A DNA stretch of 64,000 nucleotides from a virus (taxonomy: Duplodnaviria; Caudoviricetes): positions 18,354-82,353 of the IMG/VR virus record IMGVR_UViG_2932572697_000002; one strand, 5' to 3'. Made by a program: the position numbers and the translations under genes. The notes under the pieces are model-generated. The model ran no database searches. It was not told the DNA's origin and worked only from the letters and a program-made list of their open reading frames with translations. Shown piece by piece: positions 1 to 64,000 of this stretch. How positions within the stretch are numbered: position 1 is the first letter of the stretch; each line of letters starts with the position of its first letter.

Positions 1-69
1 TGCGTCTACCGCGACTGCGGCCGAGACCTCCTCGCCGCATGGCCTGCCGTGCCCGAGGAGACCCGGTGA
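1..69 (+). CDS. 3' end of hypothetical protein (partial)
   Basis: Open frame CVYRDCGRDLLAAWPAVPEETR*; stop overlaps next start (GTGA). Confidence 0.5.
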   Translation, partial: CVYRDCGRDLLAAWPAVPEETR

Positions 70-266
70 CCACCCTCGCCGCCGTACTGGCCGCGCTCAC
101 CGTCGGGTACGGGCTCGGCCGCTGGAAGCCGTGGCGGCGCCTGACCCGCTGGGCGGACTACCGGATGCGGGACGACGGCCGCTGGTGGGCCGCCAACCCG
201 GTGCACGCCGCCCTGTACGTCGCCACCCACCCGCGCAGCTTGCTGAACGCCTACCGCAACCGCTGA
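66..266 (+). CDS. Hypothetical membrane-anchored phage protein
   Basis: GAGGAG RBS, GTG start, N-terminal hydrophobic helix. Confidence 0.65.
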   Translation: MTTLAAVLAALTVGYGLGRWKPWRRLTRWADYRMRDDGRWWAANPVHAALYVATHPRSLLNAYRNR

Positions 267-314
267 CCCCCGCCCCTGCTGCCGGGTGATCCCGGCCCAA
301 CCACGGAGACCCAC

Positions 315-581
315 ATGACCCAGCCCGCCCAGCCCCTGACCCCCGAGATCGTCTCCGCGATCCTCCGCGACCCCGACAGCCCCCTCTACCCCGCCCAGAT
401 CACCGTCTTCTGCGACCACTGCGGGACCGAAGCGACCGCCGACTTCATGGTCAGCGAGGACATGACCCGGGCCGAGCGCCTCGCCGTCGCCCGCAAGCAC
501 CTCGTCGACAACGAGGGCTGGCAGCACGACGAGGAGATCGGCGACGACTTCTGCCCCGAGCACGCCGCTCCCGCCGCCTGA
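315..581 (+). CDS. Hypothetical Zn-binding phage protein
   Basis: GGAG RBS; CDHC...FCPEH; high GC3. Confidence 0.75.
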   Translation: MTQPAQPLTPEIVSAILRDPDSPLYPAQITVFCDHCGTEATADFMVSEDMTRAERLAVARKHLVDNEGWQHDEEIGDDFCPEHAAPAA

Positions 582-645
582 TCCCTGTCTGCTGTGTGGC
601 CGCCCCATCACAGGCGGCCACACCAACCCCCGGAAGGACCACCCC

Positions 646-867
646 ATGCCCACCTCCCAGCAGAACCCCGACGGCACCTGGACCACCGCCGTGCCGATCC
701 CCGTCACCCCGACCCTCGACTTCGAGGTCACCGGCCACGGCCCCTACCGCTGGGACGCCTTCCGTGGCACCCGGCGCCTCGCCTCCGGTGCCGCCCGCAC
801 CCGCCTCGGGCTGACCGTCGCCCTGCTCCGCGCCCGCCGGAAGTACGCCACCGAGGGGGCCCGGTGA
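646..867 (+). CDS. Hypothetical protein
   Basis: GAAGGA RBS; high GC3. Confidence 0.7.
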   Translation: MPTSQQNPDGTWTTAVPIPVTPTLDFEVTGHGPYRWDAFRGTRRLASGAARTRLGLTVALLRARRKYATEGAR

Positions 868-1085
868 CCACCCAGCCCCAGCCCGCCGAGCACGACCCGG
901 TCGAGCCCGACAACCCCACCGCCTACGCCCTCGCCACCCACATCGCCGACCACCCCATCAGCGACATCCAAGCCGCGTTCCGCTACCTCGGATGGGGCCT
1001 CACCATCACCGCCGTGCCGCAGGAGGAGACGACGACCACCCAGCCCACCGAGCTCGACCACCTCCTCGACCGGGCCACCCTGTGA
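864..1085 (+). CDS. Hypothetical protein
   Basis: GTGA coupling with upstream gene. Confidence 0.65.
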   Translation: MTTQPQPAEHDPVEPDNPTAYALATHIADHPISDIQAAFRYLGWGLTITAVPQEETTTTQPTELDHLLDRATL

Positions 1086-1219
1086 CCGGCCCACCCCCCT
1101 GCCTGTGGTCCAGCGCCTGCGACTACGACGACGAGGCGGGGGCCTGCCCCTGCGACGACGAGCAGCCCGAGCCCGAGGGGCGGCCCGTCGTAGACGTCCC
1201 CGTCGGCCACTACCTCTGA
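1082..1219 (+). CDS. Small Cys/acidic hypothetical protein
   Basis: GTGA coupling. Confidence 0.5.
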   Translation: MTGPPPCLWSSACDYDDEAGACPCDDEQPEPEGRPVVDVPVGHYL

Positions 1220-1491
1220 CCCACCGACCAGTCGATCCCACCACCCCCCTCGGAGGAGACAGGCCGGAGCGGAGGAGGCGGTGGTGGGGCGGGCAGCCGG
1301 TCCGCCTGGGCCAGCATCGCCCGCCGCGAACCCACCATCCACCGCAAGGAATACGTCGTCGAATGCACCGGCTGCGGCAGCGTCATCGGCGCCGCCTGCT
1401 ACGGCAAGGGCGGTCAGCGCATGAAGGGCGTCCACAAGGAGCGCGCCGAGCTCTACCAGGAGTGGAAGGCCGACACCGCGAAGGGCACCGC

Positions 1492-1656
1492 ATGATCCGC
1501 CCGCTAACCGTCCGCCTCAACCCGGACACGTCCCGGCTGCTCCGCCTGTACCGCGGCCAAGCCCCGGCCACCGTCCTCGGGCGGGCCATGCGGCTCCTCG
1601 CCCAAGCCGACGGGCACCTCGACCCCGCGGGCAACGTCAAGCAGCAGCGGCCATGA
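1492..1656 (+). CDS. Small hypothetical protein, possibly ribbon-helix-helix-like
   Basis: ATGA overlap; MIRPLTVRLNPDTSRLL pattern. Confidence 0.5.
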   Translation: MIRPLTVRLNPDTSRLLRLYRGQAPATVLGRAMRLLAQADGHLDPAGNVKQQRP

Positions 1657-1777
1657 GTCAGCCGTCCACCACACCCCGGACCGTCCTCCAGCCCGGCGGT
1701 GAACAGCACGTCCCCGACGAACAACCCCAACCGCGGGCCAACCGGGCCACGCGGCGAGCAGCACGGAAGAGGAACCG

Positions 1778-2488
1778 ATGAGCGAACCCAAGGCCGCGCA
1801 GTTCGTTTGCGAGCACGCGTATGGGACCCGAATCCTCGGCGGCCACCCCATCGCGGTACGAATCTGCGCACTGTGTCACCGTCCGGACTGGGATGACCTG
1901 TACCGGGAGGCCGAGGCCCTGTTCCGGTGGGGCTGGCAAGAAGCGGCGGCAGGTAAGCCGCCACGGGAAAAGCTCAGCTCATACGACCGGCCGAAGGAGG
2001 GGGGCCGCCAACTCCTTGCGTGCAGCCTGGCGCACTGCCGTCAGGCCCACCCGCCGCACTCCTGGGAGCCGCAGCCCGGCATGGACCCCGTCCACTGCGG
2101 GGGGTCCAGTGGCGACCCGGCCAGCATCTGGAGCCCCCAGCCGTGCGGCAGGACCGTCCCGCACCCGGGCCACAAGTTCATGCGCGGCCGGGCAGCCCAC
2201 CAGTGCCCGGGAGTTGAACAGCAGACCGACCTCGCCGCGGACATCGAGTGCGCGATCGGCCTCAACACCGGTGGTGGCGGCGCCGACGGGGTCCACGCCG
2301 CCCGGGACGCTGTTCTCGCCGTCCGGGACCAGGAACTGGAGCAGCTCCGTGCACGCCTCAACCGGGTGCAGGCCATAGCCGATCGGCTCGCCGCGCAAGG
2401 CCGGCTCGGTGTCGACCTCGAAGCGGACAGCATCCGGCGAGGCATCGCCCAGCAGCTGCATCACGCGCTCGGTACGCACCACAAGTGA
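1778..2488 (+). CDS. Hypothetical protein with Cys/His mini-repeats
   Basis: GAGGA RBS; C-x-H-x2-H...C-P/G motifs. Confidence 0.7.
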   Translation: MSEPKAAQFVCEHAYGTRILGGHPIAVRICALCHRPDWDDLYREAEALFRWGWQEAAAGKPPREKLSSYDRPKEGGRQLLACSLAHCRQAHPPHSWEPQPGMDPVHCGGSSGDPASIWSPQPCGRTVPHPGHKFMRGRAAHQCPGVEQQTDLAADIECAIGLNTGGGGADGVHAARDAVLAVRDQELEQLRARLNRVQAIADRLAAQGRLGVDLEADSIRRGIAQQLHHALGTHHK

Positions 2489-2500
2489 CCCCAGACGTGC

Positions 2501-2531
2501 CGCGGCCCCCACCCAGACGGGTAGGGGCCGC
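2501..2531. terminator. Hairpin between convergent genes
   Basis: GCGGCCCC...GGGGCCGC inverted repeat. Confidence 0.55.
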
Positions 2532-2550
2532 TTCGCTGCGTAAGGACGGG

Positions 2551-3465
2551 TCAGCGTCGGAGGACGTTGACGCGGTCGCCTCCCAGGATCGGCGCATCCT
2601 CGCAGCCAGCCGGGACGACCAGGTACGGGCCGCGCCAAATTTTCCGGTGCTCCCCGGCCGAGGGGTAGTACTGGTTGGCCCGGTGCGGGCGCACGAACCA
2701 CCGGTGCTTGTAGATCTTCCCCGCGTGCCCAGAGCCCGCGTTGCTGTCGTTGGTGGGCCGTAGGCTCTGCCGCAGCGTCACGTACCGCACCGTGCGCGTC
2801 GGATCCCCACCACCGCGGGCAATGTGCTTTTGCGCGGACCTGGGGGCCGGAACCTCCTCGATGTCATGCAGCGCCTTCCGCGCGTCGGCCGGCTGCCGGA
2901 TCAGCAACCAGGTCGCGAGGAGTGTCCGGGCCACCTGGTGAGAGTCCTCCGCATCCTCCAGCACCACCCAGGGCCGTTCCCGGCCGTCAGCGCGCAGCGT
3001 CGTCTCCCACAGCTGCGACAGGTCCGGGGCGGTCCGCCCCCACACCGCCGCGTGCGCCGCCCTACCTCCGGGTGTTGTGGTCGGGACGTGGTCGTACAGG
3101 GTGACCTCAATACGGTCCGCGACCGCCGTCCACGTCACCGCACAAGGCTGCCCCGTCACCCCGACCACCCGGAACGACTCCGGGCGCTTCCCCCACACCA
3201 GCAGCCCCTGATCGGACGGCAGATCCTCGCTCGTCACCGCGTAGGTGTCCAGACCCCGCCCGATGGTGACGGCCAGGTCAGTCATGTCGTCGTTCACGAA
3301 GTACAGCTCGGCGGCAGCGACGGTCGCCCGGTGCCGGCGCGCCACCGCGGCGGCTTCCGCGGCGCTGGTCGGGATGTGTGCGGCGAACCGGGCGACGGAC
3401 TCCCCACCCTCGTACCAGGACACCAAGTCCTGGCGGAGACCGGGGAGCATCCGGGGAGTGATCAC
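2551..3465 (-). CDS. Conserved phage hypothetical protein
   Basis: 304 aa, GTGA coupled; C-terminal HRWFVRPH..QYYPS..HRKIW..PY motif. Confidence 0.75.
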   Translation of the reverse strand: MITPRMLPGLRQDLVSWYEGGESVARFAAHIPTSAAEAAAVARRHRATVAAAELYFVNDDMTDLAVTIGRGLDTYAVTSEDLPSDQGLLVWGKRPESFRVVGVTGQPCAVTWTAVADRIEVTLYDHVPTTTPGGRAAHAAVWGRTAPDLSQLWETTLRADGRERPWVVLEDAEDSHQVARTLLATWLLIRQPADARKALHDIEEVPAPRSAQKHIARGGGDPTRTVRYVTLRQSLRPTNDSNAGSGHAGKIYKHRWFVRPHRANQYYPSAGEHRKIWRGPYLVVPAGCEDAPILGGDRVNVLRR

Positions 3466-4037
3466 AGGGCGTTTCCGGCGGTGACGTCGCTCCGAGTGCC
3501 CTGCCCGGGACGGGAGGCCAGGGCGGCCCGCACCTCACCGGCCCGGAAGTACGAGCGGGTGCGCCCCGATTCCGGGTCCGGCCCGTGGTAGAACGCCTTC
3601 ACTCCCAGGCGGGACATGGCCATGGACGCCGCCTTCGCCGGCTCCTTCGCCGTGGACTTCAGCTCGTCACGGGCAATGTCCTCCAGCGTCAGCGGGTCGT
3701 GCGCCTGGATGATGGGCTCCAGGTCGATGCCCTCCAGGCAGGCGGCGATGTCCAGGGCCCCGTCCTCGTCGACCGGGTACCCGTCGAAGTCGCCGGGCTC
3801 GGGCTGCCACGGGCCGATGAACTCGGTCCCGCACAGCGACACATCCGGCGGCAGCGCCTTCTCGATCTCCGCCCGGTAGGCGGCGACCATCTCCGCGAAC
3901 GCCCCGGACTTCTCCAGCAGCTCCCGCCAGTCGGCGTCTCCGCCGTTGATGTAGTCCAGGACGTCGGCGTCGGGGCCGGTGGAGTAGGTGCTGATCTGGT
4001 TGGTCCAGGTGCCGTAGCTGGTCGTGGTGGTCGTCAT
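3462..4037 (-). CDS. Hypothetical protein with C-terminal HTH-like region and RPGQGTRSD motif
   Basis: AAGGAG RBS; high GC3. Confidence 0.75.
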   Translation of the reverse strand: MTTTTTSYGTWTNQISTYSTGPDADVLDYINGGDADWRELLEKSGAFAEMVAAYRAEIEKALPPDVSLCGTEFIGPWQPEPGDFDGYPVDEDGALDIAACLEGIDLEPIIQAHDPLTLEDIARDELKSTAKEPAKAASMAMSRLGVKAFYHGPDPESGRTRSYFRAGEVRAALASRPGQGTRSDVTAGNAL

Positions 4038-4078
4038 GGCAGGCTCCTTCAGGCTGGCGGGACGGCTGGTGGGGTGGT

Positions 4079-4612
4079 TCAGAGGGCGGCGATGGCGGTG
4101 CGGACGCCGGAGAAGATGCGGGCGACGAGGTTCACGTGGTCGCGCTCACCGTTGAGGTAGCGGATCTCGTAGGAGTCCGCACCGTGGTGCTGTACGTGGA
4201 GGAGACCGTCGGCGACGTCGAAGTACACCTTGCTGACAGCTCCGAGGAGGCCGCCGACCCGGCCGTTCGCGATGCCCCGGCCGCCGAGGGTGGCCCCGCA
4301 CACGTTGCCGCTGCGGTAGTAGTCGACGTCGATGCCCGCATACTGCGCCCAGTCGTTGATGTAGAAGCGGTGGTGGTTGCCGCGGATCCACTCGTTGCCG
4401 CCGATGGCCTTGATGTTGTCGGCGGTGAGGACGATCCTCTGGGCCTTGCGGGCGAGGCGGCGGGCGCCGATCTCGATGCGGCGGGCGAGGGAGGCGGTGT
4501 CGATGATCCAGCGGCCGGCGGTCTTGGTGGCGGCGATGACACCGCGGCGTGCCCAGCCGCGGATGGTGCCGCGGGTGACCTTCGCGGTCTGGGCTGCTTC
4601 GGTGGTGTTCAT
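4079..4612 (-). CDS. MerR/excisionase-like HTH protein with C-terminal domain
   Basis: MNTTEAAQTAKVTRGTIRGWARRGVIAATKTAGRWII; AAGGAG RBS. Confidence 0.8.
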   Translation of the reverse strand: MNTTEAAQTAKVTRGTIRGWARRGVIAATKTAGRWIIDTASLARRIEIGARRLARKAQRIVLTADNIKAIGGNEWIRGNHHRFYINDWAQYAGIDVDYYRSGNVCGATLGGRGIANGRVGGLLGAVSKVYFDVADGLLHVQHHGADSYEIRYLNGERDHVNLVARIFSGVRTAIAAL

Positions 4613-4644
4613 CGTGGGCTCCTTCGTCCTCTTCGGTAAACACC

Positions 4645-4674
4645 ACTTTGCTGTACGTACAACAAGGTTGTCAA
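4645..4674 (-). promoter_or_regulatory. Putative housekeeping-sigma promoter with TGTACGTACA palindrome in spacer
   Basis: TTGACA-N18-CAAAGT on minus strand. Confidence 0.45.
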
Positions 4675-4773
4675 GGGGTGTCACCCAGAAGAGTGAGAAC
4701 CCATCAAAAACCCCAGCTCACAACCGCCACCCTGCCAAGCTCGCCCCGCCCACACCCCGATCAGGAGGACCTT

Positions 4774-5022
4774 GTGACCCCCTACGCCGAACTCGCTCAA
4801 CACCTCGACACCCTCCTCGCCAACGACCCCACCCCACAAGCCGCCGCCCACCGCACCACCATCACCACCTGCACCCAACTCCTCGACATGGGCCACCCCG
4901 AAGACGACCCCACCATCGCGAAGTACCGGGAAGGGATCCTCGGCGGCATCCTCACACCCATCGCCACCCTCTACGCCCACACACCCGGATTCCCCACCGC
5001 ATGGCGTGACGGGGAGCTGTGA
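4774..5022 (+). CDS. Hypothetical protein
   Basis: AGGAGG RBS, GTG start. Confidence 0.7.
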   Translation: MTPYAELAQHLDTLLANDPTPQAAAHRTTITTCTQLLDMGHPEDDPTIAKYREGILGGILTPIATLYAHTPGFPTAWRDGEL

Positions 5023-5029
5023 GGCGTCC

Positions 5030-6097
5030 TCAGAACTGCATCACCGGGTGACACGCCGCGCAGGGACTCGGTCTGAGCTCCCCAGCGTTGTCCGGCTTCG
5101 GCCGGCACCGGGTCACCTCGTCGCACACCCCGCAGTGCTTCCACTTCTCCCAGCCCTCCGGCCGCACCCCAGCCGCAGCCTCCGCCTCAATGCGCCCCCA
5201 CGGGTCCTGGTACGGCCTGTGCGAGGCTCCGGGGCGGGCAAGGTCCATCCACCCGCTCACGATGGCGTCCGTGCCCTCCAGGGGGCGGCGAGCAGCCTTG
5301 CGGAACGCCTGGAGGTCCGGCAGCTCCTCCGGCTTCAACCGGTGCCCGTACAAGGCCGCGGCGTTCCGGGCGTTCGGGTCCCCCTTCAAGTCCAGGTACT
5401 CCTTCAGCTCCTGCTCCGTCCAGCCGGCCCGCAAAGCCGCAGCAGCGAGACGGCGGATCGTTGCAGCCTGGCTGGGCTTCGGCGCCTTGCCGCGGTAGTC
5501 CAGCGACGCGGCCAGCGCTTCGGCTGCCTGATCTTCGAAGGGAGAATCACCTCCCCCTCCTCCCTGCCCAGCCGGCTCATCACCCGCAGACGGCAACGGA
5601 CCGGAGGAGGAGGGAGAGCTTGTAAGAGAACCAAGAGAACTAGGAGATGGGGGAGTAGCCACCGCTACCCCTATGGGTAGCCCCTGCTCTCCATAAGGGG
5701 AGCCCTGGCTCTCCCTAGGGGTAGCCCCTGCTCCCCCTTCGGGCATAGGGGTAGCCCTGGCTACCCCTTCGAAGTCGGGCACCCGGAACGTCATCGCCTT
5801 ACCCGGCACCGCGTACATCGGCTTGCCGTGCTTGTCCTGGCCGATCGGGATACGGAACTCCCAGCCGGCCGCCGACAACCGCTTGATCGCATTCCGGACC
5901 ACGTTCGCGTCCTTCGCCCCGGTCCACTCGACCAGCTCCGCCAACCGCACCTTGCTGCGACGCCCCTTGTCCGGGTCATACCGCCAGTTGTCGTCGTACC
6001 TGGCGTCATCCGCGATCTCCAGGGCGACCGCCCGCTGCAAGCCGGTGATGTCCGGCCCCAGTGCGACACGCAACTGGCGGCGCAACTCGCTACTCAT
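5030..6097 (-). CDS. Putative replication initiator / replisome organiser
   Basis: N-terminal wHTH-like region, low-complexity linker carrying iterons, C-terminal CxxC..CxxCHP; GGAGG RBS. Confidence 0.7.
   Translation of the reverse strand: MSSELRRQLRVALGPDITGLQRAVALEIADDARYDDNWRYDPDKGRRSKVRLAELVEWTGAKDANVVRNAIKRLSAAGWEFRIPIGQDKHGKPMYAVPGKAMTFRVPDFEGVARATPMPEGGAGATPRESQGSPYGEQGLPIGVAVATPPSPSSLGSLTSSPSSSGPLPSAGDEPAGQGGGGGDSPFEDQAAEALAASLDYRGKAPKPSQAATIRRLAAAALRAGWTEQELKEYLDLKGDPNARNAAALYGHRLKPEELPDLQAFRKAARRPLEGTDAIVSGWMDLARPGASHRPYQDPWGRIEAEAAAGVRPEGWEKWKHCGVCDEVTRCRPKPDNAGELRPSPCAACHPVMQF
5650..5768. repeat. Five palindromic iterons (consensus RGGGTAGCC-N3-GCTACCCCY), putative origin
   Basis: Copies at about 5650, 5672, 5696, 5717, 5747 inside rep. 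Confidence 0.75.
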
Positions 6098-6222
6098 CCA
6101 CAACCTCCACCGCACCGGCCAACGCCGAACAGCACAAAACTCCTGAGGGAACGCGGGACCCGCCCGCCGATCTGGAAACGGCCGGGCAGCAGACGCCGCC
6201 CGGCCGTGAAAGAACCGCTACG

Positions 6223-6735
6223 TCAGCGGGAGGCCCGCCACTCCGCCCGCGCAACCTCCAGGCGACCCTGCATCGCCACCAGGTGCTCCAGCCGCTCCCG
6301 CAGAGTGCCGATCACCGTCGCCAGGCCGTCGGGGTCCAGGCCCTCGATCCACTCGTCCTGCACCACCTCGACCGACACGTGCGGGGCCCGCAACGCGATC
6401 GACTCGGCGAACGGCAGCATGTTCAGCGTCGCCGACAGGACACGCATGTTCTCCGGGGTGCCGTTCGAATTGATCGGCAAGCACACGTCGTCGGCGTCGA
6501 TCTGGCACCAGATGTCATCCGGATCCGACGGGGTCGACGCGTCCAAGCTGTGGTCGACGTCGCAGCCGCGCATGCAGGTCACGTCCAGGCGGCGGCCCGT
6601 GTGACGGTCCACGAACGACCAACGGCGCGGATCCGAGACCGGGGCGGGAGCGGTGGTCGGGGCCGGCGGCTGCGGCGGAACCGGGGCCGACAGCACCGGG
6701 GAGACGAGGGCAGGGGAAGGCGCTACGATGTCCAT
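6223..6735 (-). CDS. DUF6907-like actinobacterial hypothetical protein
   Basis: TCMRGCDVDHS...DDIWC motif; AAGGAG RBS. Confidence 0.65.
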   Translation of the reverse strand: MDIVAPSPALVSPVLSAPVPPQPPAPTTAPAPVSDPRRWSFVDRHTGRRLDVTCMRGCDVDHSLDASTPSDPDDIWCQIDADDVCLPINSNGTPENMRVLSATLNMLPFAESIALRAPHVSVEVVQDEWIEGLDPDGLATVIGTLRERLEHLVAMQGRLEVARAEWRASR

Positions 6736-6768
6736 CGAGGACTCCTTTGAAGACGGTGGGACTCGTGG

Positions 6769-6824
6769 CCAGCGGCTCCAACCGCTGGTGAAAACAGGCC
6801 GGGCGCTCCAACGCCCGGCTTTTT
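6769..6824. promoter_or_regulatory. Twin hairpins with identical CTCCAA loops; second is terminator-like
   Basis: CCAGCGG-CTCCAA-CCGCTGG and GCCGGGCG-CTCCAA-CGCCCGGC-TTTTT. Confidence 0.6.
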
Positions 6825-6849
6825 CATGCCCAGATGCGCGCTCAGAGAG

Positions 6850-7467
6850 CTATTCGGTCTGCTTCGCCAGCTCGCCGACGAGGGCCTGCGTCAGGGACGT
6901 CAGATGGGCCAGGGAGAGACGGGAGGCGATGATCTTTGCCGCCTGCACCGGTGAGCCGGCGGGGATCTGGATTGTGGCGGTCGCTTCCGGAGGCAGGACG
7001 AATACCCCCGATCCGGGTCGAGCCTCGGTCAGCCCCTCCTTGGCCAGCGCTGCCAGAGCCAGGCGGGCCGTTCCGCGCGCAACGCCGTAGTGGGTCATCA
7101 GCGCAACCTCAGTGGGAAGCCGACTGCCGGGCTTGAAACGGCCGCTGCTGATTGAGGTCCGCAGGTCGGCAGCAATCTGACCGTTGCGCACTGGCCCCCG
7201 CTGGGCTGGCAGTGGCGGAAGTTCGGCGACGGTGTCGCTCACGTTATGGGCGGGCTTCTCGATTCCGATGGCTTCGACTTCGGCTGCTCGCGCCTCCTGG
7301 TAGCTGTCGAACCAGACAACCTCCTTGTCCGTTACTTCAGACCACCAGGGCTTAGAGCCGTGGGTCTTGAACCGGCGCGCGGGATTCTCGGAGATGCCGA
7401 CGTAGAGCAGCAGCCGGTTGTTATCGAAGAGACGGTAGAGCGCTGTGCGCTTGGGTGATGCGGGCAT
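6850..7467 (-). CDS. GIY-YIG nuclease fused to GntR-type winged HTH
   Basis: ALYRLF..LLYVGIS..PARRF..H..E..AI..EKPAHN then QIAADLR..I..G..PGSRLPTE..L..YGVARGTARLAL..L..EGL..PGSGVFV. Confidence 0.85.
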   Translation of the reverse strand: MPASPKRTALYRLFDNNRLLLYVGISENPARRFKTHGSKPWWSEVTDKEVVWFDSYQEARAAEVEAIGIEKPAHNVSDTVAELPPLPAQRGPVRNGQIAADLRTSISSGRFKPGSRLPTEVALMTHYGVARGTARLALAALAKEGLTEARPGSGVFVLPPEATATIQIPAGSPVQAAKIIASRLSLAHLTSLTQALVGELAKQTE

Positions 7468-7562
7468 AGAGGTTCCCTCCGTTGCCGTGGAGTGCGGCTA
7501 CCAGAAGAACCGTATCGGTATTTGTGAATGGTTGCTAGTGGATCTAATGAGAAGAACGAGAA

Positions 7563-7593
7563 GGCGCCCCAGCTCGCGAGGAGTTGGGGCGCC
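7563..7593. terminator. Hairpin downstream of GntR gene
   Basis: GGCGCCCCAGCTC...GAGTTGGGGCGCC. Confidence 0.55.
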
Positions 7594-7604
7594 ATGCATG
7601 CAGG

Positions 7605-8381
7605 TCAGAAGTCGTATCGCAGCGAGTAGAGGTGGCCCGCTTTCGCCATGATCGTCACCTCGATCACCCGGTCGTCAGTACTGTGAACCACCCGGAACGT
7701 CCGGAGGATCGCCACCTGGCGAGGCAGCCGCAGCGCCTCGTACTCCTCGTTCGTGGCCTCCTCGGCTGTCACATGGTCCACGGTGCGCAGCGGTGGATAC
7801 CCGAGGCCGGCGAGGAGGGTCGGGCTTCCGCCTTTGATCTTCGTCTTCTCCGTCAGCGCGGTACCCGACGCCAACTCCAGCGGGTAGTACGAGTGCACGA
7901 GCTCGCAGGGCTCACCCTGGAGCGACAGGAGCTGCTTACGCAGGACCGCTCTCCCTTGTGGCTCCAGGTCCATGGCTGCCGTGACGTCGGCCGGAGGCGT
8001 CGTCTCGGCCACGTCTAGGAGGCGGATGCTGGGGCGTCGGCCGTTCCTCTCGGCCTCGCTCAGCCACCGGTACGGCTGCCCATCCTCGGCAGGCTTCGAG
8101 TAGGCCGCCGGTGTCATCGTCTGGCGGCGCGCCTCCAAGGCCATAACCGAGGAGCCAGCGCGACCTTCCAGCAGCCCCTCGCCCTTGAGCATCGTGATGG
8201 CCTTCTGGATGCTGGCGCTGGACGCGCCGAATCGCTCCTTCAGCTGCTCAGTGCTGGGGATCGCCTTGCCTGCCGGTAGGTCGCCAACGAGAATCGCTCG
8301 CCGAAGGTCGGTCGCGATTCGCTCGTGAAGGGGCCTGGGGTCTGCCGCGTCGCTCGGGGTGCGGTTCTTGGCTGCTGGCAT
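7605..8381 (-). CDS. GntR/HutC-family regulator (wHTH + UTRA), KorA/TraR/KorSA-like
   Basis: PLHERIATDLRRAILVGDLPAGKAIPS..; UTRA ELVHSYYP..IKGG. Confidence 0.9.
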   Translation of the reverse strand: MPAAKNRTPSDAADPRPLHERIATDLRRAILVGDLPAGKAIPSTEQLKERFGASSASIQKAITMLKGEGLLEGRAGSSVMALEARRQTMTPAAYSKPAEDGQPYRWLSEAERNGRRPSIRLLDVAETTPPADVTAAMDLEPQGRAVLRKQLLSLQGEPCELVHSYYPLELASGTALTEKTKIKGGSPTLLAGLGYPPLRTVDHVTAEEATNEEYEALRLPRQVAILRTFRVVHSTDDRVIEVTIMAKAGHLYSLRYDF

Positions 8382-8382
8382 C

Positions 8383-8928
8383 TCAGTGCACCTTCATTTC
8401 GTATCGGAGTCTCCGGAGCTTGGCGGGGGCCACCATCACGTCGGCCTGGACCGGCCGACCTGCCTCGTCCAGCGAGAGTCGCTCAACGACCACGACAGGC
8501 TCGTGGTCGGTGAGCTGGAGCTGCTGCTGCTCGATCTGTGAGGCGGGGCGCGCTGTGACGTCTTCGATGACGCGGGCGGCGATGTGGCCCAGCTCGGCAA
8601 GCAACGTGACGGCGCCCCCCTTGATCTTTCTTGGCTCGGCGAGCGGGGTGCCCTCTGCGATGTCGCGCGGGTAGTACGTGTCGGCGAGCTCAACCGGCGC
8701 GTCGTCGGCGTAGATAGTGCGCCCGCGAACGACCGCCGTCTCGCCGGCCGCCAGTCCCAAAGCGTTCGCCACGGCCGGGGGCGGAACCGTCTCGCCGGTG
8801 CGGGTGAGCGCCTGGCTGCCCCTCGCGGACCGACGGTTGGCCTCTTCCGTCCAGGCGTCTGCTGCTCCTGGGGGGCGGGGCTTGGTGTAGTCCGCCGATG
8901 TGCTGACCCACTCGTTTTCGCTGGCCAC
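8383..8928 (-). CDS. Stand-alone UTRA-domain protein (no HTH)
   Basis: PVELADTYYP..IAEGTPLAEPRKIKGG; paralogous to C-terminus of 7605..8381. Confidence 0.85.
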   Translation of the reverse strand: MASENEWVSTSADYTKPRPPGAADAWTEEANRRSARGSQALTRTGETVPPPAVANALGLAAGETAVVRGRTIYADDAPVELADTYYPRDIAEGTPLAEPRKIKGGAVTLLAELGHIAARVIEDVTARPASQIEQQQLQLTDHEPVVVVERLSLDEAGRPVQADVMVAPAKLRRLRYEMKVH

Positions 8929-9089
8929 TGGCCTCTCCGTCTCCTTCTCCGTAGTCCGAACCTAGCTGGTTATCACGATAAGCGGGCAGGCCGGGCATCC
9001 GGATGACGCGAGAAGCTTGCTGCCTTTTAGAAATAGCGATACGGTTGCGAAGTCAGCCCGACACCAACCTCGGATTGGAGGACTTCGCG

Positions 9090-9329
9090 ATGGCGCTTCC
9101 CAAAAAGCTGCCGACGCTGTCCGTCAAGGAAGCGGCCACCGCCCTGGACGTACACCCGTCGACGATCTACCGCTGGGTGGACGAAGGTGAGCTCACCGCC
9201 GTCCGCTACGGCAAGAGCCCCAGCGAGGGCAGCAAGAAGAGGGGCGGAGAGATCCGCATCCCCGAGCACGTCATCGCCGACCGCATGCGTCGCGGCCCCG
9301 TCGCCGAGATCGTCGGGGCAGCGGCATGA
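9090..9329 (+). CDS. Excisionase-like HTH DNA-binding protein
   Basis: LSVKEAATALDVHPSTIYRWVDEGELTAVRYG; GGAGG RBS. Confidence 0.85.
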   Translation: MALPKKLPTLSVKEAATALDVHPSTIYRWVDEGELTAVRYGKSPSEGSKKRGGEIRIPEHVIADRMRRGPVAEIVGAAA

Positions 9330-9493
9330 CCCCGCCGATCACCCCGCCGCCGGCCCCGATGTCGCAGGCGGACGTCGACGCCCACCGGGAGTCGACCTAC
9401 GTCCGCCGCACGGCCGTCATCTCCCAGGAGACGGTCACCCTCCCCGCTGATCCGGCTGCTCGCCGCCGGCTGATTGCGCAGCGGAAGCTCTGA
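9326..9493 (+). CDS. Small hypothetical protein
   Basis: ATGA coupling; 55 aa, below ORF track cutoff. Confidence 0.55.
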   Translation: MTPPITPPPAPMSQADVDAHRESTYVRRTAVISQETVTLPADPAARRRLIAQRKL

Positions 9494-9630
9494 TGGCGTC
9501 CGACGAGGCCCCGCGCGAGAACACGATCGTCTCCGAGCCCGCCACCCCGGACGCATGCAAGCGCGACTACCAGGCTGGTGCTGATGTTCGGGCCCAGATC
9601 GCCCGGCAGGAAGCCCGCCGCCGCAAGTAG
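9493..9630 (+). CDS. Small hypothetical protein
   Basis: TGATG coupling; 45 aa. Confidence 0.55.
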   Translation: MASDEAPRENTIVSEPATPDACKRDYQAGADVRAQIARQEARRRK

Positions 9631-9740
9631 CACCCCACTGACCGCCGTGCTGGCGGGTTGATCGAACCCCCGCGGTCCCCGCCAGCACGGCTTCCCACCC
9701 CCACTTCTTCACCCCACTCGACCACGTGAAAGGCACCCCC

Positions 9741-10052
9741 ATGTCTCCGTACCTGATGTCCACGTCCACTCTGGCCGCCCTCTCCGACGGCGATGACGCC
9801 GCGACGCACGTGTCTGCCATGTGGCGGCGGGAGAACATCACCGTCGCTCAGGCCGAGCGGGCCGCCGTGGGTGCCGACCCGGACCGGCTCAGCCGGAACC
9901 TCCTCTCCGAGTTCCGGGCCGCATGGTCGGACGGCAACCACGACCACATGACGGCTGTCGTCCTCGCCGCGATCGACCTCGACCGGGCCGCCCCGGGTGC
10001 CCCGCGGCTGATGGATGAGATCCGCGGCCTGTCGACGCCGGCTGCCGCCTGA
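9741..10052 (+). CDS. Hypothetical protein
   Basis: GAAAGG RBS; high GC3. Confidence 0.7.
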   Translation: MSPYLMSTSTLAALSDGDDAATHVSAMWRRENITVAQAERAAVGADPDRLSRNLLSEFRAAWSDGNHDHMTAVVLAAIDLDRAAPGAPRLMDEIRGLSTPAAA

Positions 10053-10156
10053 TGGGCGCCCGTATCCGACGCACACTGCGCGCCCTCGCCTGGCTCTGCG
10101 GCTCCTGCAACACGAACAACCCGTCCGAAGAGCCCGTCTGTCTCACCTGCGGCTGA
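10052..10156 (+). CDS. 34-aa RanBP2-type zinc-finger microprotein
   Basis: TGATG coupling; WLCGSCNTNNPSEEPVCLTCG matches W-x-C-x2-C-x3-N-x6-C-x2-C. Confidence 0.6.
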   Translation: MGARIRRTLRALAWLCGSCNTNNPSEEPVCLTCG

Positions 10157-10213
10157 CCCCGGCCCGCCTCCGAACTCTTCGCCACCACCACCCGCACCTG
10201 AAAGGACCACCTC

Positions 10214-10393
10214 ATGGGATCCGCAGACAGCTGGCCCGACCTGACCGGCAAGACCTGGGCCACGAAGACCACGCCCGAGATGACCGATGCCGAGGTCAAC
10301 GACGCCCGTGCCACGTTCGAGGCCGTCGGGCGCAACGACTACGAGGGGGAGTGGCTGCGACGCCACGGCCTCCCCGAGAACTACGGCGACTAG
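10214..10393 (+). CDS. Small hypothetical protein
   Basis: GAAAGGA RBS; 59 aa. Confidence 0.65.
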   Translation: MGSADSWPDLTGKTWATKTTPEMTDAEVNDARATFEAVGRNDYEGEWLRRHGLPENYGD

Positions 10394-10396
10394 CCC

Positions 10397-10504
10397 ATGG
10401 ACGAGTGCATCCTCTGCGGCGCGCCCGGCGGCTATCCGTACTGCAACGAAGGCTGCCGCCACGCCGACCAGTGCACTGGCGACGACACCTGCCCCGACTG
10501 CTGA
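10397..10504 (+). CDS. Cys-rich microprotein
   Basis: MDECILCGAPGGYPYCNEGCRHADQCTGDDTCPDC. Confidence 0.5.
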   Translation: MDECILCGAPGGYPYCNEGCRHADQCTGDDTCPDC

Positions 10505-10514
10505 AAGGACCACC

Positions 10515-10823
10515 ATGCCCGCCACGAACCCCATCACCGTCGAGAGCCTCATCGCCAAGCACGCCGACGACATCGCGTTCGCCGCCGAAGAAGAGCAGCC
10601 CGCCGCCACCGCCGATGACTTCGCCGCCCAGCTGCGGGACGCGGTTCGGACGTTCGAGCTGGCCGGGATCAACGGCACGGAGGAGCTGGAGGACGCGGCC
10701 ACGTACCTGGTCGACGCCGCCACGAGTACCGACCCCGCCGAGCAGGCCGTGCTCCTGAAGAAGGCCGCGAAGGGCCTGGCCTACGCCGACGACATGGTCT
10801 CCGAACTCCGCGACATGGTCTGA
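10515..10823 (+). CDS. Hypothetical protein
   Basis: GAAAGGA RBS. Confidence 0.75.
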   Translation: MPATNPITVESLIAKHADDIAFAAEEEQPAATADDFAAQLRDAVRTFELAGINGTEELEDAATYLVDAATSTDPAEQAVLLKKAAKGLAYADDMVSELRDMV

Positions 10824-10864
10824 CGACCTGCCCGCCACACGACCCCTGAAGGGACACGTCAGCC

Positions 10865-11032
10865 ATGCCGAAGCACCTGCAGTTCGGACCGAACCTCTCC
10901 CAGAACCTCTACAAGGCCATCAAGCGCGACAACGAGCGCGAGGACGCCGGGATGCACGCCGACGACCGGAAGACCTGCTGGTCGCACCAGTCATGGGCTG
11001 AGGACTGCGACGACCAGCACGACCGCCGCTGA
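10865..11032 (+). CDS. Small hypothetical protein
   Basis: RBS; C-x2-H-x5-DC motif. Confidence 0.6.
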   Translation: MPKHLQFGPNLSQNLYKAIKRDNEREDAGMHADDRKTCWSHQSWAEDCDDQHDRR

Positions 11033-11122
11033 CCCCGGCCCGCTCTGTCGTCACCAGCCCCCACAGCTGGTGGCGGCGGAGTGGCCCGGGAACCACCCGG
11101 ACCCCGAACCCGGAGGCGACTG

Positions 11123-11293
11123 ATGTGCCGGTGCCCCGACAGCAAGGCCCGCCGGGGTGACCCGTGCGAGAACCACTGCCCGCAGGAACTCGACCACGAG
11201 CGCTACTTCGCCCAGAACCTGCCCGCACCGTGCGGGTGCACCCCCATCCCGTCGAAGCCTGGCCGTATCCGCCGGGCACTTACGGATCACTGA
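11123..11293 (+). CDS. Small Cys-rich hypothetical protein
   Basis: GGAGG RBS. Confidence 0.55.
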   Translation: MCRCPDSKARRGDPCENHCPQELDHERYFAQNLPAPCGCTPIPSKPGRIRRALTDH

Positions 11294-11516
11294 CACCGCG
11301 ACCGAGGTCAGCGGACACGCCAGCCTCACCAAGGACATTCGCAACGCAGTCAAGGGCGGCGACCAGGAGGCTGCGGCCACGTTCCGGACCGGCACCCTCG
11401 CGGCGGCGCTGACGACCAAGGGCTGCAACGCCCGCGGCCAGGAGGTCGTGGACTACGTCGTAAAGGTCGTCGCTGCGGACGGCGACAGTCGACGCGCCGG
11501 CTGGCTGAACCGCTGA
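11157..11516 (+). CDS. Hypothetical protein (start uncertain; contains TTA codon)
   Basis: Coding-like 3' half; TTA at 11280. Confidence 0.45.
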   Translation: MTRARTTARRNSTTSATSPRTCPHRAGAPPSRRSLAVSAGHLRITDTATEVSGHASLTKDIRNAVKGGDQEAAATFRTGTLAAALTTKGCNARGQEVVDYVVKVVAADGDSRRAGWLNR

Positions 11517-11617
11517 CCCGCAGCCCCGGATCACGGCGTGAGGCTGCCGGATCGACTCCGGCCCGGGGCGCCACCGACCGACCCTCACTTACCACCGAGC
11601 CCAGGAAGGGCCGAACC

Positions 11618-11812
11618 GTGAAGAAGCTCCTGCTGATTGCCGCAGCCCTGGTGCTGCTGATCCTGTTCCCCGGCCTCGCCCAGGCCGCCGCGACCGTGCT
11701 GGCCGCGACCGTGCAGTTCATCGCCGCCCAGCCCGTCCTCCTCGGCTTCGGGCTCGGCGTCGCCACTTTCGCCCACCTGCGCGGCAAGAACCCCGTCACC
11801 GCCCGCGTCTGA
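11618..11812 (+). CDS. Small membrane protein (Spd-like)
   Basis: Two hydrophobic helices; upstream of traB. Confidence 0.65.
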   Translation: MKKLLLIAAALVLLILFPGLAQAAATVLAATVQFIAAQPVLLGFGLGVATFAHLRGKNPVTARV

Positions 11813-11830
11813 CCCGAAGGAGTCTTTGTG

Positions 11831-11920
11831 ATGCGCGAAAGCACCTGGGAAGTTCTCAGCTTCGCGATTCCCGCCCTCATCGGGCTGGCCATCGTCATGG
11901 TCGCGATCTTCGCCCGCTGA
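11831..11920 (+). CDS. 29-aa single-TM microprotein
   Basis: AAGGAG RBS; MRESTWEVLSFAIPALIGLAIVMVAIFAR. Confidence 0.5.
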   Translation: MRESTWEVLSFAIPALIGLAIVMVAIFAR

Positions 11921-11969
11921 TCTGTCCGCCTAACCGTCGCCCCCACCCGTCCCGGAAGGACACACCGTC

Positions 11970-13325
11970 ATGAGTGCCGACTACCGTTCCTGGGAGGAGC
12001 GTGAGGCCACTGCCGAGAAGACCCGCGCCGAAGCGGCGCGCATCGCCGCCGAGGCCGAAACCGCCCGCACTGCTGGCGTCCAAGCAGCCGAAGCCGGCGC
12101 CGCGAAGACCGCCACCGACCTCCTCGCCGAGCAGGTCAAGCAGGCCGGGCTGAAGAAGAAGCTCGACGCCGTCACCGAGGCAGCGAAGGACGAGAAGGCG
12201 GAGCTCAAGGCCCGTCGCCGCGAGGCCAGTGCCGACAACGGCACCGCGTTCAAGCTCATCGTCAACGTCGCCGTCGTCCTCGGACTCCTTGCTGCCCTCC
12301 CGGCCCAGCTGTCGTACTTCCTCACCCTCCACAAGGAAGGCGAGAAGAACCCCGGCACCGCGTGGCTCCTCGGTCCGATCCCGTTCTTCCTGGAGCTCCT
12401 CGCCTGGGTCGGTGTCCTCGGTACCCGGTGGGCGCACCGCAAGGGCCTTCCCCGGTGGCCGTTCTGGATCCTGACGGCCTCGCTGGCCTCGGTCGCCGGG
12501 TACATCAACCTGGCGCACGGGACCGACGAGTACGGGATCGTCGCCGGTGTCGCCCTGGCCGCCACGTCGGTGATCGGCCCGGTTCTCGCAGAGGTCCGGG
12601 ACTTCCTCGAAGGGCGGGCCGCCGCCGACACCCGGAGCCTGGAGCAGCGGGCCGCCGCGAAGGCCGCTGCGAAGAAGAAGGCGCGGGAGCAGCGGGCGCT
12701 GGAGAAGGTGCACGCGGCTGAGGACAAGCGGCGGAAGAAGATCTTCCCGCGAGAGTTCGCGGAGTACGAGCGGATCACCGTCGCCCACCCCACCGGAGCG
12801 ATCAGCCGCGAGGCCGCGTGGCAGCAGGCATGGGACAACACTCACCTCCTCCCGCTCGCCACGACAGCAGACACGCTCGCAGGCCGCGAGGAAGCCCGCG
12901 CCGCGATCAACGCCGTCCTGTCGAACGCCGACCGCACCCCCGAGAGCGAAGCGGTCGACCGGCTCCTCGCGGAGATCTTCCGACCCGACGGCGGCGACAG
13001 CGGACCGTCCCAGAAGCCCGCAGAGGGTGGACCGAGAGGCGGTGCGGGGGGAGGGTCACAGGCCCGCCGCCCGGCCGACCCGAAGAGGCCTGGAGCCCTT
13101 GGGCGTAAAGGGAAGCAGGCATCCGGGCGCACCTCCGGGAAGACCCCGCTGAAGCCCCTCGAACCGGGCCACCTCGACGCGGTCCGCAAGCTCGCCGACG
13201 CACTCGGCGACATCGACCGACTCTCCGCCCGCAAGGTCCGCGAAGTCATCGGCGGCGGATCCAACGAGTACGCCGTCCGACTCCGGGACGCAGTTCGCGC
13301 CGAAACGCAAGGAGACAACCAGTGA
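11970..13325 (+). CDS. SpdB-like integral membrane spread protein (coiled coil + 4 TM + basic C-terminus)
   Basis: Four TM segments, coiled coils, coupled to traB. Confidence 0.7.
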   Translation: MSADYRSWEEREATAEKTRAEAARIAAEAETARTAGVQAAEAGAAKTATDLLAEQVKQAGLKKKLDAVTEAAKDEKAELKARRREASADNGTAFKLIVNVAVVLGLLAALPAQLSYFLTLHKEGEKNPGTAWLLGPIPFFLELLAWVGVLGTRWAHRKGLPRWPFWILTASLASVAGYINLAHGTDEYGIVAGVALAATSVIGPVLAEVRDFLEGRAAADTRSLEQRAAAKAAAKKKAREQRALEKVHAAEDKRRKKIFPREFAEYERITVAHPTGAISREAAWQQAWDNTHLLPLATTADTLAGREEARAAINAVLSNADRTPESEAVDRLLAEIFRPDGGDSGPSQKPAEGGPRGGAGGGSQARRPADPKRPGALGRKGKQASGRTSGKTPLKPLEPGHLDAVRKLADALGDIDRLSARKVREVIGGGSNEYAVRLRDAVRAETQGDNQ

Positions 13326-15496
13326 GCATGGAGCGCACCCCCGCGAATCCCGACCCGAACTGGGATCGGCTCGTTGCCGACCTCACCGCCGCCCCAGCCG
13401 AGAAGCCCGCCGGCCCCGTCCTCCAGAAGACGGCCGACGTCCCCGTCAACCGGCCGGACCTCCTCGGTGACATGCCCCTCACCCCGAAGTGGGCGCGGAC
13501 GTCGACGGGGTGGCGGGCGCGCGCCGCCGTCGGCAAGGTCAACTCCGTCCGGGCGTTCCGCCGGTGGGTGCGCCGGCAGAACACCGAGCACGGGCACACC
13601 GCCCAAGTCTTCCGCGGCATGCACCGCACGTTCCTCTGGATCCAGGGCACCGAAGGCGTCCAGGTCGCCACAGCCCGCCGTGAAGTCCAGCAGGCCCAAG
13701 CCGACTACAAGACGGCGAAGTTCGGGCACGGCATCCGGCTCATCCCCACGAAAGAGAAGGACAGGCGGCGCGCCGCCATGGAGAAGGCGTTCGCCGGATC
13801 CGTCACCGCCATGACGAAGTACAGGTCGGCCCAGCGTGACGCCCGGACGCGGCGAGGTGCGCGAGGCGCACTCGTCGCCGCAGCCGTCGCCGTACCGGAA
13901 GGGGCAGGGATCTACCTCATCGGCGGCACCGGCGGTGTCATCGCCACCGGCTCCGCCCTCCTCGCGCTCGCCTTGATCGGCCGGCGCACCATGGGTGGTG
14001 AGCTCTACATCGACCGGGAAGCCAAGATTGGAGATGGTGACCGCCTGAACGAGGAGATGCTGAACCGTGTCTACCGAGACGCGCGGATCATCAGCTCGGA
14101 TGCCGTGCTGGGCATGCTTACCCCGTGCGTGCTTACCGCTGACGGCGCCGCATGGGAGGCTTCGTTCGACCTTCCGTCCGGGACACCCACGGAGAAGGCC
14201 ACCGCAGTGGTTCCAGCCCTTGCGTCCGGGTTCGGCGTGACGAAGGCGCAGGTGTCGCAGACCGGTGGCGACCGGGAGGGCCGCATCAACTTGCGTGTCT
14301 CGCGCAAGATCCCGTTCACCTCCGGCCCGGTCCCGGGGCCCCTGCTCCACGTCGAACGGTTTGACCTGTGGAATGCCGTGCCGATGGGCGTCTCCGAACG
14401 CGGTGAGCCTGTCGCTACGGAGTGGTTCGAGAAGACCGGCCTGTTCGGCGGTGAGCCCGGATCAGGCAAGACTTCAATCGCGAACAACCTGCTGCTGGCG
14501 GCGGCCCTAGATCCCACAGCTCGGCTGTTCCTGGGCGACGGGAAGGCCGGCAACGACCTGCGGCCGTTCGCGGACATCGCCGAGGCGATCGACACCGAGG
14601 GCGATCCGGAAGCGCTGCTGCAGATCCTGGAGCACGTCTGGCAGGTGATCCTGCCCGAGTGCAAGCGGCTCGCCCGAGAGCACGGCGTTGCGGGATTCTC
14701 TCAAGCCCTCGCCACGCAGGACCCCCGAGTTCGGTTCACAGTCCTTGCCATTGACGAGTGGGCCTCCTACATGGCCATGGCCGAGCCGAAGGTCGCCAAG
14801 GAACTGGAACGCCTCTTGCGCCTGATCGTGCAGCAGGGCCGGGCCTACGGCGTCATCGTGCTCGCGGCCACCCAGAAGCCCGACGCCGACGCAGTGCCGT
14901 CCGGCATCCGCGACATCATCTCCACCCGATGGGCCGGGCGCTGCCTCACCCCTCAGGCGTCCGACACCATCCTCGGACAGGGCCGCGCCAAGCTCGGCTT
15001 CAACGGCCAGAACATCTTGAAAGACCAGCGGGGCGTGGGTCTCTACCAGACCGGTGAGACTGCGGACCCGACCCTGATGTTGTCGTACTTCTACGACGAC
15101 GGCCGCAAGAGCGGGGTCAACGAGGTCGCCCTGCTCCTGGAGCGGGCCTTCGATCTGCGGGCCAAGGCGGGCACGCTGCCGGCCGGTTCGGTGCCGCTGG
15201 CCGACCAGCTGCGCGCCCTCGGAGACGACCAAGCCAACATCCTGGCCGCCCTCGTCGATGCCTTCGACGTGCGCTCCGGCAGCGACGGGCGACCTGCCGA
15301 ATGGCTCCCCGGCGCCGTGCTCATCGAGTACCTGACGGCATCCGGCATGGACGTGTCCGCGGACGCCCTGGGGCGCCTGGTGGTCCGCACCGACGAGGAC
15401 AAGGTGAAGCGGGCGTGGGAGGGGTCGAGGGTCTTCGGCTACCCCCGCTCCCGCGTGCTTATAACGGTGCGTGACCGTTTCGGGTTGGGTGAATAG
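13322..15496 (+). CDS. traB: FtsK/SpoIIIE-family conjugative DNA translocase TraB
   Basis: TM segments, Walker A GGEPGSGKT, Walker B LAIDEW, QGRAYG, ATQKP, C-terminal wHTH-like region; clt-like repeats follow. Confidence 0.88.
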   Translation: MSMERTPANPDPNWDRLVADLTAAPAEKPAGPVLQKTADVPVNRPDLLGDMPLTPKWARTSTGWRARAAVGKVNSVRAFRRWVRRQNTEHGHTAQVFRGMHRTFLWIQGTEGVQVATARREVQQAQADYKTAKFGHGIRLIPTKEKDRRRAAMEKAFAGSVTAMTKYRSAQRDARTRRGARGALVAAAVAVPEGAGIYLIGGTGGVIATGSALLALALIGRRTMGGELYIDREAKIGDGDRLNEEMLNRVYRDARIISSDAVLGMLTPCVLTADGAAWEASFDLPSGTPTEKATAVVPALASGFGVTKAQVSQTGGDREGRINLRVSRKIPFTSGPVPGPLLHVERFDLWNAVPMGVSERGEPVATEWFEKTGLFGGEPGSGKTSIANNLLLAAALDPTARLFLGDGKAGNDLRPFADIAEAIDTEGDPEALLQILEHVWQVILPECKRLAREHGVAGFSQALATQDPRVRFTVLAIDEWASYMAMAEPKVAKELERLLRLIVQQGRAYGVIVLAATQKPDADAVPSGIRDIISTRWAGRCLTPQASDTILGQGRAKLGFNGQNILKDQRGVGLYQTGETADPTLMLSYFYDDGRKSGVNEVALLLERAFDLRAKAGTLPAGSVPLADQLRALGDDQANILAALVDAFDVRSGSDGRPAEWLPGAVLIEYLTASGMDVSADALGRLVVRTDEDKVKRAWEGSRVFGYPRSRVLITVRDRFGLGE

Positions 15497-15675
15497 CCCG
15501 GACGGACCCCGGACGGTCTGCCGGTTATCCCAGGTCAAACCCCGGACGTATCGGCGGTCGAGCCGGACGAGCGGTGTCTGAGCCGGACGCGCCCGTCCGG
15601 CTCAGGCGCCCTCCCGTCCGGGGTCCGTCCGGGCCTGACCTGCACTGATGCGCAAGCGTCCGGCCTTGCGTCCGG
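15496..15675. repeat. clt-like cis-acting locus of transfer: 5 forward + 5 reverse CCGGACG repeats
   Basis: Forward 15498, 15509, 15542, 15563, 15583; reverse 15594, 15615, 15626, 15657, 15669. Confidence 0.8.
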
Positions 15676-15747
15676 CCCTAAATCCGCACAAATGGCTTCG
15701 CTTCGAACTGTGTAACTAAGAGTGACCTACCACTAAGGAGCCCCCTC

Positions 15748-16221
15748 ATGCAGCTGCCCGAGCAGCCCGTCGCCGGGCAGCCCACCGACAACCCCCTCGC
15801 GCAAGCCGTCAACGAAGCCATCACCAAAGAGCTCGCGAAGACCTACCACCGCGACGACACCCCGCTCCCCGCGGTTGGCCCCACCCCGCCCGTACCGCAG
15901 CCCGGCCCGCCCCCGATGTCGCAGTGGGCGATCGACGCGAGTGGCGTACTCAAGGCCGTGTCCGTCGCCTCGCTGCCGATCGGCGGTGCCCTGTGGATCG
16001 TCGGCCAGGTCGACCCGTGGGCCCTTGGCGTCATCTTTGGTTCGCCGGCCCTCGCCGCCCTCGCTGTGGCCCGGCTGGTCGCGAAGGTCAAGGACGCCAA
16101 CCAGAACGCCCCGCAGCCGGTCACCAACCACTTCCACGGCAACGTCCACCACGACACCCGCACCGTCACCAGCACCACCCGCGGCGTCATCGCCAACAAC
16201 CGGAACACGACACCCGACTAG
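15748..16221 (+). CDS. SpdD-like membrane protein
   Basis: Pro-rich N-terminus, 2 TM, HFHGNVHHDTRTVTS tail; AAGGAG RBS. Confidence 0.65.
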   Translation: MQLPEQPVAGQPTDNPLAQAVNEAITKELAKTYHRDDTPLPAVGPTPPVPQPGPPPMSQWAIDASGVLKAVSVASLPIGGALWIVGQVDPWALGVIFGSPALAALAVARLVAKVKDANQNAPQPVTNHFHGNVHHDTRTVTSTTRGVIANNRNTTPD

Positions 16222-16230
16222 GAGTCGCTG

Positions 16231-16398
16231 ATGGCCAGCAAGACCGCTTTGAACCCGCCGAAGGGCGAATGCCGCCAGTGCTGGCTGCACGCCTACGACA
16301 GCCGGCAGCAGCACAAACACCTTGCACCGCGGGAGGACTGCCCGGCCTGCGTCGACCACATGGTCAACGGGCACGGCAGCCTGATCGTGGGACGCTAA
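16231..16398 (+). CDS. Small Zn-binding protein resembling Streptomyces plasmid pRL2-8 family
   Basis: NPPKGECRQCWLHA..H..L.PREDCPACVDHM..GH. Confidence 0.65.
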   Translation: MASKTALNPPKGECRQCWLHAYDSRQQHKHLAPREDCPACVDHMVNGHGSLIVGR

Positions 16399-16414
16399 CC
16401 CGAGACTCTGAAGC

Positions 16415-16597
16415 TCACCGCACGACAAGGCCCCGGACCGTCTGGTCCGGGGCCTTCCGTGTCGCACGGGCGATCCAGCTGCCGCCCAAGCTGTTCGTCG
16501 GGAACAAGGTCACCCTCACGTCCAGGAGCCGGCCGAGTTCGTCCAGGGCGTCCTGGCACTCCTGCCGGGTGGTGCCGTGGACCGTGTACCTCGCCAT
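16415..16597 (-). CDS. Small hypothetical protein (probably leaderless)
   Basis: CAGACT -10-like hexamer 6 nt before ATG. Confidence 0.5.
   Translation of the reverse strand: MARYTVHGTTRQECQDALDELGRLLDVRVTLFPTNSLGGSWIARATRKAPDQTVRGLVVR
16427..16456. terminator. Hairpin ending the transfer operon
   Basis: AAGGCCCCGGACC-GTCT-GGTCCGGGGCCTT. Confidence 0.7.
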
Positions 16598-16648
16598 GAG
16601 CACAGTCTGCCGGGGGAGCAGGGGCGGCGGGGCGGGAATGAGGGAAGG

Positions 16649-16897
16649 TCAGCCGCCGTAGAACCGGATCGGCCTTGACGCCGCCTGCCGGGCTGAAGCC
16701 TCCAACGCCTGCTCGTCGATCACCAGCAGCTTGCCCTCGGGGCAGACCGGGCTGGCCTTCACCGTCAGGATGCCTGCCATGCCCATGCGGTTGACGGCCT
16801 CCTGGATTTCGTCGACACGGTGCGGCTCGCACAGGATGGTGCGCCGGGCGTCACCGATGATCTGCGCGAAGAACCGGGCCTCCTCCTCCGGGGTCAT
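16649..16897 (-). CDS. Hypothetical protein
   Basis: ATGA coupling. Confidence 0.65.
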   Translation of the reverse strand: MTPEEEARFFAQIIGDARRTILCEPHRVDEIQEAVNRMGMAGILTVKASPVCPEGKLLVIDEQALEASARQAASRPIRFYGG

Positions 16898-17421
16898 GAG
16901 GGGCTCCCAGCGCTCTGCCGTTCTCGCAGTTCGTCGAGCAGCGACGGGTTGACGATCCGGACGATGGTCTCGATGTCCCGGCCCTCGACGGCAGGCCACA
17001 GGACGTCGCGCGCGGCCCGGTACTTCGCCGCGAGCCGGGTCCGCTGCTCCTCGGACAGCTGCGCGGCCCGGTCGGGGTGGCTGTTGTGCGCGTTGTCCGC
17101 GATCTTCAACAGAACCGCGTCACGCCCCTGCCCAGTGATCCGGGCGACCTTCTCCTTGTAGGGCACACCCCGCTCGTTCGTGACCGCCTCCACCAGTGCG
17201 ACCACATGGTCCGGCACCCCGGCCTCGCGCAGCTGGTTGGCGGTCCAGTCGGTGTCCTCGATGACGTCATGCAGCAACCCGGCCATCACCAGGTCGTCAC
17301 CGAACGGGACCAGCCCAGCGGCCACGGCACGGACGTGCTCGATGTACGGGACGCCGATCTTGTCCACCTGGCCGGCGTGGGCGGTGGCGGCCAAGGCGTC
17401 GACCTTGGCGATGTTCTTCAC
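16894..17421 (-). CDS. HD-domain hydrolase, SpoT/Mesh1-like (small alarmone hydrolase-like)
   Basis: AHAGQVDKIGVPYIEH..LLHDVIEDT..LKIADNAHN. Confidence 0.85.
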   Translation of the reverse strand: MKNIAKVDALAATAHAGQVDKIGVPYIEHVRAVAAGLVPFGDDLVMAGLLHDVIEDTDWTANQLREAGVPDHVVALVEAVTNERGVPYKEKVARITGQGRDAVLLKIADNAHNSHPDRAAQLSEEQRTRLAAKYRAARDVLWPAVEGRDIETIVRIVNPSLLDELRERQSAGSPS

Positions 17422-17660
17422 GCCTGTTCCCCCTCGACCTGCTTGGTGGCTCGCTCCTTGTCGATGCGGTCGGCGATCTTGCGTGCCCACTCGCGGCTGT
17501 ACGGCGTGTGCTTGGCGATCGTCATGAGCGGCACGCCAGCGGCCCTGGCATCCGCAACTAGCTCGTCAAGGTTCGTTCGAGCCCTCTCGTGAGCTGTGGT
17601 GGCGCGGTCGAGGCGGCGAAGCCAGGAGGCTTCGACGTCGGGTTCGGGGCGTGGCGTCAT
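17418..17660 (-). CDS. Small HTH-like regulator
   Basis: ARAAGVPLMTIAKHTPYSREWARKI. Confidence 0.65.
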   Translation of the reverse strand: MTPRPEPDVEASWLRRLDRATTAHERARTNLDELVADARAAGVPLMTIAKHTPYSREWARKIADRIDKERATKQVEGEQA

Positions 17661-17684
17661 GCCGTCGATGATCTCACGCGGGTC

Positions 17685-17806
17685 TGCCAAGTCGGTGGGC
17701 AGTGTTTCGCCAACCTTGTGGGCACTGATTCCTGGATTCTTCATGCCAACTATGTTGCACCCTGACGGGTCCCTGTGTCACTATCGAAGTGCCAAGAAAG
17801 TTGGCA
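17685..17806. promoter_or_regulatory. Four operator-like palindromes TGCCAA-N5-TTGGCA
   Basis: 17685, 17708, 17744, 17790 in a divergent intergenic region. Confidence 0.7.
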
Positions 17807-17828
17807 GTCGAAACCGAGGGGGATCCGC

Positions 17829-18404
17829 ATGAAGCTCACCCAGATCGTGAAGCGCGCAGCCGGCCACTACACCGCCCGCACCACCGCCGGAACCTTCACC
17901 ATCACCCGCACCGGCCGCACCTGGCACCTCATCGGCCGCCGCATCACCGCCGCCTACCGCACCCTCCGCGCCGCGGTCGCCGCCATCAAGTCCCTCCGCC
18001 CCACCCCCCTCGGCGGTATGCCGACCCGCCTCACCAAGAACATCGCCCGCACCCACCAGGCCGCCCGCACCACGACCAAGGCCCTCAAGTACCGGTGCCT
18101 CTCCGGCCTCATCGCCGTCGCCGTCGACGCGGGCACCCTCATCCGCACCGGCGACATGCTCGACCGGCTCGGCGCCGACGACCTCAAGGACGGGTACAAG
18201 TCCTGGTACGGCCGGTATGTAAAGAAGGCGTACATCGCCGCCAACGGGCAGCCCCCGGTCATGGTGTGGGCGCAGCACCGCACCACCGGCCGGTGGATTC
18301 ACGTCGCCGCGTACCAGCCCCTCGACCGGGCCCTGTTCATCGGCCTGGCCACGTACAAGCAGACCCGGCACCTGGTCGCCGCCGACTTCGCGGAGTGCGC
18401 ATAG
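17829..18404 (+). CDS. Basic hypothetical protein
   Basis: GAGGGG RBS; high GC3. Confidence 0.7.
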   Translation: MKLTQIVKRAAGHYTARTTAGTFTITRTGRTWHLIGRRITAAYRTLRAAVAAIKSLRPTPLGGMPTRLTKNIARTHQAARTTTKALKYRCLSGLIAVAVDAGTLIRTGDMLDRLGADDLKDGYKSWYGRYVKKAYIAANGQPPVMVWAQHRTTGRWIHVAAYQPLDRALFIGLATYKQTRHLVAADFAECA

Positions 18405-18428
18405 ACCAACTTCCGAGCAGGAGACGCC

Positions 18429-18665
18429 ATGAGCGCAACCGCCGGCTTCTTCGAGGCCGACCGCACCTACCAGCGTCGTCGCTGGATTTTCCAGTGCCTC
18501 GCAGTCGCTCCGAGCCCCTTCGATCAGGAGATTCGAGCAGTCGGCTTTCTCTACCGCCCCGGTGAGCCCGCCACTGCAACTGCCCTGGATGCGGAGGACT
18601 GGGAGCTCGACGAGTGGAAGCCCACGCCCACCACCCCCGCCCTGTCTCCGGAAGGCCCCCGATGA
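18429..18665 (+). CDS. Hypothetical protein
   Basis: AGGAG RBS. Confidence 0.65.
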   Translation: MSATAGFFEADRTYQRRRWIFQCLAVAPSPFDQEIRAVGFLYRPGEPATATALDAEDWELDEWKPTPTTPALSPEGPR

Positions 18666-19126
18666 CCGACACCCCGATGACCCCGGACGCCGCCCTGGCC
18701 CGTCTCCGCCAGTACGGGGAGCGCACCTCGACCTGGTCGACCGCCACGTACAACGACGGCACCGAGAAGGCCCTGCACCAGATCGCGGTGAGCCTCGCCG
18801 GAGAGGTCGAGCGGCTGCGCGGTCGAGTTGCCGAGCTGAAGGCGTCCGTCTGCCGTTGCTTCGACCCGTCCCACCACAACCCGGACTGCGAGCGGGCCGT
18901 GGTCGTCTGGAACGGCATCAAGTACAACGCGGCCTCCTGGTACCGCGACGCCGACGGCGAGTGGTGGATGGCCTGCGCCGTCGACGACCAGGGCCAGCCG
19001 CTGATGCGGGTCTGGAACGACCCGAGCAACGAGCCGGTGCCCGTCAGCGAGGTCGAGTCGGACTACGGGCCGCTCTACCGATCCGACGACGGGCCGGACG
19101 AACTGCGGCAGCCCGAGGGTTTCTGA
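18662..19126 (+). CDS. Hypothetical phage protein (phiSA1p31-like C-terminus)
   Basis: YRDADGEWW..G.PLM..EVESDYGPL. Confidence 0.65.
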   Translation: MTDTPMTPDAALARLRQYGERTSTWSTATYNDGTEKALHQIAVSLAGEVERLRGRVAELKASVCRCFDPSHHNPDCERAVVVWNGIKYNAASWYRDADGEWWMACAVDDQGQPLMRVWNDPSNEPVPVSEVESDYGPLYRSDDGPDELRQPEGF

Positions 19127-19242
19127 TGACCCCGCTGCCAGCTCCGGCCCCGTTGCCGCCGTGGGAGGACACCCCGGCCGAAGTGAAACGCCGCGACCGC
19201 GAATGGTGGGAGCGGGACTATGACAACGACAACGAGGAGTAG
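19126..19242 (+). CDS. Small hypothetical protein
   Basis: TGATG coupling. Confidence 0.45.
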   Translation: MTPLPAPAPLPPWEDTPAEVKRRDREWWERDYDNDNEE

Positions 19243-19246
19243 ACCG

Positions 19247-19423
19247 ATGGCTACCAAGACCAGCGCCCGGGGGCGGTGCCGTGTCTGCGGCAGGAAGTAC
19301 AAGCTGACCCGGGCCGGGTTCCTGCCCCGGCATTGGGCGCGCAACGAGGACGGGCAGGCCGCCAGCGGCCTCCCGAACTGTCGCGGCGCCGGGATGGCCC
19401 CGACCGCATCGCCCACCACCTGA
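19247..19423 (+). CDS. Small Zn-finger protein
   Basis: CRVCGR...H...C.G.G. Confidence 0.6.
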   Translation: MATKTSARGRCRVCGRKYKLTRAGFLPRHWARNEDGQAASGLPNCRGAGMAPTASPTT

Positions 19424-19477
19424 CCGCCTCTGGGCTGCTGTGTACGGCACGGCAGCCCACAACCCGAGGAGAACACC

Positions 19478-19771
19478 ATGTCCGAATCCCCACTAGATGC
19501 TGCGGTGGAGTGCTTCGAGGCCCAGTACGTGACCCAGTTCTACGGCCACCAGGTCGCCACCCAGCTACGCGCACTCGCCGCCGAGACGCCCGCGCCAGCC
19601 GAACAGACCATGCTGACCGAGACCGAGCGGCAACTCCTCGACTTCGCCCTGGAACTGGCCGAAGAGGAAATCCACGCCCGGAACCTGGAGATCCCCGCCA
19701 AGGACCGGGACGCGCTCACCTCGCTCCGCCGCCTTGTCGACGACAGCACCACCCAGGAGCCCCCGCGATGA
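19478..19771 (+). CDS. Hypothetical protein
   Basis: GAGGAG RBS. Confidence 0.7.
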   Translation: MSESPLDAAVECFEAQYVTQFYGHQVATQLRALAAETPAPAEQTMLTETERQLLDFALELAEEEIHARNLEIPAKDRDALTSLRRLVDDSTTQEPPR

Positions 19772-20046
19772 TCCAGCCCGGACAGACCCGCGACGAGGCC
19801 GCCGAGCCGTACTGCACCGGTGACCGGTGCGGCGACTGCATCCCACCCAAGGACAAGGTCCACGGCGAGGACGACTGCTGCGAGGCCAGCTGCGGATGCT
19901 GCCCCCGCGTCGACGCGCACGGTCACTGCTTCCTCTACCCCGGCAGCGAGGAGGACTCGAAGTACTGCGACCAGCACGGCGAAAGGTGGCTCTTCGACCT
20001 CACCCCCGCCGCCGAACGCCGGTACCAGATCCTCCGCAACGCCTGA
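19768..20046 (+). CDS. Cys-rich hypothetical protein
   Basis: ATGA coupling; about 10 Cys. Confidence 0.6.
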   Translation: MIQPGQTRDEAAEPYCTGDRCGDCIPPKDKVHGEDDCCEASCGCCPRVDAHGHCFLYPGSEEDSKYCDQHGERWLFDLTPAAERRYQILRNA

Positions 20047-20240
20047 ACGGCTGGACGCCCACCGGCTCTTCTCTCATACTTGAAGTGCTCCCAGCATGCG
20101 AGCACACCCAGGCTTCTGCGGAACCTTGCCCGGGACCACGCACGCAGAAGCCACCACCCTGGGCCCGTCCTGAACCATCAGGCGGGCCCGAGGCATTGCA
20201 CGGGTGCGGTAGGTGATTCATACGTGAATGGAGCCACGTA

Positions 20241-20257
20241 CCCTACGATTCTATGGT
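20241..20257. promoter_or_regulatory. Late-gene palindrome copy upstream of terminase small subunit
   Basis: CCCTACGATTCTATGGT vs consensus ACCTNCGAWTCGNAGGT. Confidence 0.5.
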
Positions 20258-20299
20258 GAAGTCGATACTCCACTGAAGAATCGTTGGTCAGGAGTCGTA

Positions 20300-20833
20300 A
20301 TGGCAGCAGGAGCCGCACCCTACCGAAAGCTCGACCCCGCCCTTCGGGCCGAACGGGCCGCCATCGTCTTCGACCTCCGCCTCCAAGGCCTCAGCTACCG
20401 GCAAATCGACATCCTCACCCAAGCCCCCGACGGCCCCACCGGCGGCCACCGCATCAGCGCCACCAGCGCCAAAGAACTCCTCTACGAGGAAGTCGAACGG
20501 CGCGTCGACCCCAAAGTCGACGCCTGGCGCACCCTCCAGCTCGACCGCCTCGACGGCGTGCTACGCGACCACCTCGCCCTCCGCAACGCCAACTGGGACA
20601 AGGCGATGGACGGCGAGGAGCGCCCCGCCCTCGCCGTCGACCGGGCCCTCAACGGCGTCACCAAAATCGTCGAAGCGCAGAACAAGCTCCTCGGCCTCGC
20701 CACCACAAAGATCGAAGCCCAAGTTGTCGAGGTCACCCAGCAGGACGTCGAGCTCCAGGAAATGATCCGCACCGCCAAAGCCAAGGCCGCCCTCGAAGAG
20801 GCCGCGATCGTCGACGGCGAGGCCGGCGAATGA
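20300..20833 (+). CDS. Putative terminase small subunit (HTH)
   Basis: VFDLRLQGLSYRQI HTH, KLLGL motif; first gene of late operon. Confidence 0.7.
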   Translation: MAAGAAPYRKLDPALRAERAAIVFDLRLQGLSYRQIDILTQAPDGPTGGHRISATSAKELLYEEVERRVDPKVDAWRTLQLDRLDGVLRDHLALRNANWDKAMDGEERPALAVDRALNGVTKIVEAQNKLLGLATTKIEAQVVEVTQQDVELQEMIRTAKAKAALEEAAIVDGEAGE

Positions 20834-21108
20834 CCCGAACCGGCTACTACTACGAGTCTCTCGCCCCGGGCTGGCTGCACCACGACAGCGGCTACCGGGC
20901 GGCCCTCACCCAGCACATGCGCGACCGCATGGCACTCCAAGGGTTCGAGATCGTCGCCCCCATCCGCATCCGGCAGGTCACCGACGGTGTTCCCGCCCCG
21001 GTCGGCATGGTCCTGCTGCGAGTCGACACCGAAGTCGAGGAGTTCGACATCGAGGTTGGCGAAGAAGGGGCGGGCCAGGCGCAGGAAGACGCCCCAAGTG
21101 GACCTTGA
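20830..21108 (+). CDS. Hypothetical protein
   Basis: ATGA coupling. Confidence 0.6.
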   Translation: MTRTGYYYESLAPGWLHHDSGYRAALTQHMRDRMALQGFEIVAPIRIRQVTDGVPAPVGMVLLRVDTEVEEFDIEVGEEGAGQAQEDAPSGP

Positions 21109-21201
21109 GCTGGGACAATTGGGCTACGCCACCAACCAGAAAGCCCCGGCGAGTGCTGATGACACTCCCGGGGCGCGGCCCACCTGAAAGAGCAGGCAGA
21201 C

Positions 21202-22041
21202 GTGACGAAGACTACTCGGGGCCGAACCCCCAACGATCGCTGTGGAACCTGTGGCAGAGGCAAGGCGGAGGAGCCAGAACAGTTCCGCGTAAGGCGCCGC
21301 AACGGGAAGGAGGCGCCCCACTGCGACTGCAGGCCCTGCGAGGCCGTGAAGCGACGGGCCAAACAGAGAGAGCGGGAGCTCAGCGCTGAGCGATGTGCCG
21401 TTGAAGAATGCTCACGATCAGTGCTTGCGCGAGGTTGGTGCGCAGGTCACTACAGTCGCTGGCGACAGAAGGGGGACGTTGGGGGAGCCGAGCTCCGCCG
21501 GCGCGGAAGTGGTGTTGAGGCATGCTCCTTCCTCGGGTGCGGTAGGCCGCACCTATCTAAAGGGCTGTGCGTCGGTCACTACGGACAGAAGGCGGCAGGT
21601 CGCCCCCTCGTCCCCATCAGGAAGAAGCGCTTTCCGGCGGCGCGGGATGAAATGGGGCGGAAGCAATGCACCTCATGCGACGCCTGGCTATCCCCTGAAC
21701 GGTTCTCCCGAAGAGTGGCATCTGAGGATGGGCTCTCCCCTTCCTGCCGAAGGTGTCAACGTGATCGTCAACTGAAGCGGTGCTTCGGAATTACGCTCGC
21801 TCGGTACGAATCGATTCTGGCGGGCCAGGGGGGCGGTTGCGCCGTATGCGGCAAGCCAGAAGAGGCCAACGGGAAAATGCTCGCCGTAGATCATGACCAC
21901 ACGTGCTGCCCAGATCGGTTGACGTGCGGAGCCTGTGTTCGCGGCTTGCTGTGCAGTGGCTGCAACCTTCATCTTGGAGCGATCGGCGACAGAGTTGATC
22001 ACCTTGAGGCGATGGTTGCGTACCTGCGTGGCGCAACCTAG
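21202..22041 (+). CDS. Endonuclease VII-family (homing) endonuclease with N-terminal Zn-finger repeats
   Basis: FGITLARYE..Q.G.CAVC..LAVDHDH..VRGLLC..CN..LG. Confidence 0.88.
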   Translation: MTKTTRGRTPNDRCGTCGRGKAEEPEQFRVRRRNGKEAPHCDCRPCEAVKRRAKQRERELSAERCAVEECSRSVLARGWCAGHYSRWRQKGDVGGAELRRRGSGVEACSFLGCGRPHLSKGLCVGHYGQKAAGRPLVPIRKKRFPAARDEMGRKQCTSCDAWLSPERFSRRVASEDGLSPSCRRCQRDRQLKRCFGITLARYESILAGQGGGCAVCGKPEEANGKMLAVDHDHTCCPDRLTCGACVRGLLCSGCNLHLGAIGDRVDHLEAMVAYLRGAT

Positions 22042-22080
22042 GAATCAACGAATGGCGACCAAGAGATCGAAGGGGGCAGT

Positions 22081-23643
22081 GTGAGCGACGCGACAGCTAT
22101 AGCGGACATCGCCGTGTCCGATCCGTATGACCCCCATGCGAACGCTGAGACGTTCGACTTTCAGGCCTGGCTCGCCTCTCTCGACGCTCGCCTACTGGCA
22201 GCATCGGAAGGCCGGCGCCTCCTGACCAGGCTATCGCCTGCCCTTTTCGCCGTGACGTACCTGCGTCACCATCTTCAGGACGTCGACGGCAACATCTCCT
22301 TCGCGGACGCCCACCTCGACTGGTGTCGTGCCGCCCGCTCATGGGTTCGCCCAGTGCGGCAGCCAGCCGAGCAGCGTGACGCCTGGGTTGCCCCGCGGAA
22401 CACAGGGAAATCGACTTGGTGGTTCCTGATTCTGCCCCTGTGGGCGGCGGCGCACGGACACGTCAAATTTGCTGCTGCGTTTGCAGCGTCAGCTTCACAG
22501 AGTGAAACCCACCTCGGAACCTTCAAGGGGGAAGTAGATCGCAACGAACTCTTGCGACAGGACTTCCCTGACCTCTGCGCCCCAGCCCGGCGCCCTTCGG
22601 GTGCGAACGTTGCTGACACGCAGTCGATGTACGTGGCCAAGAGCGGATTCGCGTTCGCAGCAAGGGGCATCGACAGCTCCAGCCTCGGCATGAAGATCGG
22701 GGAGCAGCGACCTGACCTCTTGCTGCTAGACGACATTGAGCCAGACGAAAGTAGCTATTCACCCGATCTCGCCGCGAAACGGAAGACGACTCTTCTCGAC
22801 GCGATCTTGCCCCTCAATATCTATGCGCGGGTGGTGATTTCGGGCACGGTCACTATGCCGGGATCCGTGATCCACCAGCTTGTAAAGGCAGCTCGCGGCG
22901 TTGAGACGGCCGACTGGATCCGCGAAGAGGGCATCCGCGCCCACTACTCAGCTCCGATCGTTGAACGCCCAGACGGCACCGAGCGCAGCATGTGGCCAGC
23001 GAAGTGGCCCTACCCCTACCTCCTCAGCATCAGGGCCACGCGCTCCTACGCCAAAAACATGGCCAACGATCCCATGGGCGCTGACGGTGACCTCTGGACT
23101 CCTGACGACTTCCGCTACCCCGGGGAAGAGGGGCCTGACCCGGTTACGCACATGATGCTGAGCATCGACCCTGCGGTGACTACGAAGAAGAAGTCGGACT
23201 TCACCGCCTTGGGCGTTGTCTCGTGGTCGGCGCGCCACCGGCGTTGCACCGTGCACGATGCGTGGTCGCTGAAGATCCAGCCTGGCCCGCTGCTCCGGAA
23301 CCGGGTCCTGGCGGTCCTGGACGAGCACCCGGAGATCGGCCTGATCCTCGTGGAGATCAACCAGGGCGGGGATACCTGGAAAGCGATCTTGCACGACATG
23401 CCGGTGAAGGTGAAGACCGTTCAGCAGGTGGAGAACAAGTTCACCCGGGCTGAGGGCGTCCTGAATCACTACCAGCGGGGCCGGGTGATCCACGCCCGCA
23501 AGCTCGTCGACCTGGAGCAGCAGATGTGCGCGTTTCCGAAGGCGCCGCACGACGACATGGTCGACGCTGTCGGGTCCGCGGTCCGCCGGTTCATCCCGCC
23601 AGCGAAGAAGACGGCGTCGGCGACGCAGTCCACCTATGTGTAG
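22081..23643 (+). CDS. terL: Terminase large subunit
   Basis: Walker A APRNTGKST, LLLLDDIE, nuclease SIDPA..SDFTA..HDDMVDA. Confidence 0.93.
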   Translation: MSDATAIADIAVSDPYDPHANAETFDFQAWLASLDARLLAASEGRRLLTRLSPALFAVTYLRHHLQDVDGNISFADAHLDWCRAARSWVRPVRQPAEQRDAWVAPRNTGKSTWWFLILPLWAAAHGHVKFAAAFAASASQSETHLGTFKGEVDRNELLRQDFPDLCAPARRPSGANVADTQSMYVAKSGFAFAARGIDSSSLGMKIGEQRPDLLLLDDIEPDESSYSPDLAAKRKTTLLDAILPLNIYARVVISGTVTMPGSVIHQLVKAARGVETADWIREEGIRAHYSAPIVERPDGTERSMWPAKWPYPYLLSIRATRSYAKNMANDPMGADGDLWTPDDFRYPGEEGPDPVTHMMLSIDPAVTTKKKSDFTALGVVSWSARHRRCTVHDAWSLKIQPGPLLRNRVLAVLDEHPEIGLILVEINQGGDTWKAILHDMPVKVKTVQQVENKFTRAEGVLNHYQRGRVIHARKLVDLEQQMCAFPKAPHDDMVDAVGSAVRRFIPPAKKTASATQSTYV

Positions 23644-23680
23644 CACCGAAGAATCTTCGGGCAAACCCGCGTCCGGGCGA

Positions 23681-23724
23681 AGCTTCTAATCCAAGGAGCC
23701 TCAGTTATCCTTTGATTCGTAGGT
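23681..23724. promoter_or_regulatory. Late-gene palindrome copies upstream of portal
   Basis: TCCTTTGATTCGTAGGT (23708) and weaker AGCTTCTAATCCAAGGA (23681). Confidence 0.6.
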
Positions 23725-23742
23725 CAAGGGCTGGAGGCTGCC

Positions 23743-25290
23743 TTGGATGACAGGTCGATCAACGATCTGATGCTGGGCATACGCGAGCTCGACGACGCCC
23801 GCCCCGGCTACGCCAAAGCTCAGGCCTACTACGACGGCGACGTCGCAGAGGTCTTCTCGTCCAGCAGGATCCGCCGCGCGCTCGCCGCGAAGGGCATCGA
23901 CTTCCGTCTCAACTTCGCCAAGACCCCCGTCACCGCAGTCGTCAAACGGCTGAAGATCGCGGCGATCACCAGCCCGGACGACGCGCAGAGCGAAGCCCTT
24001 GCCACCATATGGCGCGAAAACCAGCTCGCCCTCGAAGTCCCAGACCTGCACTCCAAAACCTGCATGTTCGGTGACGGCTACCTCATGGTCCTCCCCATCG
24101 AGGACGACAAGGGCAAGGTCACCGGTGTCGAGATGTACTACAACTCGCCCACCACGGTGCGCGCCATCTACCGCGAAGACCGCCCCCGCGAAGTCAACTT
24201 CTACATCAAGCGGTGGACCGAACACGGCCGCGTCCGCGCCGAGCTCTTCTACAACAACCACGTGAAGCGCTGGACCACCAAGAAAGACAGCAAGGGCAGC
24301 GAACCCGGCGACTGGGAACCGTGGCTCGTCACCCCGGACGGCGACGAAAGCCCCGACCCCGACTCCTGGTTCATCCCGCACACCTGGGGCTGGGAGCAGC
24401 ACCCGGTCTTCCACTTCCGCAACGCACGCCCCTACGGGCGGCCCGAACATGCCGACGCCTACGGTGCGCAGAACGCCGTCACCAAGCTGACCACCACGCA
24501 CATGGGCACCGTCGACTACCAGGGCGCGCCCCAGCGGTACGCCCTCACCGAAGCCGCCAACACCGACACTTCGGATCTGGAGCCCGGCGACTGGGACGAC
24601 GATGACTGGCCGCCCAACGAGCCGAACACTGGGCCGCGCGACAGCGGCGACGACTCCGCACTGAAAGCTGACCCCGGCGGCATGTGGTTGCTTCGCGGCT
24701 TCAAGGGCGTGGGAGAGTTCAAGGCCGCCGACCCCAAGGCGTTCCTCGACCCCGCCGACTGGTACGTCCGGGCCATGGCCCACGTCAGTGACACCCCGTC
24801 GCACCACTTCGACATCAGCGGCGACGAACCCTCTGGTGAATCCCGGCGACGCAAGGACGCCCCTCTCGTCGACAAGGTCGAAGACCGGCAGAAGCTCTTC
24901 GGGGCCACCCACGTCGAAGCGCACGTCTTCGCCCTGAAGCTGCTGGGCTTCGAGGATCCGGTCGTGGACGTCCGCTGGAAGCCGGCCGCCATGGTCGAGG
25001 ACAGCGAGGGCTGGAAGACCGTCAGCGAGAAGGTCGCCAACGGCGTGCCGCGCAAGCAGGCTTTGATGGAGACCGGCTACCGGCAAGAGCAGGTCGACGA
25101 GTGGCTTGACGGGGTCGACGACGCCGAACTCCAGCGGCGCGTCGACATTCTCGCCAGCCTTGCGGACTCCGCTCAGAAGCTCGGCGCCGCCGCCGCACTG
25201 GAAGTCGTCAACAGGGAGCAGGTCACCGCACTCCTCAATGGCGCTCTCTCCGAGGTGGAGCTCCTCGCCGGTGTACAGGAGGCCACCTGA
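23743..25290 (+). CDS. Portal protein (SPP1 gp6-like)
   Basis: AYYDG..NFAKTPV, HFRN..YGRPE, PSGES; follows terL. Confidence 0.9.
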   Translation: MDDRSINDLMLGIRELDDARPGYAKAQAYYDGDVAEVFSSSRIRRALAAKGIDFRLNFAKTPVTAVVKRLKIAAITSPDDAQSEALATIWRENQLALEVPDLHSKTCMFGDGYLMVLPIEDDKGKVTGVEMYYNSPTTVRAIYREDRPREVNFYIKRWTEHGRVRAELFYNNHVKRWTTKKDSKGSEPGDWEPWLVTPDGDESPDPDSWFIPHTWGWEQHPVFHFRNARPYGRPEHADAYGAQNAVTKLTTTHMGTVDYQGAPQRYALTEAANTDTSDLEPGDWDDDDWPPNEPNTGPRDSGDDSALKADPGGMWLLRGFKGVGEFKAADPKAFLDPADWYVRAMAHVSDTPSHHFDISGDEPSGESRRRKDAPLVDKVEDRQKLFGATHVEAHVFALKLLGFEDPVVDVRWKPAAMVEDSEGWKTVSEKVANGVPRKQALMETGYRQEQVDEWLDGVDDAELQRRVDILASLADSAQKLGAAAALEVVNREQVTALLNGALSEVELLAGVQEAT

Positions 25291-26297
25291 TGGCCACCCC
25301 GGAGGAGCTCGCCGACCTTGTACAGCAGGACCACACCGGCGAGATCAGCACTCTCGAAGAGGCCGCCATTGCGGCGCTGCTTGCGGGCACGGGCGTGCAG
25401 TTCGAGCGGCTGATCCGCAGGACGCTCACCGCCTGGACCATCGCCTTCGGCAGCCCGGACGCTCTGGCCACCCCGGGGGCGGCGTTGAACCGCCTCATGG
25501 CGTCGGTGCGCTCGGTCGTGCGCCGCATCGTTGGTGACCTCGGGAAGCGTGCTGCGGCAGCGTTGACTGAAGTGCTGCCGTCGATCGCCCGAGCCGCCAC
25601 CCAGCAAGGGGCAGGATTCGTGCGGGCCGCGTCCGGGCGCCCGTTCCAGCAGCCACCGGCAAGGGTCCCCTCCCGCATGAAGGCCCGTGCCGCAGCTATG
25701 GCTGACGCTGTCGACGAGCAGGTGCTCCGGTCGCTCACCGCCTTGAAGGCCCGCACGGTTCGCCGCTGGTCCGATGTTCTCACCGGTATCGGCATCGCGC
25801 GCAGCGTGACATCGACCGTGGAGCGGCATGTGGCCACCGCGGTCACCGACGTCGTCAACGACACCTTGCAGATGACGGTGCGCATGGTCGGGGGGATGCG
25901 CCTCTGGATCGCTGAGGCCGATGCCTGCGTGACCTGCTCCGCCTACTCCGGACTCCTCGCCGACGCTGGCACGCCCTTCCTTGGCGGCCTCTCGTGGGAT
26001 CCCAGCCAGCGCACTGACGGTGCTGACCGCATCGACTCGCCGCCGGTGCATCCGCGGTGTCGTTGCCGTGTCCTCCCGTGGCTGCCTCGCTGGTCCGCCG
26101 GCCAAGTCCCGCTGCCGCTGCATCTCCAGAGGCGGGCCCGCAGCAACATCGCACACGGTCACGGCAGGCCCAGCGAATCCAGGGCCGCCCGGGTGCGGGC
26201 AGCCGCAGAGTTGCTGCGGTCCGGTGTTGACCTCCCCCCAGACGTGCGTGCCGCCGCCCAGCGTGCGGTCCGCAACCGGCGGTTCGCCGCCGCATAG
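25290..26297 (+). CDS. Minor head / head morphogenesis (MuF-like) protein
   Basis: DACVTC..PPVHPRCRC. Confidence 0.8.
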   Translation: MATPEELADLVQQDHTGEISTLEEAAIAALLAGTGVQFERLIRRTLTAWTIAFGSPDALATPGAALNRLMASVRSVVRRIVGDLGKRAAAALTEVLPSIARAATQQGAGFVRAASGRPFQQPPARVPSRMKARAAAMADAVDEQVLRSLTALKARTVRRWSDVLTGIGIARSVTSTVERHVATAVTDVVNDTLQMTVRMVGGMRLWIAEADACVTCSAYSGLLADAGTPFLGGLSWDPSQRTDGADRIDSPPVHPRCRCRVLPWLPRWSAGQVPLPLHLQRRARSNIAHGHGRPSESRAARVRAAAELLRSGVDLPPDVRAAAQRAVRNRRFAAA

Positions 26298-26346
26298 ACC
26301 CGGCGCCCGCGAAGGGCCGCCGCTACACCCCCGTGATGGAGGACCA

Positions 26347-27126
26347 ATGAACCTCACCGATCCCGACATTCACCCGGCCGGCATCAGCCTGCCGCCCGGC
26401 ACGATCATCGGCTACGTCGCCGGCCGCCCCATCTTCAACGTCGCGGGCGGCGCCCCGGACGACGACGAGATCGAAGTCGACGACACGGTCGACGAGGAGC
26501 CCGAGCCGGAAGAGGAGGTCGAGGAGCCGAATGGGGACCCGAAGCCGAAGCCCCCGGCCAAGGCGGCGGAAGCCCCGAAGCCGGGCGACGACGACTACGT
26601 CGCCCCGTCGAAGGATGAATGGGCGCGCACTCAGGCTGCGCTGAAGAAGGCCAACGACGACGCGAAGCGCCACCGGCTCCGCAACAAGGAGCTTGAGGAG
26701 AAGACCCGCGCTGATGAGACAGAGCACGAGAAGGCGCTGCGCCTCGCCCGGGAGGAAGGCGAGAAGCTGTACCGCGCCCCCCTGGTGAAGACGGCCGCCC
26801 GAGGCGCGCTCGTCGAGGCAGGGGCACTGTCGTTCCTGTCCGAGGAGAAGGAGCCGGAGAGTCGCGAAGCGAAGGACAAGGGGGAGTCGCGCCTCAACCG
26901 GCTGATGCGCCTGCTCGACACGGACGCCCTCGAAGTCGACGAGGATGGTGCCGTGTCCGGGCTGGAAGCCGCAGTGGACGACCTGCGCCAGGACTACCCG
27001 GAACTCTTCTCCGCTCCCGCACGCAAGACGAAGGTTCGGCCGAGCATCGCCCCGAAGCCGCCGGCGGATGAGAAGCCGAAGTCGGCGGCGGAGCGGCACG
27101 CGGCGAAGGTGCTAGGCAACGCTTGA
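26347..27126 (+). CDS. Capsid scaffolding protein
   Basis: Acidic, coiled coil, YPELF; precedes capsid. Confidence 0.8.
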   Translation: MNLTDPDIHPAGISLPPGTIIGYVAGRPIFNVAGGAPDDDEIEVDDTVDEEPEPEEEVEEPNGDPKPKPPAKAAEAPKPGDDDYVAPSKDEWARTQAALKKANDDAKRHRLRNKELEEKTRADETEHEKALRLAREEGEKLYRAPLVKTAARGALVEAGALSFLSEEKEPESREAKDKGESRLNRLMRLLDTDALEVDEDGAVSGLEAAVDDLRQDYPELFSAPARKTKVRPSIAPKPPADEKPKSAAERHAAKVLGNA

Positions 27127-27137
27127 CATTCGAAGGT
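27121..27137. promoter_or_regulatory. Late-gene palindrome copy upstream of capsid
   Basis: GCTTGACATTCGAAGGT; right half matches consensus. Confidence 0.5.
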
Positions 27138-27261
27138 ATATTCATCACCAGATGAATTGATTCGGTGATCGAATCGAGGAATCGCCCTTGTATGCGAAGG
27201 CGCCCGTGATGGGGCCCGAGCCCACCAGCTTCCCCATCACGCCGCCCGCAGGAGGGCTCTC

Positions 27262-28167
27262 ATGGCACGTAACACCGTTGAGGCATGGATCCCCGAGGAG
27301 TACGGCTCCGAGGTCATCCAGCGGATCACCCAGACGTCCGTCGTCGAGGCCGTCGCCAACCGGGTCCCCATGTCGTCCGACACCCGCCACGTCCCCCGCT
27401 CCGCCGGGATGGGCGTCGAGGTCGTCGACAAGGGCGGGGCCTACGGCGAGGACGTCTCCAACAACGACGACGTCCTGCTCTATGCGAAGAAGTTCGGCAA
27501 GGTGCTCCGCATCGCCGAAGAGGACGTCGACGACTCCCTCGTCAACATCCTCAACGTGAAGATGAAGGACTGGGGGATCTCCTACGCGAAGATCCTCGAC
27601 AACGCGTCCCTCGCCGTCACCGCGGCCCCGGGTACCGGTGTCCCGTTCCAGTCGCTGTACTACCTGCTCAGCCAGACCGACAACAACCTCGGCTACACCG
27701 GCAGCAGCAACATCACCGTCGCGGGCACCGGCGGCGCGACCTACGCGAACTTCTCCGACGCGATCGGCCTCGTCGAGGCGGGCGACTACTACGACCCCGG
27801 CACGATGCTCGCCATCGCGCACCCGACGTTCAAGAAGTCCCTCCGCGGCATCCTCGACGGCCAGCAGCGCCCCATCTTCATCGAGGGCCTCGCCGGAACG
27901 CCGGACACCATCTTCGGTGTGCCGATCAAGTGGTCCCTCGGTGCCCGCACCTCGCCGGTCGCCACGTCGGCCCCGACCGGTCGCCCCATCATGGCGTTCG
28001 TCTCCACCGACCTCATGCACCTCGGCATCCGGTCCGGCCCCGAGTCCGTGTTCATCGACGGCCGCGACGGCACCAGCGCCCTGACCGACGAGTCGCTCCT
28101 CAAGATGCGCGCCCGCCGCGGCTTCGTGTACGGCCACCCGGCCGGCGCCTCCATCCTCGTCGGCTGA
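27262..28167 (+). CDS. Major capsid protein (HK97 fold)
   Basis: WIPEEY.SEVI, LRGILDGQQRPIF, IFGVPI; very high GC3. Confidence 0.9.
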   Translation: MARNTVEAWIPEEYGSEVIQRITQTSVVEAVANRVPMSSDTRHVPRSAGMGVEVVDKGGAYGEDVSNNDDVLLYAKKFGKVLRIAEEDVDDSLVNILNVKMKDWGISYAKILDNASLAVTAAPGTGVPFQSLYYLLSQTDNNLGYTGSSNITVAGTGGATYANFSDAIGLVEAGDYYDPGTMLAIAHPTFKKSLRGILDGQQRPIFIEGLAGTPDTIFGVPIKWSLGARTSPVATSAPTGRPIMAFVSTDLMHLGIRSGPESVFIDGRDGTSALTDESLLKMRARRGFVYGHPAGASILVG

Positions 28168-28232
28168 CCTTCCGTGCGATCCCCGTACCGTCCTCATGGC
28201 TGGGCGGTACGGGCCACCACAGGAGGTGAGCC

Positions 28233-28655
28233 ATGGCAACCAGCAAGCCCACCACCAAGGCCGCGGCGAAGAGCCCGCAGTCCGACGAGGCGAAGGTCCG
28301 CGCCAAGGAGTTTCCGGCCGTTGCCGGTGCCCCGGAGGTCGAGGTCGACGAGCGGTCCCCGGACGGCTCCGACGGGCTCCGGCACATCAAGGAGTTCGTC
28401 GTCCCCAAGGCCACCTGGCCGTCCCGTGACGAGGACGAGGCGCACGAGGCGAACGCGGCGGCGGTCGCCAACGAGGCCATCCAGCGGGGCCTCCACCCCC
28501 GCGGTGTCGCCCGCTTCGACGGCACTGAGGAGCACCCGGACGGCCTGTCGCTGACCCTGCGCTACTCGGTACAGGTCGTGCCGTCGTCCATCGACCACAA
28601 CGCCCCGGACACCACCACGCCGCGCGACGTCCTCACCCGCGACGGCGAGGACTGA
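28233..28655 (+). CDS. Hypothetical head-associated protein
   Basis: AGGAGG RBS; position. Confidence 0.65.
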   Translation: MATSKPTTKAAAKSPQSDEAKVRAKEFPAVAGAPEVEVDERSPDGSDGLRHIKEFVVPKATWPSRDEDEAHEANAAAVANEAIQRGLHPRGVARFDGTEEHPDGLSLTLRYSVQVVPSSIDHNAPDTTTPRDVLTRDGED

Positions 28656-28656
28656 C

Positions 28657-29088
28657 ATGGGCAGTGTCTGGGCAACGCCGCAGCAGGTCGACGCCACCGG
28701 TGTGGCCGTGACCGCGCAGCTGCTTGCCCAGGCACAGGACGACATCGAAATCTTCTCCGGCCGGATCTATGCCGACACCGACCGGATCCGGGCCAGGGAC
28801 GTGCACTGGCTGGGCGCGGCGGTCGCCCGACAGGCCGCCTGGCTGACCGAGCAGTACGACGTTGCGACCCGCCTCGATGCCACCGAGACCTCCCAGGACG
28901 GTGTCAGCAACAAGCTGACGGCGGACGGGGCAGTCCTGGCGCCGATGGCGGGCAAGGCGCTGCGCCGCTGCTCCTGGATGCGGTCCCGCACCGTGCACGT
29001 CGGCGCCCCGTTCGAAGGCGGCCGGTACGTCACCAACCAGCTACTGGAGTCAGGGGACGACGGCCAGGCGTGGAGGCCGATGCCATGA
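28657..29088 (+). CDS. Head-tail adaptor (putative)
   Basis: WAT..V, AVARQAAWL; synteny. Confidence 0.65.
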   Translation: MGSVWATPQQVDATGVAVTAQLLAQAQDDIEIFSGRIYADTDRIRARDVHWLGAAVARQAAWLTEQYDVATRLDATETSQDGVSNKLTADGAVLAPMAGKALRRCSWMRSRTVHVGAPFEGGRYVTNQLLESGDDGQAWRPMP

Positions 29089-29414
29089 GAGCCATCGCCA
29101 ACACCAGGGTCACCGTCCTCACCGGCACCAGCTTCGACGGCTGGGGCGACACCGTCGACAACAACACCGTCGCCGTGTCCGGGATCCCCGCGTCACTGGT
29201 GGAGCGGTCCCGGCTGATCACCACACCGGAGCAGCCCACCCCCCGCGTCATCCGCTACACCGTCGGCCGGCTCCCGGGCCGCACCCCGGTGGGGCCGGAG
29301 GACCGGATCCGCGACGACCGCACCGGTGCCATCTACGCCATCACCGCCGTCACCCCGCCCAGTGGGGTCGGCCACCAACCTGACCTGCGACTGGACCTGA
29401 AACGCGTCACCTGA
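29085..29414 (+). CDS. Head-tail stopper (putative)
   Basis: DGWGD, DRIRD..TG.IY; synteny. Confidence 0.65.
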   Translation: MRAIANTRVTVLTGTSFDGWGDTVDNNTVAVSGIPASLVERSRLITTPEQPTPRVIRYTVGRLPGRTPVGPEDRIRDDRTGAIYAITAVTPPSGVGHQPDLRLDLKRVT

Positions 29415-29494
29415 ACCACCGGCCGTGCGGGCCACTCCCGGGGAGACCGGGATCCGCACGACCACCGAACAACCCGAGCCGGAGAGGAGCGGGC

Positions 29495-29851
29495 ATGCAG
29501 ATCGACCACGCATCCATCGAAGCGCACCTCGGCATCGCCGAGAACGAGCTCCTCGACCACCTCGGGGAGCTCATCAAGGCGGATGCCCGCGAGTTCGCAC
29601 CGAAGGACACCGGCACACTCGCCGCGTCGATCGACCACGAGGTCGACGACCAGGTGTTGCGCGTCGGCTCGAACCTGGACCGGGCGATCTGGATGGAAGA
29701 GGGCACGAAGCCGCACGTCATCCGCCCGAAGAACGCCAGGGCGCTGTTCTGGCCCGGCGCCGAACACCCTTGGGCGCTCGTCAACCACCCCGGCACCATG
29801 GCCCAGCCGTTCCTTCGTCCCGCCTTGTGGATCCGACGGGAGGCGGCGTGA
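29495..29851 (+). CDS. HK97 gp10-family tail completion protein
   Basis: APKDTGTLAASI..EEGT.PH..AQPFLRPAL. Confidence 0.85.
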   Translation: MQIDHASIEAHLGIAENELLDHLGELIKADAREFAPKDTGTLAASIDHEVDDQVLRVGSNLDRAIWMEEGTKPHVIRPKNARALFWPGAEHPWALVNHPGTMAQPFLRPALWIRREAA

Positions 29852-30336
29852 TGGCCACCATCCTCAAGCGCGCCACCACCGACCTCGTAGCCATCGCCTG
29901 GCTGAAGGATCTGGTCGGGGACATCGTCGCCACCGCCGTGCCCCGCCTGCCCGAGACGGGCATCCCCACCTGGGCTGAGACCGGGTTCGTCACGGTCCAC
30001 ACGTCCAGCGGCGGCGCCAACATGTACGTCCCCATGCGCATGCCCGTCGTTCTCGTCGACTGCTGGGCAGCCTCACCCAACAGCGTCAAGCCGCCGTGGA
30101 ACAAGGCGACCGCCCTGGCGGAGACCATCGTCGCCGGCTGCCTCGACCACCAGAGCAACCCCCGGCTCCTCACCCTCCCGGCTGGCTACCCGCACGCCCG
30201 GGTGCTGTCCGCGTACACGGTGCAGGAACCCCGCCGCCCCGTCATCCCCGGCGGCGGTGAAGCCTCGGCGGACCTTGGTTCGTGGGCGCGGATCGTGATG
30301 GCGCTGCAGCTGCACTGGGTGGAGGTCGGCTCATGA
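29851..30336 (+). CDS. Tail terminator (putative)
   Basis: PVVLVDCWA; synteny. Confidence 0.65.
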   Translation: MATILKRATTDLVAIAWLKDLVGDIVATAVPRLPETGIPTWAETGFVTVHTSSGGANMYVPMRMPVVLVDCWAASPNSVKPPWNKATALAETIVAGCLDHQSNPRLLTLPAGYPHARVLSAYTVQEPRRPVIPGGGEASADLGSWARIVMALQLHWVEVGS

Positions 30337-30563
30337 CCACCACCCGCTGGGCGATCGAAGGCCCCCGCTCCCGCGACCTCCTCACCCATGGCGGCCGGGT
30401 CATCGTCCACGGCAACCGCCACGAACTTGAGTGGATCATCACGGGCGCACGCATCGTGCAATGCCCCCGCAGCATCCCGCCCGAGCAGACCATCGGCCTG
30501 CGCTGGCTGCCCCAGTTCGAGGGCGTCACCTGGCCGCTGCGCCGCGAGGAGTGGCGCACATGA
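30333..30563 (+). CDS. Small hypothetical protein in tail module
   Basis: ATGA coupling, GGAGG RBS. Confidence 0.6.
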   Translation: MTTTRWAIEGPRSRDLLTHGGRVIVHGNRHELEWIITGARIVQCPRSIPPEQTIGLRWLPQFEGVTWPLRREEWRT

Positions 30564-30624
30564 ACTTCTCCCTCCACGCCCCCACCCAGCGGCCCATCCG
30601 GGTCACAACTCTAGGAGGACCGCC

Positions 30625-31188
30625 ATGGCGGTGGACCCCGACAACCTAATCCAGGGCCCGGCGACGCTGTACCGGGGTGCGTTCGGAGCCGCGGAGCCGG
30701 CCGACTCGGCGCTGAACTCGACGCCAGCCGCGTCCGCGTGGTCCGACGTCGGCGGTACGACGGACGGCGTGAAGCTCGCCATCGAGAACACCTACGGGGA
30801 GCTGGAGGTCGACCAGATCGTCGACCGTGTCGGCTCCCGCCTGACGAAGCGCAACACCAGCGTCGAGACGAACATGGCAGAGGTCACCCTCGGGAACCTC
30901 GCCTACGCCCTCAACGGCGGTACCACCGCGTCCGGTTCGGGCTACCAGACCTACGAGCCGAACGACTCGTCCTCAGCCACCCAGCCCGCCTACTCGGCCG
31001 TGCTGTTCGACGGGTGGGCCCCTGACCTGGCCCGCCGCCGGGTCATCGTCCGCAAGGTGCTGTCCGTCGACTCCATCGAGCTGGCGTACACGAAGGACAA
31101 GCAGACCGTCCTGAAGGTCAAGCTCCAGGCGCACTACGTCAGCCCGTCGGTAAAGACCTACAAGATCGTCGACGGCATCGTTCCGTAA
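30625..31188 (+). CDS. Major tail (tube) protein
   Basis: NLIQGPA.LY, W.DVGGTTDGV, LEVDQ. Confidence 0.85.
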   Translation: MAVDPDNLIQGPATLYRGAFGAAEPADSALNSTPAASAWSDVGGTTDGVKLAIENTYGELEVDQIVDRVGSRLTKRNTSVETNMAEVTLGNLAYALNGGTTASGSGYQTYEPNDSSSATQPAYSAVLFDGWAPDLARRRVIVRKVLSVDSIELAYTKDKQTVLKVKLQAHYVSPSVKTYKIVDGIVP

Positions 31189-31273
31189 CCCCTCAAGCGG
31201 CCGGGCCCGAAACCTGTGGAGGGAGGCGGGCCCGGCCACCTCCCTCCACCCCTCCACAGAAACGGAACAGGTC

Positions 31274-31675
31274 ATGGCCGCCAACGCTCGAACCGCCACG
31301 AAGAAGCGCACCAGCCCCAAGCCCAAGGCTGCCCCCGAGGTCGCCGAGGACTTCGAGCCGGTACGCCTCACCTCCAAGCCCGCCGACACGGCCGAACGGA
31401 TCGTCCTCTTCTACGTCGACGACCAGGAGTTCTCGATCCCCAAGCAGGTCGGCCGCAACCACGGGCTGCGCTACCTGCGCACCATGCGCAAGCAGGGCGA
31501 GGCGCTTGCCGCCCAGGAGCTCCTCGAAGTCCTCATCGGCGAGGACGGCTACACCGCGCTCATGGACTGCGACGACCTCACTGACGAACAGCTCGACCAG
31601 ATCATGAACCGGCTCCGCGACATGGCCCTCGGCGAGGTCGAGGACGAGGCGGGGGGAAAAGCCAAGGGCCGCTGA
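31274..31675 (+). CDS. Tail assembly chaperone (gpG-like)
   Basis: Between tube and TMP; ends just after GGGGGGAAAA slippery site. Confidence 0.8.
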   Translation: MAANARTATKKRTSPKPKAAPEVAEDFEPVRLTSKPADTAERIVLFYVDDQEFSIPKQVGRNHGLRYLRTMRKQGEALAAQELLEVLIGEDGYTALMDCDDLTDEQLDQIMNRLRDMALGEVEDEAGGKAKGR

Positions 31676-32103
31676 CCGCAGGGGCCTGGACCTGGTGGCA
31701 TCTGGCCGCTGCCACCCTCCCCTGGATCACCGCCCTGACCGACCAAGCCACCTCGCCCCCCTGGGCCGAAGAGTGGCGGACCCGCAGCGACCAAGTCGGC
31801 TGGGTTCTCGCCTATCAGCGGGACCTGGACGCGGACTTCCTGGCCCACTACGGCATCGACCTGGAGGAGGACGACATGACCGGACCCCGGTTCTTCGCCC
31901 TTGCCCAGCGCACCTTCGCGTACTCCGGCGTCATGGCCGCACGCGCCGCCGAACAGGAAAACGACACCAGCTCCACGCCCCGCACAGCCCCACGTACCGA
32001 GCCGACTCCCGCACCGGAACCCGCACAGGTCCAGTCCGTGGCCGCCCTCGCCGCCCGGTACCCGGAGGAGATCGAACTGGTGAGAGTGGTGGCCGATGGG
32101 TGA
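31274..32103 (+). CDS. Tail assembly chaperone gpGT via -1 frameshift at 31651-31660
   Basis: -1 frame open from slippery site through DLDADFLAHYGIDL..MTGPRFF to 32103. Confidence 0.75.
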
Positions 32104-35100
32104 GTTCAGGCTGGCCGGCGCCTACGTCGAGGCGCGCATGGACCGCACCAAGCTCAACGCGGACATTGCGAAGCTCCAGCGGGAGAAGGTCACCCTCAAA
32201 GCCCGGGTGGAACTGGACACCAGGGAAGCGGACCGGCGCATCGTCCGACTGGTCCGCGACCGCCGCGTCAAGGTCGGCGTCGATCTGGACGAGCGGGCTG
32301 TCACGGCGTCGCTGCAGCGGCTGACCCGCGACCGCGCCATGCAGGTCAAGATCGACCTGGACGACAGGGCGTTGACCCGCCTGGCCAGCCGCCGCGTCGA
32401 CATCAACGCCACGCTCAACGAGGCAGCCCTGCGGCGCACCGAACGGGCGCTCGACAAGCTGACCGCAGACCGCACGGTCCGCATCCTCGCCACGGCTGAC
32501 ACCCGGGTCGCAGCGGACGAGATCCGCAACCTCACCCGCCGCCAGAGGGTGCGCATCGGTGTCGACGTCGACACCCGGGTCGCCGCCAACGACATCGCGA
32601 ACCTCACCCGGCGACGCATGCTCCGCGTCACCGCAGACGCCGACACCGCCGCCGCCGCCAACAGCCTCCGCTTCCTCACCCGCGACCGGCGGATCAACAT
32701 CCGCACCAGCATGCTCGGCCTCGGCAACCTCGGCAGCCTCGGCTCCAGCCTCGGATCCTCCGCCTCCTCCGCCGGGATCCTCGGCAGCCGGTTCATGATG
32801 CTCGCCTCAGCCGCCCTCCTGGCCCTGCCGGCCGTGGCATCCCTGGGGCAGGCCATCGTCCAGATGGGACCCGCTGCCGCCCTTGCCGTCCCCGCACTGG
32901 GCTCGCTGATCACGATGGGTGCCGCACTGGGCGTGGGCCTGCACGGTGTCGGCACGGCGTTCAAGTCGGCGTTCGAGACCGGCGCCTCTTCGGCGACCGC
33001 AGCAGTGTCAGCCGCCCGCGCCGTGGAGTCCGCGCAGATCAACGTCGCCCGGTCCGCCCGCTCCCTCAAGGAAGCACAGGTCGACGCGGCCCGGCAGATC
33101 GCCGACGCGCAGAAGCGGGTCCAGGACGCCGTTGAGGACGTTCGCGACGCCGAAGTGCAAGCCGCCGCAGACCGGCGGGCGGCGCTGCAGCGGGTAGCCG
33201 ACGCTGAACGCGACCTCGCCGACGCCCAGGCGGACGCAACCCGAGCGCAAGAGAACCTCAACGACGCGCGTAAAACCGCCGCCGACCAACTCCAAGACCT
33301 CGCGAACCGCCTGACGTCCGCCGAACTGGACCAGCGTGACGCGGTCATGGACGTCGCCGACGCGGAGAAGGCACTCAGCACCCTGAAGGCGAAGGGTTCT
33401 GCGGCGAACGCCGAAGACCTGGCCCGCGCCCAGCTCGCCTACGACAAGGCTGTACAGCGCCTGAAGGAGCAGCGGCTCGAAACGCAGCGTCTCCAGGAGG
33501 AGAACGCCGCCGCGGCGAAGGCGGGCATTGAGGGCTCCGACGGGGTCAAGGCGGCCCACGAGCGGGTCGCCGACGCGCAGCGGAGCGTGAGCGACAAGGC
33601 CCGCAGTGTGGGGGAGGCGCAGGCGAACGCGGCGGCGGTCGCGAAGGCTGGTGCCGAGTCGGTGCGCGATGCGCAGGAGGCGCTGGCTGCCGCCCAGCAG
33701 GGTGTGGCGGACGCCCAGGTGGCCGCGTCCCGCCGAGTTCGCGGCGCCCAGGAGGCGCTGGCCGATGCGAACCGCGCCGTGGCCGCCGCGATGGCGCAGG
33801 GGTCGACAGAGGCGACGAAGTTCAACGACGCCATGTCCCAGCTGTCCCCGAACGCCCGTAGCTTCGTGAACGCCGTGAAGGGCATCGCCCCGGCCTGGTC
33901 CGCGGTCCGTGTGGACGTTCAGGACGCCCTGTTCAGGGGGCTCGGCGACACTCTGACCCGCATGTCGACTGCGGTGCTGCCTGCGGTGCAGACCGGCCTT
34001 GTCGGCATGGCCTCGGTCCTCAACGGCATGGCAACGAGTCTGATGGACACGTTTGCCACCCTTGGCAAGAGCGGCACCCTGGCGCAAATGTTCAGTGGGC
34101 TCACCGCCGGGATGCAGCCTCTGGTGCAGGTGCCGGGGCAGATCGCGCAGGCATTCGTCCAACTGTCCGTCGCCGCCTCACCGGCGTTCACGCGCATGAC
34201 GACGGCCGCAGGCGAGGCAGCAACCAGGATCTCCGACAAGCTCTCAGAAGCGTTCGCGTCGGGCCGACTGGAGACGGCGATCGAGACTGCGGTCGGTGTC
34301 GTCAAGCAGTTCGGTGCCCTGCTTGGCGACATCTTCGGGACGGTCGGGAACATCCTCAAGGCCGCCGGTGCCGGTGCCGGAGATGCCCTGGGTGGGCTCG
34401 GCGCCGTCTTCCAGGAGCTGCGCCGCATCACCGCGATGCCTGAAGTGCAGAAGATGCTCACCACGATCTTCACGGCCGTCAACGCCATCGCCAAGCTGAT
34501 TGCGACCACCCTCGGTGCCGTAATCATGGCGGTGCTGCCCCTCCTCACCGCCCTCGCACCCACCATCACCGCCCTTGCGGAAGCGCTTGGCCCGGTCCTT
34601 GCGCGACTGGCCCAGGCCCTCGGCGAAGCACTCATGCCGATCATGAAGGCGCTGCTCCCGATCGTCGATACGGTCGGCGCCGCACTGATTGACGTCGTCA
34701 CGGCGGTGATGCCGCTGTTGGCCCCGGTTGGCGCGCTCATCGCAGCCATCGTGGCGGCCATAGCCCCCGTCATCTCCGTCGTTCTCGACACCGTCGTGAC
34801 GATGGCCGGGTCCTTGTCCTCGATGCTGCTGCCGGTCATACAGTCGCTGATTCCCGTCATCACCCTGATCGGCCAACTGTTTGCCGACCTGGCCCCCGCG
34901 TTCGCTCAGATCACGCTGGCGCTGCTGCCACTGATCCCTCCGCTGGGAGTTCTGGCGGTGTCGATGTCGAAGCTCCTCGTGGAAGTCCTGACCCCGCTGA
35001 TCCCGGTCATCGTCAAGCTGGCCGGCGTCGTTGCCGGGATGCTCGCGGAGGCCATCGCCACATTCGTGACGGTCCTGACTCGGGTCATCGGGGAGATCCA

Positions 35101-36796
35101 GAAGTTCGTGGACGCGGTGACCGCCGGCGTCGAGTGGGTGGTCGAGAAGTTCGAGTGGCTCTACGACGTCCTCGTCGGCCACAGCATCATCCCTGACCTC
35201 GTCAAGGAGATCGTCCGGTGGTTCACGGACCTGTGGGCGAAGACGAAGAAGATTTTCACCGACCTGAAGGACGGGGTCGTGAAAATCTGGACCAGCTTGT
35301 GGAACGGCCTCAGGGAGAAGTGGAACAGCTTCTACGCCCAGCTCAAGTCGTCCATCGGCTCTGCGTGGACCAGCGTCAAGAACTCGGTGAGCTCACTGCG
35401 GACCAGCGTCACCAACACGTGGACCGGCCTGTGGAACAGCGCCCGGGACAAGGTGACGTCGACGTTCTCCTCGATCCGAGGCAAGATCAGCGACTTCCGC
35501 AGCAGCATGACCACCGCGTTTAGCACGCTGCGGGACGGCATCGGGAAAATCTGGAGCGGCATCCAGAGCAAGCTCGCCTCCCCCATCAAGTGGGTGGTGG
35601 GCAACGTCTACAACGATGGCGTTCGCAAGATGTGGAACACCATCGCCGGGAAGATCAACAGCAAGATCGTCCTCCCCGCGATCGGCCTCAAGTTCGCGAA
35701 GGGCGGCATCGTCCCCGGGCAGGGAACCGGCGACACCGTCCCCGCCATGCTCACCCCCAACGAACGCGTCCTGTCCCTGAACCAGGTCGCCCAGCTCGGC
35801 GGCCACCGGGCCATCGATGCCATGCTCGGCAAGGACCGCTCCGAAGGCCGCACCGGCGGCAACCCCGACAACCGCGTCGCCCAGGGCATGCAGAAATTCG
35901 ACAAGGGCGGCATCGTCGGCACCCTCTCCAGCATCGGCGGAGCCATCAGCGGCGGCATCGACTGGGCGAAAGACCTCGTCATCGGCGGCCTCAAGTCCGC
36001 CGCCCAGAAAGCCATCAGCAGCGTCGTCCGCCCCCTCATCAACCAGATACCGGGCGGCTCATCCCCCTACGGGCGCCTCACCAAGGGGGTCCCCAACAAC
36101 CTCCTCGACAAGATGCTCGGCTTCCTCGGCAACGAGGACAAGAAGGCCGTCGGCGGCCCCAGTGTGCAGCGCGGCCTTGCCTGGGCCCGCACCCAGCACG
36201 GCAAGGCCTACCAGTGGGGAGGAAACGGAAACCCGAGCTGGGACTGCTCCGGCCTGGTCTCCGCGATCGAGTCCGTCATCCGCGGCGAGTCCCCGCACCG
36301 CCGGTGGGCCACAGGTGCGTTCAGCGGCAACACGGCCCCCGGCGGCTGGGTGCGCAACCTCAGCAGCCCCTACCAGATCGGCATCACTAACGCCGGTGTC
36401 GGCCACACCGCCGGCACGATCGCCGGCGTCAACGTCGAGTCCAGAGGCGGTGACGGTGTCGTCATTGGCTCCGGAGCCCGCGGCGTCAACTCCGCCATGT
36501 GGACCGACCGGTACGGGTACGCGCCCGCCACGAAGTACGACACCGGCGGCCTTCTCCAGCCCGGCCGCACCCTCGTCGACAACCAGACTGGCAAGCCCGA
36601 AGCCGTACTCACCGCCGAGGAGCGGGCTGCGTTCGAGGACATAGTCCGCAACGGCGCCGGGATCACCATCGGGAACATCAACGTCAACGGCACTTTCGAC
36701 CTGTCCAGCCCGACCAGCCGCAAGGCTGCAGCAGAAGCCATGGTCTCGGAGATGAACGAGGCGCTCCGCAACTGGAACAGGGGCCGTCAGCGATGA
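32096..36796 (+). CDS. Tape measure protein with C-terminal NlpC/P60-like domain
   Basis: 1566 aa, Ala-rich, W-periodic repeats, FAKGG, YQWGG..WDCSGL..HT. Confidence 0.92.
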   Translation: MGEFRLAGAYVEARMDRTKLNADIAKLQREKVTLKARVELDTREADRRIVRLVRDRRVKVGVDLDERAVTASLQRLTRDRAMQVKIDLDDRALTRLASRRVDINATLNEAALRRTERALDKLTADRTVRILATADTRVAADEIRNLTRRQRVRIGVDVDTRVAANDIANLTRRRMLRVTADADTAAAANSLRFLTRDRRINIRTSMLGLGNLGSLGSSLGSSASSAGILGSRFMMLASAALLALPAVASLGQAIVQMGPAAALAVPALGSLITMGAALGVGLHGVGTAFKSAFETGASSATAAVSAARAVESAQINVARSARSLKEAQVDAARQIADAQKRVQDAVEDVRDAEVQAAADRRAALQRVADAERDLADAQADATRAQENLNDARKTAADQLQDLANRLTSAELDQRDAVMDVADAEKALSTLKAKGSAANAEDLARAQLAYDKAVQRLKEQRLETQRLQEENAAAAKAGIEGSDGVKAAHERVADAQRSVSDKARSVGEAQANAAAVAKAGAESVRDAQEALAAAQQGVADAQVAASRRVRGAQEALADANRAVAAAMAQGSTEATKFNDAMSQLSPNARSFVNAVKGIAPAWSAVRVDVQDALFRGLGDTLTRMSTAVLPAVQTGLVGMASVLNGMATSLMDTFATLGKSGTLAQMFSGLTAGMQPLVQVPGQIAQAFVQLSVAASPAFTRMTTAAGEAATRISDKLSEAFASGRLETAIETAVGVVKQFGALLGDIFGTVGNILKAAGAGAGDALGGLGAVFQELRRITAMPEVQKMLTTIFTAVNAIAKLIATTLGAVIMAVLPLLTALAPTITALAEALGPVLARLAQALGEALMPIMKALLPIVDTVGAALIDVVTAVMPLLAPVGALIAAIVAAIAPVISVVLDTVVTMAGSLSSMLLPVIQSLIPVITLIGQLFADLAPAFAQITLALLPLIPPLGVLAVSMSKLLVEVLTPLIPVIVKLAGVVAGMLAEAIATFVTVLTRVIGEIQKFVDAVTAGVEWVVEKFEWLYDVLVGHSIIPDLVKEIVRWFTDLWAKTKKIFTDLKDGVVKIWTSLWNGLREKWNSFYAQLKSSIGSAWTSVKNSVSSLRTSVTNTWTGLWNSARDKVTSTFSSIRGKISDFRSSMTTAFSTLRDGIGKIWSGIQSKLASPIKWVVGNVYNDGVRKMWNTIAGKINSKIVLPAIGLKFAKGGIVPGQGTGDTVPAMLTPNERVLSLNQVAQLGGHRAIDAMLGKDRSEGRTGGNPDNRVAQGMQKFDKGGIVGTLSSIGGAISGGIDWAKDLVIGGLKSAAQKAISSVVRPLINQIPGGSSPYGRLTKGVPNNLLDKMLGFLGNEDKKAVGGPSVQRGLAWARTQHGKAYQWGGNGNPSWDCSGLVSAIESVIRGESPHRRWATGAFSGNTAPGGWVRNLSSPYQIGITNAGVGHTAGTIAGVNVESRGGDGVVIGSGARGVNSAMWTDRYGYAPATKYDTGGLLQPGRTLVDNQTGKPEAVLTAEERAAFEDIVRNGAGITIGNINVNGTFDLSSPTSRKAAAEAMVSEMNEALRNWNRGRQR

Positions 36797-37992
36797 CCGA
36801 CTGGGGCAGCATCCGGCTCAACCGCACCCTCCTGAGGGAGACGTTCACCGCCACGGAGGCGGGCATCAACAGGGCCCTCGACCTGGACGGTCAGGAATCA
36901 ACCCCACCCCTCGACCGTGCCGTCCTGGTCGCCACCCACGACAACATCAACGCCCTCGACTCCGACAGCCCCGTCGCCGTCACCTTCACCGACAAGCCGG
37001 AGCGCAACGGCTACTACCAGGTGAAGGCCTGCGGGTCGGCGATCACGGAGGAGCGGGGCGACCGGGTCATCGCCAACTGGAGAATCGGCCTGGACCGCCT
37101 CGGCACTGCCGGGGAGGTCGACCTGCAGAGCCGCCTCACCGGGGCAGTGCGCCTCAACGATTTCGGGCTGACGGGGGAGCGCTGGCAGGCGCCGCCCATC
37201 GGGCACTACGCCTACTACACTGGCAGCTCCTCACCCACCAGCATGACCCGCACATCGTCCGACGGCCCCATCACCGTGTACCGGTCGATCCCGCCCACCG
37301 CATCCCCCCGCTGGGGGTGCGCCCCGACCGACTACCTCAAGGGCAGGGTCCGAGTCACCGACACCGCAGCCGGCCTGGAGGTCGACGGGACGCAGCGACC
37401 CGTACCGGCCAACGCGTGGGCGCTGTCCAACGGCCTCGTGAACGTCACCCCCACTGCGAGCGCCGGCGTCCTGGACGTGCAGGCGTACACCGGGGGCAGT
37501 TGGCGCAGCAAGCTGTGGAACGTCACCATCGCAGGCTCCGCAGTGGCCACCTGGGACGCAGCGACCCTGCTCCGTAACGACCTGGAGCACGTCGTGCTGC
37601 GCCTCACCGCCTCCCGCTCCCCGGGGCGGACCACCCTCGACCTGGCGCTGCGCCGTGGCGCCCGCACCGTCGAGGGCTACCTCCAATCCGGATCCAGCGC
37701 CACGCTCGCCGTCTACCTCCGCACCCTGGAGACGATCACCAGCGCCGCAGCATCCGGCTACGTCGTCGCCACCGGCAACGACGCAGACGGGAACAGAGCG
37801 GTCGCCGGCTCGGCCCGGACGTTCACGGCGCACGCCAGCGGGGGCGTGTCCAAGGCTGCCGCGACCGGCCTCGACTTCTGGCTCGGCGTGCAAGCGGGCG
37901 GCGGCTCACCCGCATCCGGTGATGCGGTCCTTGACCTGCGGAACCAGTACATCGGGGCTCTAGCCGAGGCGACCTACGCGGTGAGGAGGTAG
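36793..37992 (+). CDS. Minor tail (distal-tail-like) protein
   Basis: ATGA coupled to TMP. Confidence 0.75.
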   Translation: MTDWGSIRLNRTLLRETFTATEAGINRALDLDGQESTPPLDRAVLVATHDNINALDSDSPVAVTFTDKPERNGYYQVKACGSAITEERGDRVIANWRIGLDRLGTAGEVDLQSRLTGAVRLNDFGLTGERWQAPPIGHYAYYTGSSSPTSMTRTSSDGPITVYRSIPPTASPRWGCAPTDYLKGRVRVTDTAAGLEVDGTQRPVPANAWALSNGLVNVTPTASAGVLDVQAYTGGSWRSKLWNVTIAGSAVATWDAATLLRNDLEHVVLRLTASRSPGRTTLDLALRRGARTVEGYLQSGSSATLAVYLRTLETITSAAASGYVVATGNDADGNRAVAGSARTFTAHASGGVSKAAATGLDFWLGVQAGGGSPASGDAVLDLRNQYIGALAEATYAVRR

Positions 37993-37994
37993 TC

Positions 37995-40922
37995 GTGACG
38001 ATCCAGGAGACCCTGAACGCCCTTGGCCGGTGGGAGATCGACCTCAAGCCGACCATTCCCCGCGAAACCCTCGACGCCCTCGCCTACTTCGGCCACGTAG
38101 CGATCATCCAGGGGCGACTCGACCCCGCCCGGTACGGCGACAACCTCCTCGACGTGGCCCGCTATGTCGGGGTGCTGCGCAGCAACAGTTTCGGTGACGA
38201 CGCCCGCACCAAAACTCCCAACGACAACGTCAAAATCGGCGGCGTCGGCATGGCCATGTGGCTCGGCGACGAGGACAACAAGGGCGACGTCCTGGAGAAC
38301 GCCACGGTCTTCGCCTCCGGCAGCCTCTTCCCCGACGTCATCCGCGGCCTCCTCCCCGCCTCAGGGGCTATCACCGAGGGCACCCTGTACCCCGTCGCGG
38401 GAACGTACTCCGGCACCCATCAGTGGCAGTCCCCGCGCCAGGCCATCCAGTACGTCTGCCAGACCATGTCGACCCCCCTCGTCCCCGTCTCCTGGCGGGT
38501 CAACAACGACGGCACCCTGGACGCCGGCCCCGAGAGTTCTCTGTTCGTTACGGACCCGCGGTGCGTCGTCATCGCCCGGGGCGCCGGTGAGGACATGGCC
38601 CTCACTGCGATCCCGGGCAGCATGGACCTCACCGGGGACGTTGAGGACTACACCACCCGCGTGGTGCTCCTGGCGGAGGGCGAAGGCGACTCCACCGCTA
38701 CAGGGTCGGCCGATCTCAACCCGGGGTCCAACCCGTACAAGGACATCCACGGCAACAGCCTGAAGCTCACCCGGCTGGTCAGCGAAAGCGACACCGTCAC
38801 CGCAAACGCCGCGATCCGCGCCCAGCTGGCCCTCAGCCAGTTCATCGCCCCGCAGCGGGATCTTCGCCTGTCGATCCAGGACTACGACGTCCACGGCGAG
38901 TTCGCCCTCGGGGACTACGTCCACGCCTACGACCCCGACAAAGGCCTCGTCGACACCAACAACGAGATCATCTTCCGGGGGCAGCGCCTCAACCCCATCA
39001 AACTGCAGATCACCGAGATCAGCTGGGGTGTCACCGCCGAATACACCGTCGCCTACCGGGCCGCAGACGGAACCTGGTACGACCTCACCGACCACATCGA
39101 AACGTCCGAGGCCGGCACCTACGTCACCGTCGGGGACTTCTCCCGGCAGCTGATGAACTCCGGTGCTGAACCGGTGGGTTCCCGGCCGAACGCGGACACC
39201 ACCATCCCCGGCATACCCACCCTCGTAGAACCGTTCTCCGGGGCCACGTACCTCGACTCCCGCGGTTTCACCCGGGCCCGGGTCATCCTCGCCTGGAACG
39301 CCCCGAACAACGTCGACGGGTCCACGATCCTCGACGGCGACCACTACGAAATCCGGTACGCCGTCGACACCGACATGCTGTACCCCGCCACGTGGGCACA
39401 GCTCTCCCAGGTGCGCTGGATGGACCTCCAGACGTGGGCTCAGCCCTTCGCCGCCCCCGACGGCGACTGGCAGATCGCCTACGCCCCCTGGGGCACCAGC
39501 ACCCTTCAGTTGCAGGATCTGTCGACCGGGATCGGCTACGACGTGCAGATCCGGGCCGTCGACAAGACCGGCAACCGGGGCGCCTGGTCGGGGACGACGA
39601 CGTTCGTGACGACGTCGGACAACATCCCGCCTTCCACGCCAGCCGCCCCGACGGTGGCTGGGTCCAGGATCGCCCTGCAGGTCACCCACGAGCTCGGCAA
39701 GTCATCCGGCGGCACATTCAACCTGGAGTCGGATCTCCACCATCTGGAAGTCCATGTCGACTACGAGCCGTACTTCACCCCGACCCTGAGCACCCTGAAG
39801 GCGAAGGTGTCCGCCACTGCGGGGATGATCCAGGCGCAGATTCCCGTGGTCACCACGGTGCAGGTCGAGGAGACCTCCGCCCGCTACGTGCGGGTCGTCG
39901 CCGTGGACATCGCCGGGAACAAGTCGGGGCCGTCCGACGCAGCCGGGGCGACCGCGCTCCTCATCGACGACGCACACATCTCCGACCTGACCGTCTCCAA
40001 GGTGACAGCTGGGACCATCACTGCCTCGTGGGTGATGGGCGGTGAGATCAAGACCGCGGACACGGGTGCGCGGGCCCGGATGAGCGTCGACGGGTACGAG
40101 CTGTACAACGCGGCCGGGACCCGCACGTTCTTCGCTGACGCCGCGACAGGTGACGTCACCATCGTCGGGCAGGTGAAATCTGGAACGACCGGGAAGCGCC
40201 TGGAGATCAACCCGACCTCAACCTTCCTCCCCGAAATTCGGTTCTATCCAGACTCCGGATCCGAGTACGGCTTCATTAACGCGGTCAGCTCCGGGACGAA
40301 CGTTAATATCGGAATGAATTCCTCCCAGTACGACGGCGGTGGGGGAACTCAGGTGACAAGTCGCCTCTACTTGGTATCTGGATCAGCCCGATTGGAAATT
40401 GTTGAAGCTGTCTCCCAAACGCGCTTTGGCGGATACGCAAATGCTTTCCCAAACTTCTTCGAGGCGGGCTACACCAAGACGGGAACCGGTGGTGGCAAGC
40501 TGTATATTGACGCCACTAGCGGCAGGCTCAATGGTGGCGTATCAGCAAACGGTGCCCAGATATACGTAGACGACAATCAGGCTTTCATGGAGCACGACGT
40601 TGGGCTCTCAACCGAAACGCGTATAGCCCTGTTCGGTGGCTGCTTCAACCTCACCGGGCGCTGGAAAAACTATGTGGTCGCAGGCGCAGACGACAGCATC
40701 TTCACCGGCTCCGTCGTCGTCGGCGCATCGACATCCGTCACATTGAGCTACGGTCCGACGATGGCTTCACAAATGATTCCTGTGGCGACTTGCGTAGCTG
40801 GAAACTTCGGCACAGCGACCCCTACCGTGTGGGGGATCTCATCGGCAGGTACGACTAGCTTCACAGTCGCCTGGAACAATAGTCAGGGAATGCGCATCAA
40901 TTTCTGGTGCTACCGGGCCTAG
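37995..40922 (+). CDS. Tail hub / central fibre protein with FN3-like domains
   Basis: YDVQIRAVDKTGNRGAWS, VVAVDIAGNKSGPS, KVTAGTITA. Confidence 0.8.
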   Translation: MTIQETLNALGRWEIDLKPTIPRETLDALAYFGHVAIIQGRLDPARYGDNLLDVARYVGVLRSNSFGDDARTKTPNDNVKIGGVGMAMWLGDEDNKGDVLENATVFASGSLFPDVIRGLLPASGAITEGTLYPVAGTYSGTHQWQSPRQAIQYVCQTMSTPLVPVSWRVNNDGTLDAGPESSLFVTDPRCVVIARGAGEDMALTAIPGSMDLTGDVEDYTTRVVLLAEGEGDSTATGSADLNPGSNPYKDIHGNSLKLTRLVSESDTVTANAAIRAQLALSQFIAPQRDLRLSIQDYDVHGEFALGDYVHAYDPDKGLVDTNNEIIFRGQRLNPIKLQITEISWGVTAEYTVAYRAADGTWYDLTDHIETSEAGTYVTVGDFSRQLMNSGAEPVGSRPNADTTIPGIPTLVEPFSGATYLDSRGFTRARVILAWNAPNNVDGSTILDGDHYEIRYAVDTDMLYPATWAQLSQVRWMDLQTWAQPFAAPDGDWQIAYAPWGTSTLQLQDLSTGIGYDVQIRAVDKTGNRGAWSGTTTFVTTSDNIPPSTPAAPTVAGSRIALQVTHELGKSSGGTFNLESDLHHLEVHVDYEPYFTPTLSTLKAKVSATAGMIQAQIPVVTTVQVEETSARYVRVVAVDIAGNKSGPSDAAGATALLIDDAHISDLTVSKVTAGTITASWVMGGEIKTADTGARARMSVDGYELYNAAGTRTFFADAATGDVTIVGQVKSGTTGKRLEINPTSTFLPEIRFYPDSGSEYGFINAVSSGTNVNIGMNSSQYDGGGGTQVTSRLYLVSGSARLEIVEAVSQTRFGGYANAFPNFFEAGYTKTGTGGGKLYIDATSGRLNGGVSANGAQIYVDDNQAFMEHDVGLSTETRIALFGGCFNLTGRWKNYVVAGADDSIFTGSVVVGASTSVTLSYGPTMASQMIPVATCVAGNFGTATPTVWGISSAGTTSFTVAWNNSQGMRINFWCYRA

Positions 40923-40930
40923 GGGAACTC

Positions 40931-41521
40931 GTGGACGAGAGAACCATAACCGAAATCAGTGAAGGGCTCGTTGGGGAAACCCCGACCTGGCAGGTGCAAA
41001 TGACAGACGTGGCGGGCAGAGGGCACGTACACGTCTTCCCGCAGGAAACCCTCGCCTGGCGCGCAGCCGAGTACGGCATCGACCCTACTGACACAGACAC
41101 CCTGCTCGACATCATCCTCCATGAGCCGTTCCTGCCTGACCTCAGCACACCCGAGGCGGCAGCCGCAGACCCGGCCGCCCGCACCGGGCTTAACGTCACC
41201 ACCCTGAACACCAAAGGGGCCAAGGTCGAGCCCGTCCAACTGCACAACGCACCAACCACGAAGGCGGCCCGTGACGCCCACCTGCTCCGCATCAACAACG
41301 TCAAGCAGGACCACCACGTTCAGGTCCCGGCAGGCAAGGGCGTGAAAGACCCCCGCGCTGCCATCAGGGGCAAGCTCATCGACCCGGGGCGCGTCGCGGA
41401 GCTCGCCGGATACGTGGACGCCATGAAACGACAAGCCCGAGGCGAAGCAGCCCGCACGACCCCCCGGTCCCGACCTGCCATGAACCCCGTACCTACGCTG
41501 CCGGAGGCGACCGATGCCTGA
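40931..41521 (+). CDS. Hypothetical tail-associated protein
   Basis: WRAAEYGID..LLDIILHEP; GTG start. Confidence 0.65.
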   Translation: MDERTITEISEGLVGETPTWQVQMTDVAGRGHVHVFPQETLAWRAAEYGIDPTDTDTLLDIILHEPFLPDLSTPEAAAADPAARTGLNVTTLNTKGAKVEPVQLHNAPTTKAARDAHLLRINNVKQDHHVQVPAGKGVKDPRAAIRGKLIDPGRVAELAGYVDAMKRQARGEAARTTPRSRPAMNPVPTLPEATDA

Positions 41522-42416
41522 GACCCCGACGCCACGCCTTGGGCTGCGGCGCCCCCTGAACGACGGCTCCGAGCTCGTCAACGTCCAAACCGACCTCAAC
41601 CAGAACGCCGACAAGCTCGACCTCGCCGCGGGCTTCCAGATCGTCACCAGCAGCACCCGGCCCAGCACCCCCTTCTCGGGCAAGGCCATCGCCGAGTCCG
41701 ACACCAGCTACCGCACCCACTTCTCCAACGGCACCGGGCCGGCCAGCGGATCATGGGTAGAGATCCCCAACTCCAGCGGCACGTTCGGATCAACCTTGAA
41801 GCTGGCAGCATCCGCCCAGCTCACCATCGGCGCGGACGTCAACCTCTACCGGTCGGCCGCCAACACCCTGAAGACTGACGACACCGTGATAGTCGGCGGC
41901 GACCTCAAGCTCGTCAACGGAACCACCACGTTCCGAAACGGGCTGTCTGCAGCCACTACCGTCGCCAACACGACCACGGAAACCAACCTCGCTACGATCA
42001 CCGCGCCAGCGAACGACCCCGTCGTCGGCGCCGTCTACAAGCTCACCGCCTGGGGGCGCATCTCCACCACGGGCACCCCGACGTTCACGCTGCGCACGAA
42101 GGTCGGATCGACCACGATCTCCACCCTCTACAGTGCCGCGACGGGGAGTGGCCTCGCCAACGCCCCCTGGACGGCGGAGCTGGAGCTGGCCGTTCCAGTG
42201 ATCGGCGCCGGCGGGACGTTCGCGCCGGTGTCCCGCACCAGCAGCAACATTGCTGCCAGCGGCACAACGGCGAGCGTCATCCTTGTCCCGGCAGCGGGCA
42301 CGATCGCCAACGACACGACAACATCCACGACGTGGGCGATCAGCGGTCAGTGGGGCACGGCAAGCGCCTCGAACACGGTGACGTGCCAGGGGTTCACGGC
42401 GGTGAGGCTGGCGTAG
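41514..42416 (+). CDS. Minor tail / fibre protein
   Basis: TPRLGL..P, LYRSAANTLKTDD; Thr/Ser-rich beta C-terminus. Confidence 0.75.
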   Translation: MPETPTPRLGLRRPLNDGSELVNVQTDLNQNADKLDLAAGFQIVTSSTRPSTPFSGKAIAESDTSYRTHFSNGTGPASGSWVEIPNSSGTFGSTLKLAASAQLTIGADVNLYRSAANTLKTDDTVIVGGDLKLVNGTTTFRNGLSAATTVANTTTETNLATITAPANDPVVGAVYKLTAWGRISTTGTPTFTLRTKVGSTTISTLYSAATGSGLANAPWTAELELAVPVIGAGGTFAPVSRTSSNIAASGTTASVILVPAAGTIANDTTTSTTWAISGQWGTASASNTVTCQGFTAVRLA

Positions 42417-42422
42417 CCGAGG

Positions 42423-42602
42423 TCAGCTCGCACCGAAGTTCGGCTCCGGCTCCGGCTCTTGGGCGGGGGCCTGCTGGTGGATCTGTGCTTCCAGGTCGAG
42501 GATGCGGGCTTCCAGCATGCTGTTCTTGTGGAACAGTTCAGCGGCCCGGGAGCGGTACACCTCAAGGGCCGACTCGTAGCTGACCTGCTTCGAAGGTTCC
42601 AT
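42423..42602 (-). CDS. Small coiled-coil protein (59 aa)
   Basis: MEPSKQVSYESALEVYRSRAAELFHKNSMLEARILDLEAQ; AGGA RBS. Confidence 0.55.
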   Translation of the reverse strand: MEPSKQVSYESALEVYRSRAAELFHKNSMLEARILDLEAQIHQQAPAQEPEPEPNFGAS

Positions 42603-42609
42603 GGTGTTC

Positions 42610-43230
42610 CTATCGGATGGTGGCGTCGCCGCGGTCGGGGAGGCCGCTGCTGTTGAGCCCGTGGTGGACCCAGGCCCAGGTGCGGCGGGGGATGTGGACG
42701 ATGTGGGCGCCGGCGTCGCGGCAGCCGATGGTGAAGTGCCAGTCTTCGCCGCCGCGGTGGCCGCCGACGGTGCTGTCCGGGGGCGGGTCCTGAAATCCGA
42801 CCCGTTGGGCGATGTCGGTGCGGACGAGGGTGGTGATGGTGGTCTGGTGGGGGGCGGCCGGGTTCCAGGGCTTGCCGAAGTGGCCGAGGGGGTCGTTCTC
42901 GGGCCAGGGGGTGCCGTCGCGGCGGTGGACCATGTAGTAGCTGAAGAGGTAGTCGGCTTTGTGGGCGCGGGCCCCGGCGGCGAGCACCTTGAGGTGTTCG
43001 GGGTACATCCAGTCGTCGCTGTCGAGGAAGGCGACCCATTCGGTGGTGACCTTCTCCAGGCCGCGCTGCCGGGTGGTGGCTGCTCCGAGCCCTTCCTTGT
43101 CGACCTCGATGATCAGATCGTTGGGGATCAGGTGCTGCTGCTCGACGGACTCGACTGCGCGGGCCAGCATTCCGTTCTGCACCCGGAACGGGTGGGCGGG
43201 GATCACCACGGTGATGTCAGTCGTCGTCAC
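42610..43230 (-). CDS. Glycosyltransferase family 2 (GT-A)
   Basis: ITVVIPA..WVAFLDSDD..GEDW. Confidence 0.88.
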   Translation of the reverse strand: MTTTDITVVIPAHPFRVQNGMLARAVESVEQQHLIPNDLIIEVDKEGLGAATTRQRGLEKVTTEWVAFLDSDDWMYPEHLKVLAAGARAHKADYLFSYYMVHRRDGTPWPENDPLGHFGKPWNPAAPHQTTITTLVRTDIAQRVGFQDPPPDSTVGGHRGGEDWHFTIGCRDAGAHIVHIPRRTWAWVHHGLNSSGLPDRGDATIR

Positions 43231-43480
43231 GGGCCGCCTCCGCCCGCATGCGGGTCTGCACGTAGTCGAGGAGCCCCATCACCCGGTGGTGAGGTACGGC
43301 TCCGCCGCCGTTCGGCAGGAGAGTTCCAACCTGGGTGATGCCGTCCCCGTCATCGTCGAACTGCTGCGACGCAGCGACGACGACCCACTCGATCGGGACG
43401 CCCTCGTAGCCTTCTAGCTCGCAGACCTCTTCGATGGCCGCTTCGAGCTTCCGGTACGCGGCCTGTTTCGCGTCGCTCAT
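43217..43480 (-). CDS. Hypothetical protein
   Basis: AGGAG RBS. Confidence 0.65.
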   Translation of the reverse strand: MSDAKQAAYRKLEAAIEEVCELEGYEGVPIEWVVVAASQQFDDDGDGITQVGTLLPNGGGAVPHHRVMGLLDYVQTRMRAEAARDDD

Positions 43481-43484
43481 CGGA

Positions 43485-43742
43485 TCACTCCTGCATGGAC
43501 GGTGTGTGGGTCATGCCGAGCCGCAGCACGGCCTCATCGTTGTGGGCATAGACGAAGCCGTCACATTCAACCTCGACGCCGTTGTTGTAGATGGCCTTGA
43601 TGCGGTAGTCCCGTTCGGCGTTCCAACGGATGCCGAGCGGGAACCTGACGGTTTCGCCTACTTGGAAGTACTCGGGGAAGCCGCGCTCTACCTGCTGCTG
43701 CCGGAGCAGGGCTTCGAGAGCAGTGAACGGATCCTCACTCAT
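43485..43742 (-). CDS. Hypothetical protein
   Basis: ATGA coupling; lower GC. Confidence 0.55.
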   Translation of the reverse strand: MSEDPFTALEALLRQQQVERGFPEYFQVGETVRFPLGIRWNAERDYRIKAIYNNGVEVECDGFVYAHNDEAVLRLGMTHTPSMQE

Positions 43743-44263
43743 CGCCTTACTCCTCGCGCCCAGGCATAGGCGTCTCCGGGATTGGCCCGGTACTCGACGT
43801 GCACGTCACGGAACAGGCTCTCCAGCGTCTCCCGGAGATCTTGCGGGGACACGTTCCGGTACCACTCCCCAGAGGCCGGGAGCGGAGCGCCAGCCACCCC
43901 ATGCTCTGGCCGTCCGTCCGAGGCGCAGGTAACGACCAGGAGCTCCGGGCCGCCCGGCTCCAGGGCCTCGGATGCGGTGTGCAGGACGAGGCGCCACGTC
44001 GGCAGGTGCTCCAGCACCTCCGTGCAGACCACCAGGTCGAACAGGCCTGCATCCTTGGGCCAGGGGAGGGTGGCGTCGTGGACGATGTCGATGCCCGTAC
44101 CAGTCTCGATGTCGGTGCCGGTCCATACCGTGTTGGGCAGGTGGGTGCGGATCGTGCCGTTGATGTCCCGGCCACCGAGGTCCAGGACCCGCCACGGGTC
44201 CGTGCGGCAGATCCCGGCCAGGTCGAGCATGCGGCCGACGGCGTCGTGCGCTTCAGGGTGCAT
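43739..44263 (-). CDS. Class I SAM-dependent methyltransferase
   Basis: VLDLGGRDING..FDLVVCTEVLEH. Confidence 0.85.
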   Translation of the reverse strand: MHPEAHDAVGRMLDLAGICRTDPWRVLDLGGRDINGTIRTHLPNTVWTGTDIETGTGIDIVHDATLPWPKDAGLFDLVVCTEVLEHLPTWRLVLHTASEALEPGGPELLVVTCASDGRPEHGVAGAPLPASGEWYRNVSPQDLRETLESLFRDVHVEYRANPGDAYAWARGVRR

Positions 44264-44284
44264 CAGTGCTTCCCGCCTCTGGTG

Positions 44285-44788
44285 CTACTGGACATGGGTC
44301 CACGTCCTTCCGGCGCTGATGTGGGCGACGATGCTCCTGCTGATGCCGAACCGCTGCGCGATGTCCAGTTGGCGGCGGCCCACCGCGAGGAGGTCACGGA
44401 TCTGGCGAACCATCGCCTCGTCGATGCGGGCACGCCCGTTGCGGACGCCCGTGTTATCTGTGCCGTGCCCGTGGCGGTCGGCGTAGTTTTCCTCGGGGGT
44501 GCCCCATCGCAGGTTGGTCAAGACGTTGTGCTGGGGGTTGCCATCGAGATGGCGACAGACCATTCCGTCCGGCCGCGGTCCCACGAAGGCTTCCAGCATC
44601 AGGACGTGGACCTTGGTCTGTCGTCCGCGCCCTATCTTGATCTGGGAGTAGCCGTGGACGATGGCCGGGGTGAGAATGCGAGGAGCGCTGGTCGGGTGGC
44701 CTTGCCGGTTCCTGTAGCTGCGGACGCGGCCTCGGTTGCTCACCTCATACCCCAGGTGTCCGGGAAGGGGTTTCCATACCTCGTTCAC
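44285..44788 (-). CDS. NUMOD4/HNH homing endonuclease with C-terminal HTH
   Basis: EVWKP..YEVSNRGRVRS, VCRHLDGN..N..NLRWGT..EN. Confidence 0.9.
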   Translation of the reverse strand: MNEVWKPLPGHLGYEVSNRGRVRSYRNRQGHPTSAPRILTPAIVHGYSQIKIGRGRQTKVHVLMLEAFVGPRPDGMVCRHLDGNPQHNVLTNLRWGTPEENYADRHGHGTDNTGVRNGRARIDEAMVRQIRDLLAVGRRQLDIAQRFGISRSIVAHISAGRTWTHVQ

Positions 44789-45477
44789 CACGGCGTCTTC
44801 CCCCACTTCGCTCGGAACGTTTCCATGTCTCGCCCGGCCTGCGCCTCAAGTTCGGGGCGTTCCTGCATGGACCCGTTGGGGCGCAGGTGCTGAACGGGGA
44901 TGCCGGGGACGAGGAGTGCGCCGCCCGCCTCGCGCGCTCTCCAGTCCAGATCGTCATCGCTCGCCCACCACGCCATCGACTCGTCGAGCTGCAGCCCGGC
45001 CTCACCGCGCAGCATGTACGCGTAGCCCGTAATCCGCTGTCGCAGGTCCACCGGTTCGGCCTTCGTGTGCAGGATCTGCTGCTGACCGCCGAACTGGTCC
45101 GGGTAGGCCAGGATCGCCGTCGTGGAGCGCATGGCCTCAGATAGCGCATCGACCCAGCCTGACGGCACGATCACATCCGAGTTGAGGACAACCACGTCGC
45201 AGCGCTCCCGGCCCGTGAACTGCCGGGAGTGCTCCGCCAGCTCCAAGCCGATGTTCCACAGGAGGCTGATGTTCGGCGGATCCAGGTCGACCAAGGCGGA
45301 CCCGACGAACGTGTTGCCCTCTCCCATCGGCCACTGCTCCGGGTCGATGGGCGGCACGCTGCCGTTGTCGATGATGTACACGGCGTCGACCTGGTCGAGT
45401 ACCGAGTTCACGCAGTCCCGCACCATGTCGTGCCGGTTGCGGGTCGGGATGACGGCTACCCGCCACGGGCGGTTCAC
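44785..45477 (-). CDS. Glycosyltransferase family 2 (GT-A)
   Basis: VAVIPTRNR..IIDNGS..VVLNSD..WASDDDL. Confidence 0.85.
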   Translation of the reverse strand: MNRPWRVAVIPTRNRHDMVRDCVNSVLDQVDAVYIIDNGSVPPIDPEQWPMGEGNTFVGSALVDLDPPNISLLWNIGLELAEHSRQFTGRERCDVVVLNSDVIVPSGWVDALSEAMRSTTAILAYPDQFGGQQQILHTKAEPVDLRQRITGYAYMLRGEAGLQLDESMAWWASDDDLDWRAREAGGALLVPGIPVQHLRPNGSMQERPELEAQAGRDMETFRAKWGKTPW

Positions 45478-46127
45478 TGGCCCGCCCAGACGGTGGTGTG
45501 CGCGTCGGCGGTCTCGGCCCGCAGCGGCGCGTAGTAGTAGCAGGCCAGCGATCTGCGCAGGTGGTTGCCGACGACAGGCTCGGGGTGCCCGTGCCACGAC
45601 GTCTCGCCGGTCGCGAAGATCACCGTCCGGTTCCACGCCGGAACGACGGCCACCTCGCGCTGCTCGCCGAGGTACAGGGTGCCGCCCCACGTCGCCTCCC
45701 AGTCCCTCGACAGAAAGACGAGCATGTTGATGCGGCGCTCCAGCGGCAGCGTCGGGTGGACGTTGAAGTCGACGTGGGACGCGAGCCGACCGCCTTCTCC
45801 GGTCTCGTGCATGCCGCCGCCGATGTCGTCTGCGGTGAGCGGGCTGATGCCGGTCAGCAGCTCCAGCATCCGGCAGGCTTCGGGGGAGCGGGCCGCGTCG
45901 AAGAAGCCCCGGGTTGCCTCCCCCCAGACGCGGGAGTCTCCGGCCTTCTTACCGCGTTCCTTCTCATCCGGGTACGTGATCCACCTGGGGTCGTTGGCGG
46001 CGGGGAACTCGGCGTCGATGCTCGCGAGGAGCTGGTCGGGCCACATGTTGTCGACGACCAGGTGCGGGAACGGCTCGGCCGCAGCGAACCGGGCAGCCTG
46101 CTCGGGGCCGAGGGTGGCGAGCTTCAT
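45474..46127 (-). CDS. 2OG-Fe(II) oxygenase, prolyl-hydroxylase-like
   Basis: PFPHLVVDN, GGGMH, HVD, WGGTL, P.WNR.VIF, SWHG, RRSLACYYY. Confidence 0.88.
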   Translation of the reverse strand: MKLATLGPEQAARFAAAEPFPHLVVDNMWPDQLLASIDAEFPAANDPRWITYPDEKERGKKAGDSRVWGEATRGFFDAARSPEACRMLELLTGISPLTADDIGGGMHETGEGGRLASHVDFNVHPTLPLERRINMLVFLSRDWEATWGGTLYLGEQREVAVVPAWNRTVIFATGETSWHGHPEPVVGNHLRRSLACYYYAPLRAETADAHTTVWAGQ

Positions 46128-47161
46128 CGGACTGCCTCCGTAGCCGGAAGTCCCAGCCATTCGGGGTGCCGCAGCGTCCACTCCACCGTGCGCCGCAGCG
46201 ACTCCTCCAGGCTCAGCGGCGCCTGCCACCCGGCGGCGGCGAGCTTGCTGCCGTCGAGCGCGTACCGGAGGTCGTGGCCAGGCCGGCTGGAGTGGAAGTC
46301 GACGAGGTCGAGCTTCGGTTCGCCAGCGCCCATGAGGTTGGCGAGCAGGTGGACCATCTCGATGTTGTCGACCTCCCGCTCCCCGACGATGTGGAACCGG
46401 GACGGGCGGTCGAAGTCGCCGTACTGCTGCGGGCGGTGGTTGCGGGCGAGCCACAGCCAGGCGTCAGCCAGGTTCCGGGCGTGGAGGTAGAACCGGCTGC
46501 CGGGCCGGCCGTCGGGGGAGACGTGGACGGTGGCCGTCTCGCCGCGGAGGATGGCCCGCATGGTCTTGGGGATGAACTTCTCGGTGTCCTGCTGCTCGCC
46601 GAGGATGTTCATGGTGTTGGTGATGACGACGGGGACGCCGTAGGTCCGCCAGTAGGTGAAGCACACGGCTTCCTGGGCGGCCTTGCTGGCGGAGTAGGGG
46701 TTGGAGGGGGCGATGGCGTCCCATTCGCGGTGCTCGTACCCGTCGGGGGCGGGCCCGTAGACCTCGTCGGTGGACATCTGGAGGACGAGGGACGGCTTGG
46801 CGTGGCGGGCGTAGTCGAGGACGTTGGTGATGAGCCGGACGTTGTTCTCGATGAACGGGCCGGGCTGGTCGATGCTGCGGTCAACGTGGGATTCGGAGGC
46901 GACGTTGAACAGGTAGTCGACCTTCCCGAATCGGGCTGCGGTGACGGGGTCGATGGGGGCGGTGAGGTCGCAGTAGACGACGTCGACGCGGTCCCACCAT
47001 TCGGGGTTGGTTTCGAGAGCGGAGGCTATGCGCTTGGGGACGCCCTTGTGCCGGAACGTGACGGGGAGGGTGACGGTCCAGTCGGTGTTGGTCATGAGGT
47101 GGCGCAGGACGTGGCTGCCGACGAACCCGCCGCCACCGGTGAGCAGTACGTGCTTGGTCAT
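46124..47161 (-). CDS. NDP-glucose 4,6-dehydratase (RmlB-like)
   Basis: TGGGGFVGSH, ASESHVDRSI, STDEVYG, YSASK, RPGHDLRYALD. Confidence 0.9.
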   Translation of the reverse strand: MTKHVLLTGGGGFVGSHVLRHLMTNTDWTVTLPVTFRHKGVPKRIASALETNPEWWDRVDVVYCDLTAPIDPVTAARFGKVDYLFNVASESHVDRSIDQPGPFIENNVRLITNVLDYARHAKPSLVLQMSTDEVYGPAPDGYEHREWDAIAPSNPYSASKAAQEAVCFTYWRTYGVPVVITNTMNILGEQQDTEKFIPKTMRAILRGETATVHVSPDGRPGSRFYLHARNLADAWLWLARNHRPQQYGDFDRPSRFHIVGEREVDNIEMVHLLANLMGAGEPKLDLVDFHSSRPGHDLRYALDGSKLAAAGWQAPLSLEESLRRTVEWTLRHPEWLGLPATEAVR

Positions 47162-47166
47162 CGGGT

Positions 47167-47613
47167 TCACCGCACCTTGAAGAGGATGGGGAGGGCGAGC
47201 TTGAGGTGCTTGAGCCGTGACCAGCGGGCCTCGGGCTCGACGCGGCAGTCCATGTTGAGGACGCAGTGGCGGAAGAACCGCCACTGGCCGTGCAGGACGT
47301 TCGGCAGGTTGTGGAGCTTGGGAAATCGCCCCTGCCGCTTACCGGTGCCCTTGCACTGGGGGCAGGTCACGAAGTGCCAGCCGTCGTCGGACGGCGAGGC
47401 AGCCTCCGCCTCACGCCAGAGCGCCACGAGCTCGGGGTCGGTCTCGTCCTGCGACCTGACTCCGTCGGGCCCGCGCCGCCCAGCTGCCGCAGGGGTGTCG
47501 ATGAAGACGGGCGCGAAGCCGACGCCTTCACATTGGCCTCGGCAGACGGTGAGGAGACTGGGCCGCTCGATGCCGAGGGCGTCGTACCGGTCGGTGAACT
47601 CGATGCTGGTCAT
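47167..47613 (-). CDS. Hypothetical Zn-finger protein
   Basis: CRGQCEGVG..CPQCKGTG; GAAAG RBS. Confidence 0.65.
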   Translation of the reverse strand: MTSIEFTDRYDALGIERPSLLTVCRGQCEGVGFAPVFIDTPAAAGRRGPDGVRSQDETDPELVALWREAEAASPSDDGWHFVTCPQCKGTGKRQGRFPKLHNLPNVLHGQWRFFRHCVLNMDCRVEPEARWSRLKHLKLALPILFKVR

Positions 47614-48602
47614 CCGAGGATCGCTTTCTCCCAGAGGGGTGCCCGGCGGCTGATGGTGTGCTGGCGGGCTTGTGTGCGCCCGGACATGCCCATTTCGATG
47701 CGCATGTCGGGGTCGGCGGCGAGGGCGCGCAGGCAGGCCCCCCATTCGTGGTCGCGGCGCACGAGGTAGCCGGTGAGGCCGTCTTGGACGTAGTCCTCGT
47801 AGGGGCGGACGGCGGAGGTGACGATGGGGATGCCGAGGGCCCCGGCCTCGATGGCCTTGAGGGCGGACTTGGACTGATTGAAGACGTGCGGGCGGAGCGG
47901 GGCGATCCCGACGTGGTAGTCGATGGTTCGCAGGAACTCGTCGACGCTGGGCACCCACGGGGTGAACCGGGCCTGCTGCCGGGGGGCTCGCATCCAGGAG
48001 GCGTAGTCGTTGCCGATGATGTGGAGTTCGGTGCCCTGGTTGCGCTTGAGGAACTGGCGGAGTTGGTCGCCGACCTGGTCGAAGTCCATGTTGTGGGTTG
48101 CGCTGCCGCCCCAGCCGATGGTGAGGGTGCCGTCATCACGCTGCTGCGGCTGGTGGTCGATCAGCCAGTCGGGGACGGCATTGGGCACGATGTGCACGTT
48201 GGGGTTCCACTGGCGGACGATGTCGGCGAGCGGTTCGGTGGTGACGGTGACGGCGGCTGCGACTTCGATGTTCCGCTGAAGATTGGCCCGAATTTCGGGC
48301 CGGGCGAAGAACGCGTGCGCGGCGGGGCTGCTAGCGTCGATGTTCCAGAGGTCGTCGTCGATCTCGTAGATCAGCTTCCTGCCCTGCTTGGCGAGGGCCT
48401 GCCACATGGTGCTGGGGCCGGGGTTGCAGACCCGCTGCCCGACGATGACCGTGTTCGGGTTGTCGCGGACGGACTGTGGCATGCGGAGCCCGTGGCGGAC
48501 GGTGTACCCAAGCCCGACGAGGCCCTGCATCGGGAGCTGGACGCGGTAGTAGCCGCAGCCTGATTCGTCGGCCTGCCAGCCGAAGACGTCGAGGTCAGCC
48601 AT
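47610..48602 (-). CDS. Glycosyltransferase (GT-B, GT4-like)
   Basis: GCGYYR, YEIDDDLW, IGWGGSATH, FNQSKSALKAIEAGALGIP. Confidence 0.88.
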   Translation of the reverse strand: MADLDVFGWQADESGCGYYRVQLPMQGLVGLGYTVRHGLRMPQSVRDNPNTVIVGQRVCNPGPSTMWQALAKQGRKLIYEIDDDLWNIDASSPAAHAFFARPEIRANLQRNIEVAAAVTVTTEPLADIVRQWNPNVHIVPNAVPDWLIDHQPQQRDDGTLTIGWGGSATHNMDFDQVGDQLRQFLKRNQGTELHIIGNDYASWMRAPRQQARFTPWVPSVDEFLRTIDYHVGIAPLRPHVFNQSKSALKAIEAGALGIPIVTSAVRPYEDYVQDGLTGYLVRRDHEWGACLRALAADPDMRIEMGMSGRTQARQHTISRRAPLWEKAILG

Positions 48603-48879
48603 CGGAGGCCACCACGGAGCCGTCTGCGGGCGGTGGCGCAAGCGCATAGCGGTCGGGCTGTGAGGCCTCGCTGACGATGCGTGGTATCTGCCGGGCCAGA
48701 TCGATCACGGCCTGGAGTGCGGCATGAACATGCGGCTGCTCATCGGCCCTGCCGTGCAGGAGGTCGTCCACCGAGGTCGGGTCGGGGCATCCGATGCGGG
48801 CGCAGGTGACGTGCCCGCCCTCACCGAGGAAGAGGCTGCTGCCACCGCAGGCCAGGCAACGGCCCTGAACATCAGGCAT
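48595..48879 (-). CDS. Hypothetical Zn-binding protein (DUF6085-like)
   Basis: VQGRCLACG..SLFLGEGGHVTC..CPDP. Confidence 0.65.
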   Translation of the reverse strand: MPDVQGRCLACGGSSLFLGEGGHVTCARIGCPDPTSVDDLLHGRADEQPHVHAALQAVIDLARQIPRIVSEASQPDRYALAPPPADGSVVASDG

Positions 48880-49486
48880 CGGGGGCCTCCTCGGAATTGG
48901 GGCCGCGCCCACCCTGCGGTATCTGCTGAAGGGCGCGGATGCGCGCGAGGTTGGCCTCCGTGACTCCGAACGGCCGGAACCGGTCGCACGTCGCGCACTG
49001 CCCGTAGCTGCGACCGTTCAGCGCGGGCGATTCGCAGACGCATGTGGAATGAGCGCGGTCGACCGAAGAACAGTCGCGGTGGAAGAGCCCCTTCTCGCCC
49101 TGCCACCAGCGGGCGCGCGGCCCGTCCCACGAGTGGGAGACGTTGACGCAGTCGCCCTTGACGGAACGGCCACCGCACCAGGCGCAGCGGGTGAGGAGGC
49201 GGCGTCGCCACTGCTGGAGCGGATGCACCTGCAACCGCCAGTGGTGGACGTGGAAGCGCCACGAGCGGCCCGGGTAGATCGAGCACGTTGTGGAGTCGTA
49301 GCCGGATGGGTCCCGATGCCACACGGTGACCAGTGGCGGGAAGTAGAGGCCGCGCCCGGCGAACACCCAGAAGGCACCGTTGGCCTGCCAGCGTGTTCCG
49401 CTGCGGGCTGCCTGCTCGGTCTTCCAGGGTTCGGCCGTGGGCCACGGCCGACGGATCTCGAAGGCGACTGTCAGCGGATCCTTCAT
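48872..49486 (-). CDS. Hypothetical Cys/His/Trp-rich protein
   Basis: AGGAG RBS; multiple CxxC. Confidence 0.65.
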   Translation of the reverse strand: MKDPLTVAFEIRRPWPTAEPWKTEQAARSGTRWQANGAFWVFAGRGLYFPPLVTVWHRDPSGYDSTTCSIYPGRSWRFHVHHWRLQVHPLQQWRRRLLTRCAWCGGRSVKGDCVNVSHSWDGPRARWWQGEKGLFHRDCSSVDRAHSTCVCESPALNGRSYGQCATCDRFRPFGVTEANLARIRALQQIPQGGRGPNSEEAPDA

Positions 49487-49601
49487 GCGCGCTCCTGTGC
49501 GGGGTGCGGGTGGGTGCGGGTTGCTGTGGCGGGGCCACGGACCCGCACGGCCGAAGCCCCGCCACCGGATCCGAGCCAGGACCCTAACCCAGAGAGTACC
49601 T

Positions 49602-49656
49602 GTTACCTGCGATTCGTAGGTTAAATGCAAGCTTGTGGCTACGATTTGAAGGTAAC
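49602..49656. promoter_or_regulatory. Paired late-gene palindromes between divergent glycan and lysis operons
   Basis: ACCTGCGATTCGTAGGT (49605) and GGCTACGATTTGAAGGT (49637). Confidence 0.7.
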
Positions 49657-49676
49657 GGCTTTCGAGGGAGACCCGC

Positions 49677-50633
49677 ATGGCCACACCACTAACCGCCGAC
49701 CGACTGCTCAAGGCCCTGCGCGACGAAGGCCTCACCGTCATCGAGCACCGCAGCTGGCGTACCAACAACCGAAACCACAAGGGGCCTTGGGGTCCGGCGC
49801 ACGGCGTGATGATCCACCACACCGTGACGTCGGGGACCGCGTCGTCGGTGGAGCTCTGCTACAACGGTCACTCCGCCCTCCCCGGCCCCCTCTGCCACGG
49901 CGTCATCGACAAGGCCGGAGTCGTCCACCTTGTCGGCAACGGGCGCACCAACCACGCCGGACTCGGCGACGCAGACGTCCTCCGCGCCGTCGCCGCCGAA
50001 GCCAAGACCCTCCCGCCCGACAACGAGGCCAACACCGACGGCAACCGGCACTTCTACGGCTTCGAGTGCGTCAACCTCGGCAACGGGCAGGACCCCTGGC
50101 CCGCCGCCCAGCTGCTCGCGATCGAGCGGGCCGCCGCCGCACTGTGCCGGGCACACGGCTGGTCGGAGCACTCCGTCATCGGGCACCTGGAATGGCAGCC
50201 CGGCAAGATCGACCCGCGCGGCTTCACCATGGCGTCCATGCGCGACCGGATCGGAAAGTGCCTCACCCCGGACCCGGCGCCCACCAAACCGCCCGCCACG
50301 AAGCCCCCCGCCTCGACGATGCCGAACCCGCCGAAGGCGCCGGTCGTCGACCTCTCCAAGCTCATCGCCGCCGCCCGCTCCAACCCCAAGGCCAAGGGCA
50401 CGCCCGTCACCTACACCGGGGTCCGCATCGTCGAAGCCGCCCTCGTCGACGCCGGCTACCTCGCCAAGCCGCTCCTCGACGGGCACTTCGGCACGGCCAC
50501 CGTCACCGCCTACTCCCGCTGGCAGAAGTCCAAGGCCGGCGGCGGCTACACGGGGAAGGCCGCCGACGGCATCCCCGGCAAGGACTCCCTCACCCGACTC
50601 GGCAAACGCGCCGGGTTCACCGTCACCCCCTGA
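49677..50633 (+). CDS. Endolysin: N-acetylmuramoyl-L-alanine amidase + peptidoglycan-binding domain
   Basis: IHHT, LCH, NHAG, GFE, VIGH.EW..KIDP; DG.FG..T..AY..WQ. Confidence 0.92.
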   Translation: MATPLTADRLLKALRDEGLTVIEHRSWRTNNRNHKGPWGPAHGVMIHHTVTSGTASSVELCYNGHSALPGPLCHGVIDKAGVVHLVGNGRTNHAGLGDADVLRAVAAEAKTLPPDNEANTDGNRHFYGFECVNLGNGQDPWPAAQLLAIERAAAALCRAHGWSEHSVIGHLEWQPGKIDPRGFTMASMRDRIGKCLTPDPAPTKPPATKPPASTMPNPPKAPVVDLSKLIAAARSNPKAKGTPVTYTGVRIVEAALVDAGYLAKPLLDGHFGTATVTAYSRWQKSKAGGGYTGKAADGIPGKDSLTRLGKRAGFTVTP

Positions 50634-50653
50634 CCACCAGAAACGAGACCACC

Positions 50654-51025
50654 ATGAAGCTGTTCGGCCGCGAGCCCGTCGTCATCCTCGGCGCGATCGC
50701 CGTGCTCCTCAAGCTCCTCGCCGGCTACGGCATCCAGGTGTCCGAGACGCAGCAGACCCTCGTCAACACGTTCCTTGCCTGCGCCGTCGCCGTCGCCTCC
50801 GCCGTCATCCTCAAGAACGGCGCCCTCTACGCCGCCCTCCTCCAGGCCGCCTCCGCAGGTCTCGCCCTCTTCGCCGGCTTCGGCCTCGACATGACCGTCG
50901 AGCAGCAGGCCGGGTGGATGGCGTTCGTGTCCGCGGTCCTCGTCGTCATCGAGCGGCCCGCCGTCGAAGCCCCCGTACCGACCACCCGCGTCGAGCAGGT
51001 CAGCCCCGTCAAGAACACCGCCTGA
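50654..51025 (+). CDS. Holin-like membrane protein
   Basis: FGREP start, 4 TM; after endolysin. Confidence 0.75.
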   Translation: MKLFGREPVVILGAIAVLLKLLAGYGIQVSETQQTLVNTFLACAVAVASAVILKNGALYAALLQAASAGLALFAGFGLDMTVEQQAGWMAFVSAVLVVIERPAVEAPVPTTRVEQVSPVKNTA

Positions 51026-51063
51026 CCAACCGTGCACAGAACCACCAAGGAGGACGGCGACCA

Positions 51064-51357
51064 ATGACAGCCGAGCTGTTCGGAGTCAACGTCGCAGAAG
51101 GCGGCGCCGTCGCACTCCTCGCCATCGTCGTCCTCATGGTCCTCACCGGCCGCCTCGTACCGAGACGCACTTACGACGACCTCAAAGAGGACCGCAACGA
51201 CTGGCGCACCGCCCACAGCAAAGTTGCAGGAGCGCTCGATGAAGCGGTCCGCCAGAACGGTGAGCTCACCGAACTCTCCCGCACCGGCGTTCATCTCCTG
51301 GACTCCCTGCCCCGAGGGGAGGTGACAGCCGATGGCGATCAAACTGTGGCGCCGTAA
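51064..51357 (+). CDS. Lysis-module membrane protein (1 TM + coiled coil)
   Basis: GRLVPRRT motif; AAGGAGG RBS. Confidence 0.7.
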   Translation: MTAELFGVNVAEGGAVALLAIVVLMVLTGRLVPRRTYDDLKEDRNDWRTAHSKVAGALDEAVRQNGELTELSRTGVHLLDSLPRGEVTADGDQTVAP

Positions 51358-51535
51358 GAAGAAGGGCAAGCCCACCGCCGCGAAGGCCGCGATCGAGCGA
51401 GCAGACCGGGTCAACAACGAGCTGGAGCAGAAGCGCCCGGAGGGGAGCCACCTCAGCGCCCGCCTCCGGGCGCTCCGGCACGACAACCACTTCGAAGCGA
51501 AGATCAGAGCAGTCATGGAAGGAGGCGGCCAGTGA
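51332..51535 (+). CDS. Small lysis-module protein
   Basis: L..LR..NHF motif; GGAGG RBS. Confidence 0.65.
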   Translation: MAIKLWRRKKKGKPTAAKAAIERADRVNNELEQKRPEGSHLSARLRALRHDNHFEAKIRAVMEGGGQ

Positions 51536-51837
51536 TGGGCACCTGGGACAGGCTCTTGAACGTCATCACCTCGGCCATCACCGCCACTACGGGCCTGACG
51601 TTCATGGTCACCTATCACCTCCTCGCTCCCTGGTGGCGGTCCGAGACCGGGCGCCACCTCATGGGCTTCGGAGCTGCCGTCACCGCGCTCAGCGCGTACA
51701 CCGTTGCGATCACGGCCTGGCCCGAGTTCTGGCCGCTCCGCCTCGTGCGGACGATCGTCGTCCTCGCCATCGCCGCCCTGTTTATCCAGCGGACCGTCAT
51801 GGTCATCCGCGCCCAACGCCACAAGGAGACGGACTGA
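51532..51837 (+). CDS. Putative holin (3 TM)
   Basis: PWWRSETGRHLM; 3 hydrophobic helices. Confidence 0.7.
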   Translation: MMGTWDRLLNVITSAITATTGLTFMVTYHLLAPWWRSETGRHLMGFGAAVTALSAYTVAITAWPEFWPLRLVRTIVVLAIAALFIQRTVMVIRAQRHKETD

Positions 51838-53963
51838 TGGCCTTCCCCGACGGCCTGCCCACCACCCTGGTCAGCTACGAGGCGGCGAGCCCGGTCGGCG
51901 GTGGCCCGGCGCAGGGGACGGTCACTTTCGAGCTGACCGTGGACGCCATCTCCCTGACCGACAGCGGCATCGTCTACACCGGCAGCGGCACCTACTCCTT
52001 CAACGGAGACGGGCAGCTCGTCGACGACGCGGGCACCCCAGGCGTCCGGCTCATCCCGAACGACCTGCCCTACGCCAACCCGCAGAACTCCCGGTGGCTC
52101 GTCACCGACCGCATCGCCGGGGCACCGGTCCGCTCCTACTACATCAGCCTCTCCGTCGACCAGCCCGAAGCGGACCTCGGCAAGATCCAGCAGATGGACG
52201 CCGGACAGCCCGAGTACACCGCGGTCATTGGCCCCAAGGGCCTCTCCGCCTACGAGCAGTGGCTGGCCGAGGGCAACACCGGCACCGAGGATGACTTCCT
52301 CGCCAGCCTGGTCGGCCCGCCCGGTTCCGAAGCGAACGCCCAGGCGTATACGGACGATGCCCTCAGCACCGAGATCGCACGGGCCAATGCGGCCTACGAT
52401 CCCGCTGGTGCCGCCACGGCAGCCCGTATCGCCGCCATCAGCACCGCAGCGAGCGACGCCACCAGCAAGGCCAACAACGCCCAATCTGCGGCGATCACCG
52501 CAGCAAGCTCCGACGCCACGACGAAGGCCAACGCCGCGCAGACCGGCGCCGTCAGTGCGGCTGCCACCTCTGCCTCCACTCTGTACCTGCCGAACGCCAT
52601 CCAGACCGTCGACGCCTACCTCGCCGGCGCCACCCCGTCGTCCCCACGGTTCTTCGGCCACCGCGGCGGCGGCATGGTCCGCCCCGAGCACACCCTGGTC
52701 GGCTACCGGGCGTGCGCCGCCATGGGGTTCGCCCTCGAAGTGAGCGCCAACGTGGACGCGTCCGGCGAGCTGTGGTGCCTCCACGACACCACCCTGGACC
52801 GCACCACCTACCAGACGGGGAACCTCAACACCTACACGACCGAGGAGGTCAGCCAGGCCGTCCTCACCAACGGGCGGACCCTCCTCGGCCCCGGGTGGAC
52901 CGATCAACGGATGGTGCCCCTGCGGCAGGTACTCGACGAGTTCCTCGGGAAGATCCCCATCCTGCTGGAGCCCAAGGGCAACGACGCCGTCGTACCGACC
53001 CAGACGCTCCTCGACACGTACTACCCGCACGCCCCCAGGTCTGTGATCTGGAAAGCCCACATCGGCACCCTGTCCCTGCCGTGGGCGAAGGCCCGCGGCT
53101 ACCGGACGTGGGTGTACCTCGACTCCAACACCACCGACGCCACCATGGACGGCAAGGACGCCATGGTCGACTACTGGGGCGTCTCCACCACCTTCACCGA
53201 CCTGCGGATCACCCAGGTGAAGGACCGCGGCAAGCCCGTCTTTGCCTGGCCCGTCTACCGGCGCAGTCAGGTCGCCCGGCTCACCGGGCTGGGTGTCGTC
53301 GGCATGATGTCGTCCGACCCCCGGTACGTGTCCACCAGCACCCCTCAGCGCACGTTCAGCCGCTGGGGGCTCGCCGTCAAGGAATCCGGCGGCACCCCCA
53401 CTCTGGACTACGACACCGCCTACGCCCTCGTTCTCGGGGAAGGTGCAGACGCCGGGTGGGTCAGCATCAACGCCCTCCCGAACCAGTCCTACGGGCTCGG
53501 CACCTACTCGCCGATCGTGGGGTCCGCGGCCGGCTACCGGATCGCGTTCGACGTGAAGTACAAGGTGCTGCCCGGGGCGACAATCCATGGTGGCTACTAC
53601 TTCGGCAAGGCATCGGACGACGCCTACCGGTTCGGCACGGCGAACTCCACCGGCGGGTACCACGTGGTGATGCGGGCCTCCGGGGACATGCAGCTGTACC
53701 GGCACACGGCCGGGGTCACGTCCGGCACGCAGATCGGATCGACCATCGCTACTGCGGCGCCTGTCGCGGACACGGCCATGTCGTTCCAGATCGACGTTAC
53801 CCCGACCACGGTCGAGCTCCGCCGCACCGACAGCACCGGGTGGACCACCGGGCCGATCGCGGACACCACCTACCGGGGCGGATACCACGGGCTGTCCAAC
53901 GGGTCGATCACCGACCTCGCCACCCGCCCCTACTGGCGGACCCTGATCATCACCCAGCTCTGA
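51837..53963 (+). CDS. Tail-spike-like protein with glycerophosphodiester phosphodiesterase (GDPD) domain
   Basis: N-terminal virion-anchor-like region, GLSAYE.W..GN.GTE.DFL.SL motif, GHRGGG..PEHT, HD.TLDRTT, EPK, SDP. Confidence 0.85.
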   Translation: MAFPDGLPTTLVSYEAASPVGGGPAQGTVTFELTVDAISLTDSGIVYTGSGTYSFNGDGQLVDDAGTPGVRLIPNDLPYANPQNSRWLVTDRIAGAPVRSYYISLSVDQPEADLGKIQQMDAGQPEYTAVIGPKGLSAYEQWLAEGNTGTEDDFLASLVGPPGSEANAQAYTDDALSTEIARANAAYDPAGAATAARIAAISTAASDATSKANNAQSAAITAASSDATTKANAAQTGAVSAAATSASTLYLPNAIQTVDAYLAGATPSSPRFFGHRGGGMVRPEHTLVGYRACAAMGFALEVSANVDASGELWCLHDTTLDRTTYQTGNLNTYTTEEVSQAVLTNGRTLLGPGWTDQRMVPLRQVLDEFLGKIPILLEPKGNDAVVPTQTLLDTYYPHAPRSVIWKAHIGTLSLPWAKARGYRTWVYLDSNTTDATMDGKDAMVDYWGVSTTFTDLRITQVKDRGKPVFAWPVYRRSQVARLTGLGVVGMMSSDPRYVSTSTPQRTFSRWGLAVKESGGTPTLDYDTAYALVLGEGADAGWVSINALPNQSYGLGTYSPIVGSAAGYRIAFDVKYKVLPGATIHGGYYFGKASDDAYRFGTANSTGGYHVVMRASGDMQLYRHTAGVTSGTQIGSTIATAAPVADTAMSFQIDVTPTTVELRRTDSTGWTTGPIADTTYRGGYHGLSNGSITDLATRPYWRTLIITQL

Positions 53964-53972
53964 CAGAGACGA

Positions 53973-54009
53973 CTGTGCCCCCGGAGTCTTTGAGACTCCG
54001 GGGGCACAG
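53973..54009. terminator. Strong hairpin between convergent genes
   Basis: CTGTGCCCCCGGAGTCT-TTG-AGACTCCGGGGGCACAG. Confidence 0.8.
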
Positions 54010-54023
54010 AAACGCCGAACGGT

Positions 54024-54620
54024 TCAGCTCACGTTGCCGCGAACACTGTCCCCGATGAGCCCGTCCGTGTACGTCACGTACTTGGCGTCGAACTTGCCCT
54101 TGCCGGTAATGGTCCCGGTGACGTTCTCGCCGGGGGTGAGGGTGACCGTGTCGAGCTGGTCTTCGTCGACGCCGAGTTCGGCGGTGTGCTTGCTGCCGCC
54201 GGTGTCGGTGATGGTGACGTACAGCGGGTTGATGTCGAGGTCGTTCTTGCTGTTGTTCGTGATGGTGACCTGGACGCTGGTGTAGTCGTCGCCGTCGGCG
54301 AGGATGCTCTTCTTGAAGTCGACCTGCTTGGCGGTGACGGTCACGGGAGCCTTCTTGGCCGGCTCGTCCTTCTCTTCCTGCTTCGGCTCGTCCTTCTTGG
54401 TGTCGCCCTGGGTGGCGGCCGGCGGGGTGGTGGACGATTCGTTGCCGTCGTCTCCGCCGCTGGCGACTGCGGCGATGATGCCGATGAGGATGAACAGGCC
54501 GACGATGCCGAGGCACCCGAATCCAATGATCTTCCCGGTCTTCTTCTTCGGTGCCGGGGGCGGCTGCTGGCCCCATCCGGGCTGCTGCGGTTGGCCGGGC
54601 TGAGGCTGCTGGTACGACAT
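54024..54620 (-). CDS. Membrane-anchored DUF4352-like Ig-fold protein
   Basis: QP-rich N-terminus, KKK+TM, V.VTITN.S..L.PGE. Confidence 0.8.
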   Translation of the reverse strand: MSYQQPQPGQPQQPGWGQQPPPAPKKKTGKIIGFGCLGIVGLFILIGIIAAVASGGDDGNESSTTPPAATQGDTKKDEPKQEEKDEPAKKAPVTVTAKQVDFKKSILADGDDYTSVQVTITNNSKNDLDINPLYVTITDTGGSKHTAELGVDEDQLDTVTLTPGENVTGTITGKGKFDAKYVTYTDGLIGDSVRGNVS

Positions 54621-54742
54621 GCGTCCCCCTACGTGCGGTTCGTGGAGGCATGAACGTAACGGCACGGATGCACCCCGTGGTGCCACATGTTCCGGTGGTG
54701 ACGGAGTTGTGACCAAACAGCGGGGGAGAGGTAGACGCGCCT

Positions 54743-54772
54743 GCGCCCCGCTCTCATCCGAGGGCGGGGCGC
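54743..54772. terminator. Hairpin terminator
   Basis: GCGCCCCGCTCTC-ATCC-GAGGGCGGGGCGC. Confidence 0.65.
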
Positions 54773-54790
54773 TTCTCCGTCTCTCGGAGG

Positions 54791-55576
54791 CTAGGCGTCG
54801 CGTTTTGCGATGGTGAGCTTCTCCTTGGCGGACATGTAGACGGGGAAGTCAGTGGCCTTGTTGATGTGGGTGTCGACGGCCCCGGACGGGGCCTTGACCT
54901 GCGCGACCGTTTCCACGGTGACGGCACTGCCGGTGTCGAGGCAGATGGTGTCGCCCACGCGAAGATCGGCGGCGGCGATCTGTTCGGTGGCGAGGCGGGG
55001 CTGCTCGCCCACGGTGTGCGGTCGGGGCCGGAACGAGTGGATGCTCGCGCCAGCTGCGGTACGGGCGCGCCGGGCGGCGGCTTCCCGACTGACCGGAAGA
55101 CCCCTGTTGTCGGAGATCAGAGGCCCGGCATCCCGGCCAGCCGCAGCTTCGCCGACCAACTGGGCTGTGCGGTCGCTGATGGGGATACGACGGGGGTCGG
55201 TCTCCAACTTCGGGTGGTCGACGTCGACGACACCCTCATCGAGGTCCACGTCGCGGACATCCAGGGACAGGACGTGGCCAAGACGTAGGCGCTCGTTGGC
55301 CATCAGGGCCCACATGGCCCGGTGGGCTACGGGGATGCTGTCGTCGGCGAGGAGTCGGTCGACCTGCTCGGCGGGCATGACTTCTGCGGTGAGGTCGTTG
55401 CGGGCGCCGCGACCAGGCCGACTGTTGTAGGCGGCGTCGGCGGCGTCCTCGTCGTAGAGCTTGGCCCCGGTGTCGACGTCGCGGTCGACGGCGTCGACGT
55501 CGGCGAGGATGCGGCGGGCGGTGGCGTCGCGAAGGCCCCAGCGGGCGGCGGCTTGGCGGGCGGTGATGTTCGGCAT
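54791..55576 (-). CDS. HTH-like region fused to truncated tyrosine-recombinase catalytic domain
   Basis: LRLGHVLSLDVRDVDL..K..IPIS..IHSFR, but no recognisable box II His/Tyr. Confidence 0.7.
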   Translation of the reverse strand: MPNITARQAAARWGLRDATARRILADVDAVDRDVDTGAKLYDEDAADAAYNSRPGRGARNDLTAEVMPAEQVDRLLADDSIPVAHRAMWALMANERLRLGHVLSLDVRDVDLDEGVVDVDHPKLETDPRRIPISDRTAQLVGEAAAGRDAGPLISDNRGLPVSREAAARRARTAAGASIHSFRPRPHTVGEQPRLATEQIAAADLRVGDTICLDTGSAVTVETVAQVKAPSGAVDTHINKATDFPVYMSAKEKLTIAKRDA

Positions 55577-55665
55577 GGGGTCCCCCTGGGTTTGTCGATA
55601 CACCTAGACTTGCGCACGGGATGTGCATAAGTCAAGGCTTCACCTCTCAGGGTTGACTCGACTCT

Positions 55666-55704
55666 CGATAACATGCCATATCGCGGGCGCAAAAACGGTA
55701 TAAT
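55666..55704 (+). promoter_or_regulatory. Leaderless promoter (TATAAT) with upstream lox-like palindrome
   Basis: CGATAA-CATGCC-ATATCG at 55666; TATAAT 55699-55704, ATG 55710. Confidence 0.55.
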
Positions 55705-55709
55705 TAGCC

Positions 55710-56225
55710 ATGGCTGAACGCACTGTTGAAAACCGCTTGCGTGCCGAGCTGAGACTCGCTCGACAGCACGCCCACACCGTCGACGCGGAACGCGCCGACC
55801 TCGAAGCGCAACTCCTCCGAGCCCGAGCCGAAACGCTTGCCGCCCAAGCGAGTGCGGCGCGGACGAACGCCGCAGCAGCCGCGAGGACTGCTGCGCTGCG
55901 ACACCTCGAAGACGTCTGGCGCCATTGGTTCGTAGACGCGCACGCCGGTACGCCTCACCGCGACTTCATCCTCGGCGTAGGTGCCGACATCAAGGACGTC
56001 ATAGAGGGGGCGACCAACGCGGGCGAGCCCAACGCCGAGGACTCGGCCTGGGGAACGGTTTGGCTTCACGGCAAGTGGCAGTGGATCACGAAGAACATGT
56101 CGACAACAGAGCGGGAGCTCGCAGCCGACGCCGTGGCCCGCTGGTCCGCCGCTCTCAACGCTGACGACGAGAACCTAGAAGCAGGGGAGCCCGAGGGGCT
56201 GCGCTGGTGGAGGGAGGACGCATGA
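55710..56225 (+). CDS. Hypothetical protein
   Basis: Coiled-coil N-terminus; Trp-rich C-terminus. Confidence 0.7.
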   Translation: MAERTVENRLRAELRLARQHAHTVDAERADLEAQLLRARAETLAAQASAARTNAAAAARTAALRHLEDVWRHWFVDAHAGTPHRDFILGVGADIKDVIEGATNAGEPNAEDSAWGTVWLHGKWQWITKNMSTTERELAADAVARWSAALNADDENLEAGEPEGLRWWREDA

Positions 56226-56473
56226 AGGTGAAGCGAATCGATCTGGACGACGAAGAGATGCCGGAGCGCGTGCTCGTGGAGCTCTCTCATGACGAAGCCG
56301 TCTACCTGGCTCTGCTGCTCGGCCATCAAAACGGCAACGACATGAACGGAGTCACGCCCGGCGGGTCGCGCCTTGGCGGCGCGGTCTACGAGGGGCTGTC
56401 GGGCGGCCTCTTCAATCGGTTCTATGAGGACGGCGTTGACGGAGCAGCCGCTGCGATGCGAGCGCGCCCGTGA
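56222..56473 (+). CDS. Hypothetical protein
   Basis: ATGA coupling, GGAGG RBS. Confidence 0.7.
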   Translation: MKVKRIDLDDEEMPERVLVELSHDEAVYLALLLGHQNGNDMNGVTPGGSRLGGAVYEGLSGGLFNRFYEDGVDGAAAAMRARP

Positions 56474-57492
56474 CCGACGCCCTCGCCCCGCACCAGCCGG
56501 ACGCCACCCCCGCCGTCTACGACGCTGCGACGCTCGCCGTCCTCGCCGCCATGGAAGAAGCCGCCGAGAAGCACCTCGACGCCATCCGTCCCCACAACAC
56601 CAAGCGCGGCTACGCCAACGACTGGGCACTCTGGTCGGAGTTCCACGGGTGGCTGGGGGAGCGGACCGGACAGGCCCTGCCGCTGACCGCCGTCACCAAG
56701 GGCACGCTCGTCGGGTTCGTCGTCTGGCTCGACACCATCAAGCTCGCCGCACCCAACTCGATCGACCGGCGCATCACCGGGGTCACCGTCACCGCCCGGA
56801 ACGAGCACGGCGTCGAAGTCCCCAAGGCTGCGACTGTCGCCGCCCGGCAAGCCCTCAAGCCCTTGAAGAACGACCCCGAACGCATGGCGCGCGGCAGAGG
56901 CAAAGCCGCCGCCGTCACCCCCGAACAACTCCGCCAGATGAACGCCGCCGTCACCGACGGGGTCACCGGACTCCGCGACCGCGCCCTCTGGCTCATGGCC
57001 TTCGGCATCGCCGGGCGCTCCGCCGAAGTCGCCGCCCTCCGCGCCGACACCATCACCTACGTCAGCCAAGGACTCGAAGTCCACGTCCCCGCCGTCAAAG
57101 GCCGCCCACCCCGCGACGTCGTCGTCCACTACGGCAAGAACGTCGACACCTGCCCAGTCCGCGCCTGGCTCACCTGGAGGGCCGCCGCAGGCATCACGTC
57201 GGGCCCCGCCTTCCTGCCCATCACCGTCCACGGCCACCTCGGCAACCACACCCTCTCCCCGGAAGCCGTCCGCGAGATCATCGCCCGCAACGCCGAGAAG
57301 GCAGGCATCGCCGTCCGCCTCACCGGCCACAGCATGCGAGCCGGGTTCATCACCACCAGCCGCAAGGCCGGGAAGCGCGAAGAGAAGATCCGCGAGCAGT
57401 CCGGGCACGCCGAAAACAGCCCCGCCTTCTGGGGGTACATCCGCGAGGCCGACAAGTGGACCGACGCCGCGAGTGAGGACATCGGGCTCTGA
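56470..57492 (+). CDS. Cre-like tyrosine recombinase (resolvase/integrase)
   Basis: NTKRGY..DW, RDRAL..GRSAEV, K, GHSMRAG, SGH, Y. Confidence 0.9.
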   Translation: MTDALAPHQPDATPAVYDAATLAVLAAMEEAAEKHLDAIRPHNTKRGYANDWALWSEFHGWLGERTGQALPLTAVTKGTLVGFVVWLDTIKLAAPNSIDRRITGVTVTARNEHGVEVPKAATVAARQALKPLKNDPERMARGRGKAAAVTPEQLRQMNAAVTDGVTGLRDRALWLMAFGIAGRSAEVAALRADTITYVSQGLEVHVPAVKGRPPRDVVVHYGKNVDTCPVRAWLTWRAAAGITSGPAFLPITVHGHLGNHTLSPEAVREIIARNAEKAGIAVRLTGHSMRAGFITTSRKAGKREEKIREQSGHAENSPAFWGYIREADKWTDAASEDIGL

Positions 57493-57695
57493 TCAACCGT
57501 TTCCGGTCACACCTCTACCCCTGTGGCCGGTTCGGGTGCATCGTTGCTCTTGCGGCGCCGGATTCCCGCCAGGTTGAGGGCCCCGTTTCAGGCCCTGCCT
57601 GCGTCTACCCCCGTCGTGGGCGGGGCCTGCCGCTCCTCCCGGCTCCCCACGGGAGGCCAAGCGGCTGCCCGGGGCTTCCTGTGCCTGCCGGCGTG

Positions 57696-58034
57696 CTACT
57701 CCAGCAGCCCGAGTTCGGTGTCGGGCCGGCAGTGGGTGCAGGCGTTGACGCCTTGGCTGATGAGCTCGACGGCTTGGTCGCGGTTGATGGTGCGCCGCCT
57801 CTTCCCTGCCATGTGGCATCCGCCAACATGTACGTCGACGGGTGGCGCGCCTTGTCCGATGCCGAGCTCGACGATCCAGTCGGGGGTGGCTTCCGCTCGT
57901 TGCTGCTCCAGGCGCTGCTGGGCTGCCTGCTCCTGCTCGGCCTTCTTGATTGCCTCATCGATGCGTCCGAGCCACATGGCGTACCAGGTCCACAGTGTGC
58001 GGAGGCGGTCGAGGTCGGGCGGCAGGTCGTACAT
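57696..58034 (-). CDS. DUF6233-like protein
   Basis: LPPDL.RLRTL, VHVGGC.M, C.HCRPD..L. Confidence 0.8.
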   Translation of the reverse strand: MYDLPPDLDRLRTLWTWYAMWLGRIDEAIKKAEQEQAAQQRLEQQRAEATPDWIVELGIGQGAPPVDVHVGGCHMAGKRRRTINRDQAVELISQGVNACTHCRPDTELGLLE

Positions 58035-58047
58035 GCGTTCGAGTCTA
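58027..58047 (-). promoter_or_regulatory. LexA (SOS) box over a leaderless start
   Basis: TCGAAC-GCAT-GTACGA on minus strand, preceded by TAGACT. Confidence 0.7.
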
Positions 58048-58166
58048 ATGCGGTCGGCCCCCTTGGGTGCGCGGGGTGGAACTAACGTGAGCTAACGGCA
58101 GACAGATGAGTCGTGCCACGCTACTCTCATTAGGCGGACATCAATTCGCGTCTGTAGAAACGAGGA

Positions 58167-58592
58167 ATGGTGAAGATCACGATCACCGTCGAGCAGCCCG
58201 CCGGAGACTTCCAGGAGAAGCTCCTCGCCCTGCTCGCCGACCACGCCGCTGACATTGAGCCCGACACCACCTGGACCAAGGAGCGAGCCGAGCGCCTCTA
58301 CCTGGCCCTGCCGACCAACGCGCGCCGCATCATCAAGGAAGCCGCCAACCGGGGCGGCTACGTCTCCGCCGACGACCTACGCAGCGGAGAGGACAGCAGC
58401 CTTCGCGGCCACAGCGCAGCCATCAAGCGGGCCGTCGACCGGGGCGCACGAAGCGGCTGGTGGCCGAACACCCTTGAGTCGCCGATCCAGGCTCAAGGCC
58501 CCGGCTTCGGCAAGGTCGTCGGGTACCTCATCCCCGAAGACCTCGTCGAGACCTTCAAGTACGCCGCCAACAAGCCCACCCGCGACTGGTAA
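58167..58592 (+). CDS. Hypothetical protein
   Basis: GAGGA RBS. Confidence 0.7.
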   Translation: MVKITITVEQPAGDFQEKLLALLADHAADIEPDTTWTKERAERLYLALPTNARRIIKEAANRGGYVSADDLRSGEDSSLRGHSAAIKRAVDRGARSGWWPNTLESPIQAQGPGFGKVVGYLIPEDLVETFKYAANKPTRDW

Positions 58593-58619
58593 CGCACCCC
58601 ACCACAAGGAGGCACGATC

Positions 58620-59366
58620 ATGGGACGTGAAGTCCGCCGAGTTCCGCTCGACTTCGACTGGCCGCAGAACAAGGTGTGGGAAGGGTTCCTCACCCCCGAT
58701 CGCCTGCACGAGGACCGCTGCCCCAACTGCACTCGCGGATACACCGCAGCCGCTGAATGGCTCCAGGTTCTCGCCAGCAGGATGGACATGCTTGGCAGCG
58801 ACATCGCCGACCAGAAGCGCGGACGCCCGCTCCACCCTTGGCTCGCGCAGGACAGCTACCCGCCGAACGACGCCCAGTACCAGGTGGTGCGCCCGTCGGA
58901 AGACATCCTCGACCTCCTCGCCGGTCTTACCGGAGAGGGCAAGGAACGTCTCCTGAATCCGCTGCGGGGTGGGGATGGCTACCGCATCGCCCGGAAGATC
59001 GTGGAAGCTGCCGGGCTTGACCCGAAGGCGTGGGGCGTCTGCCCGGCATGCAATGGGCACGGCAGCATCGAGAAGTACGAGGGGCAGCGCGCTGAGGCCG
59101 AGGCGTGGGAGCCGAGTGACCCTCCCGAGGGTGAAGGCTGGCAGCTATGGGAGACGGTCAGCGAGGGGTCTCCGATCAGCCCCGTGTTCGGATCGGCCGA
59201 CGGCTTGGCTGGGTGGATGTCGGACCCGGCGCGAGGAGATCGTTGGGTGCCCCAGGACGTGGCAGCCAAGTTCATTGACGACGGGTGGGCCCCCAGCTTC
59301 GTCGGCACCCCCGCCACCGGACTTGTATCCGGCGTCGAATGGGTCGGCCACCACACCACCGAGTAG
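58620..59366 (+). CDS. Conserved phage hypothetical protein
   Basis: MGREVRRVP, PPEGEGWQLWETVSEGSPISPVF. Confidence 0.75.
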   Translation: MGREVRRVPLDFDWPQNKVWEGFLTPDRLHEDRCPNCTRGYTAAAEWLQVLASRMDMLGSDIADQKRGRPLHPWLAQDSYPPNDAQYQVVRPSEDILDLLAGLTGEGKERLLNPLRGGDGYRIARKIVEAAGLDPKAWGVCPACNGHGSIEKYEGQRAEAEAWEPSDPPEGEGWQLWETVSEGSPISPVFGSADGLAGWMSDPARGDRWVPQDVAAKFIDDGWAPSFVGTPATGLVSGVEWVGHHTTE

Positions 59367-59380
59367 TGAGGACCATGACC

Positions 59381-59620
59381 ATGAGCGACACACCGGCCGC
59401 CCGAACGAGCGCCAGCCAGATGACCCGCATCGCTGACGAGCTGGCAACCAAGGCGCAGACCCTGTCCGAGGAACTGGCCCGTTTCGCGGGGGACGTTGAC
59501 CGGGGTATCGCCTGCGGCGACATGCCGCAGATCGCGAGCGGCGTTCAGCAGCTCCTGCTTCAGGCGACTCGCCTGGACGCAATGCGGGAGATGTCCGAGC
59601 TCTGGGCAGCCGAGCAGTGA
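59381..59620 (+). CDS. Hypothetical protein
   Basis: Start in repeat 1. Confidence 0.65.
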   Translation: MSDTPAARTSASQMTRIADELATKAQTLSEELARFAGDVDRGIACGDMPQIASGVQQLLLQATRLDAMREMSELWAAEQ

Positions 59621-59631
59621 AGACCACAACC

Positions 59632-59805
59632 ATGCCGACCTACCGCGTGTACGGCACGGCCAAGGCGTCCCCGGCCGACACCGACTGGGAGCTGCTGGTC
59701 GAGACACCGGATCCGGTGAAGGCGACCGAGCTGGTCCATGAGTCCGAGGGAACCTTCTGGCGCCGCCTCACCGAGGACGGGCACGTGGTCCTCGACAGGG
59801 TCTGA
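59632..59805 (+). CDS. Hypothetical protein
   Basis: Start in repeat 2. Confidence 0.65.
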   Translation: MPTYRVYGTAKASPADTDWELLVETPDPVKATELVHESEGTFWRRLTEDGHVVLDRV

Positions 59806-59845
59806 CCCGCACGACACCAAATCCCTAGCAGTGAGGACCACGACC

Positions 59846-60085
59846 ATGACGACTGCCAATGGGGAGCCCGAAGGCACCCACCACTACATCCTGACTCTTC
59901 AGACGTCCACGCCGAACGGGTACACCATCACGACCAACAGCGGTGCGTACACGCCTCCGGAAGAAGGGGAGACGCGCTACCAGAGCTTCCATGCGCTCCT
60001 GCGGCACGTCGGCGGTGAGTCCTCCGGCGCATCCGTCCTGTTCTTCTCCTTGGAGCCGAACTTCACCGCTCGGCCGACTGGGTAA
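59846..60085 (+). CDS. Hypothetical protein
   Basis: Start in repeat 3; HYILTLQ..VLFFSLEPN. Confidence 0.65.
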   Translation: MTTANGEPEGTHHYILTLQTSTPNGYTITTNSGAYTPPEEGETRYQSFHALLRHVGGESSGASVLFFSLEPNFTARPTG

Positions 60086-60234
60086 GCCCGAACGGCGCGA
60101 CGCCTCGGCCAAGGTCTAGTTGGCCGGGGCATCGCCGTGTCAGCGTATCGCCCACCCCACCCCCGCCTGCCCTGCCACACTGGCATTGCCCCCGTCGCCT
60201 CCCCCGTCGACGGGGGCACCCCGAGGAGGACGCT

Positions 60235-60489
60235 GTGACGTACCGCCCGTACCCGAACGCCGACCGCGCACTGCGGCAAGTCAAGCGAACCAGGGCGGTC
60301 TACCTGTACGGACGCTTCCCGCAGCGATACGTCCTCGGGATCGACCACGAGAAGCTGGCCGCCGACGCCCGCCGCGCGCTCGCGGTCGCTGCCGAAGCGA
60401 CGGCACCGATCCTGCGGGCTGTTGAAGGCGTCCGCGCCCCGGCTGCCCTGGCTGCTGCCGGTCTCGCCCAGGTGCGCCACGCCGGTTGA
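60235..60489 (+). CDS. Hypothetical protein
   Basis: GAGGAGG RBS; YRPYPN.DRAL. Confidence 0.65.
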   Translation: MTYRPYPNADRALRQVKRTRAVYLYGRFPQRYVLGIDHEKLAADARRALAVAAEATAPILRAVEGVRAPAALAAAGLAQVRHAG

Positions 60490-60628
60490 TCCCACCCGGA
60501 TTGTCATACTGGGTCCGTAGACTTACGAGACCAACCCCCAGGGCTTTTGGGCCCGCGAAACAGGGTGTTGCTTCTGAACTCGCCCCCGCCCGAGTGGAAC
60601 CGGACGGGGGCGGGGCTGCGTCCGGGGG

Positions 60629-60853
60629 CTACTTGCCGTCCGGCTCCGGGTGCAGCACGGCCTTCTTCGCCGCCTGCTCCAGCTTGAACCGGTTGCCGTC
60701 TCCGGCCTCCTCGGTCACCGCCCGCTGGAACGCTTCTGCTGCCTCCAGCCACGGCGCCCAGCCCTCCACGGTGTACGGCTGGGCCGTTGCCTCCCGGTGT
60801 GCCTCGACAGCAGCACGGCACAACTGGATCAGGTTCTCACTCGGATTCGCCAC
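60629..60853 (-). CDS. Small hypothetical protein (leaderless, putatively damage-induced)
   Basis: W..AAE.FQ.AVT..E.A.KKAV.HP. Confidence 0.7.
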   Translation of the reverse strand: MANPSENLIQLCRAAVEAHREATAQPYTVEGWAPWLEAAEAFQRAVTEEAGDGNRFKLEQAAKKAVLHPEPDGK

Positions 60854-60859
60854 GGCCGG

Positions 60860-60882
60860 ATCCTAAACGAGGGGTCTGACAA
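60860..60882 (-). promoter_or_regulatory. RecA-NDp/PafBC-type promoter
   Basis: TTGTCAGAC-N8-TAGGAT, 6 nt before GTG. Confidence 0.65.
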
Positions 60883-60904
60883 CAGGCCGTCTGCCATGCT
60901 GGTG

Positions 60905-60977
60905 GAGCGGGTAGCTCAGTGCCAGAGCAGCCGATTCATACCCGGTACAGACGTCGGTTCAATTCCGACCCCGCACA
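60905..60977 (+). tRNA. tRNA(CAT) (Met/Ile2-like), degenerate
   Basis: Cloverleaf: TAGCTCAG..GAGC D arm, TTCATAC loop, GTCGG-TTCAATT-CCGAC T arm; mismatches at 2:71 and 31:39; no CCA. Confidence 0.65.
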
Positions 60978-61041
60978 GGCCCGCTCGTCTGCCACTGGGA
61001 AACCGTGGCACCCGGGGAGGTCCGGTATAGCCGGGCGGGCC
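60978..61041 (+). ncRNA. Putative three-way-junction RNA downstream of tRNA
   Basis: 10-bp closing stem enclosing a GAAA-tetraloop hairpin and a second hairpin. Confidence 0.35.
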
Positions 61042-61092
61042 GCTGACGGTGTGGCGTCCAGGGGACGTCATCGATCGGACCGCCAGACAGCG

Positions 61093-61132
61093 ACGCCCGC
61101 CCCCACGCGAGGGGCGGGCGTTCGTGCTTTTT
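61093..61132 (+). terminator. Intrinsic terminator
   Basis: ACGCCCGCCCC..GGGGCGGGCGT followed by T-rich tail. Confidence 0.7.
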
Positions 61133-61222
61133 CGTGCTGTCACGAAAAAGCCAGATCAGAGGGGTTTTCCTGCGATCCCAGGAGGGCCACGCCACACCAC
61201 TTCCGCAGTACCGCGAACGCGA

Positions 61223-61399
61223 TCACGCCGCCTCAGCCACGTCGCCGCGCACAGCCGCAGCCCACTCCACCAACAGCTCCTCATACCGGCAGCGGCCCTT
61301 CTCGGACAGCAGCCCACCCGCCGACAGCAGCGCCCGGATCTCCTCGTTCACAGCGGCCAGCGACCGGGCAGGCGGCGGCACGGCAGGAGGAGTCGGCAT
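61223..61399 (-). CDS. Small hypothetical protein (58 aa, leaderless; absent from ORF track)
   Basis: RSLAAVNEEIRALL..RYEELLVEWAAA. Confidence 0.7.
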   Translation of the reverse strand: MPTPPAVPPPARSLAAVNEEIRALLSAGGLLSEKGRCRYEELLVEWAAAVRGDVAEAA

Positions 61400-61405
61400 G
61401 CGCAG

Positions 61406-61428
61406 AGTCTACGGGCGGACACCGACAA
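61406..61428 (-). promoter_or_regulatory. RecA-NDp/PafBC-type promoter
   Basis: TTGTCGGTG-N8-TAGACT, 6 nt before ATG. Confidence 0.75.
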
Positions 61429-61497
61429 CCAGCCCACGAAAAAAGCCCTGCCCCCTACCCTGTGCAGTGACGAGCTGAACAGAGAAGGGGCAAGGCC

Positions 61498-62751
61498 ATG
61501 CCAAACGATGCTACCCCCAACCCCCACCCCGACCCCCTGGGATTCGGTCAACGCATGCAGATCCTCCGCACCCGACGCGGCATGAGCCGGCCCACCGCCG
61601 CAGGGCTCCTCGGCATGTCCCCCTCCTGGGTAAAACAGCTGGAACGAGGCGAGATCGGCATGCCCAAGCTGCCCGTCGTGCTCCGCATCGCCGAACTCCT
61701 CAGGGTCCGCGACCTATCCGACCTCACCGGCGACCAAACAGCACCAGTCGACCTGTTCATCGGCCCCGGCCACCATCGACTCCCCGCCGTCCGAGCCGCG
61801 GTCAACACCCTCGCCCTCGGCGCCAGCGACAAGCAGGCCCCGGCGGCGGACCACCTCGCGGCTCGGCTCAGCAAAGCTTGGGCGGCGCGGCACCAGGCGC
61901 CCAACCATCGCGAGGTCATCGGCGAACTCCTGCCCGACCTGATCCGGGACGCCCAACTCGCCGTCCGCCAAGCCGACACCGCCACAGACCGGCGCGCGGC
62001 CCAGGCCGTCCTCTCCGAGGTGTACTCCCTCTCCCAATTCTTCATCGCCTACCAGCCCGACAGCGCCCTCTTGTGGCGGGTCGCCGAACGCGGCATGGTC
62101 GCCGCCCAGGAGTCCGAGGAACCTCACGCCATCGGTGTCGCCGCATGGCTCGCCGCACAAGCCCACCGCGACACCGGGCCGGCGCACTTTGATGCGGCCG
62201 ACGACATGACCCGCGAAGCCCTCGCCTTCCTGGAACCCCAGCTCGACGGCGCCGAGGACCGCACCGCCGCGATCACCGGGGCCCTCCAGTTCGAGGCCGG
62301 ATACACGGCGGCGCGGCGCGGCGAGAAGGGCACAGCGTGGGGATGGTGGGACAAAGCCCAGACCACAGCGGCCCGACTGCCGGCCTCCTACTATCATCCA
62401 GTGACCAGCTTCTCCCGGGCCATCATGGGCGCCCACGCCGTCACCATCGCCGTCGAACTCCGGGCCGGTGGGGAGTCTGTCCGCCAGGCCGTCGCTGCGG
62501 ACGCCACCGCGATCCCGTCCCGGCCACGGCTGGCCCGGCACCGCATCGAGGAAGCTCGCGCTTATCAGCTCGACGGGCAGCAGGAGACTGCGCTCGCCAC
62601 CCTGGAGCGCGCCCACCAGGCCGCCCCGGAGACGATCCGGTACAACGGGTACGCCCGCCGCATCGTCCTGGAGGAGACCGAGTCGCGGGTTCCGGCACGC
62701 AGGCAGCGGGCCGCCGTTCTGGCTGAGCAGCTGGGCCTGCTGGCCGCCTGA
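61498..62751 (+). CDS. XRE-family HTH regulator with helical/TPR-like C-terminus
   Basis: GQRMQILRTRRGMSR..AGLLGMS.SWVKQLERG. Confidence 0.88.
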   Translation: MPNDATPNPHPDPLGFGQRMQILRTRRGMSRPTAAGLLGMSPSWVKQLERGEIGMPKLPVVLRIAELLRVRDLSDLTGDQTAPVDLFIGPGHHRLPAVRAAVNTLALGASDKQAPAADHLAARLSKAWAARHQAPNHREVIGELLPDLIRDAQLAVRQADTATDRRAAQAVLSEVYSLSQFFIAYQPDSALLWRVAERGMVAAQESEEPHAIGVAAWLAAQAHRDTGPAHFDAADDMTREALAFLEPQLDGAEDRTAAITGALQFEAGYTAARRGEKGTAWGWWDKAQTTAARLPASYYHPVTSFSRAIMGAHAVTIAVELRAGGESVRQAVAADATAIPSRPRLARHRIEEARAYQLDGQQETALATLERAHQAAPETIRYNGYARRIVLEETESRVPARRQRAAVLAEQLGLLAA

Positions 62752-62845
62752 CCGAACTCATAGGCGAGGGGCAGGATTCCTGCCCCTCGTCCGCCGTTCC
62801 CGCCCTTACGGTCGCTAGACGAAGCCGATCAAGGAGGGCCGAGCC

Positions 62846-63055
62846 GTGAGTACCAGAGCTTTACCACCCGTCACCACTCTCACCGAGGCGCAGCAGCGCG
62901 GTTGGGCGTGCGTCTGGTGCCGGGCAGCACTCGGCATCGGACTCGGTGCGGACCTGGGGGAGCAGAAGGTGACGCCGGCGGAAGGTGCGGCGTACTCCTG
63001 GTTCCCGCGGCAGTGCCCGGACGCCGAGGGTTGCGCGGACAGGGAGGCGTCATGA
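62846..63055 (+). CDS. Small Cys protein (TTA at codon 6)
   Basis: AAGGAGG RBS; QQRGWACVWC. Confidence 0.7.
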   Translation: MSTRALPPVTTLTEAQQRGWACVWCRAALGIGLGADLGEQKVTPAEGAAYSWFPRQCPDAEGCADREAS

Positions 63056-63234
63056 TCTGCGCCCGCTGCGACCAGCCGGTACCGGAGGGGGTCGCGGTCC
63101 GGGTCGACCGGTCTAACTCCATGTCGGGTGCCCACCTGGACGACTGGCTGCACCCGGTTGGGGATCCAGAGTGCCGCCCGTATCCGGCCACCCTGTCACC
63201 GCTCCAGGCCGCTCTGCGCCGCACCACCCGGTAA
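63052..63234 (+). CDS. Small Zn-finger protein
   Basis: MICARCD..H..C; ATGA coupling. Confidence 0.65.
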   Translation: MICARCDQPVPEGVAVRVDRSNSMSGAHLDDWLHPVGDPECRPYPATLSPLQAALRRTTR

Positions 63235-63382
63235 GGGCTTCCTTGCCTCTGGGCTGGGGTTATACGCGCGGTGACGCTGACGCATGGTCAGGGCATCAGT
63301 TGTCACCGGGTACTAGTTTTTCAGTCAAAAGTGAGCAACGCTCGTACCGCTGACTGACCCCAGAGTCAGTAGCCGGAGCGTG

Positions 63383-64000
63383 TCACCGGCTGCGTAGCCT
63401 GATCAGCCATCGATCCACGGGGAGGACGAGATCAGCAGTCTCCACCGGAGCGCCGCCCTCGTCGAGACGCGTCCGCACCAGACGAAAAGCCGTCATGCCC
63501 ACCAGCAGGCCCAGCGCGTGGGCCTGCTCCGTGGTGAGCGGCGCCGTTCCTACCTCCACAACGTGACTGGCGTGCGGTCGCCGCTGGCCGCGCCACCAGG
63601 ACGACACGATCATCGCGGAATGCCCGCCGGGATCCAGGCATTCCACCGTCTCGTGATGCAGCATCACCCCAGGCCTGACTCCCAGCCGGGCGGCAAGCTC
63701 CTCGGTCGCCGGCCGCGGCCGGGTGTCGGTCGTCTCGCTGCTGTACGGCCACGGCAGGTCTGCATCGGTGAGAGTGCGCACAGCAGGAGGATGCGCCACG
63801 GTGACGTGACGCCCCTTCTCTCCGTCGAGAACACCACTCCGGCGGAGCAGGTCGTAGGTGAGGCGGGTCGTCTGCTCGTGGACTTGGTATTCGGTGGCCA
63901 TGTCGCGGCGGGACGGGAGCGCCTGGCCGATGGCCCACTCGCCGGCTCGGATGCGTCGGCGGATGTCGGCGGCGATGCGCCTGTACGCCGCTTCTGGCAT
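63383..64000 (-). CDS. GntR-family regulator with reduced UTRA-like domain
   Basis: YRRIAADIRRRIRAGEW..G..LPS; ATG at window edge. Confidence 0.85.
   Translation of the reverse strand: MPEAAYRRIAADIRRRIRAGEWAIGQALPSRRDMATEYQVHEQTTRLTYDLLRRSGVLDGEKGRHVTVAHPPAVRTLTDADLPWPYSSETTDTRPRPATEELAARLGVRPGVMLHHETVECLDPGGHSAMIVSSWWRGQRRPHASHVVEVGTAPLTTEQAHALGLLVGMTAFRLVRTRLDEGGAPVETADLVLPVDRWLIRLRSR

Follow-up and report, generated by a model that had tools for sequence, protein, structure and literature searches.

The DNA analysed here (the window) is a 64,000-nt stretch of a Streptomyces prophage, IMG/VR record IMGVR_UViG_2932572697_000002, positions 18,354-82,353. Genes were called with GC3 guidance and then scanned against Pfam, PHROG and NCBIfam. 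Flanked by a tail-fibre-like gene and an endolysin gene lies a compact minus-strand operon (42423-49486), which encodes a GT-B glycosyltransferase, an RmlB-like 4,6-dehydratase, a 2OG-Fe(II) oxygenase (OXY), two further glycosyltransferases (GT2a and GT2b) and an O-methyltransferase-like enzyme (MT). All six enzyme genes listed in an earlier note on this DNA were found where it had placed them; its list left out an HNH endonuclease and six small ORFs (sm1-sm6). The description of most genes as overlapping or abutting is correct, since the junctions are overlaps of 4-22 nt or gaps no longer than 21 nt. The features are:

41514-42416, plus strand: tail-fibre-like flank, 300 aa (weak PHROG match only)
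42423-42602, minus strand: sm6, 59 aa, acidic, coiled-coil-like, last gene of the operon (GC3 call)
42610-43230, minus strand: GT2a, 206 aa (PF00535, E 1.4e-11; phrog_14775, E 4.3e-39)
43217-43480, minus strand: sm1, 87 aa, acidic (phrog_4307, E 3.5e-18)
43485-43742, minus strand: sm2, 85 aa (GC3 call)
43739-44263, minus strand: MT, 174 aa, class I SAM methyltransferase (PF13489, E 2.2e-9; phrog_32762)
44285-44806, minus strand: HNH/NUMOD4 homing-type endonuclease (PF13392, PF07463; phrog_59, E 1.8e-40)
44785-45477, minus strand: GT2b, 230 aa (PF00535 over the N-terminal 32 residues only)
45474-46127, minus strand: OXY, 217 aa, 2OG-FeII_Oxy_3 (PF13640, E 5.2e-14; PF13661, E 1.3e-7)
46124-47161, minus strand: RmlB-like SDR, 345 aa (PF01370, E 4.7e-42)
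47167-47613, minus strand: sm3, 148 aa, Cys-rich with 6 Cys (no family match)
47610-48602, minus strand: GT-B, 330 aa, GT4-like (PF13692, E 4.2e-11; phrog_7162, E 2.6e-70)
48595-48879, minus strand: sm4, 94 aa, zinc-ribbon-like DUF6085 (PF19563, E 2.6e-6; phrog_4125)
48872-49486, minus strand: sm5, opening ORF of the operon, 204 aa, basic, rich in Cys and Trp (GC3 and RBS call)
49487-49676: divergent intergenic region with a hairpin region, an inverted repeat and two motif copies
49677-50633, plus strand: endolysin flank, amidase type (phrog_880, E 2.8e-73; phrog_9752, E 6.2e-29)
50654-51025: holin, after the endolysin

The HNH/NUMOD4 endonuclease is an insertion between GT2b and MT and stands outside the pathway. 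Its gene occupies a 545-bp stretch (44270-44814) without counterpart in the related loci L004, L005 and L016, where GT2b and MT abut, as they do in phage KimJongPhill, again with no HNH insertion. Likewise, sm3 is an insertion specific to this provirus, GT-B and RmlB abutting without it in L004 and L005. The variable sm1 is present in L016 and missing at the DNA level from L004 and L005, and sm4 is kept in part in L004 and L016. Another variable ORF, sm2, has no family match and was not found in relatives. No Pfam, PHROG or NCBIfam match was obtained for sm5 or sm6; sm5 is not conserved at the DNA level in L004 and has a relative in L020 (51%), while small ORFs of similar pattern occupy the sm6 position in L005 and G063, a likeness judged by eye, not by BLAST. 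The sm6 and tail-fibre genes are convergent, with 6 nt between their stop codons; the tail-fibre-like protein is Ser/Thr-rich and its C-terminal half differs among relatives.

The cassette genes are translationally coupled and the catalytic motifs of the enzymes are intact. GT2a, a family 2 glycosyltransferase of GT-A fold with a DSDD motif, is 50-52% identical to proteins of phages Zuko and KimJongPhill and 38-40% identical to Arthrobacter phage Atuin-type proteins. GT2b is a divergent GT-A glycosyltransferase whose N-[DS]-D motif is conserved in an alignment of 11 relatives; among solved structures it matches GmaR best (E 0.003, N-terminal segment only), its look-alike clusters in the Atlas are 65-100% viral, and in every case it adjoins the oxygenase or MT. 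The GT-B protein shares 44% identity with KimJongPhill gp6 and about 28-31% with phAPEC8-type coliphage proteins. MT is UbiG-like, its best solved relatives being UbiG O-methyltransferases (E 1e-4). STDEVYG and YSASK motifs can be read in the translation of the RmlB-like SDR, which matches TIGR01181 with E 8.6e-60 but, at 202.5 bits, stays below the cut-off of 365.1.

Is this gene set conserved? Over 13 phages and prophages, the core consists of the oxygenase, GT2b and MT, usually joined by GT-B as a near-core member, while RmlB and GT2a are optional. At actinobacterial genome loci, we found the oxygenase with MT beside it in six of six, GT2b and GT-B in five each and GT2a in three. The same core recurs in five IMG/VR loci, with MT beside the oxygenase, and in Zuko and KimJongPhill; it is thus kept in hosts far apart and in phages of differing lifestyle. 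The notion of a coherent, phage-borne glycan cassette is supported. In five of the six actinobacterial genome loci, no RmlB-like gene lies within 10 kb, nor was one found in L016, L018-L021 or L006; one RmlB-less locus carries an oxygenase 89-90% identical to that of the provirus. The RmlB-like gene reads as an optional booster, predicted to be NDP-hexose 4,6-dehydratase-like. The pathway had been proposed to be self-contained, with its own deoxy-sugar donor. This does not hold, because searches of the provirus gave no family match to RmlA or RmlC, and the RmlB-like gene itself is so often missing.

OXY, the core member for which we know of no counterpart among known phage glycosylation systems, is predicted to be a 2OG-Fe(II) oxygenase of the P4H/PHD/OGFOD1 type. 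Residues H118, D120, H179, R191 and S193, which make up the catalytic triad and the RxS pair, are invariant in an alignment with 38 relatives, and among relatives of solved structure OGFOD1 ranks first (E 4e-8), followed by prolyl 4-hydroxylases and PHD2. Of the two assignments first considered, P4H-like and TET/JBP, the matches to PF13640, PF13661 and solved protein prolyl hydroxylases favor the former; TET/JBP and AlkB were rejected.

This assignment bears on DNA hypermodification, in which the oxygenase would hydroxylate a base of the phage DNA and the glycosyltransferases would add sugars, after the models of TET/JBP-plus-GT systems and T-even glucosylation. The set of oxygenase, glycosyltransferases and methyltransferase has a superficial likeness to phage TET clusters, T4-type DNA glucosyltransferases have a GT-B fold, and all cassette enzymes are cytoplasmic. 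Elsewhere, the provirus may encode a cytosine-5 DNA methyltransferase-like protein (an N-terminal motif, seen by eye only). However, the families of the oxygenase are not Tet_JBP or AlkB, family searches of the provirus returned neither a Tet_JBP nor a thymidylate-synthase-type hydroxymethylase match, and MT is UbiG-like rather than a DNA methylase. To our knowledge, there is also no DNA-modification precedent for a 4,6-dehydratase and three glycosyltransferases building a methylated oligosaccharide. We consider this explanation highly improbable.

The earlier note also held that the upstream region carries a palindrome found before terS, portal and capsid, and that the operon is apparently co-regulated with virion genes. 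The intergenic region contains a GC-rich hairpin region on the cassette side (49504-49572) and an inverted repeat with 18-nt arms (49602-49656). The exact 18-nt arm has no other occurrence in the 64,000-nt window; what is shared is a core of 10-11 nt, detected as ATTYGWAGGT (4 matches, 0.07 expected) or GATTYKWWGGT (4 matches, 0.11 expected). Taken together, the two cores define five sites, ahead of the terS-like gene (20247, also within an inverted repeat, with 21-nt arms), portal (23714), capsid (27128) and, twice, endolysin (49611-49621 and 49643-49653). All five copies lie on the plus strand, and the copy facing the cassette has two mismatches. The proximal copy stands 23 nt ahead of the endolysin start, against a spacing of 22 nt at the portal gene. 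In L004 and L005, the intergenic region is conserved with the proximal copy at a constant distance from the endolysin RBS, and L005 retains only the endolysin-facing copies. Co-regulation of the cassette with virion genes is therefore unsupported, as the motif copies face plus-strand genes, here the endolysin.

A different link to the virion comes from gene co-occurrence. Twelve of the 13 cassette-bearing records also have one rare capsid lineage, present in 5 of 201 sampled Streptomyces genomes; the exception is a 57%-complete fragment. In five actinobacterial assemblies of about 8-11 Mb, the sole such capsid gene lies on the oxygenase contig, 17-24 kb away. When the provirus was compared with KimJongPhill (64.5 of 82.5 kb), only 12 head-tail and 6 cassette proteins were common to both; fibres and minor tail proteins were not. 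Furthermore, the RmlB-like, MT and GT-B genes of KimJongPhill share the orientation of the terS-position gene, terL, portal and capsid and immediately precede them. The terS-position gene is annotated there as RNase E. Neither KimJongPhill nor G004, a 95%-complete record, has a tyrosine or serine recombinase match, which suggests that the cassette serves lytic growth too. Also in favour of virion decoration, an AT-rich marine viral contig (L011) combines an OXY relative (35-36% identical) with a GT8, an RmlB-like SDR and two methyltransferases.

The capsid itself bears no obvious mark of an acceptor: its alignment reveals no cassette-specific insertion and no Ser/Thr tail, and capsids with and without the cassette differ consistently at only one column. 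This would suit a different cytoplasmic target, either a glycosylated small molecule or a host protein, such as a translation factor or ribosomal protein, hydroxylated and glycosylated for host takeover. OGFOD1 and PPHD have targets of this kind, and the best solved relative of OXY is OGFOD1, a ribosomal-protein prolyl hydroxylase. Also, most distant OXY relatives have heterogeneous neighbours, only about 5 of 101 being GT2. Yet GT2b and MT are strict neighbours of the oxygenase in a cassette linked to the head-tail module, and the operon has no scaffold-building genes of PKS or NRPS type. We regard such a target as rather unlikely.

Host-surface modification remains a serious rival to virion decoration. 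At the inner membrane face, the soluble enzymes may act on a host glycoprotein or on a wall glycopolymer that is lipid-linked, a possibility we rate as clearly the less probable of the two. With the same reserve, the modified molecule might be of the receptor type recognised by the phage's own fibres, and, on this somewhat doubtful account, superinfection would be blocked or progeny kept from being lost on cell debris. Prophage TarP and the P22 gtr operon are analogues. In the proviruses, the cassette runs opposite to the late genes in the tail-fibre/lysis/integrase-proximal region, a classic site of lysogenic-conversion genes. Also against virion decoration, the late-gene motif points to the endolysin, away from the cassette. 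Prophage G063, whose capsid is 75% identical, has no oxygenase, GT2b or MT match in the 20-kb slot examined (nor an oxygenase match genome-wide at E <= 1e-20). Beside its variable tail-fibre end, this slot holds another sugar cassette (GT-B, SDR epimerase and HNH), which would also fit receptor-linked host modification. A second fibre (51837-53963) with a phosphodiesterase-type domain hints at a teichoic-acid-like receptor. The best matches of GT2a, weak and far below their cut-offs, are TuaG, PglI and 5tze, whose chain title reads simply 'Glycosyl transferase'. Finally, cellular polysaccharide loci hold distant OXY relatives next to Wzt ABC transporters, or next to RmlA and RgpF. Against host modification, membrane-type hydrophobic segments are absent from all 13 cassette proteins (maximum 19-residue score 1.43; holin-type controls 2.3-2.8), and the operon encodes no transporter, flippase, export part or polyprenol-linked transferase. 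The cassette is found in phages without an integrase match, part of it there heading the structural operon, and it tracks the head-tail module rather than the fibres.

Two reports describe mycobacteriophage capsids glycosylated by phage operons of glycosyltransferases and O-methyltransferases (PMC11256854; PMC12363180), and such gene pairs in other actinobacteriophages have been read likewise (PMC13313380; PMC4351075). The Streptomyces cassette differs in adding an oxygenase to its glycosyltransferases and MT. Its enzymes show no sequence relationship to the mycobacteriophage enzymes that have experimental support: a BLASTP comparison with Corndog gp35-38 gave nothing below E 0.3, the PHROG families differ, and hhalign probabilities (0.3-4%) were no better than for the GT2a control. 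The proposal that the cassette decorates the virion is supported by head-tail linkage and integrase-less phages; neither an acceptor signature nor homology to mycobacteriophage enzymes backs it.

Of all the readings, virion decoration still ranks first, because of the capsid-lineage linkage in 12 of 13 records, the lack of membrane segments and the absence of anything TET/JBP-like. Acceptor, sugar, order of steps and timing of expression are what we infer in the following scheme. Host nucleotide sugars would be used, with the RmlB-like dehydratase, where present, adding supply towards 6-deoxyhexose; GT2b, GT-B and, if present, GT2a would build a short glycan, to be O-methylated by the UbiG-like enzyme. 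The P4H-type oxygenase would hydroxylate a Pro or Lys side chain, creating the attachment site, or else a sugar of the glycan. The prime suspects for decoration would be the capsid and/or tail tube. We therefore tentatively propose, at slightly less than even odds, that this is a cytoplasmic glycan-building cassette of one Streptomyces-group siphophage lineage, which would decorate virion proteins during assembly.

The 82,353-bp record, of which the window forms the right-hand 64 kb, is classed by IMG/VR as a provirus and rated 85% complete. Its GC content is 68.5%; since such a high value generates many spurious reading frames, we selected frames by third-position GC. PHROG scans delineate a siphophage late region of the normal type in the window, and two neighbouring tyrosine-recombinase-like genes lie 5-8 kb past the cassette.

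Phage genes of the window (late region from PHROG assignments)
20300-20833: gene in the terS position, PHROG label 'Rnase E'
22081-23643: terL
23743-25290: portal
27262-28167: major capsid protein
30625-31188: major tail protein
Within the late region: tape measure protein and minor tail proteins
49677-50633: endolysin
50654-51025: holin
54791-55576, minus strand: tyrosine-recombinase-like gene
56470-57492, plus strand: tyrosine-recombinase-like gene

Thirteen genes follow one another on the minus strand from 49486 down to 42423, between a tail-fibre-like gene and the endolysin gene. Adjacent genes overlap by 4-22 nt or are separated by no more than 21 nt, and at 0.676-0.689 their GC content is the same as that of the record. 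Family scans and junction lengths confirm the enzymes, strand, flanks and overlapping or abutting arrangement described in an earlier note, whose gene list had nevertheless missed an endonuclease and six small open reading frames (sm1 to sm6). The cassette is real and coherent.

Genes of the cassette in order of transcription (all on the minus strand, 49486 to 42423)
sm5: 204 aa
sm4: DUF6085 protein
GT-B: glycosyltransferase
sm3: Cys-rich protein
RmlB-like: short-chain dehydrogenase/reductase (SDR)
OXY: 2OG-Fe(II) oxygenase
GT2b: glycosyltransferase
HNH/NUMOD4: endonuclease
MT: SAM methyltransferase
sm2: small ORF
sm1: small ORF
GT2a: glycosyltransferase
sm6: 59 aa

OXY is a single domain of 217 aa that matches only PF13640 (53.4 bits for a cut-off of 27) and PF13661 (32.4 bits for a cut-off of 27) in Pfam. 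Residues H118, D120, H179, R191 and S193 are invariant in a profile of 38 aligned relatives; we take them to be the HxD...H iron triad and the Arg/Ser pair that binds 2-oxoglutarate. The best relatives of solved structure, OGFOD1 (E 4e-8), prolyl 4-hydroxylases and PHD2, are protein hydroxylases. The Tet_JBP family (PF12851) has no match in OXY at E <= 0.01 and none in the provirus at E <= 0.1, and the choice left by the earlier note between a P4H-like and a TET/JBP enzyme thus falls on the former. This bears on DNA modification as a function of the cassette. Phage TET/JBP hypermodification clusters bring together an oxygenase, a glycosyltransferase and a methyltransferase, the very combination seen here; however, OXY is not a Tet_JBP protein and MT is not of a DNA methylase type, and we regard this function as highly improbable.

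For the RmlB-like SDR, the best NCBIfam model by far is TIGR01181, dTDP-glucose 4,6-dehydratase (E 8.6e-60). Its translation carries STDEVYG and YSASK, presumably the Thr-Asp-Glu and YxxxK catalytic motifs that define 4,6-dehydratases. Best model and motifs are thus shared with the RmlB of dTDP-L-rhamnose synthesis, but the score of 202.5 bits is below the equivalog cut-off of 365.1 and close relatives can do without the gene. Neither RmlA (PF00483) nor RmlC (PF00908) has a match in the 82-kb provirus, with positive controls in 14 of 14 and 11 of 14 genomes, respectively. The idea of a self-contained pathway is therefore not borne out; as predicted from these families, the sugar pathway leans on host sugar metabolism. 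MT is UbiG-like, and GT2b is a divergent GT-A enzyme whose look-alike clusters are mainly viral; Atlas searches returned the same families and nothing else. Hydrophobic segments of the membrane type are absent from all 13 proteins of the cassette, and no Pfam match was obtained in the cassette for the Gtr-type membrane proteins GtrA (flippase), GtrB (bactoprenol glycosyltransferase) and GtrC.

A search for fused forms of OXY yielded three longer proteins (P0121 to P0123), none of which we retained. P0121 is devoid of the C-terminal third of OXY and runs on in an alternative frame upstream of GT2b; it reads as a frameshift or miscall across a 4-nt gene overlap rather than as a true OXY-GT2 fusion. 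P0123, part of OXY joined to an SDR, is a single sequence with a doubtful Arg/Pro-rich join and possibly a read-through, and was counted as an adjacency. P0122 is a eukaryotic transcript.

Among phage records, OXY is found only in the Streptomyces phages Zuko (host S. griseofuscus) and KimJongPhill (host S. mirabilis) and in two uncultured marine viruses (six records, four of them duplicates of Zuko/KimJongPhill). According to PMC10690885, both Streptomyces phages belong to cluster BR. Each has OXY, GT2b, MT and GT2a contiguously, at 50-59% identity, and genes 4-6 of KimJongPhill encode an RmlB-like protein, a second MT and a GT-B. A search of IMG/VR retrieved 10 loci. Two of these (L004 and L005) are syntenic proviruses with the order tail fibre, cassette, endolysin, and the six enzymes stand back to back in L005; two others (L006 and L007) have OXY, MT and GT2b, accompanied by GT-B in L006. 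In species-representative genomes we found 59 loci, including six from actinobacteria (Streptomyces, Actinosynnema, Saccharothrix and Amycolatopsis).

Cassette genes at the six actinobacterial genome loci
OXY and MT: 6 of 6
GT2b: 5 of 6
GT-B: 5 of 6
GT2a: 3 of 6
RmlB-like: 1 of 6

When its DNA is compared with that of the closest relatives, this provirus has two private insertions, the HNH stretch (44270-44814) and the sm3 stretch (47163-47606); the sm1/sm2 and sm5 stretches are variable. In another relative, L016, OXY is 89-90% identical and the RmlB-like gene is absent. By the presence counts and the DNA comparison, OXY, GT2b and MT therefore form the functional core, usually together with GT-B, and the RmlB-like gene and GT2a are optional. 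The HNH/NUMOD4 gene lies within an insertion of 545 bp precisely at the GT2b-MT junction and is missing in L004, L005, L016 and KimJongPhill; homing endonucleases appear to target the cassette repeatedly. A 13-kb stretch of the 194-kb Arthrobacter phage Atuin (L002, 105929-118929) contains relatives of the RmlB-like protein (58%), GT-B (30%) and GT2a (40%), along with a further glycosyltransferase and a nucleotidyltransferase. As Atuin has neither OXY nor the capsid lineage associated with the cassette, we conclude that the optional half circulates independently.

The strongest new evidence in this analysis is the linkage of the cassette to a virion module. We compared the provirus with 64.5 of the 82.5 kb of KimJongPhill. 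The two have 12 head-tail proteins and 6 cassette proteins in common, and no further match at E < 1e-5 links them, be it among fibres, regulators or the genes for lysis and replication. Head-tail identities are 47% for terL, 36% for the portal, 53% for the capsid, 48% for the tail tube and 33% for the tape measure protein, and the connectors are shared as well. The position of the cassette varies. In proviruses it is located between fibre and lysis genes, in L006 it adjoins the terminase, and in KimJongPhill it is split, one half lying directly before the terminase and co-oriented with it. The capsid lineage is present in 12 of the 13 records that have OXY, GT2b and MT; the record without it is a fragment, 57% complete. 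In the five actinobacterial genome assemblies that have this capsid, it is the sole capsid match and sits on the same contig as OXY, 17-24 kb away. Of 201 Streptomyces genomes sampled, five have the capsid lineage and two have OXY; the latter are the centre genome and one with a distant OXY type (40% identical). Furthermore, no tyrosine or serine recombinase was matched in KimJongPhill or in the 95%-complete G004 record; the cassette therefore also serves phages that apparently do not integrate.

We consider an independent, oxygenase-containing system for virion glycosylation to be the best reading of these data, at somewhat under an even chance. In PMC11256854 and PMC12363180, phage virion glycosylation is presented as a recent discovery, so far limited to mycobacteriophages, that shields particles from antibodies; PMC12363180 states that relatives of Corndog gp38 are essential for capsid glycosylation. 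The mycobacteriophage operons of Freeman et al. 2023 (Che8, Corndog gp35-38, Myrna), as presented in citing papers, and the cassette both place soluble glycosyltransferases and an O-methyltransferase in or beside actinobacteriophage virion genes. Protein sizes are similar (194, 289, 230 and 206 aa in Corndog, 174, 330, 230 and 206 aa in the cassette), but we detected no homology to Corndog gp35-38: BLASTP gave nothing below E 0.3, PHROGs differ, and hhalign probabilities are 0.3-4%. Unlike the mycobacteriophage operons, the cassette includes a P4H-type oxygenase, which is conserved, as well as a 4,6-dehydratase, which is optional; in proviruses it occupies the opposite strand. Mycobacteriophage glycosylation has experimental support; glycosylation by the cassette is predicted from its genes.

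Among the findings that speak against virion glycosylation are this lack of sequence relation to the proven mycobacteriophage enzymes and the missing capsid acceptor signature. Freeman and colleagues reportedly place mycobacteriophage glycans on C-termini; unlike in that system, capsids of the cassette lineage have no Ser/Thr-rich C-terminal tail. The capsid alignment contains no cassette-specific insertion, tail or residue set, and comparison of the tail tube with that of KimJongPhill gave nothing telling. A capsid proline that seemed cassette-specific in a first alignment was discarded as an acceptor signature: the same proline is present in the capsid of the G063 prophage, whose slot is devoid of OXY, GT2b and MT.

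The G063 capsid is 75% identical to that of the provirus. In the 20 kb fetched around its slot, tblastn found no match to OXY, GT2b or MT. After the tail fibre and before putative lysis genes, we found instead a different minus-strand sugar operon (4634-12367 of L086, which is G063:C12:110000-129999), encoding a GT-B (33%), an SDR epimerase, an HNH protein and several unknowns. The HNH gene (L086:9260-9826) differs from that of the cassette. In this lineage the slot is thus a locus of variable sugar genes beside the variable end of the fibre gene, a pattern that would also suit receptor modification. Prophages are known to convert surface glycans, as with gtrABC of P22 and SfX or TarP of an S. 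aureus prophage, and the sugar-modifying genes of these prophages neighbour those for tail fibres or spikes, at the integrase-proximal prophage end and on the opposite strand. The cassette is placed in the same manner; unlike Gtr systems, it has no membrane proteins of the GtrA/B/C type and occurs in integrase-less phages too. Furthermore, after the endolysin and holin genes, a second tail-fibre protein of 708 aa (51837-53963, plus strand) has a middle part of phosphodiesterase type (phrog_16641, phrog_17803), as would suit a receptor that is teichoic-acid-like and phosphodiester-linked. That the cassette modifies a host envelope polymer is, in our judgment, a less probable yet serious alternative; action on some other cytoplasmic target appears distinctly less probable again.

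The earlier note had also proposed that the cassette is co-regulated with the virion genes, through a palindrome found before terS, portal and capsid. The intergenic region 49487-49676, shared by the cassette and the divergent endolysin gene, does contain an inverted repeat with 18-nt arms (49602-49656). Its core motif recurs before those genes, but the exact arm is unique in the window. Written as ATTYGWAGGT, the core has four matches for 0.07 expected; written as GATTYKWWGGT, it has four for 0.11 expected. Both forms together define five sites, all on the plus strand, of which two precede the endolysin gene and the other three precede the terS-like, portal and capsid genes, one site each. 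These GATTCGTAGGT-like sites (20242-20287, 23714-23724, 27128-27137 and 49602-49656) lie partly inside dyads and mark where the four transcription units start; we view the motif as a candidate operator or promoter element for late genes in this phage group. The terS-like site is an inverted repeat with 21-nt arms and no divergent gene. The dyad thus belongs to the site itself, which is perhaps the operator of a dimeric regulator, and does not signal promoters in both directions.

The motif is 22 nt from the start codon of the portal gene and 23 nt from that of the endolysin gene, and of the two directions in the endolysin/cassette region only the endolysin-facing copies are conserved in L005. 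Thus, the motif belongs to the plus-strand late genes. The cassette-facing arm has two mismatches, and over 115 nt separate it from the first start codon. With all five copies on the plus strand, co-regulation of the cassette is not upheld. Scanning for promoters and terminators revealed no site resembling a promoter, and no signal exceeded chance. In its presumed 5' leader, the cassette has a GC-rich nested hairpin (49504-49572) that is conserved in L004 and shows apparently paired changes in L005 (GTGGCGGGGC/GCCCCGCCAC in the window versus GCGGTGGGGC/GCCCCACCGC in L005); its folding energy is no better than that of shuffled sequences (z = -0.51).

Distant relatives of OXY (28-44% identity) occur in many phyla, most of them in neighbourhoods unrelated to each other. 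We surveyed neighbours at 30 of 53 loci, the OXY reading frame having been lost to the GC3 filter in the other 23, and scanned 101 of 106 neighbouring frames (one very long and four short ones were dropped). The commonest families are GT2 (5/101), Wzt_C (3/101) and NTP_transferase (2/101), and at three loci the OXY gene directly adjoins Wzt, or RmlA and RgpF. These neighbourhoods are heterogeneous and weakly glycan-enriched. On an AT-rich marine viral contig, an OXY relative is joined with a GT8, an RmlB-like SDR and two methyltransferases. The polysaccharide-locus neighbours and this contig argue that OXY may act on a deoxy-sugar glycan and not on a protein side chain; its linkage to GT2b and MT in phages points the same way. 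The substrate of OXY may therefore be a sugar rather than a protein.

Giant viruses offer a precedent for action on proteins. Chlorovirus PBCV-1 has a multi-domain glycosyltransferase and methyltransferase, viral sugar dehydratases and a viral prolyl 4-hydroxylase, and mimivirus L230 is a hydroxylase-glycosyltransferase; glycosyltransferases, a 4,6-dehydratase, a methyltransferase and an oxygenase of the P4H-family/lysyl-hydroxylase type act there in the cytoplasm on virion proteins. Compared by gene content alone, the cassette has the same kinds of enzymes, although the hosts of giant viruses are eukaryotic. The PBCV-1 hydroxylase is not known to take part in the capsid glycan pathway, and protein glycosylation linked to hydroxy-amino acids is known to us from eukaryotes and giant viruses only. 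Our literature search found no phage case of it and no description of the cassette.

Within virion glycosylation, we may hypothesize that OXY hydroxylates a proline or lysine on the capsid or tail tube, creating the attachment point of a glycan. The always-adjacent GT2b would then start the glycan on the hydroxylated residue, GT-B and GT2a would extend it with a deoxyhexose, and MT would cap it. Such a pathway would travel as a mobile cassette with a single head-tail lineage, in lytic and temperate phages alike. This specific scheme, with phage particles glycosylated through hydroxy-amino acids, is a rather doubtful proposition at present. Zuko and KimJongPhill are cultivable, described as integrase-less, and carry the same core; the question is therefore testable at the bench. 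If virion glycosylation is confirmed, phages of the Streptomyces group would have arrived at an independent, non-homologous solution, which adds a conserved oxygenase of the protein-hydroxylase type and a sugar dehydratase. If OXY creates the acceptor, glycosylation of the hydroxyproline or hydroxylysine type would exist in the bacterial world. If OXY acts on the sugar, this would assign a new role to its branch of PF13640, which is widespread, uncharacterised and also found in cellular O-polysaccharide and rhamnan loci.
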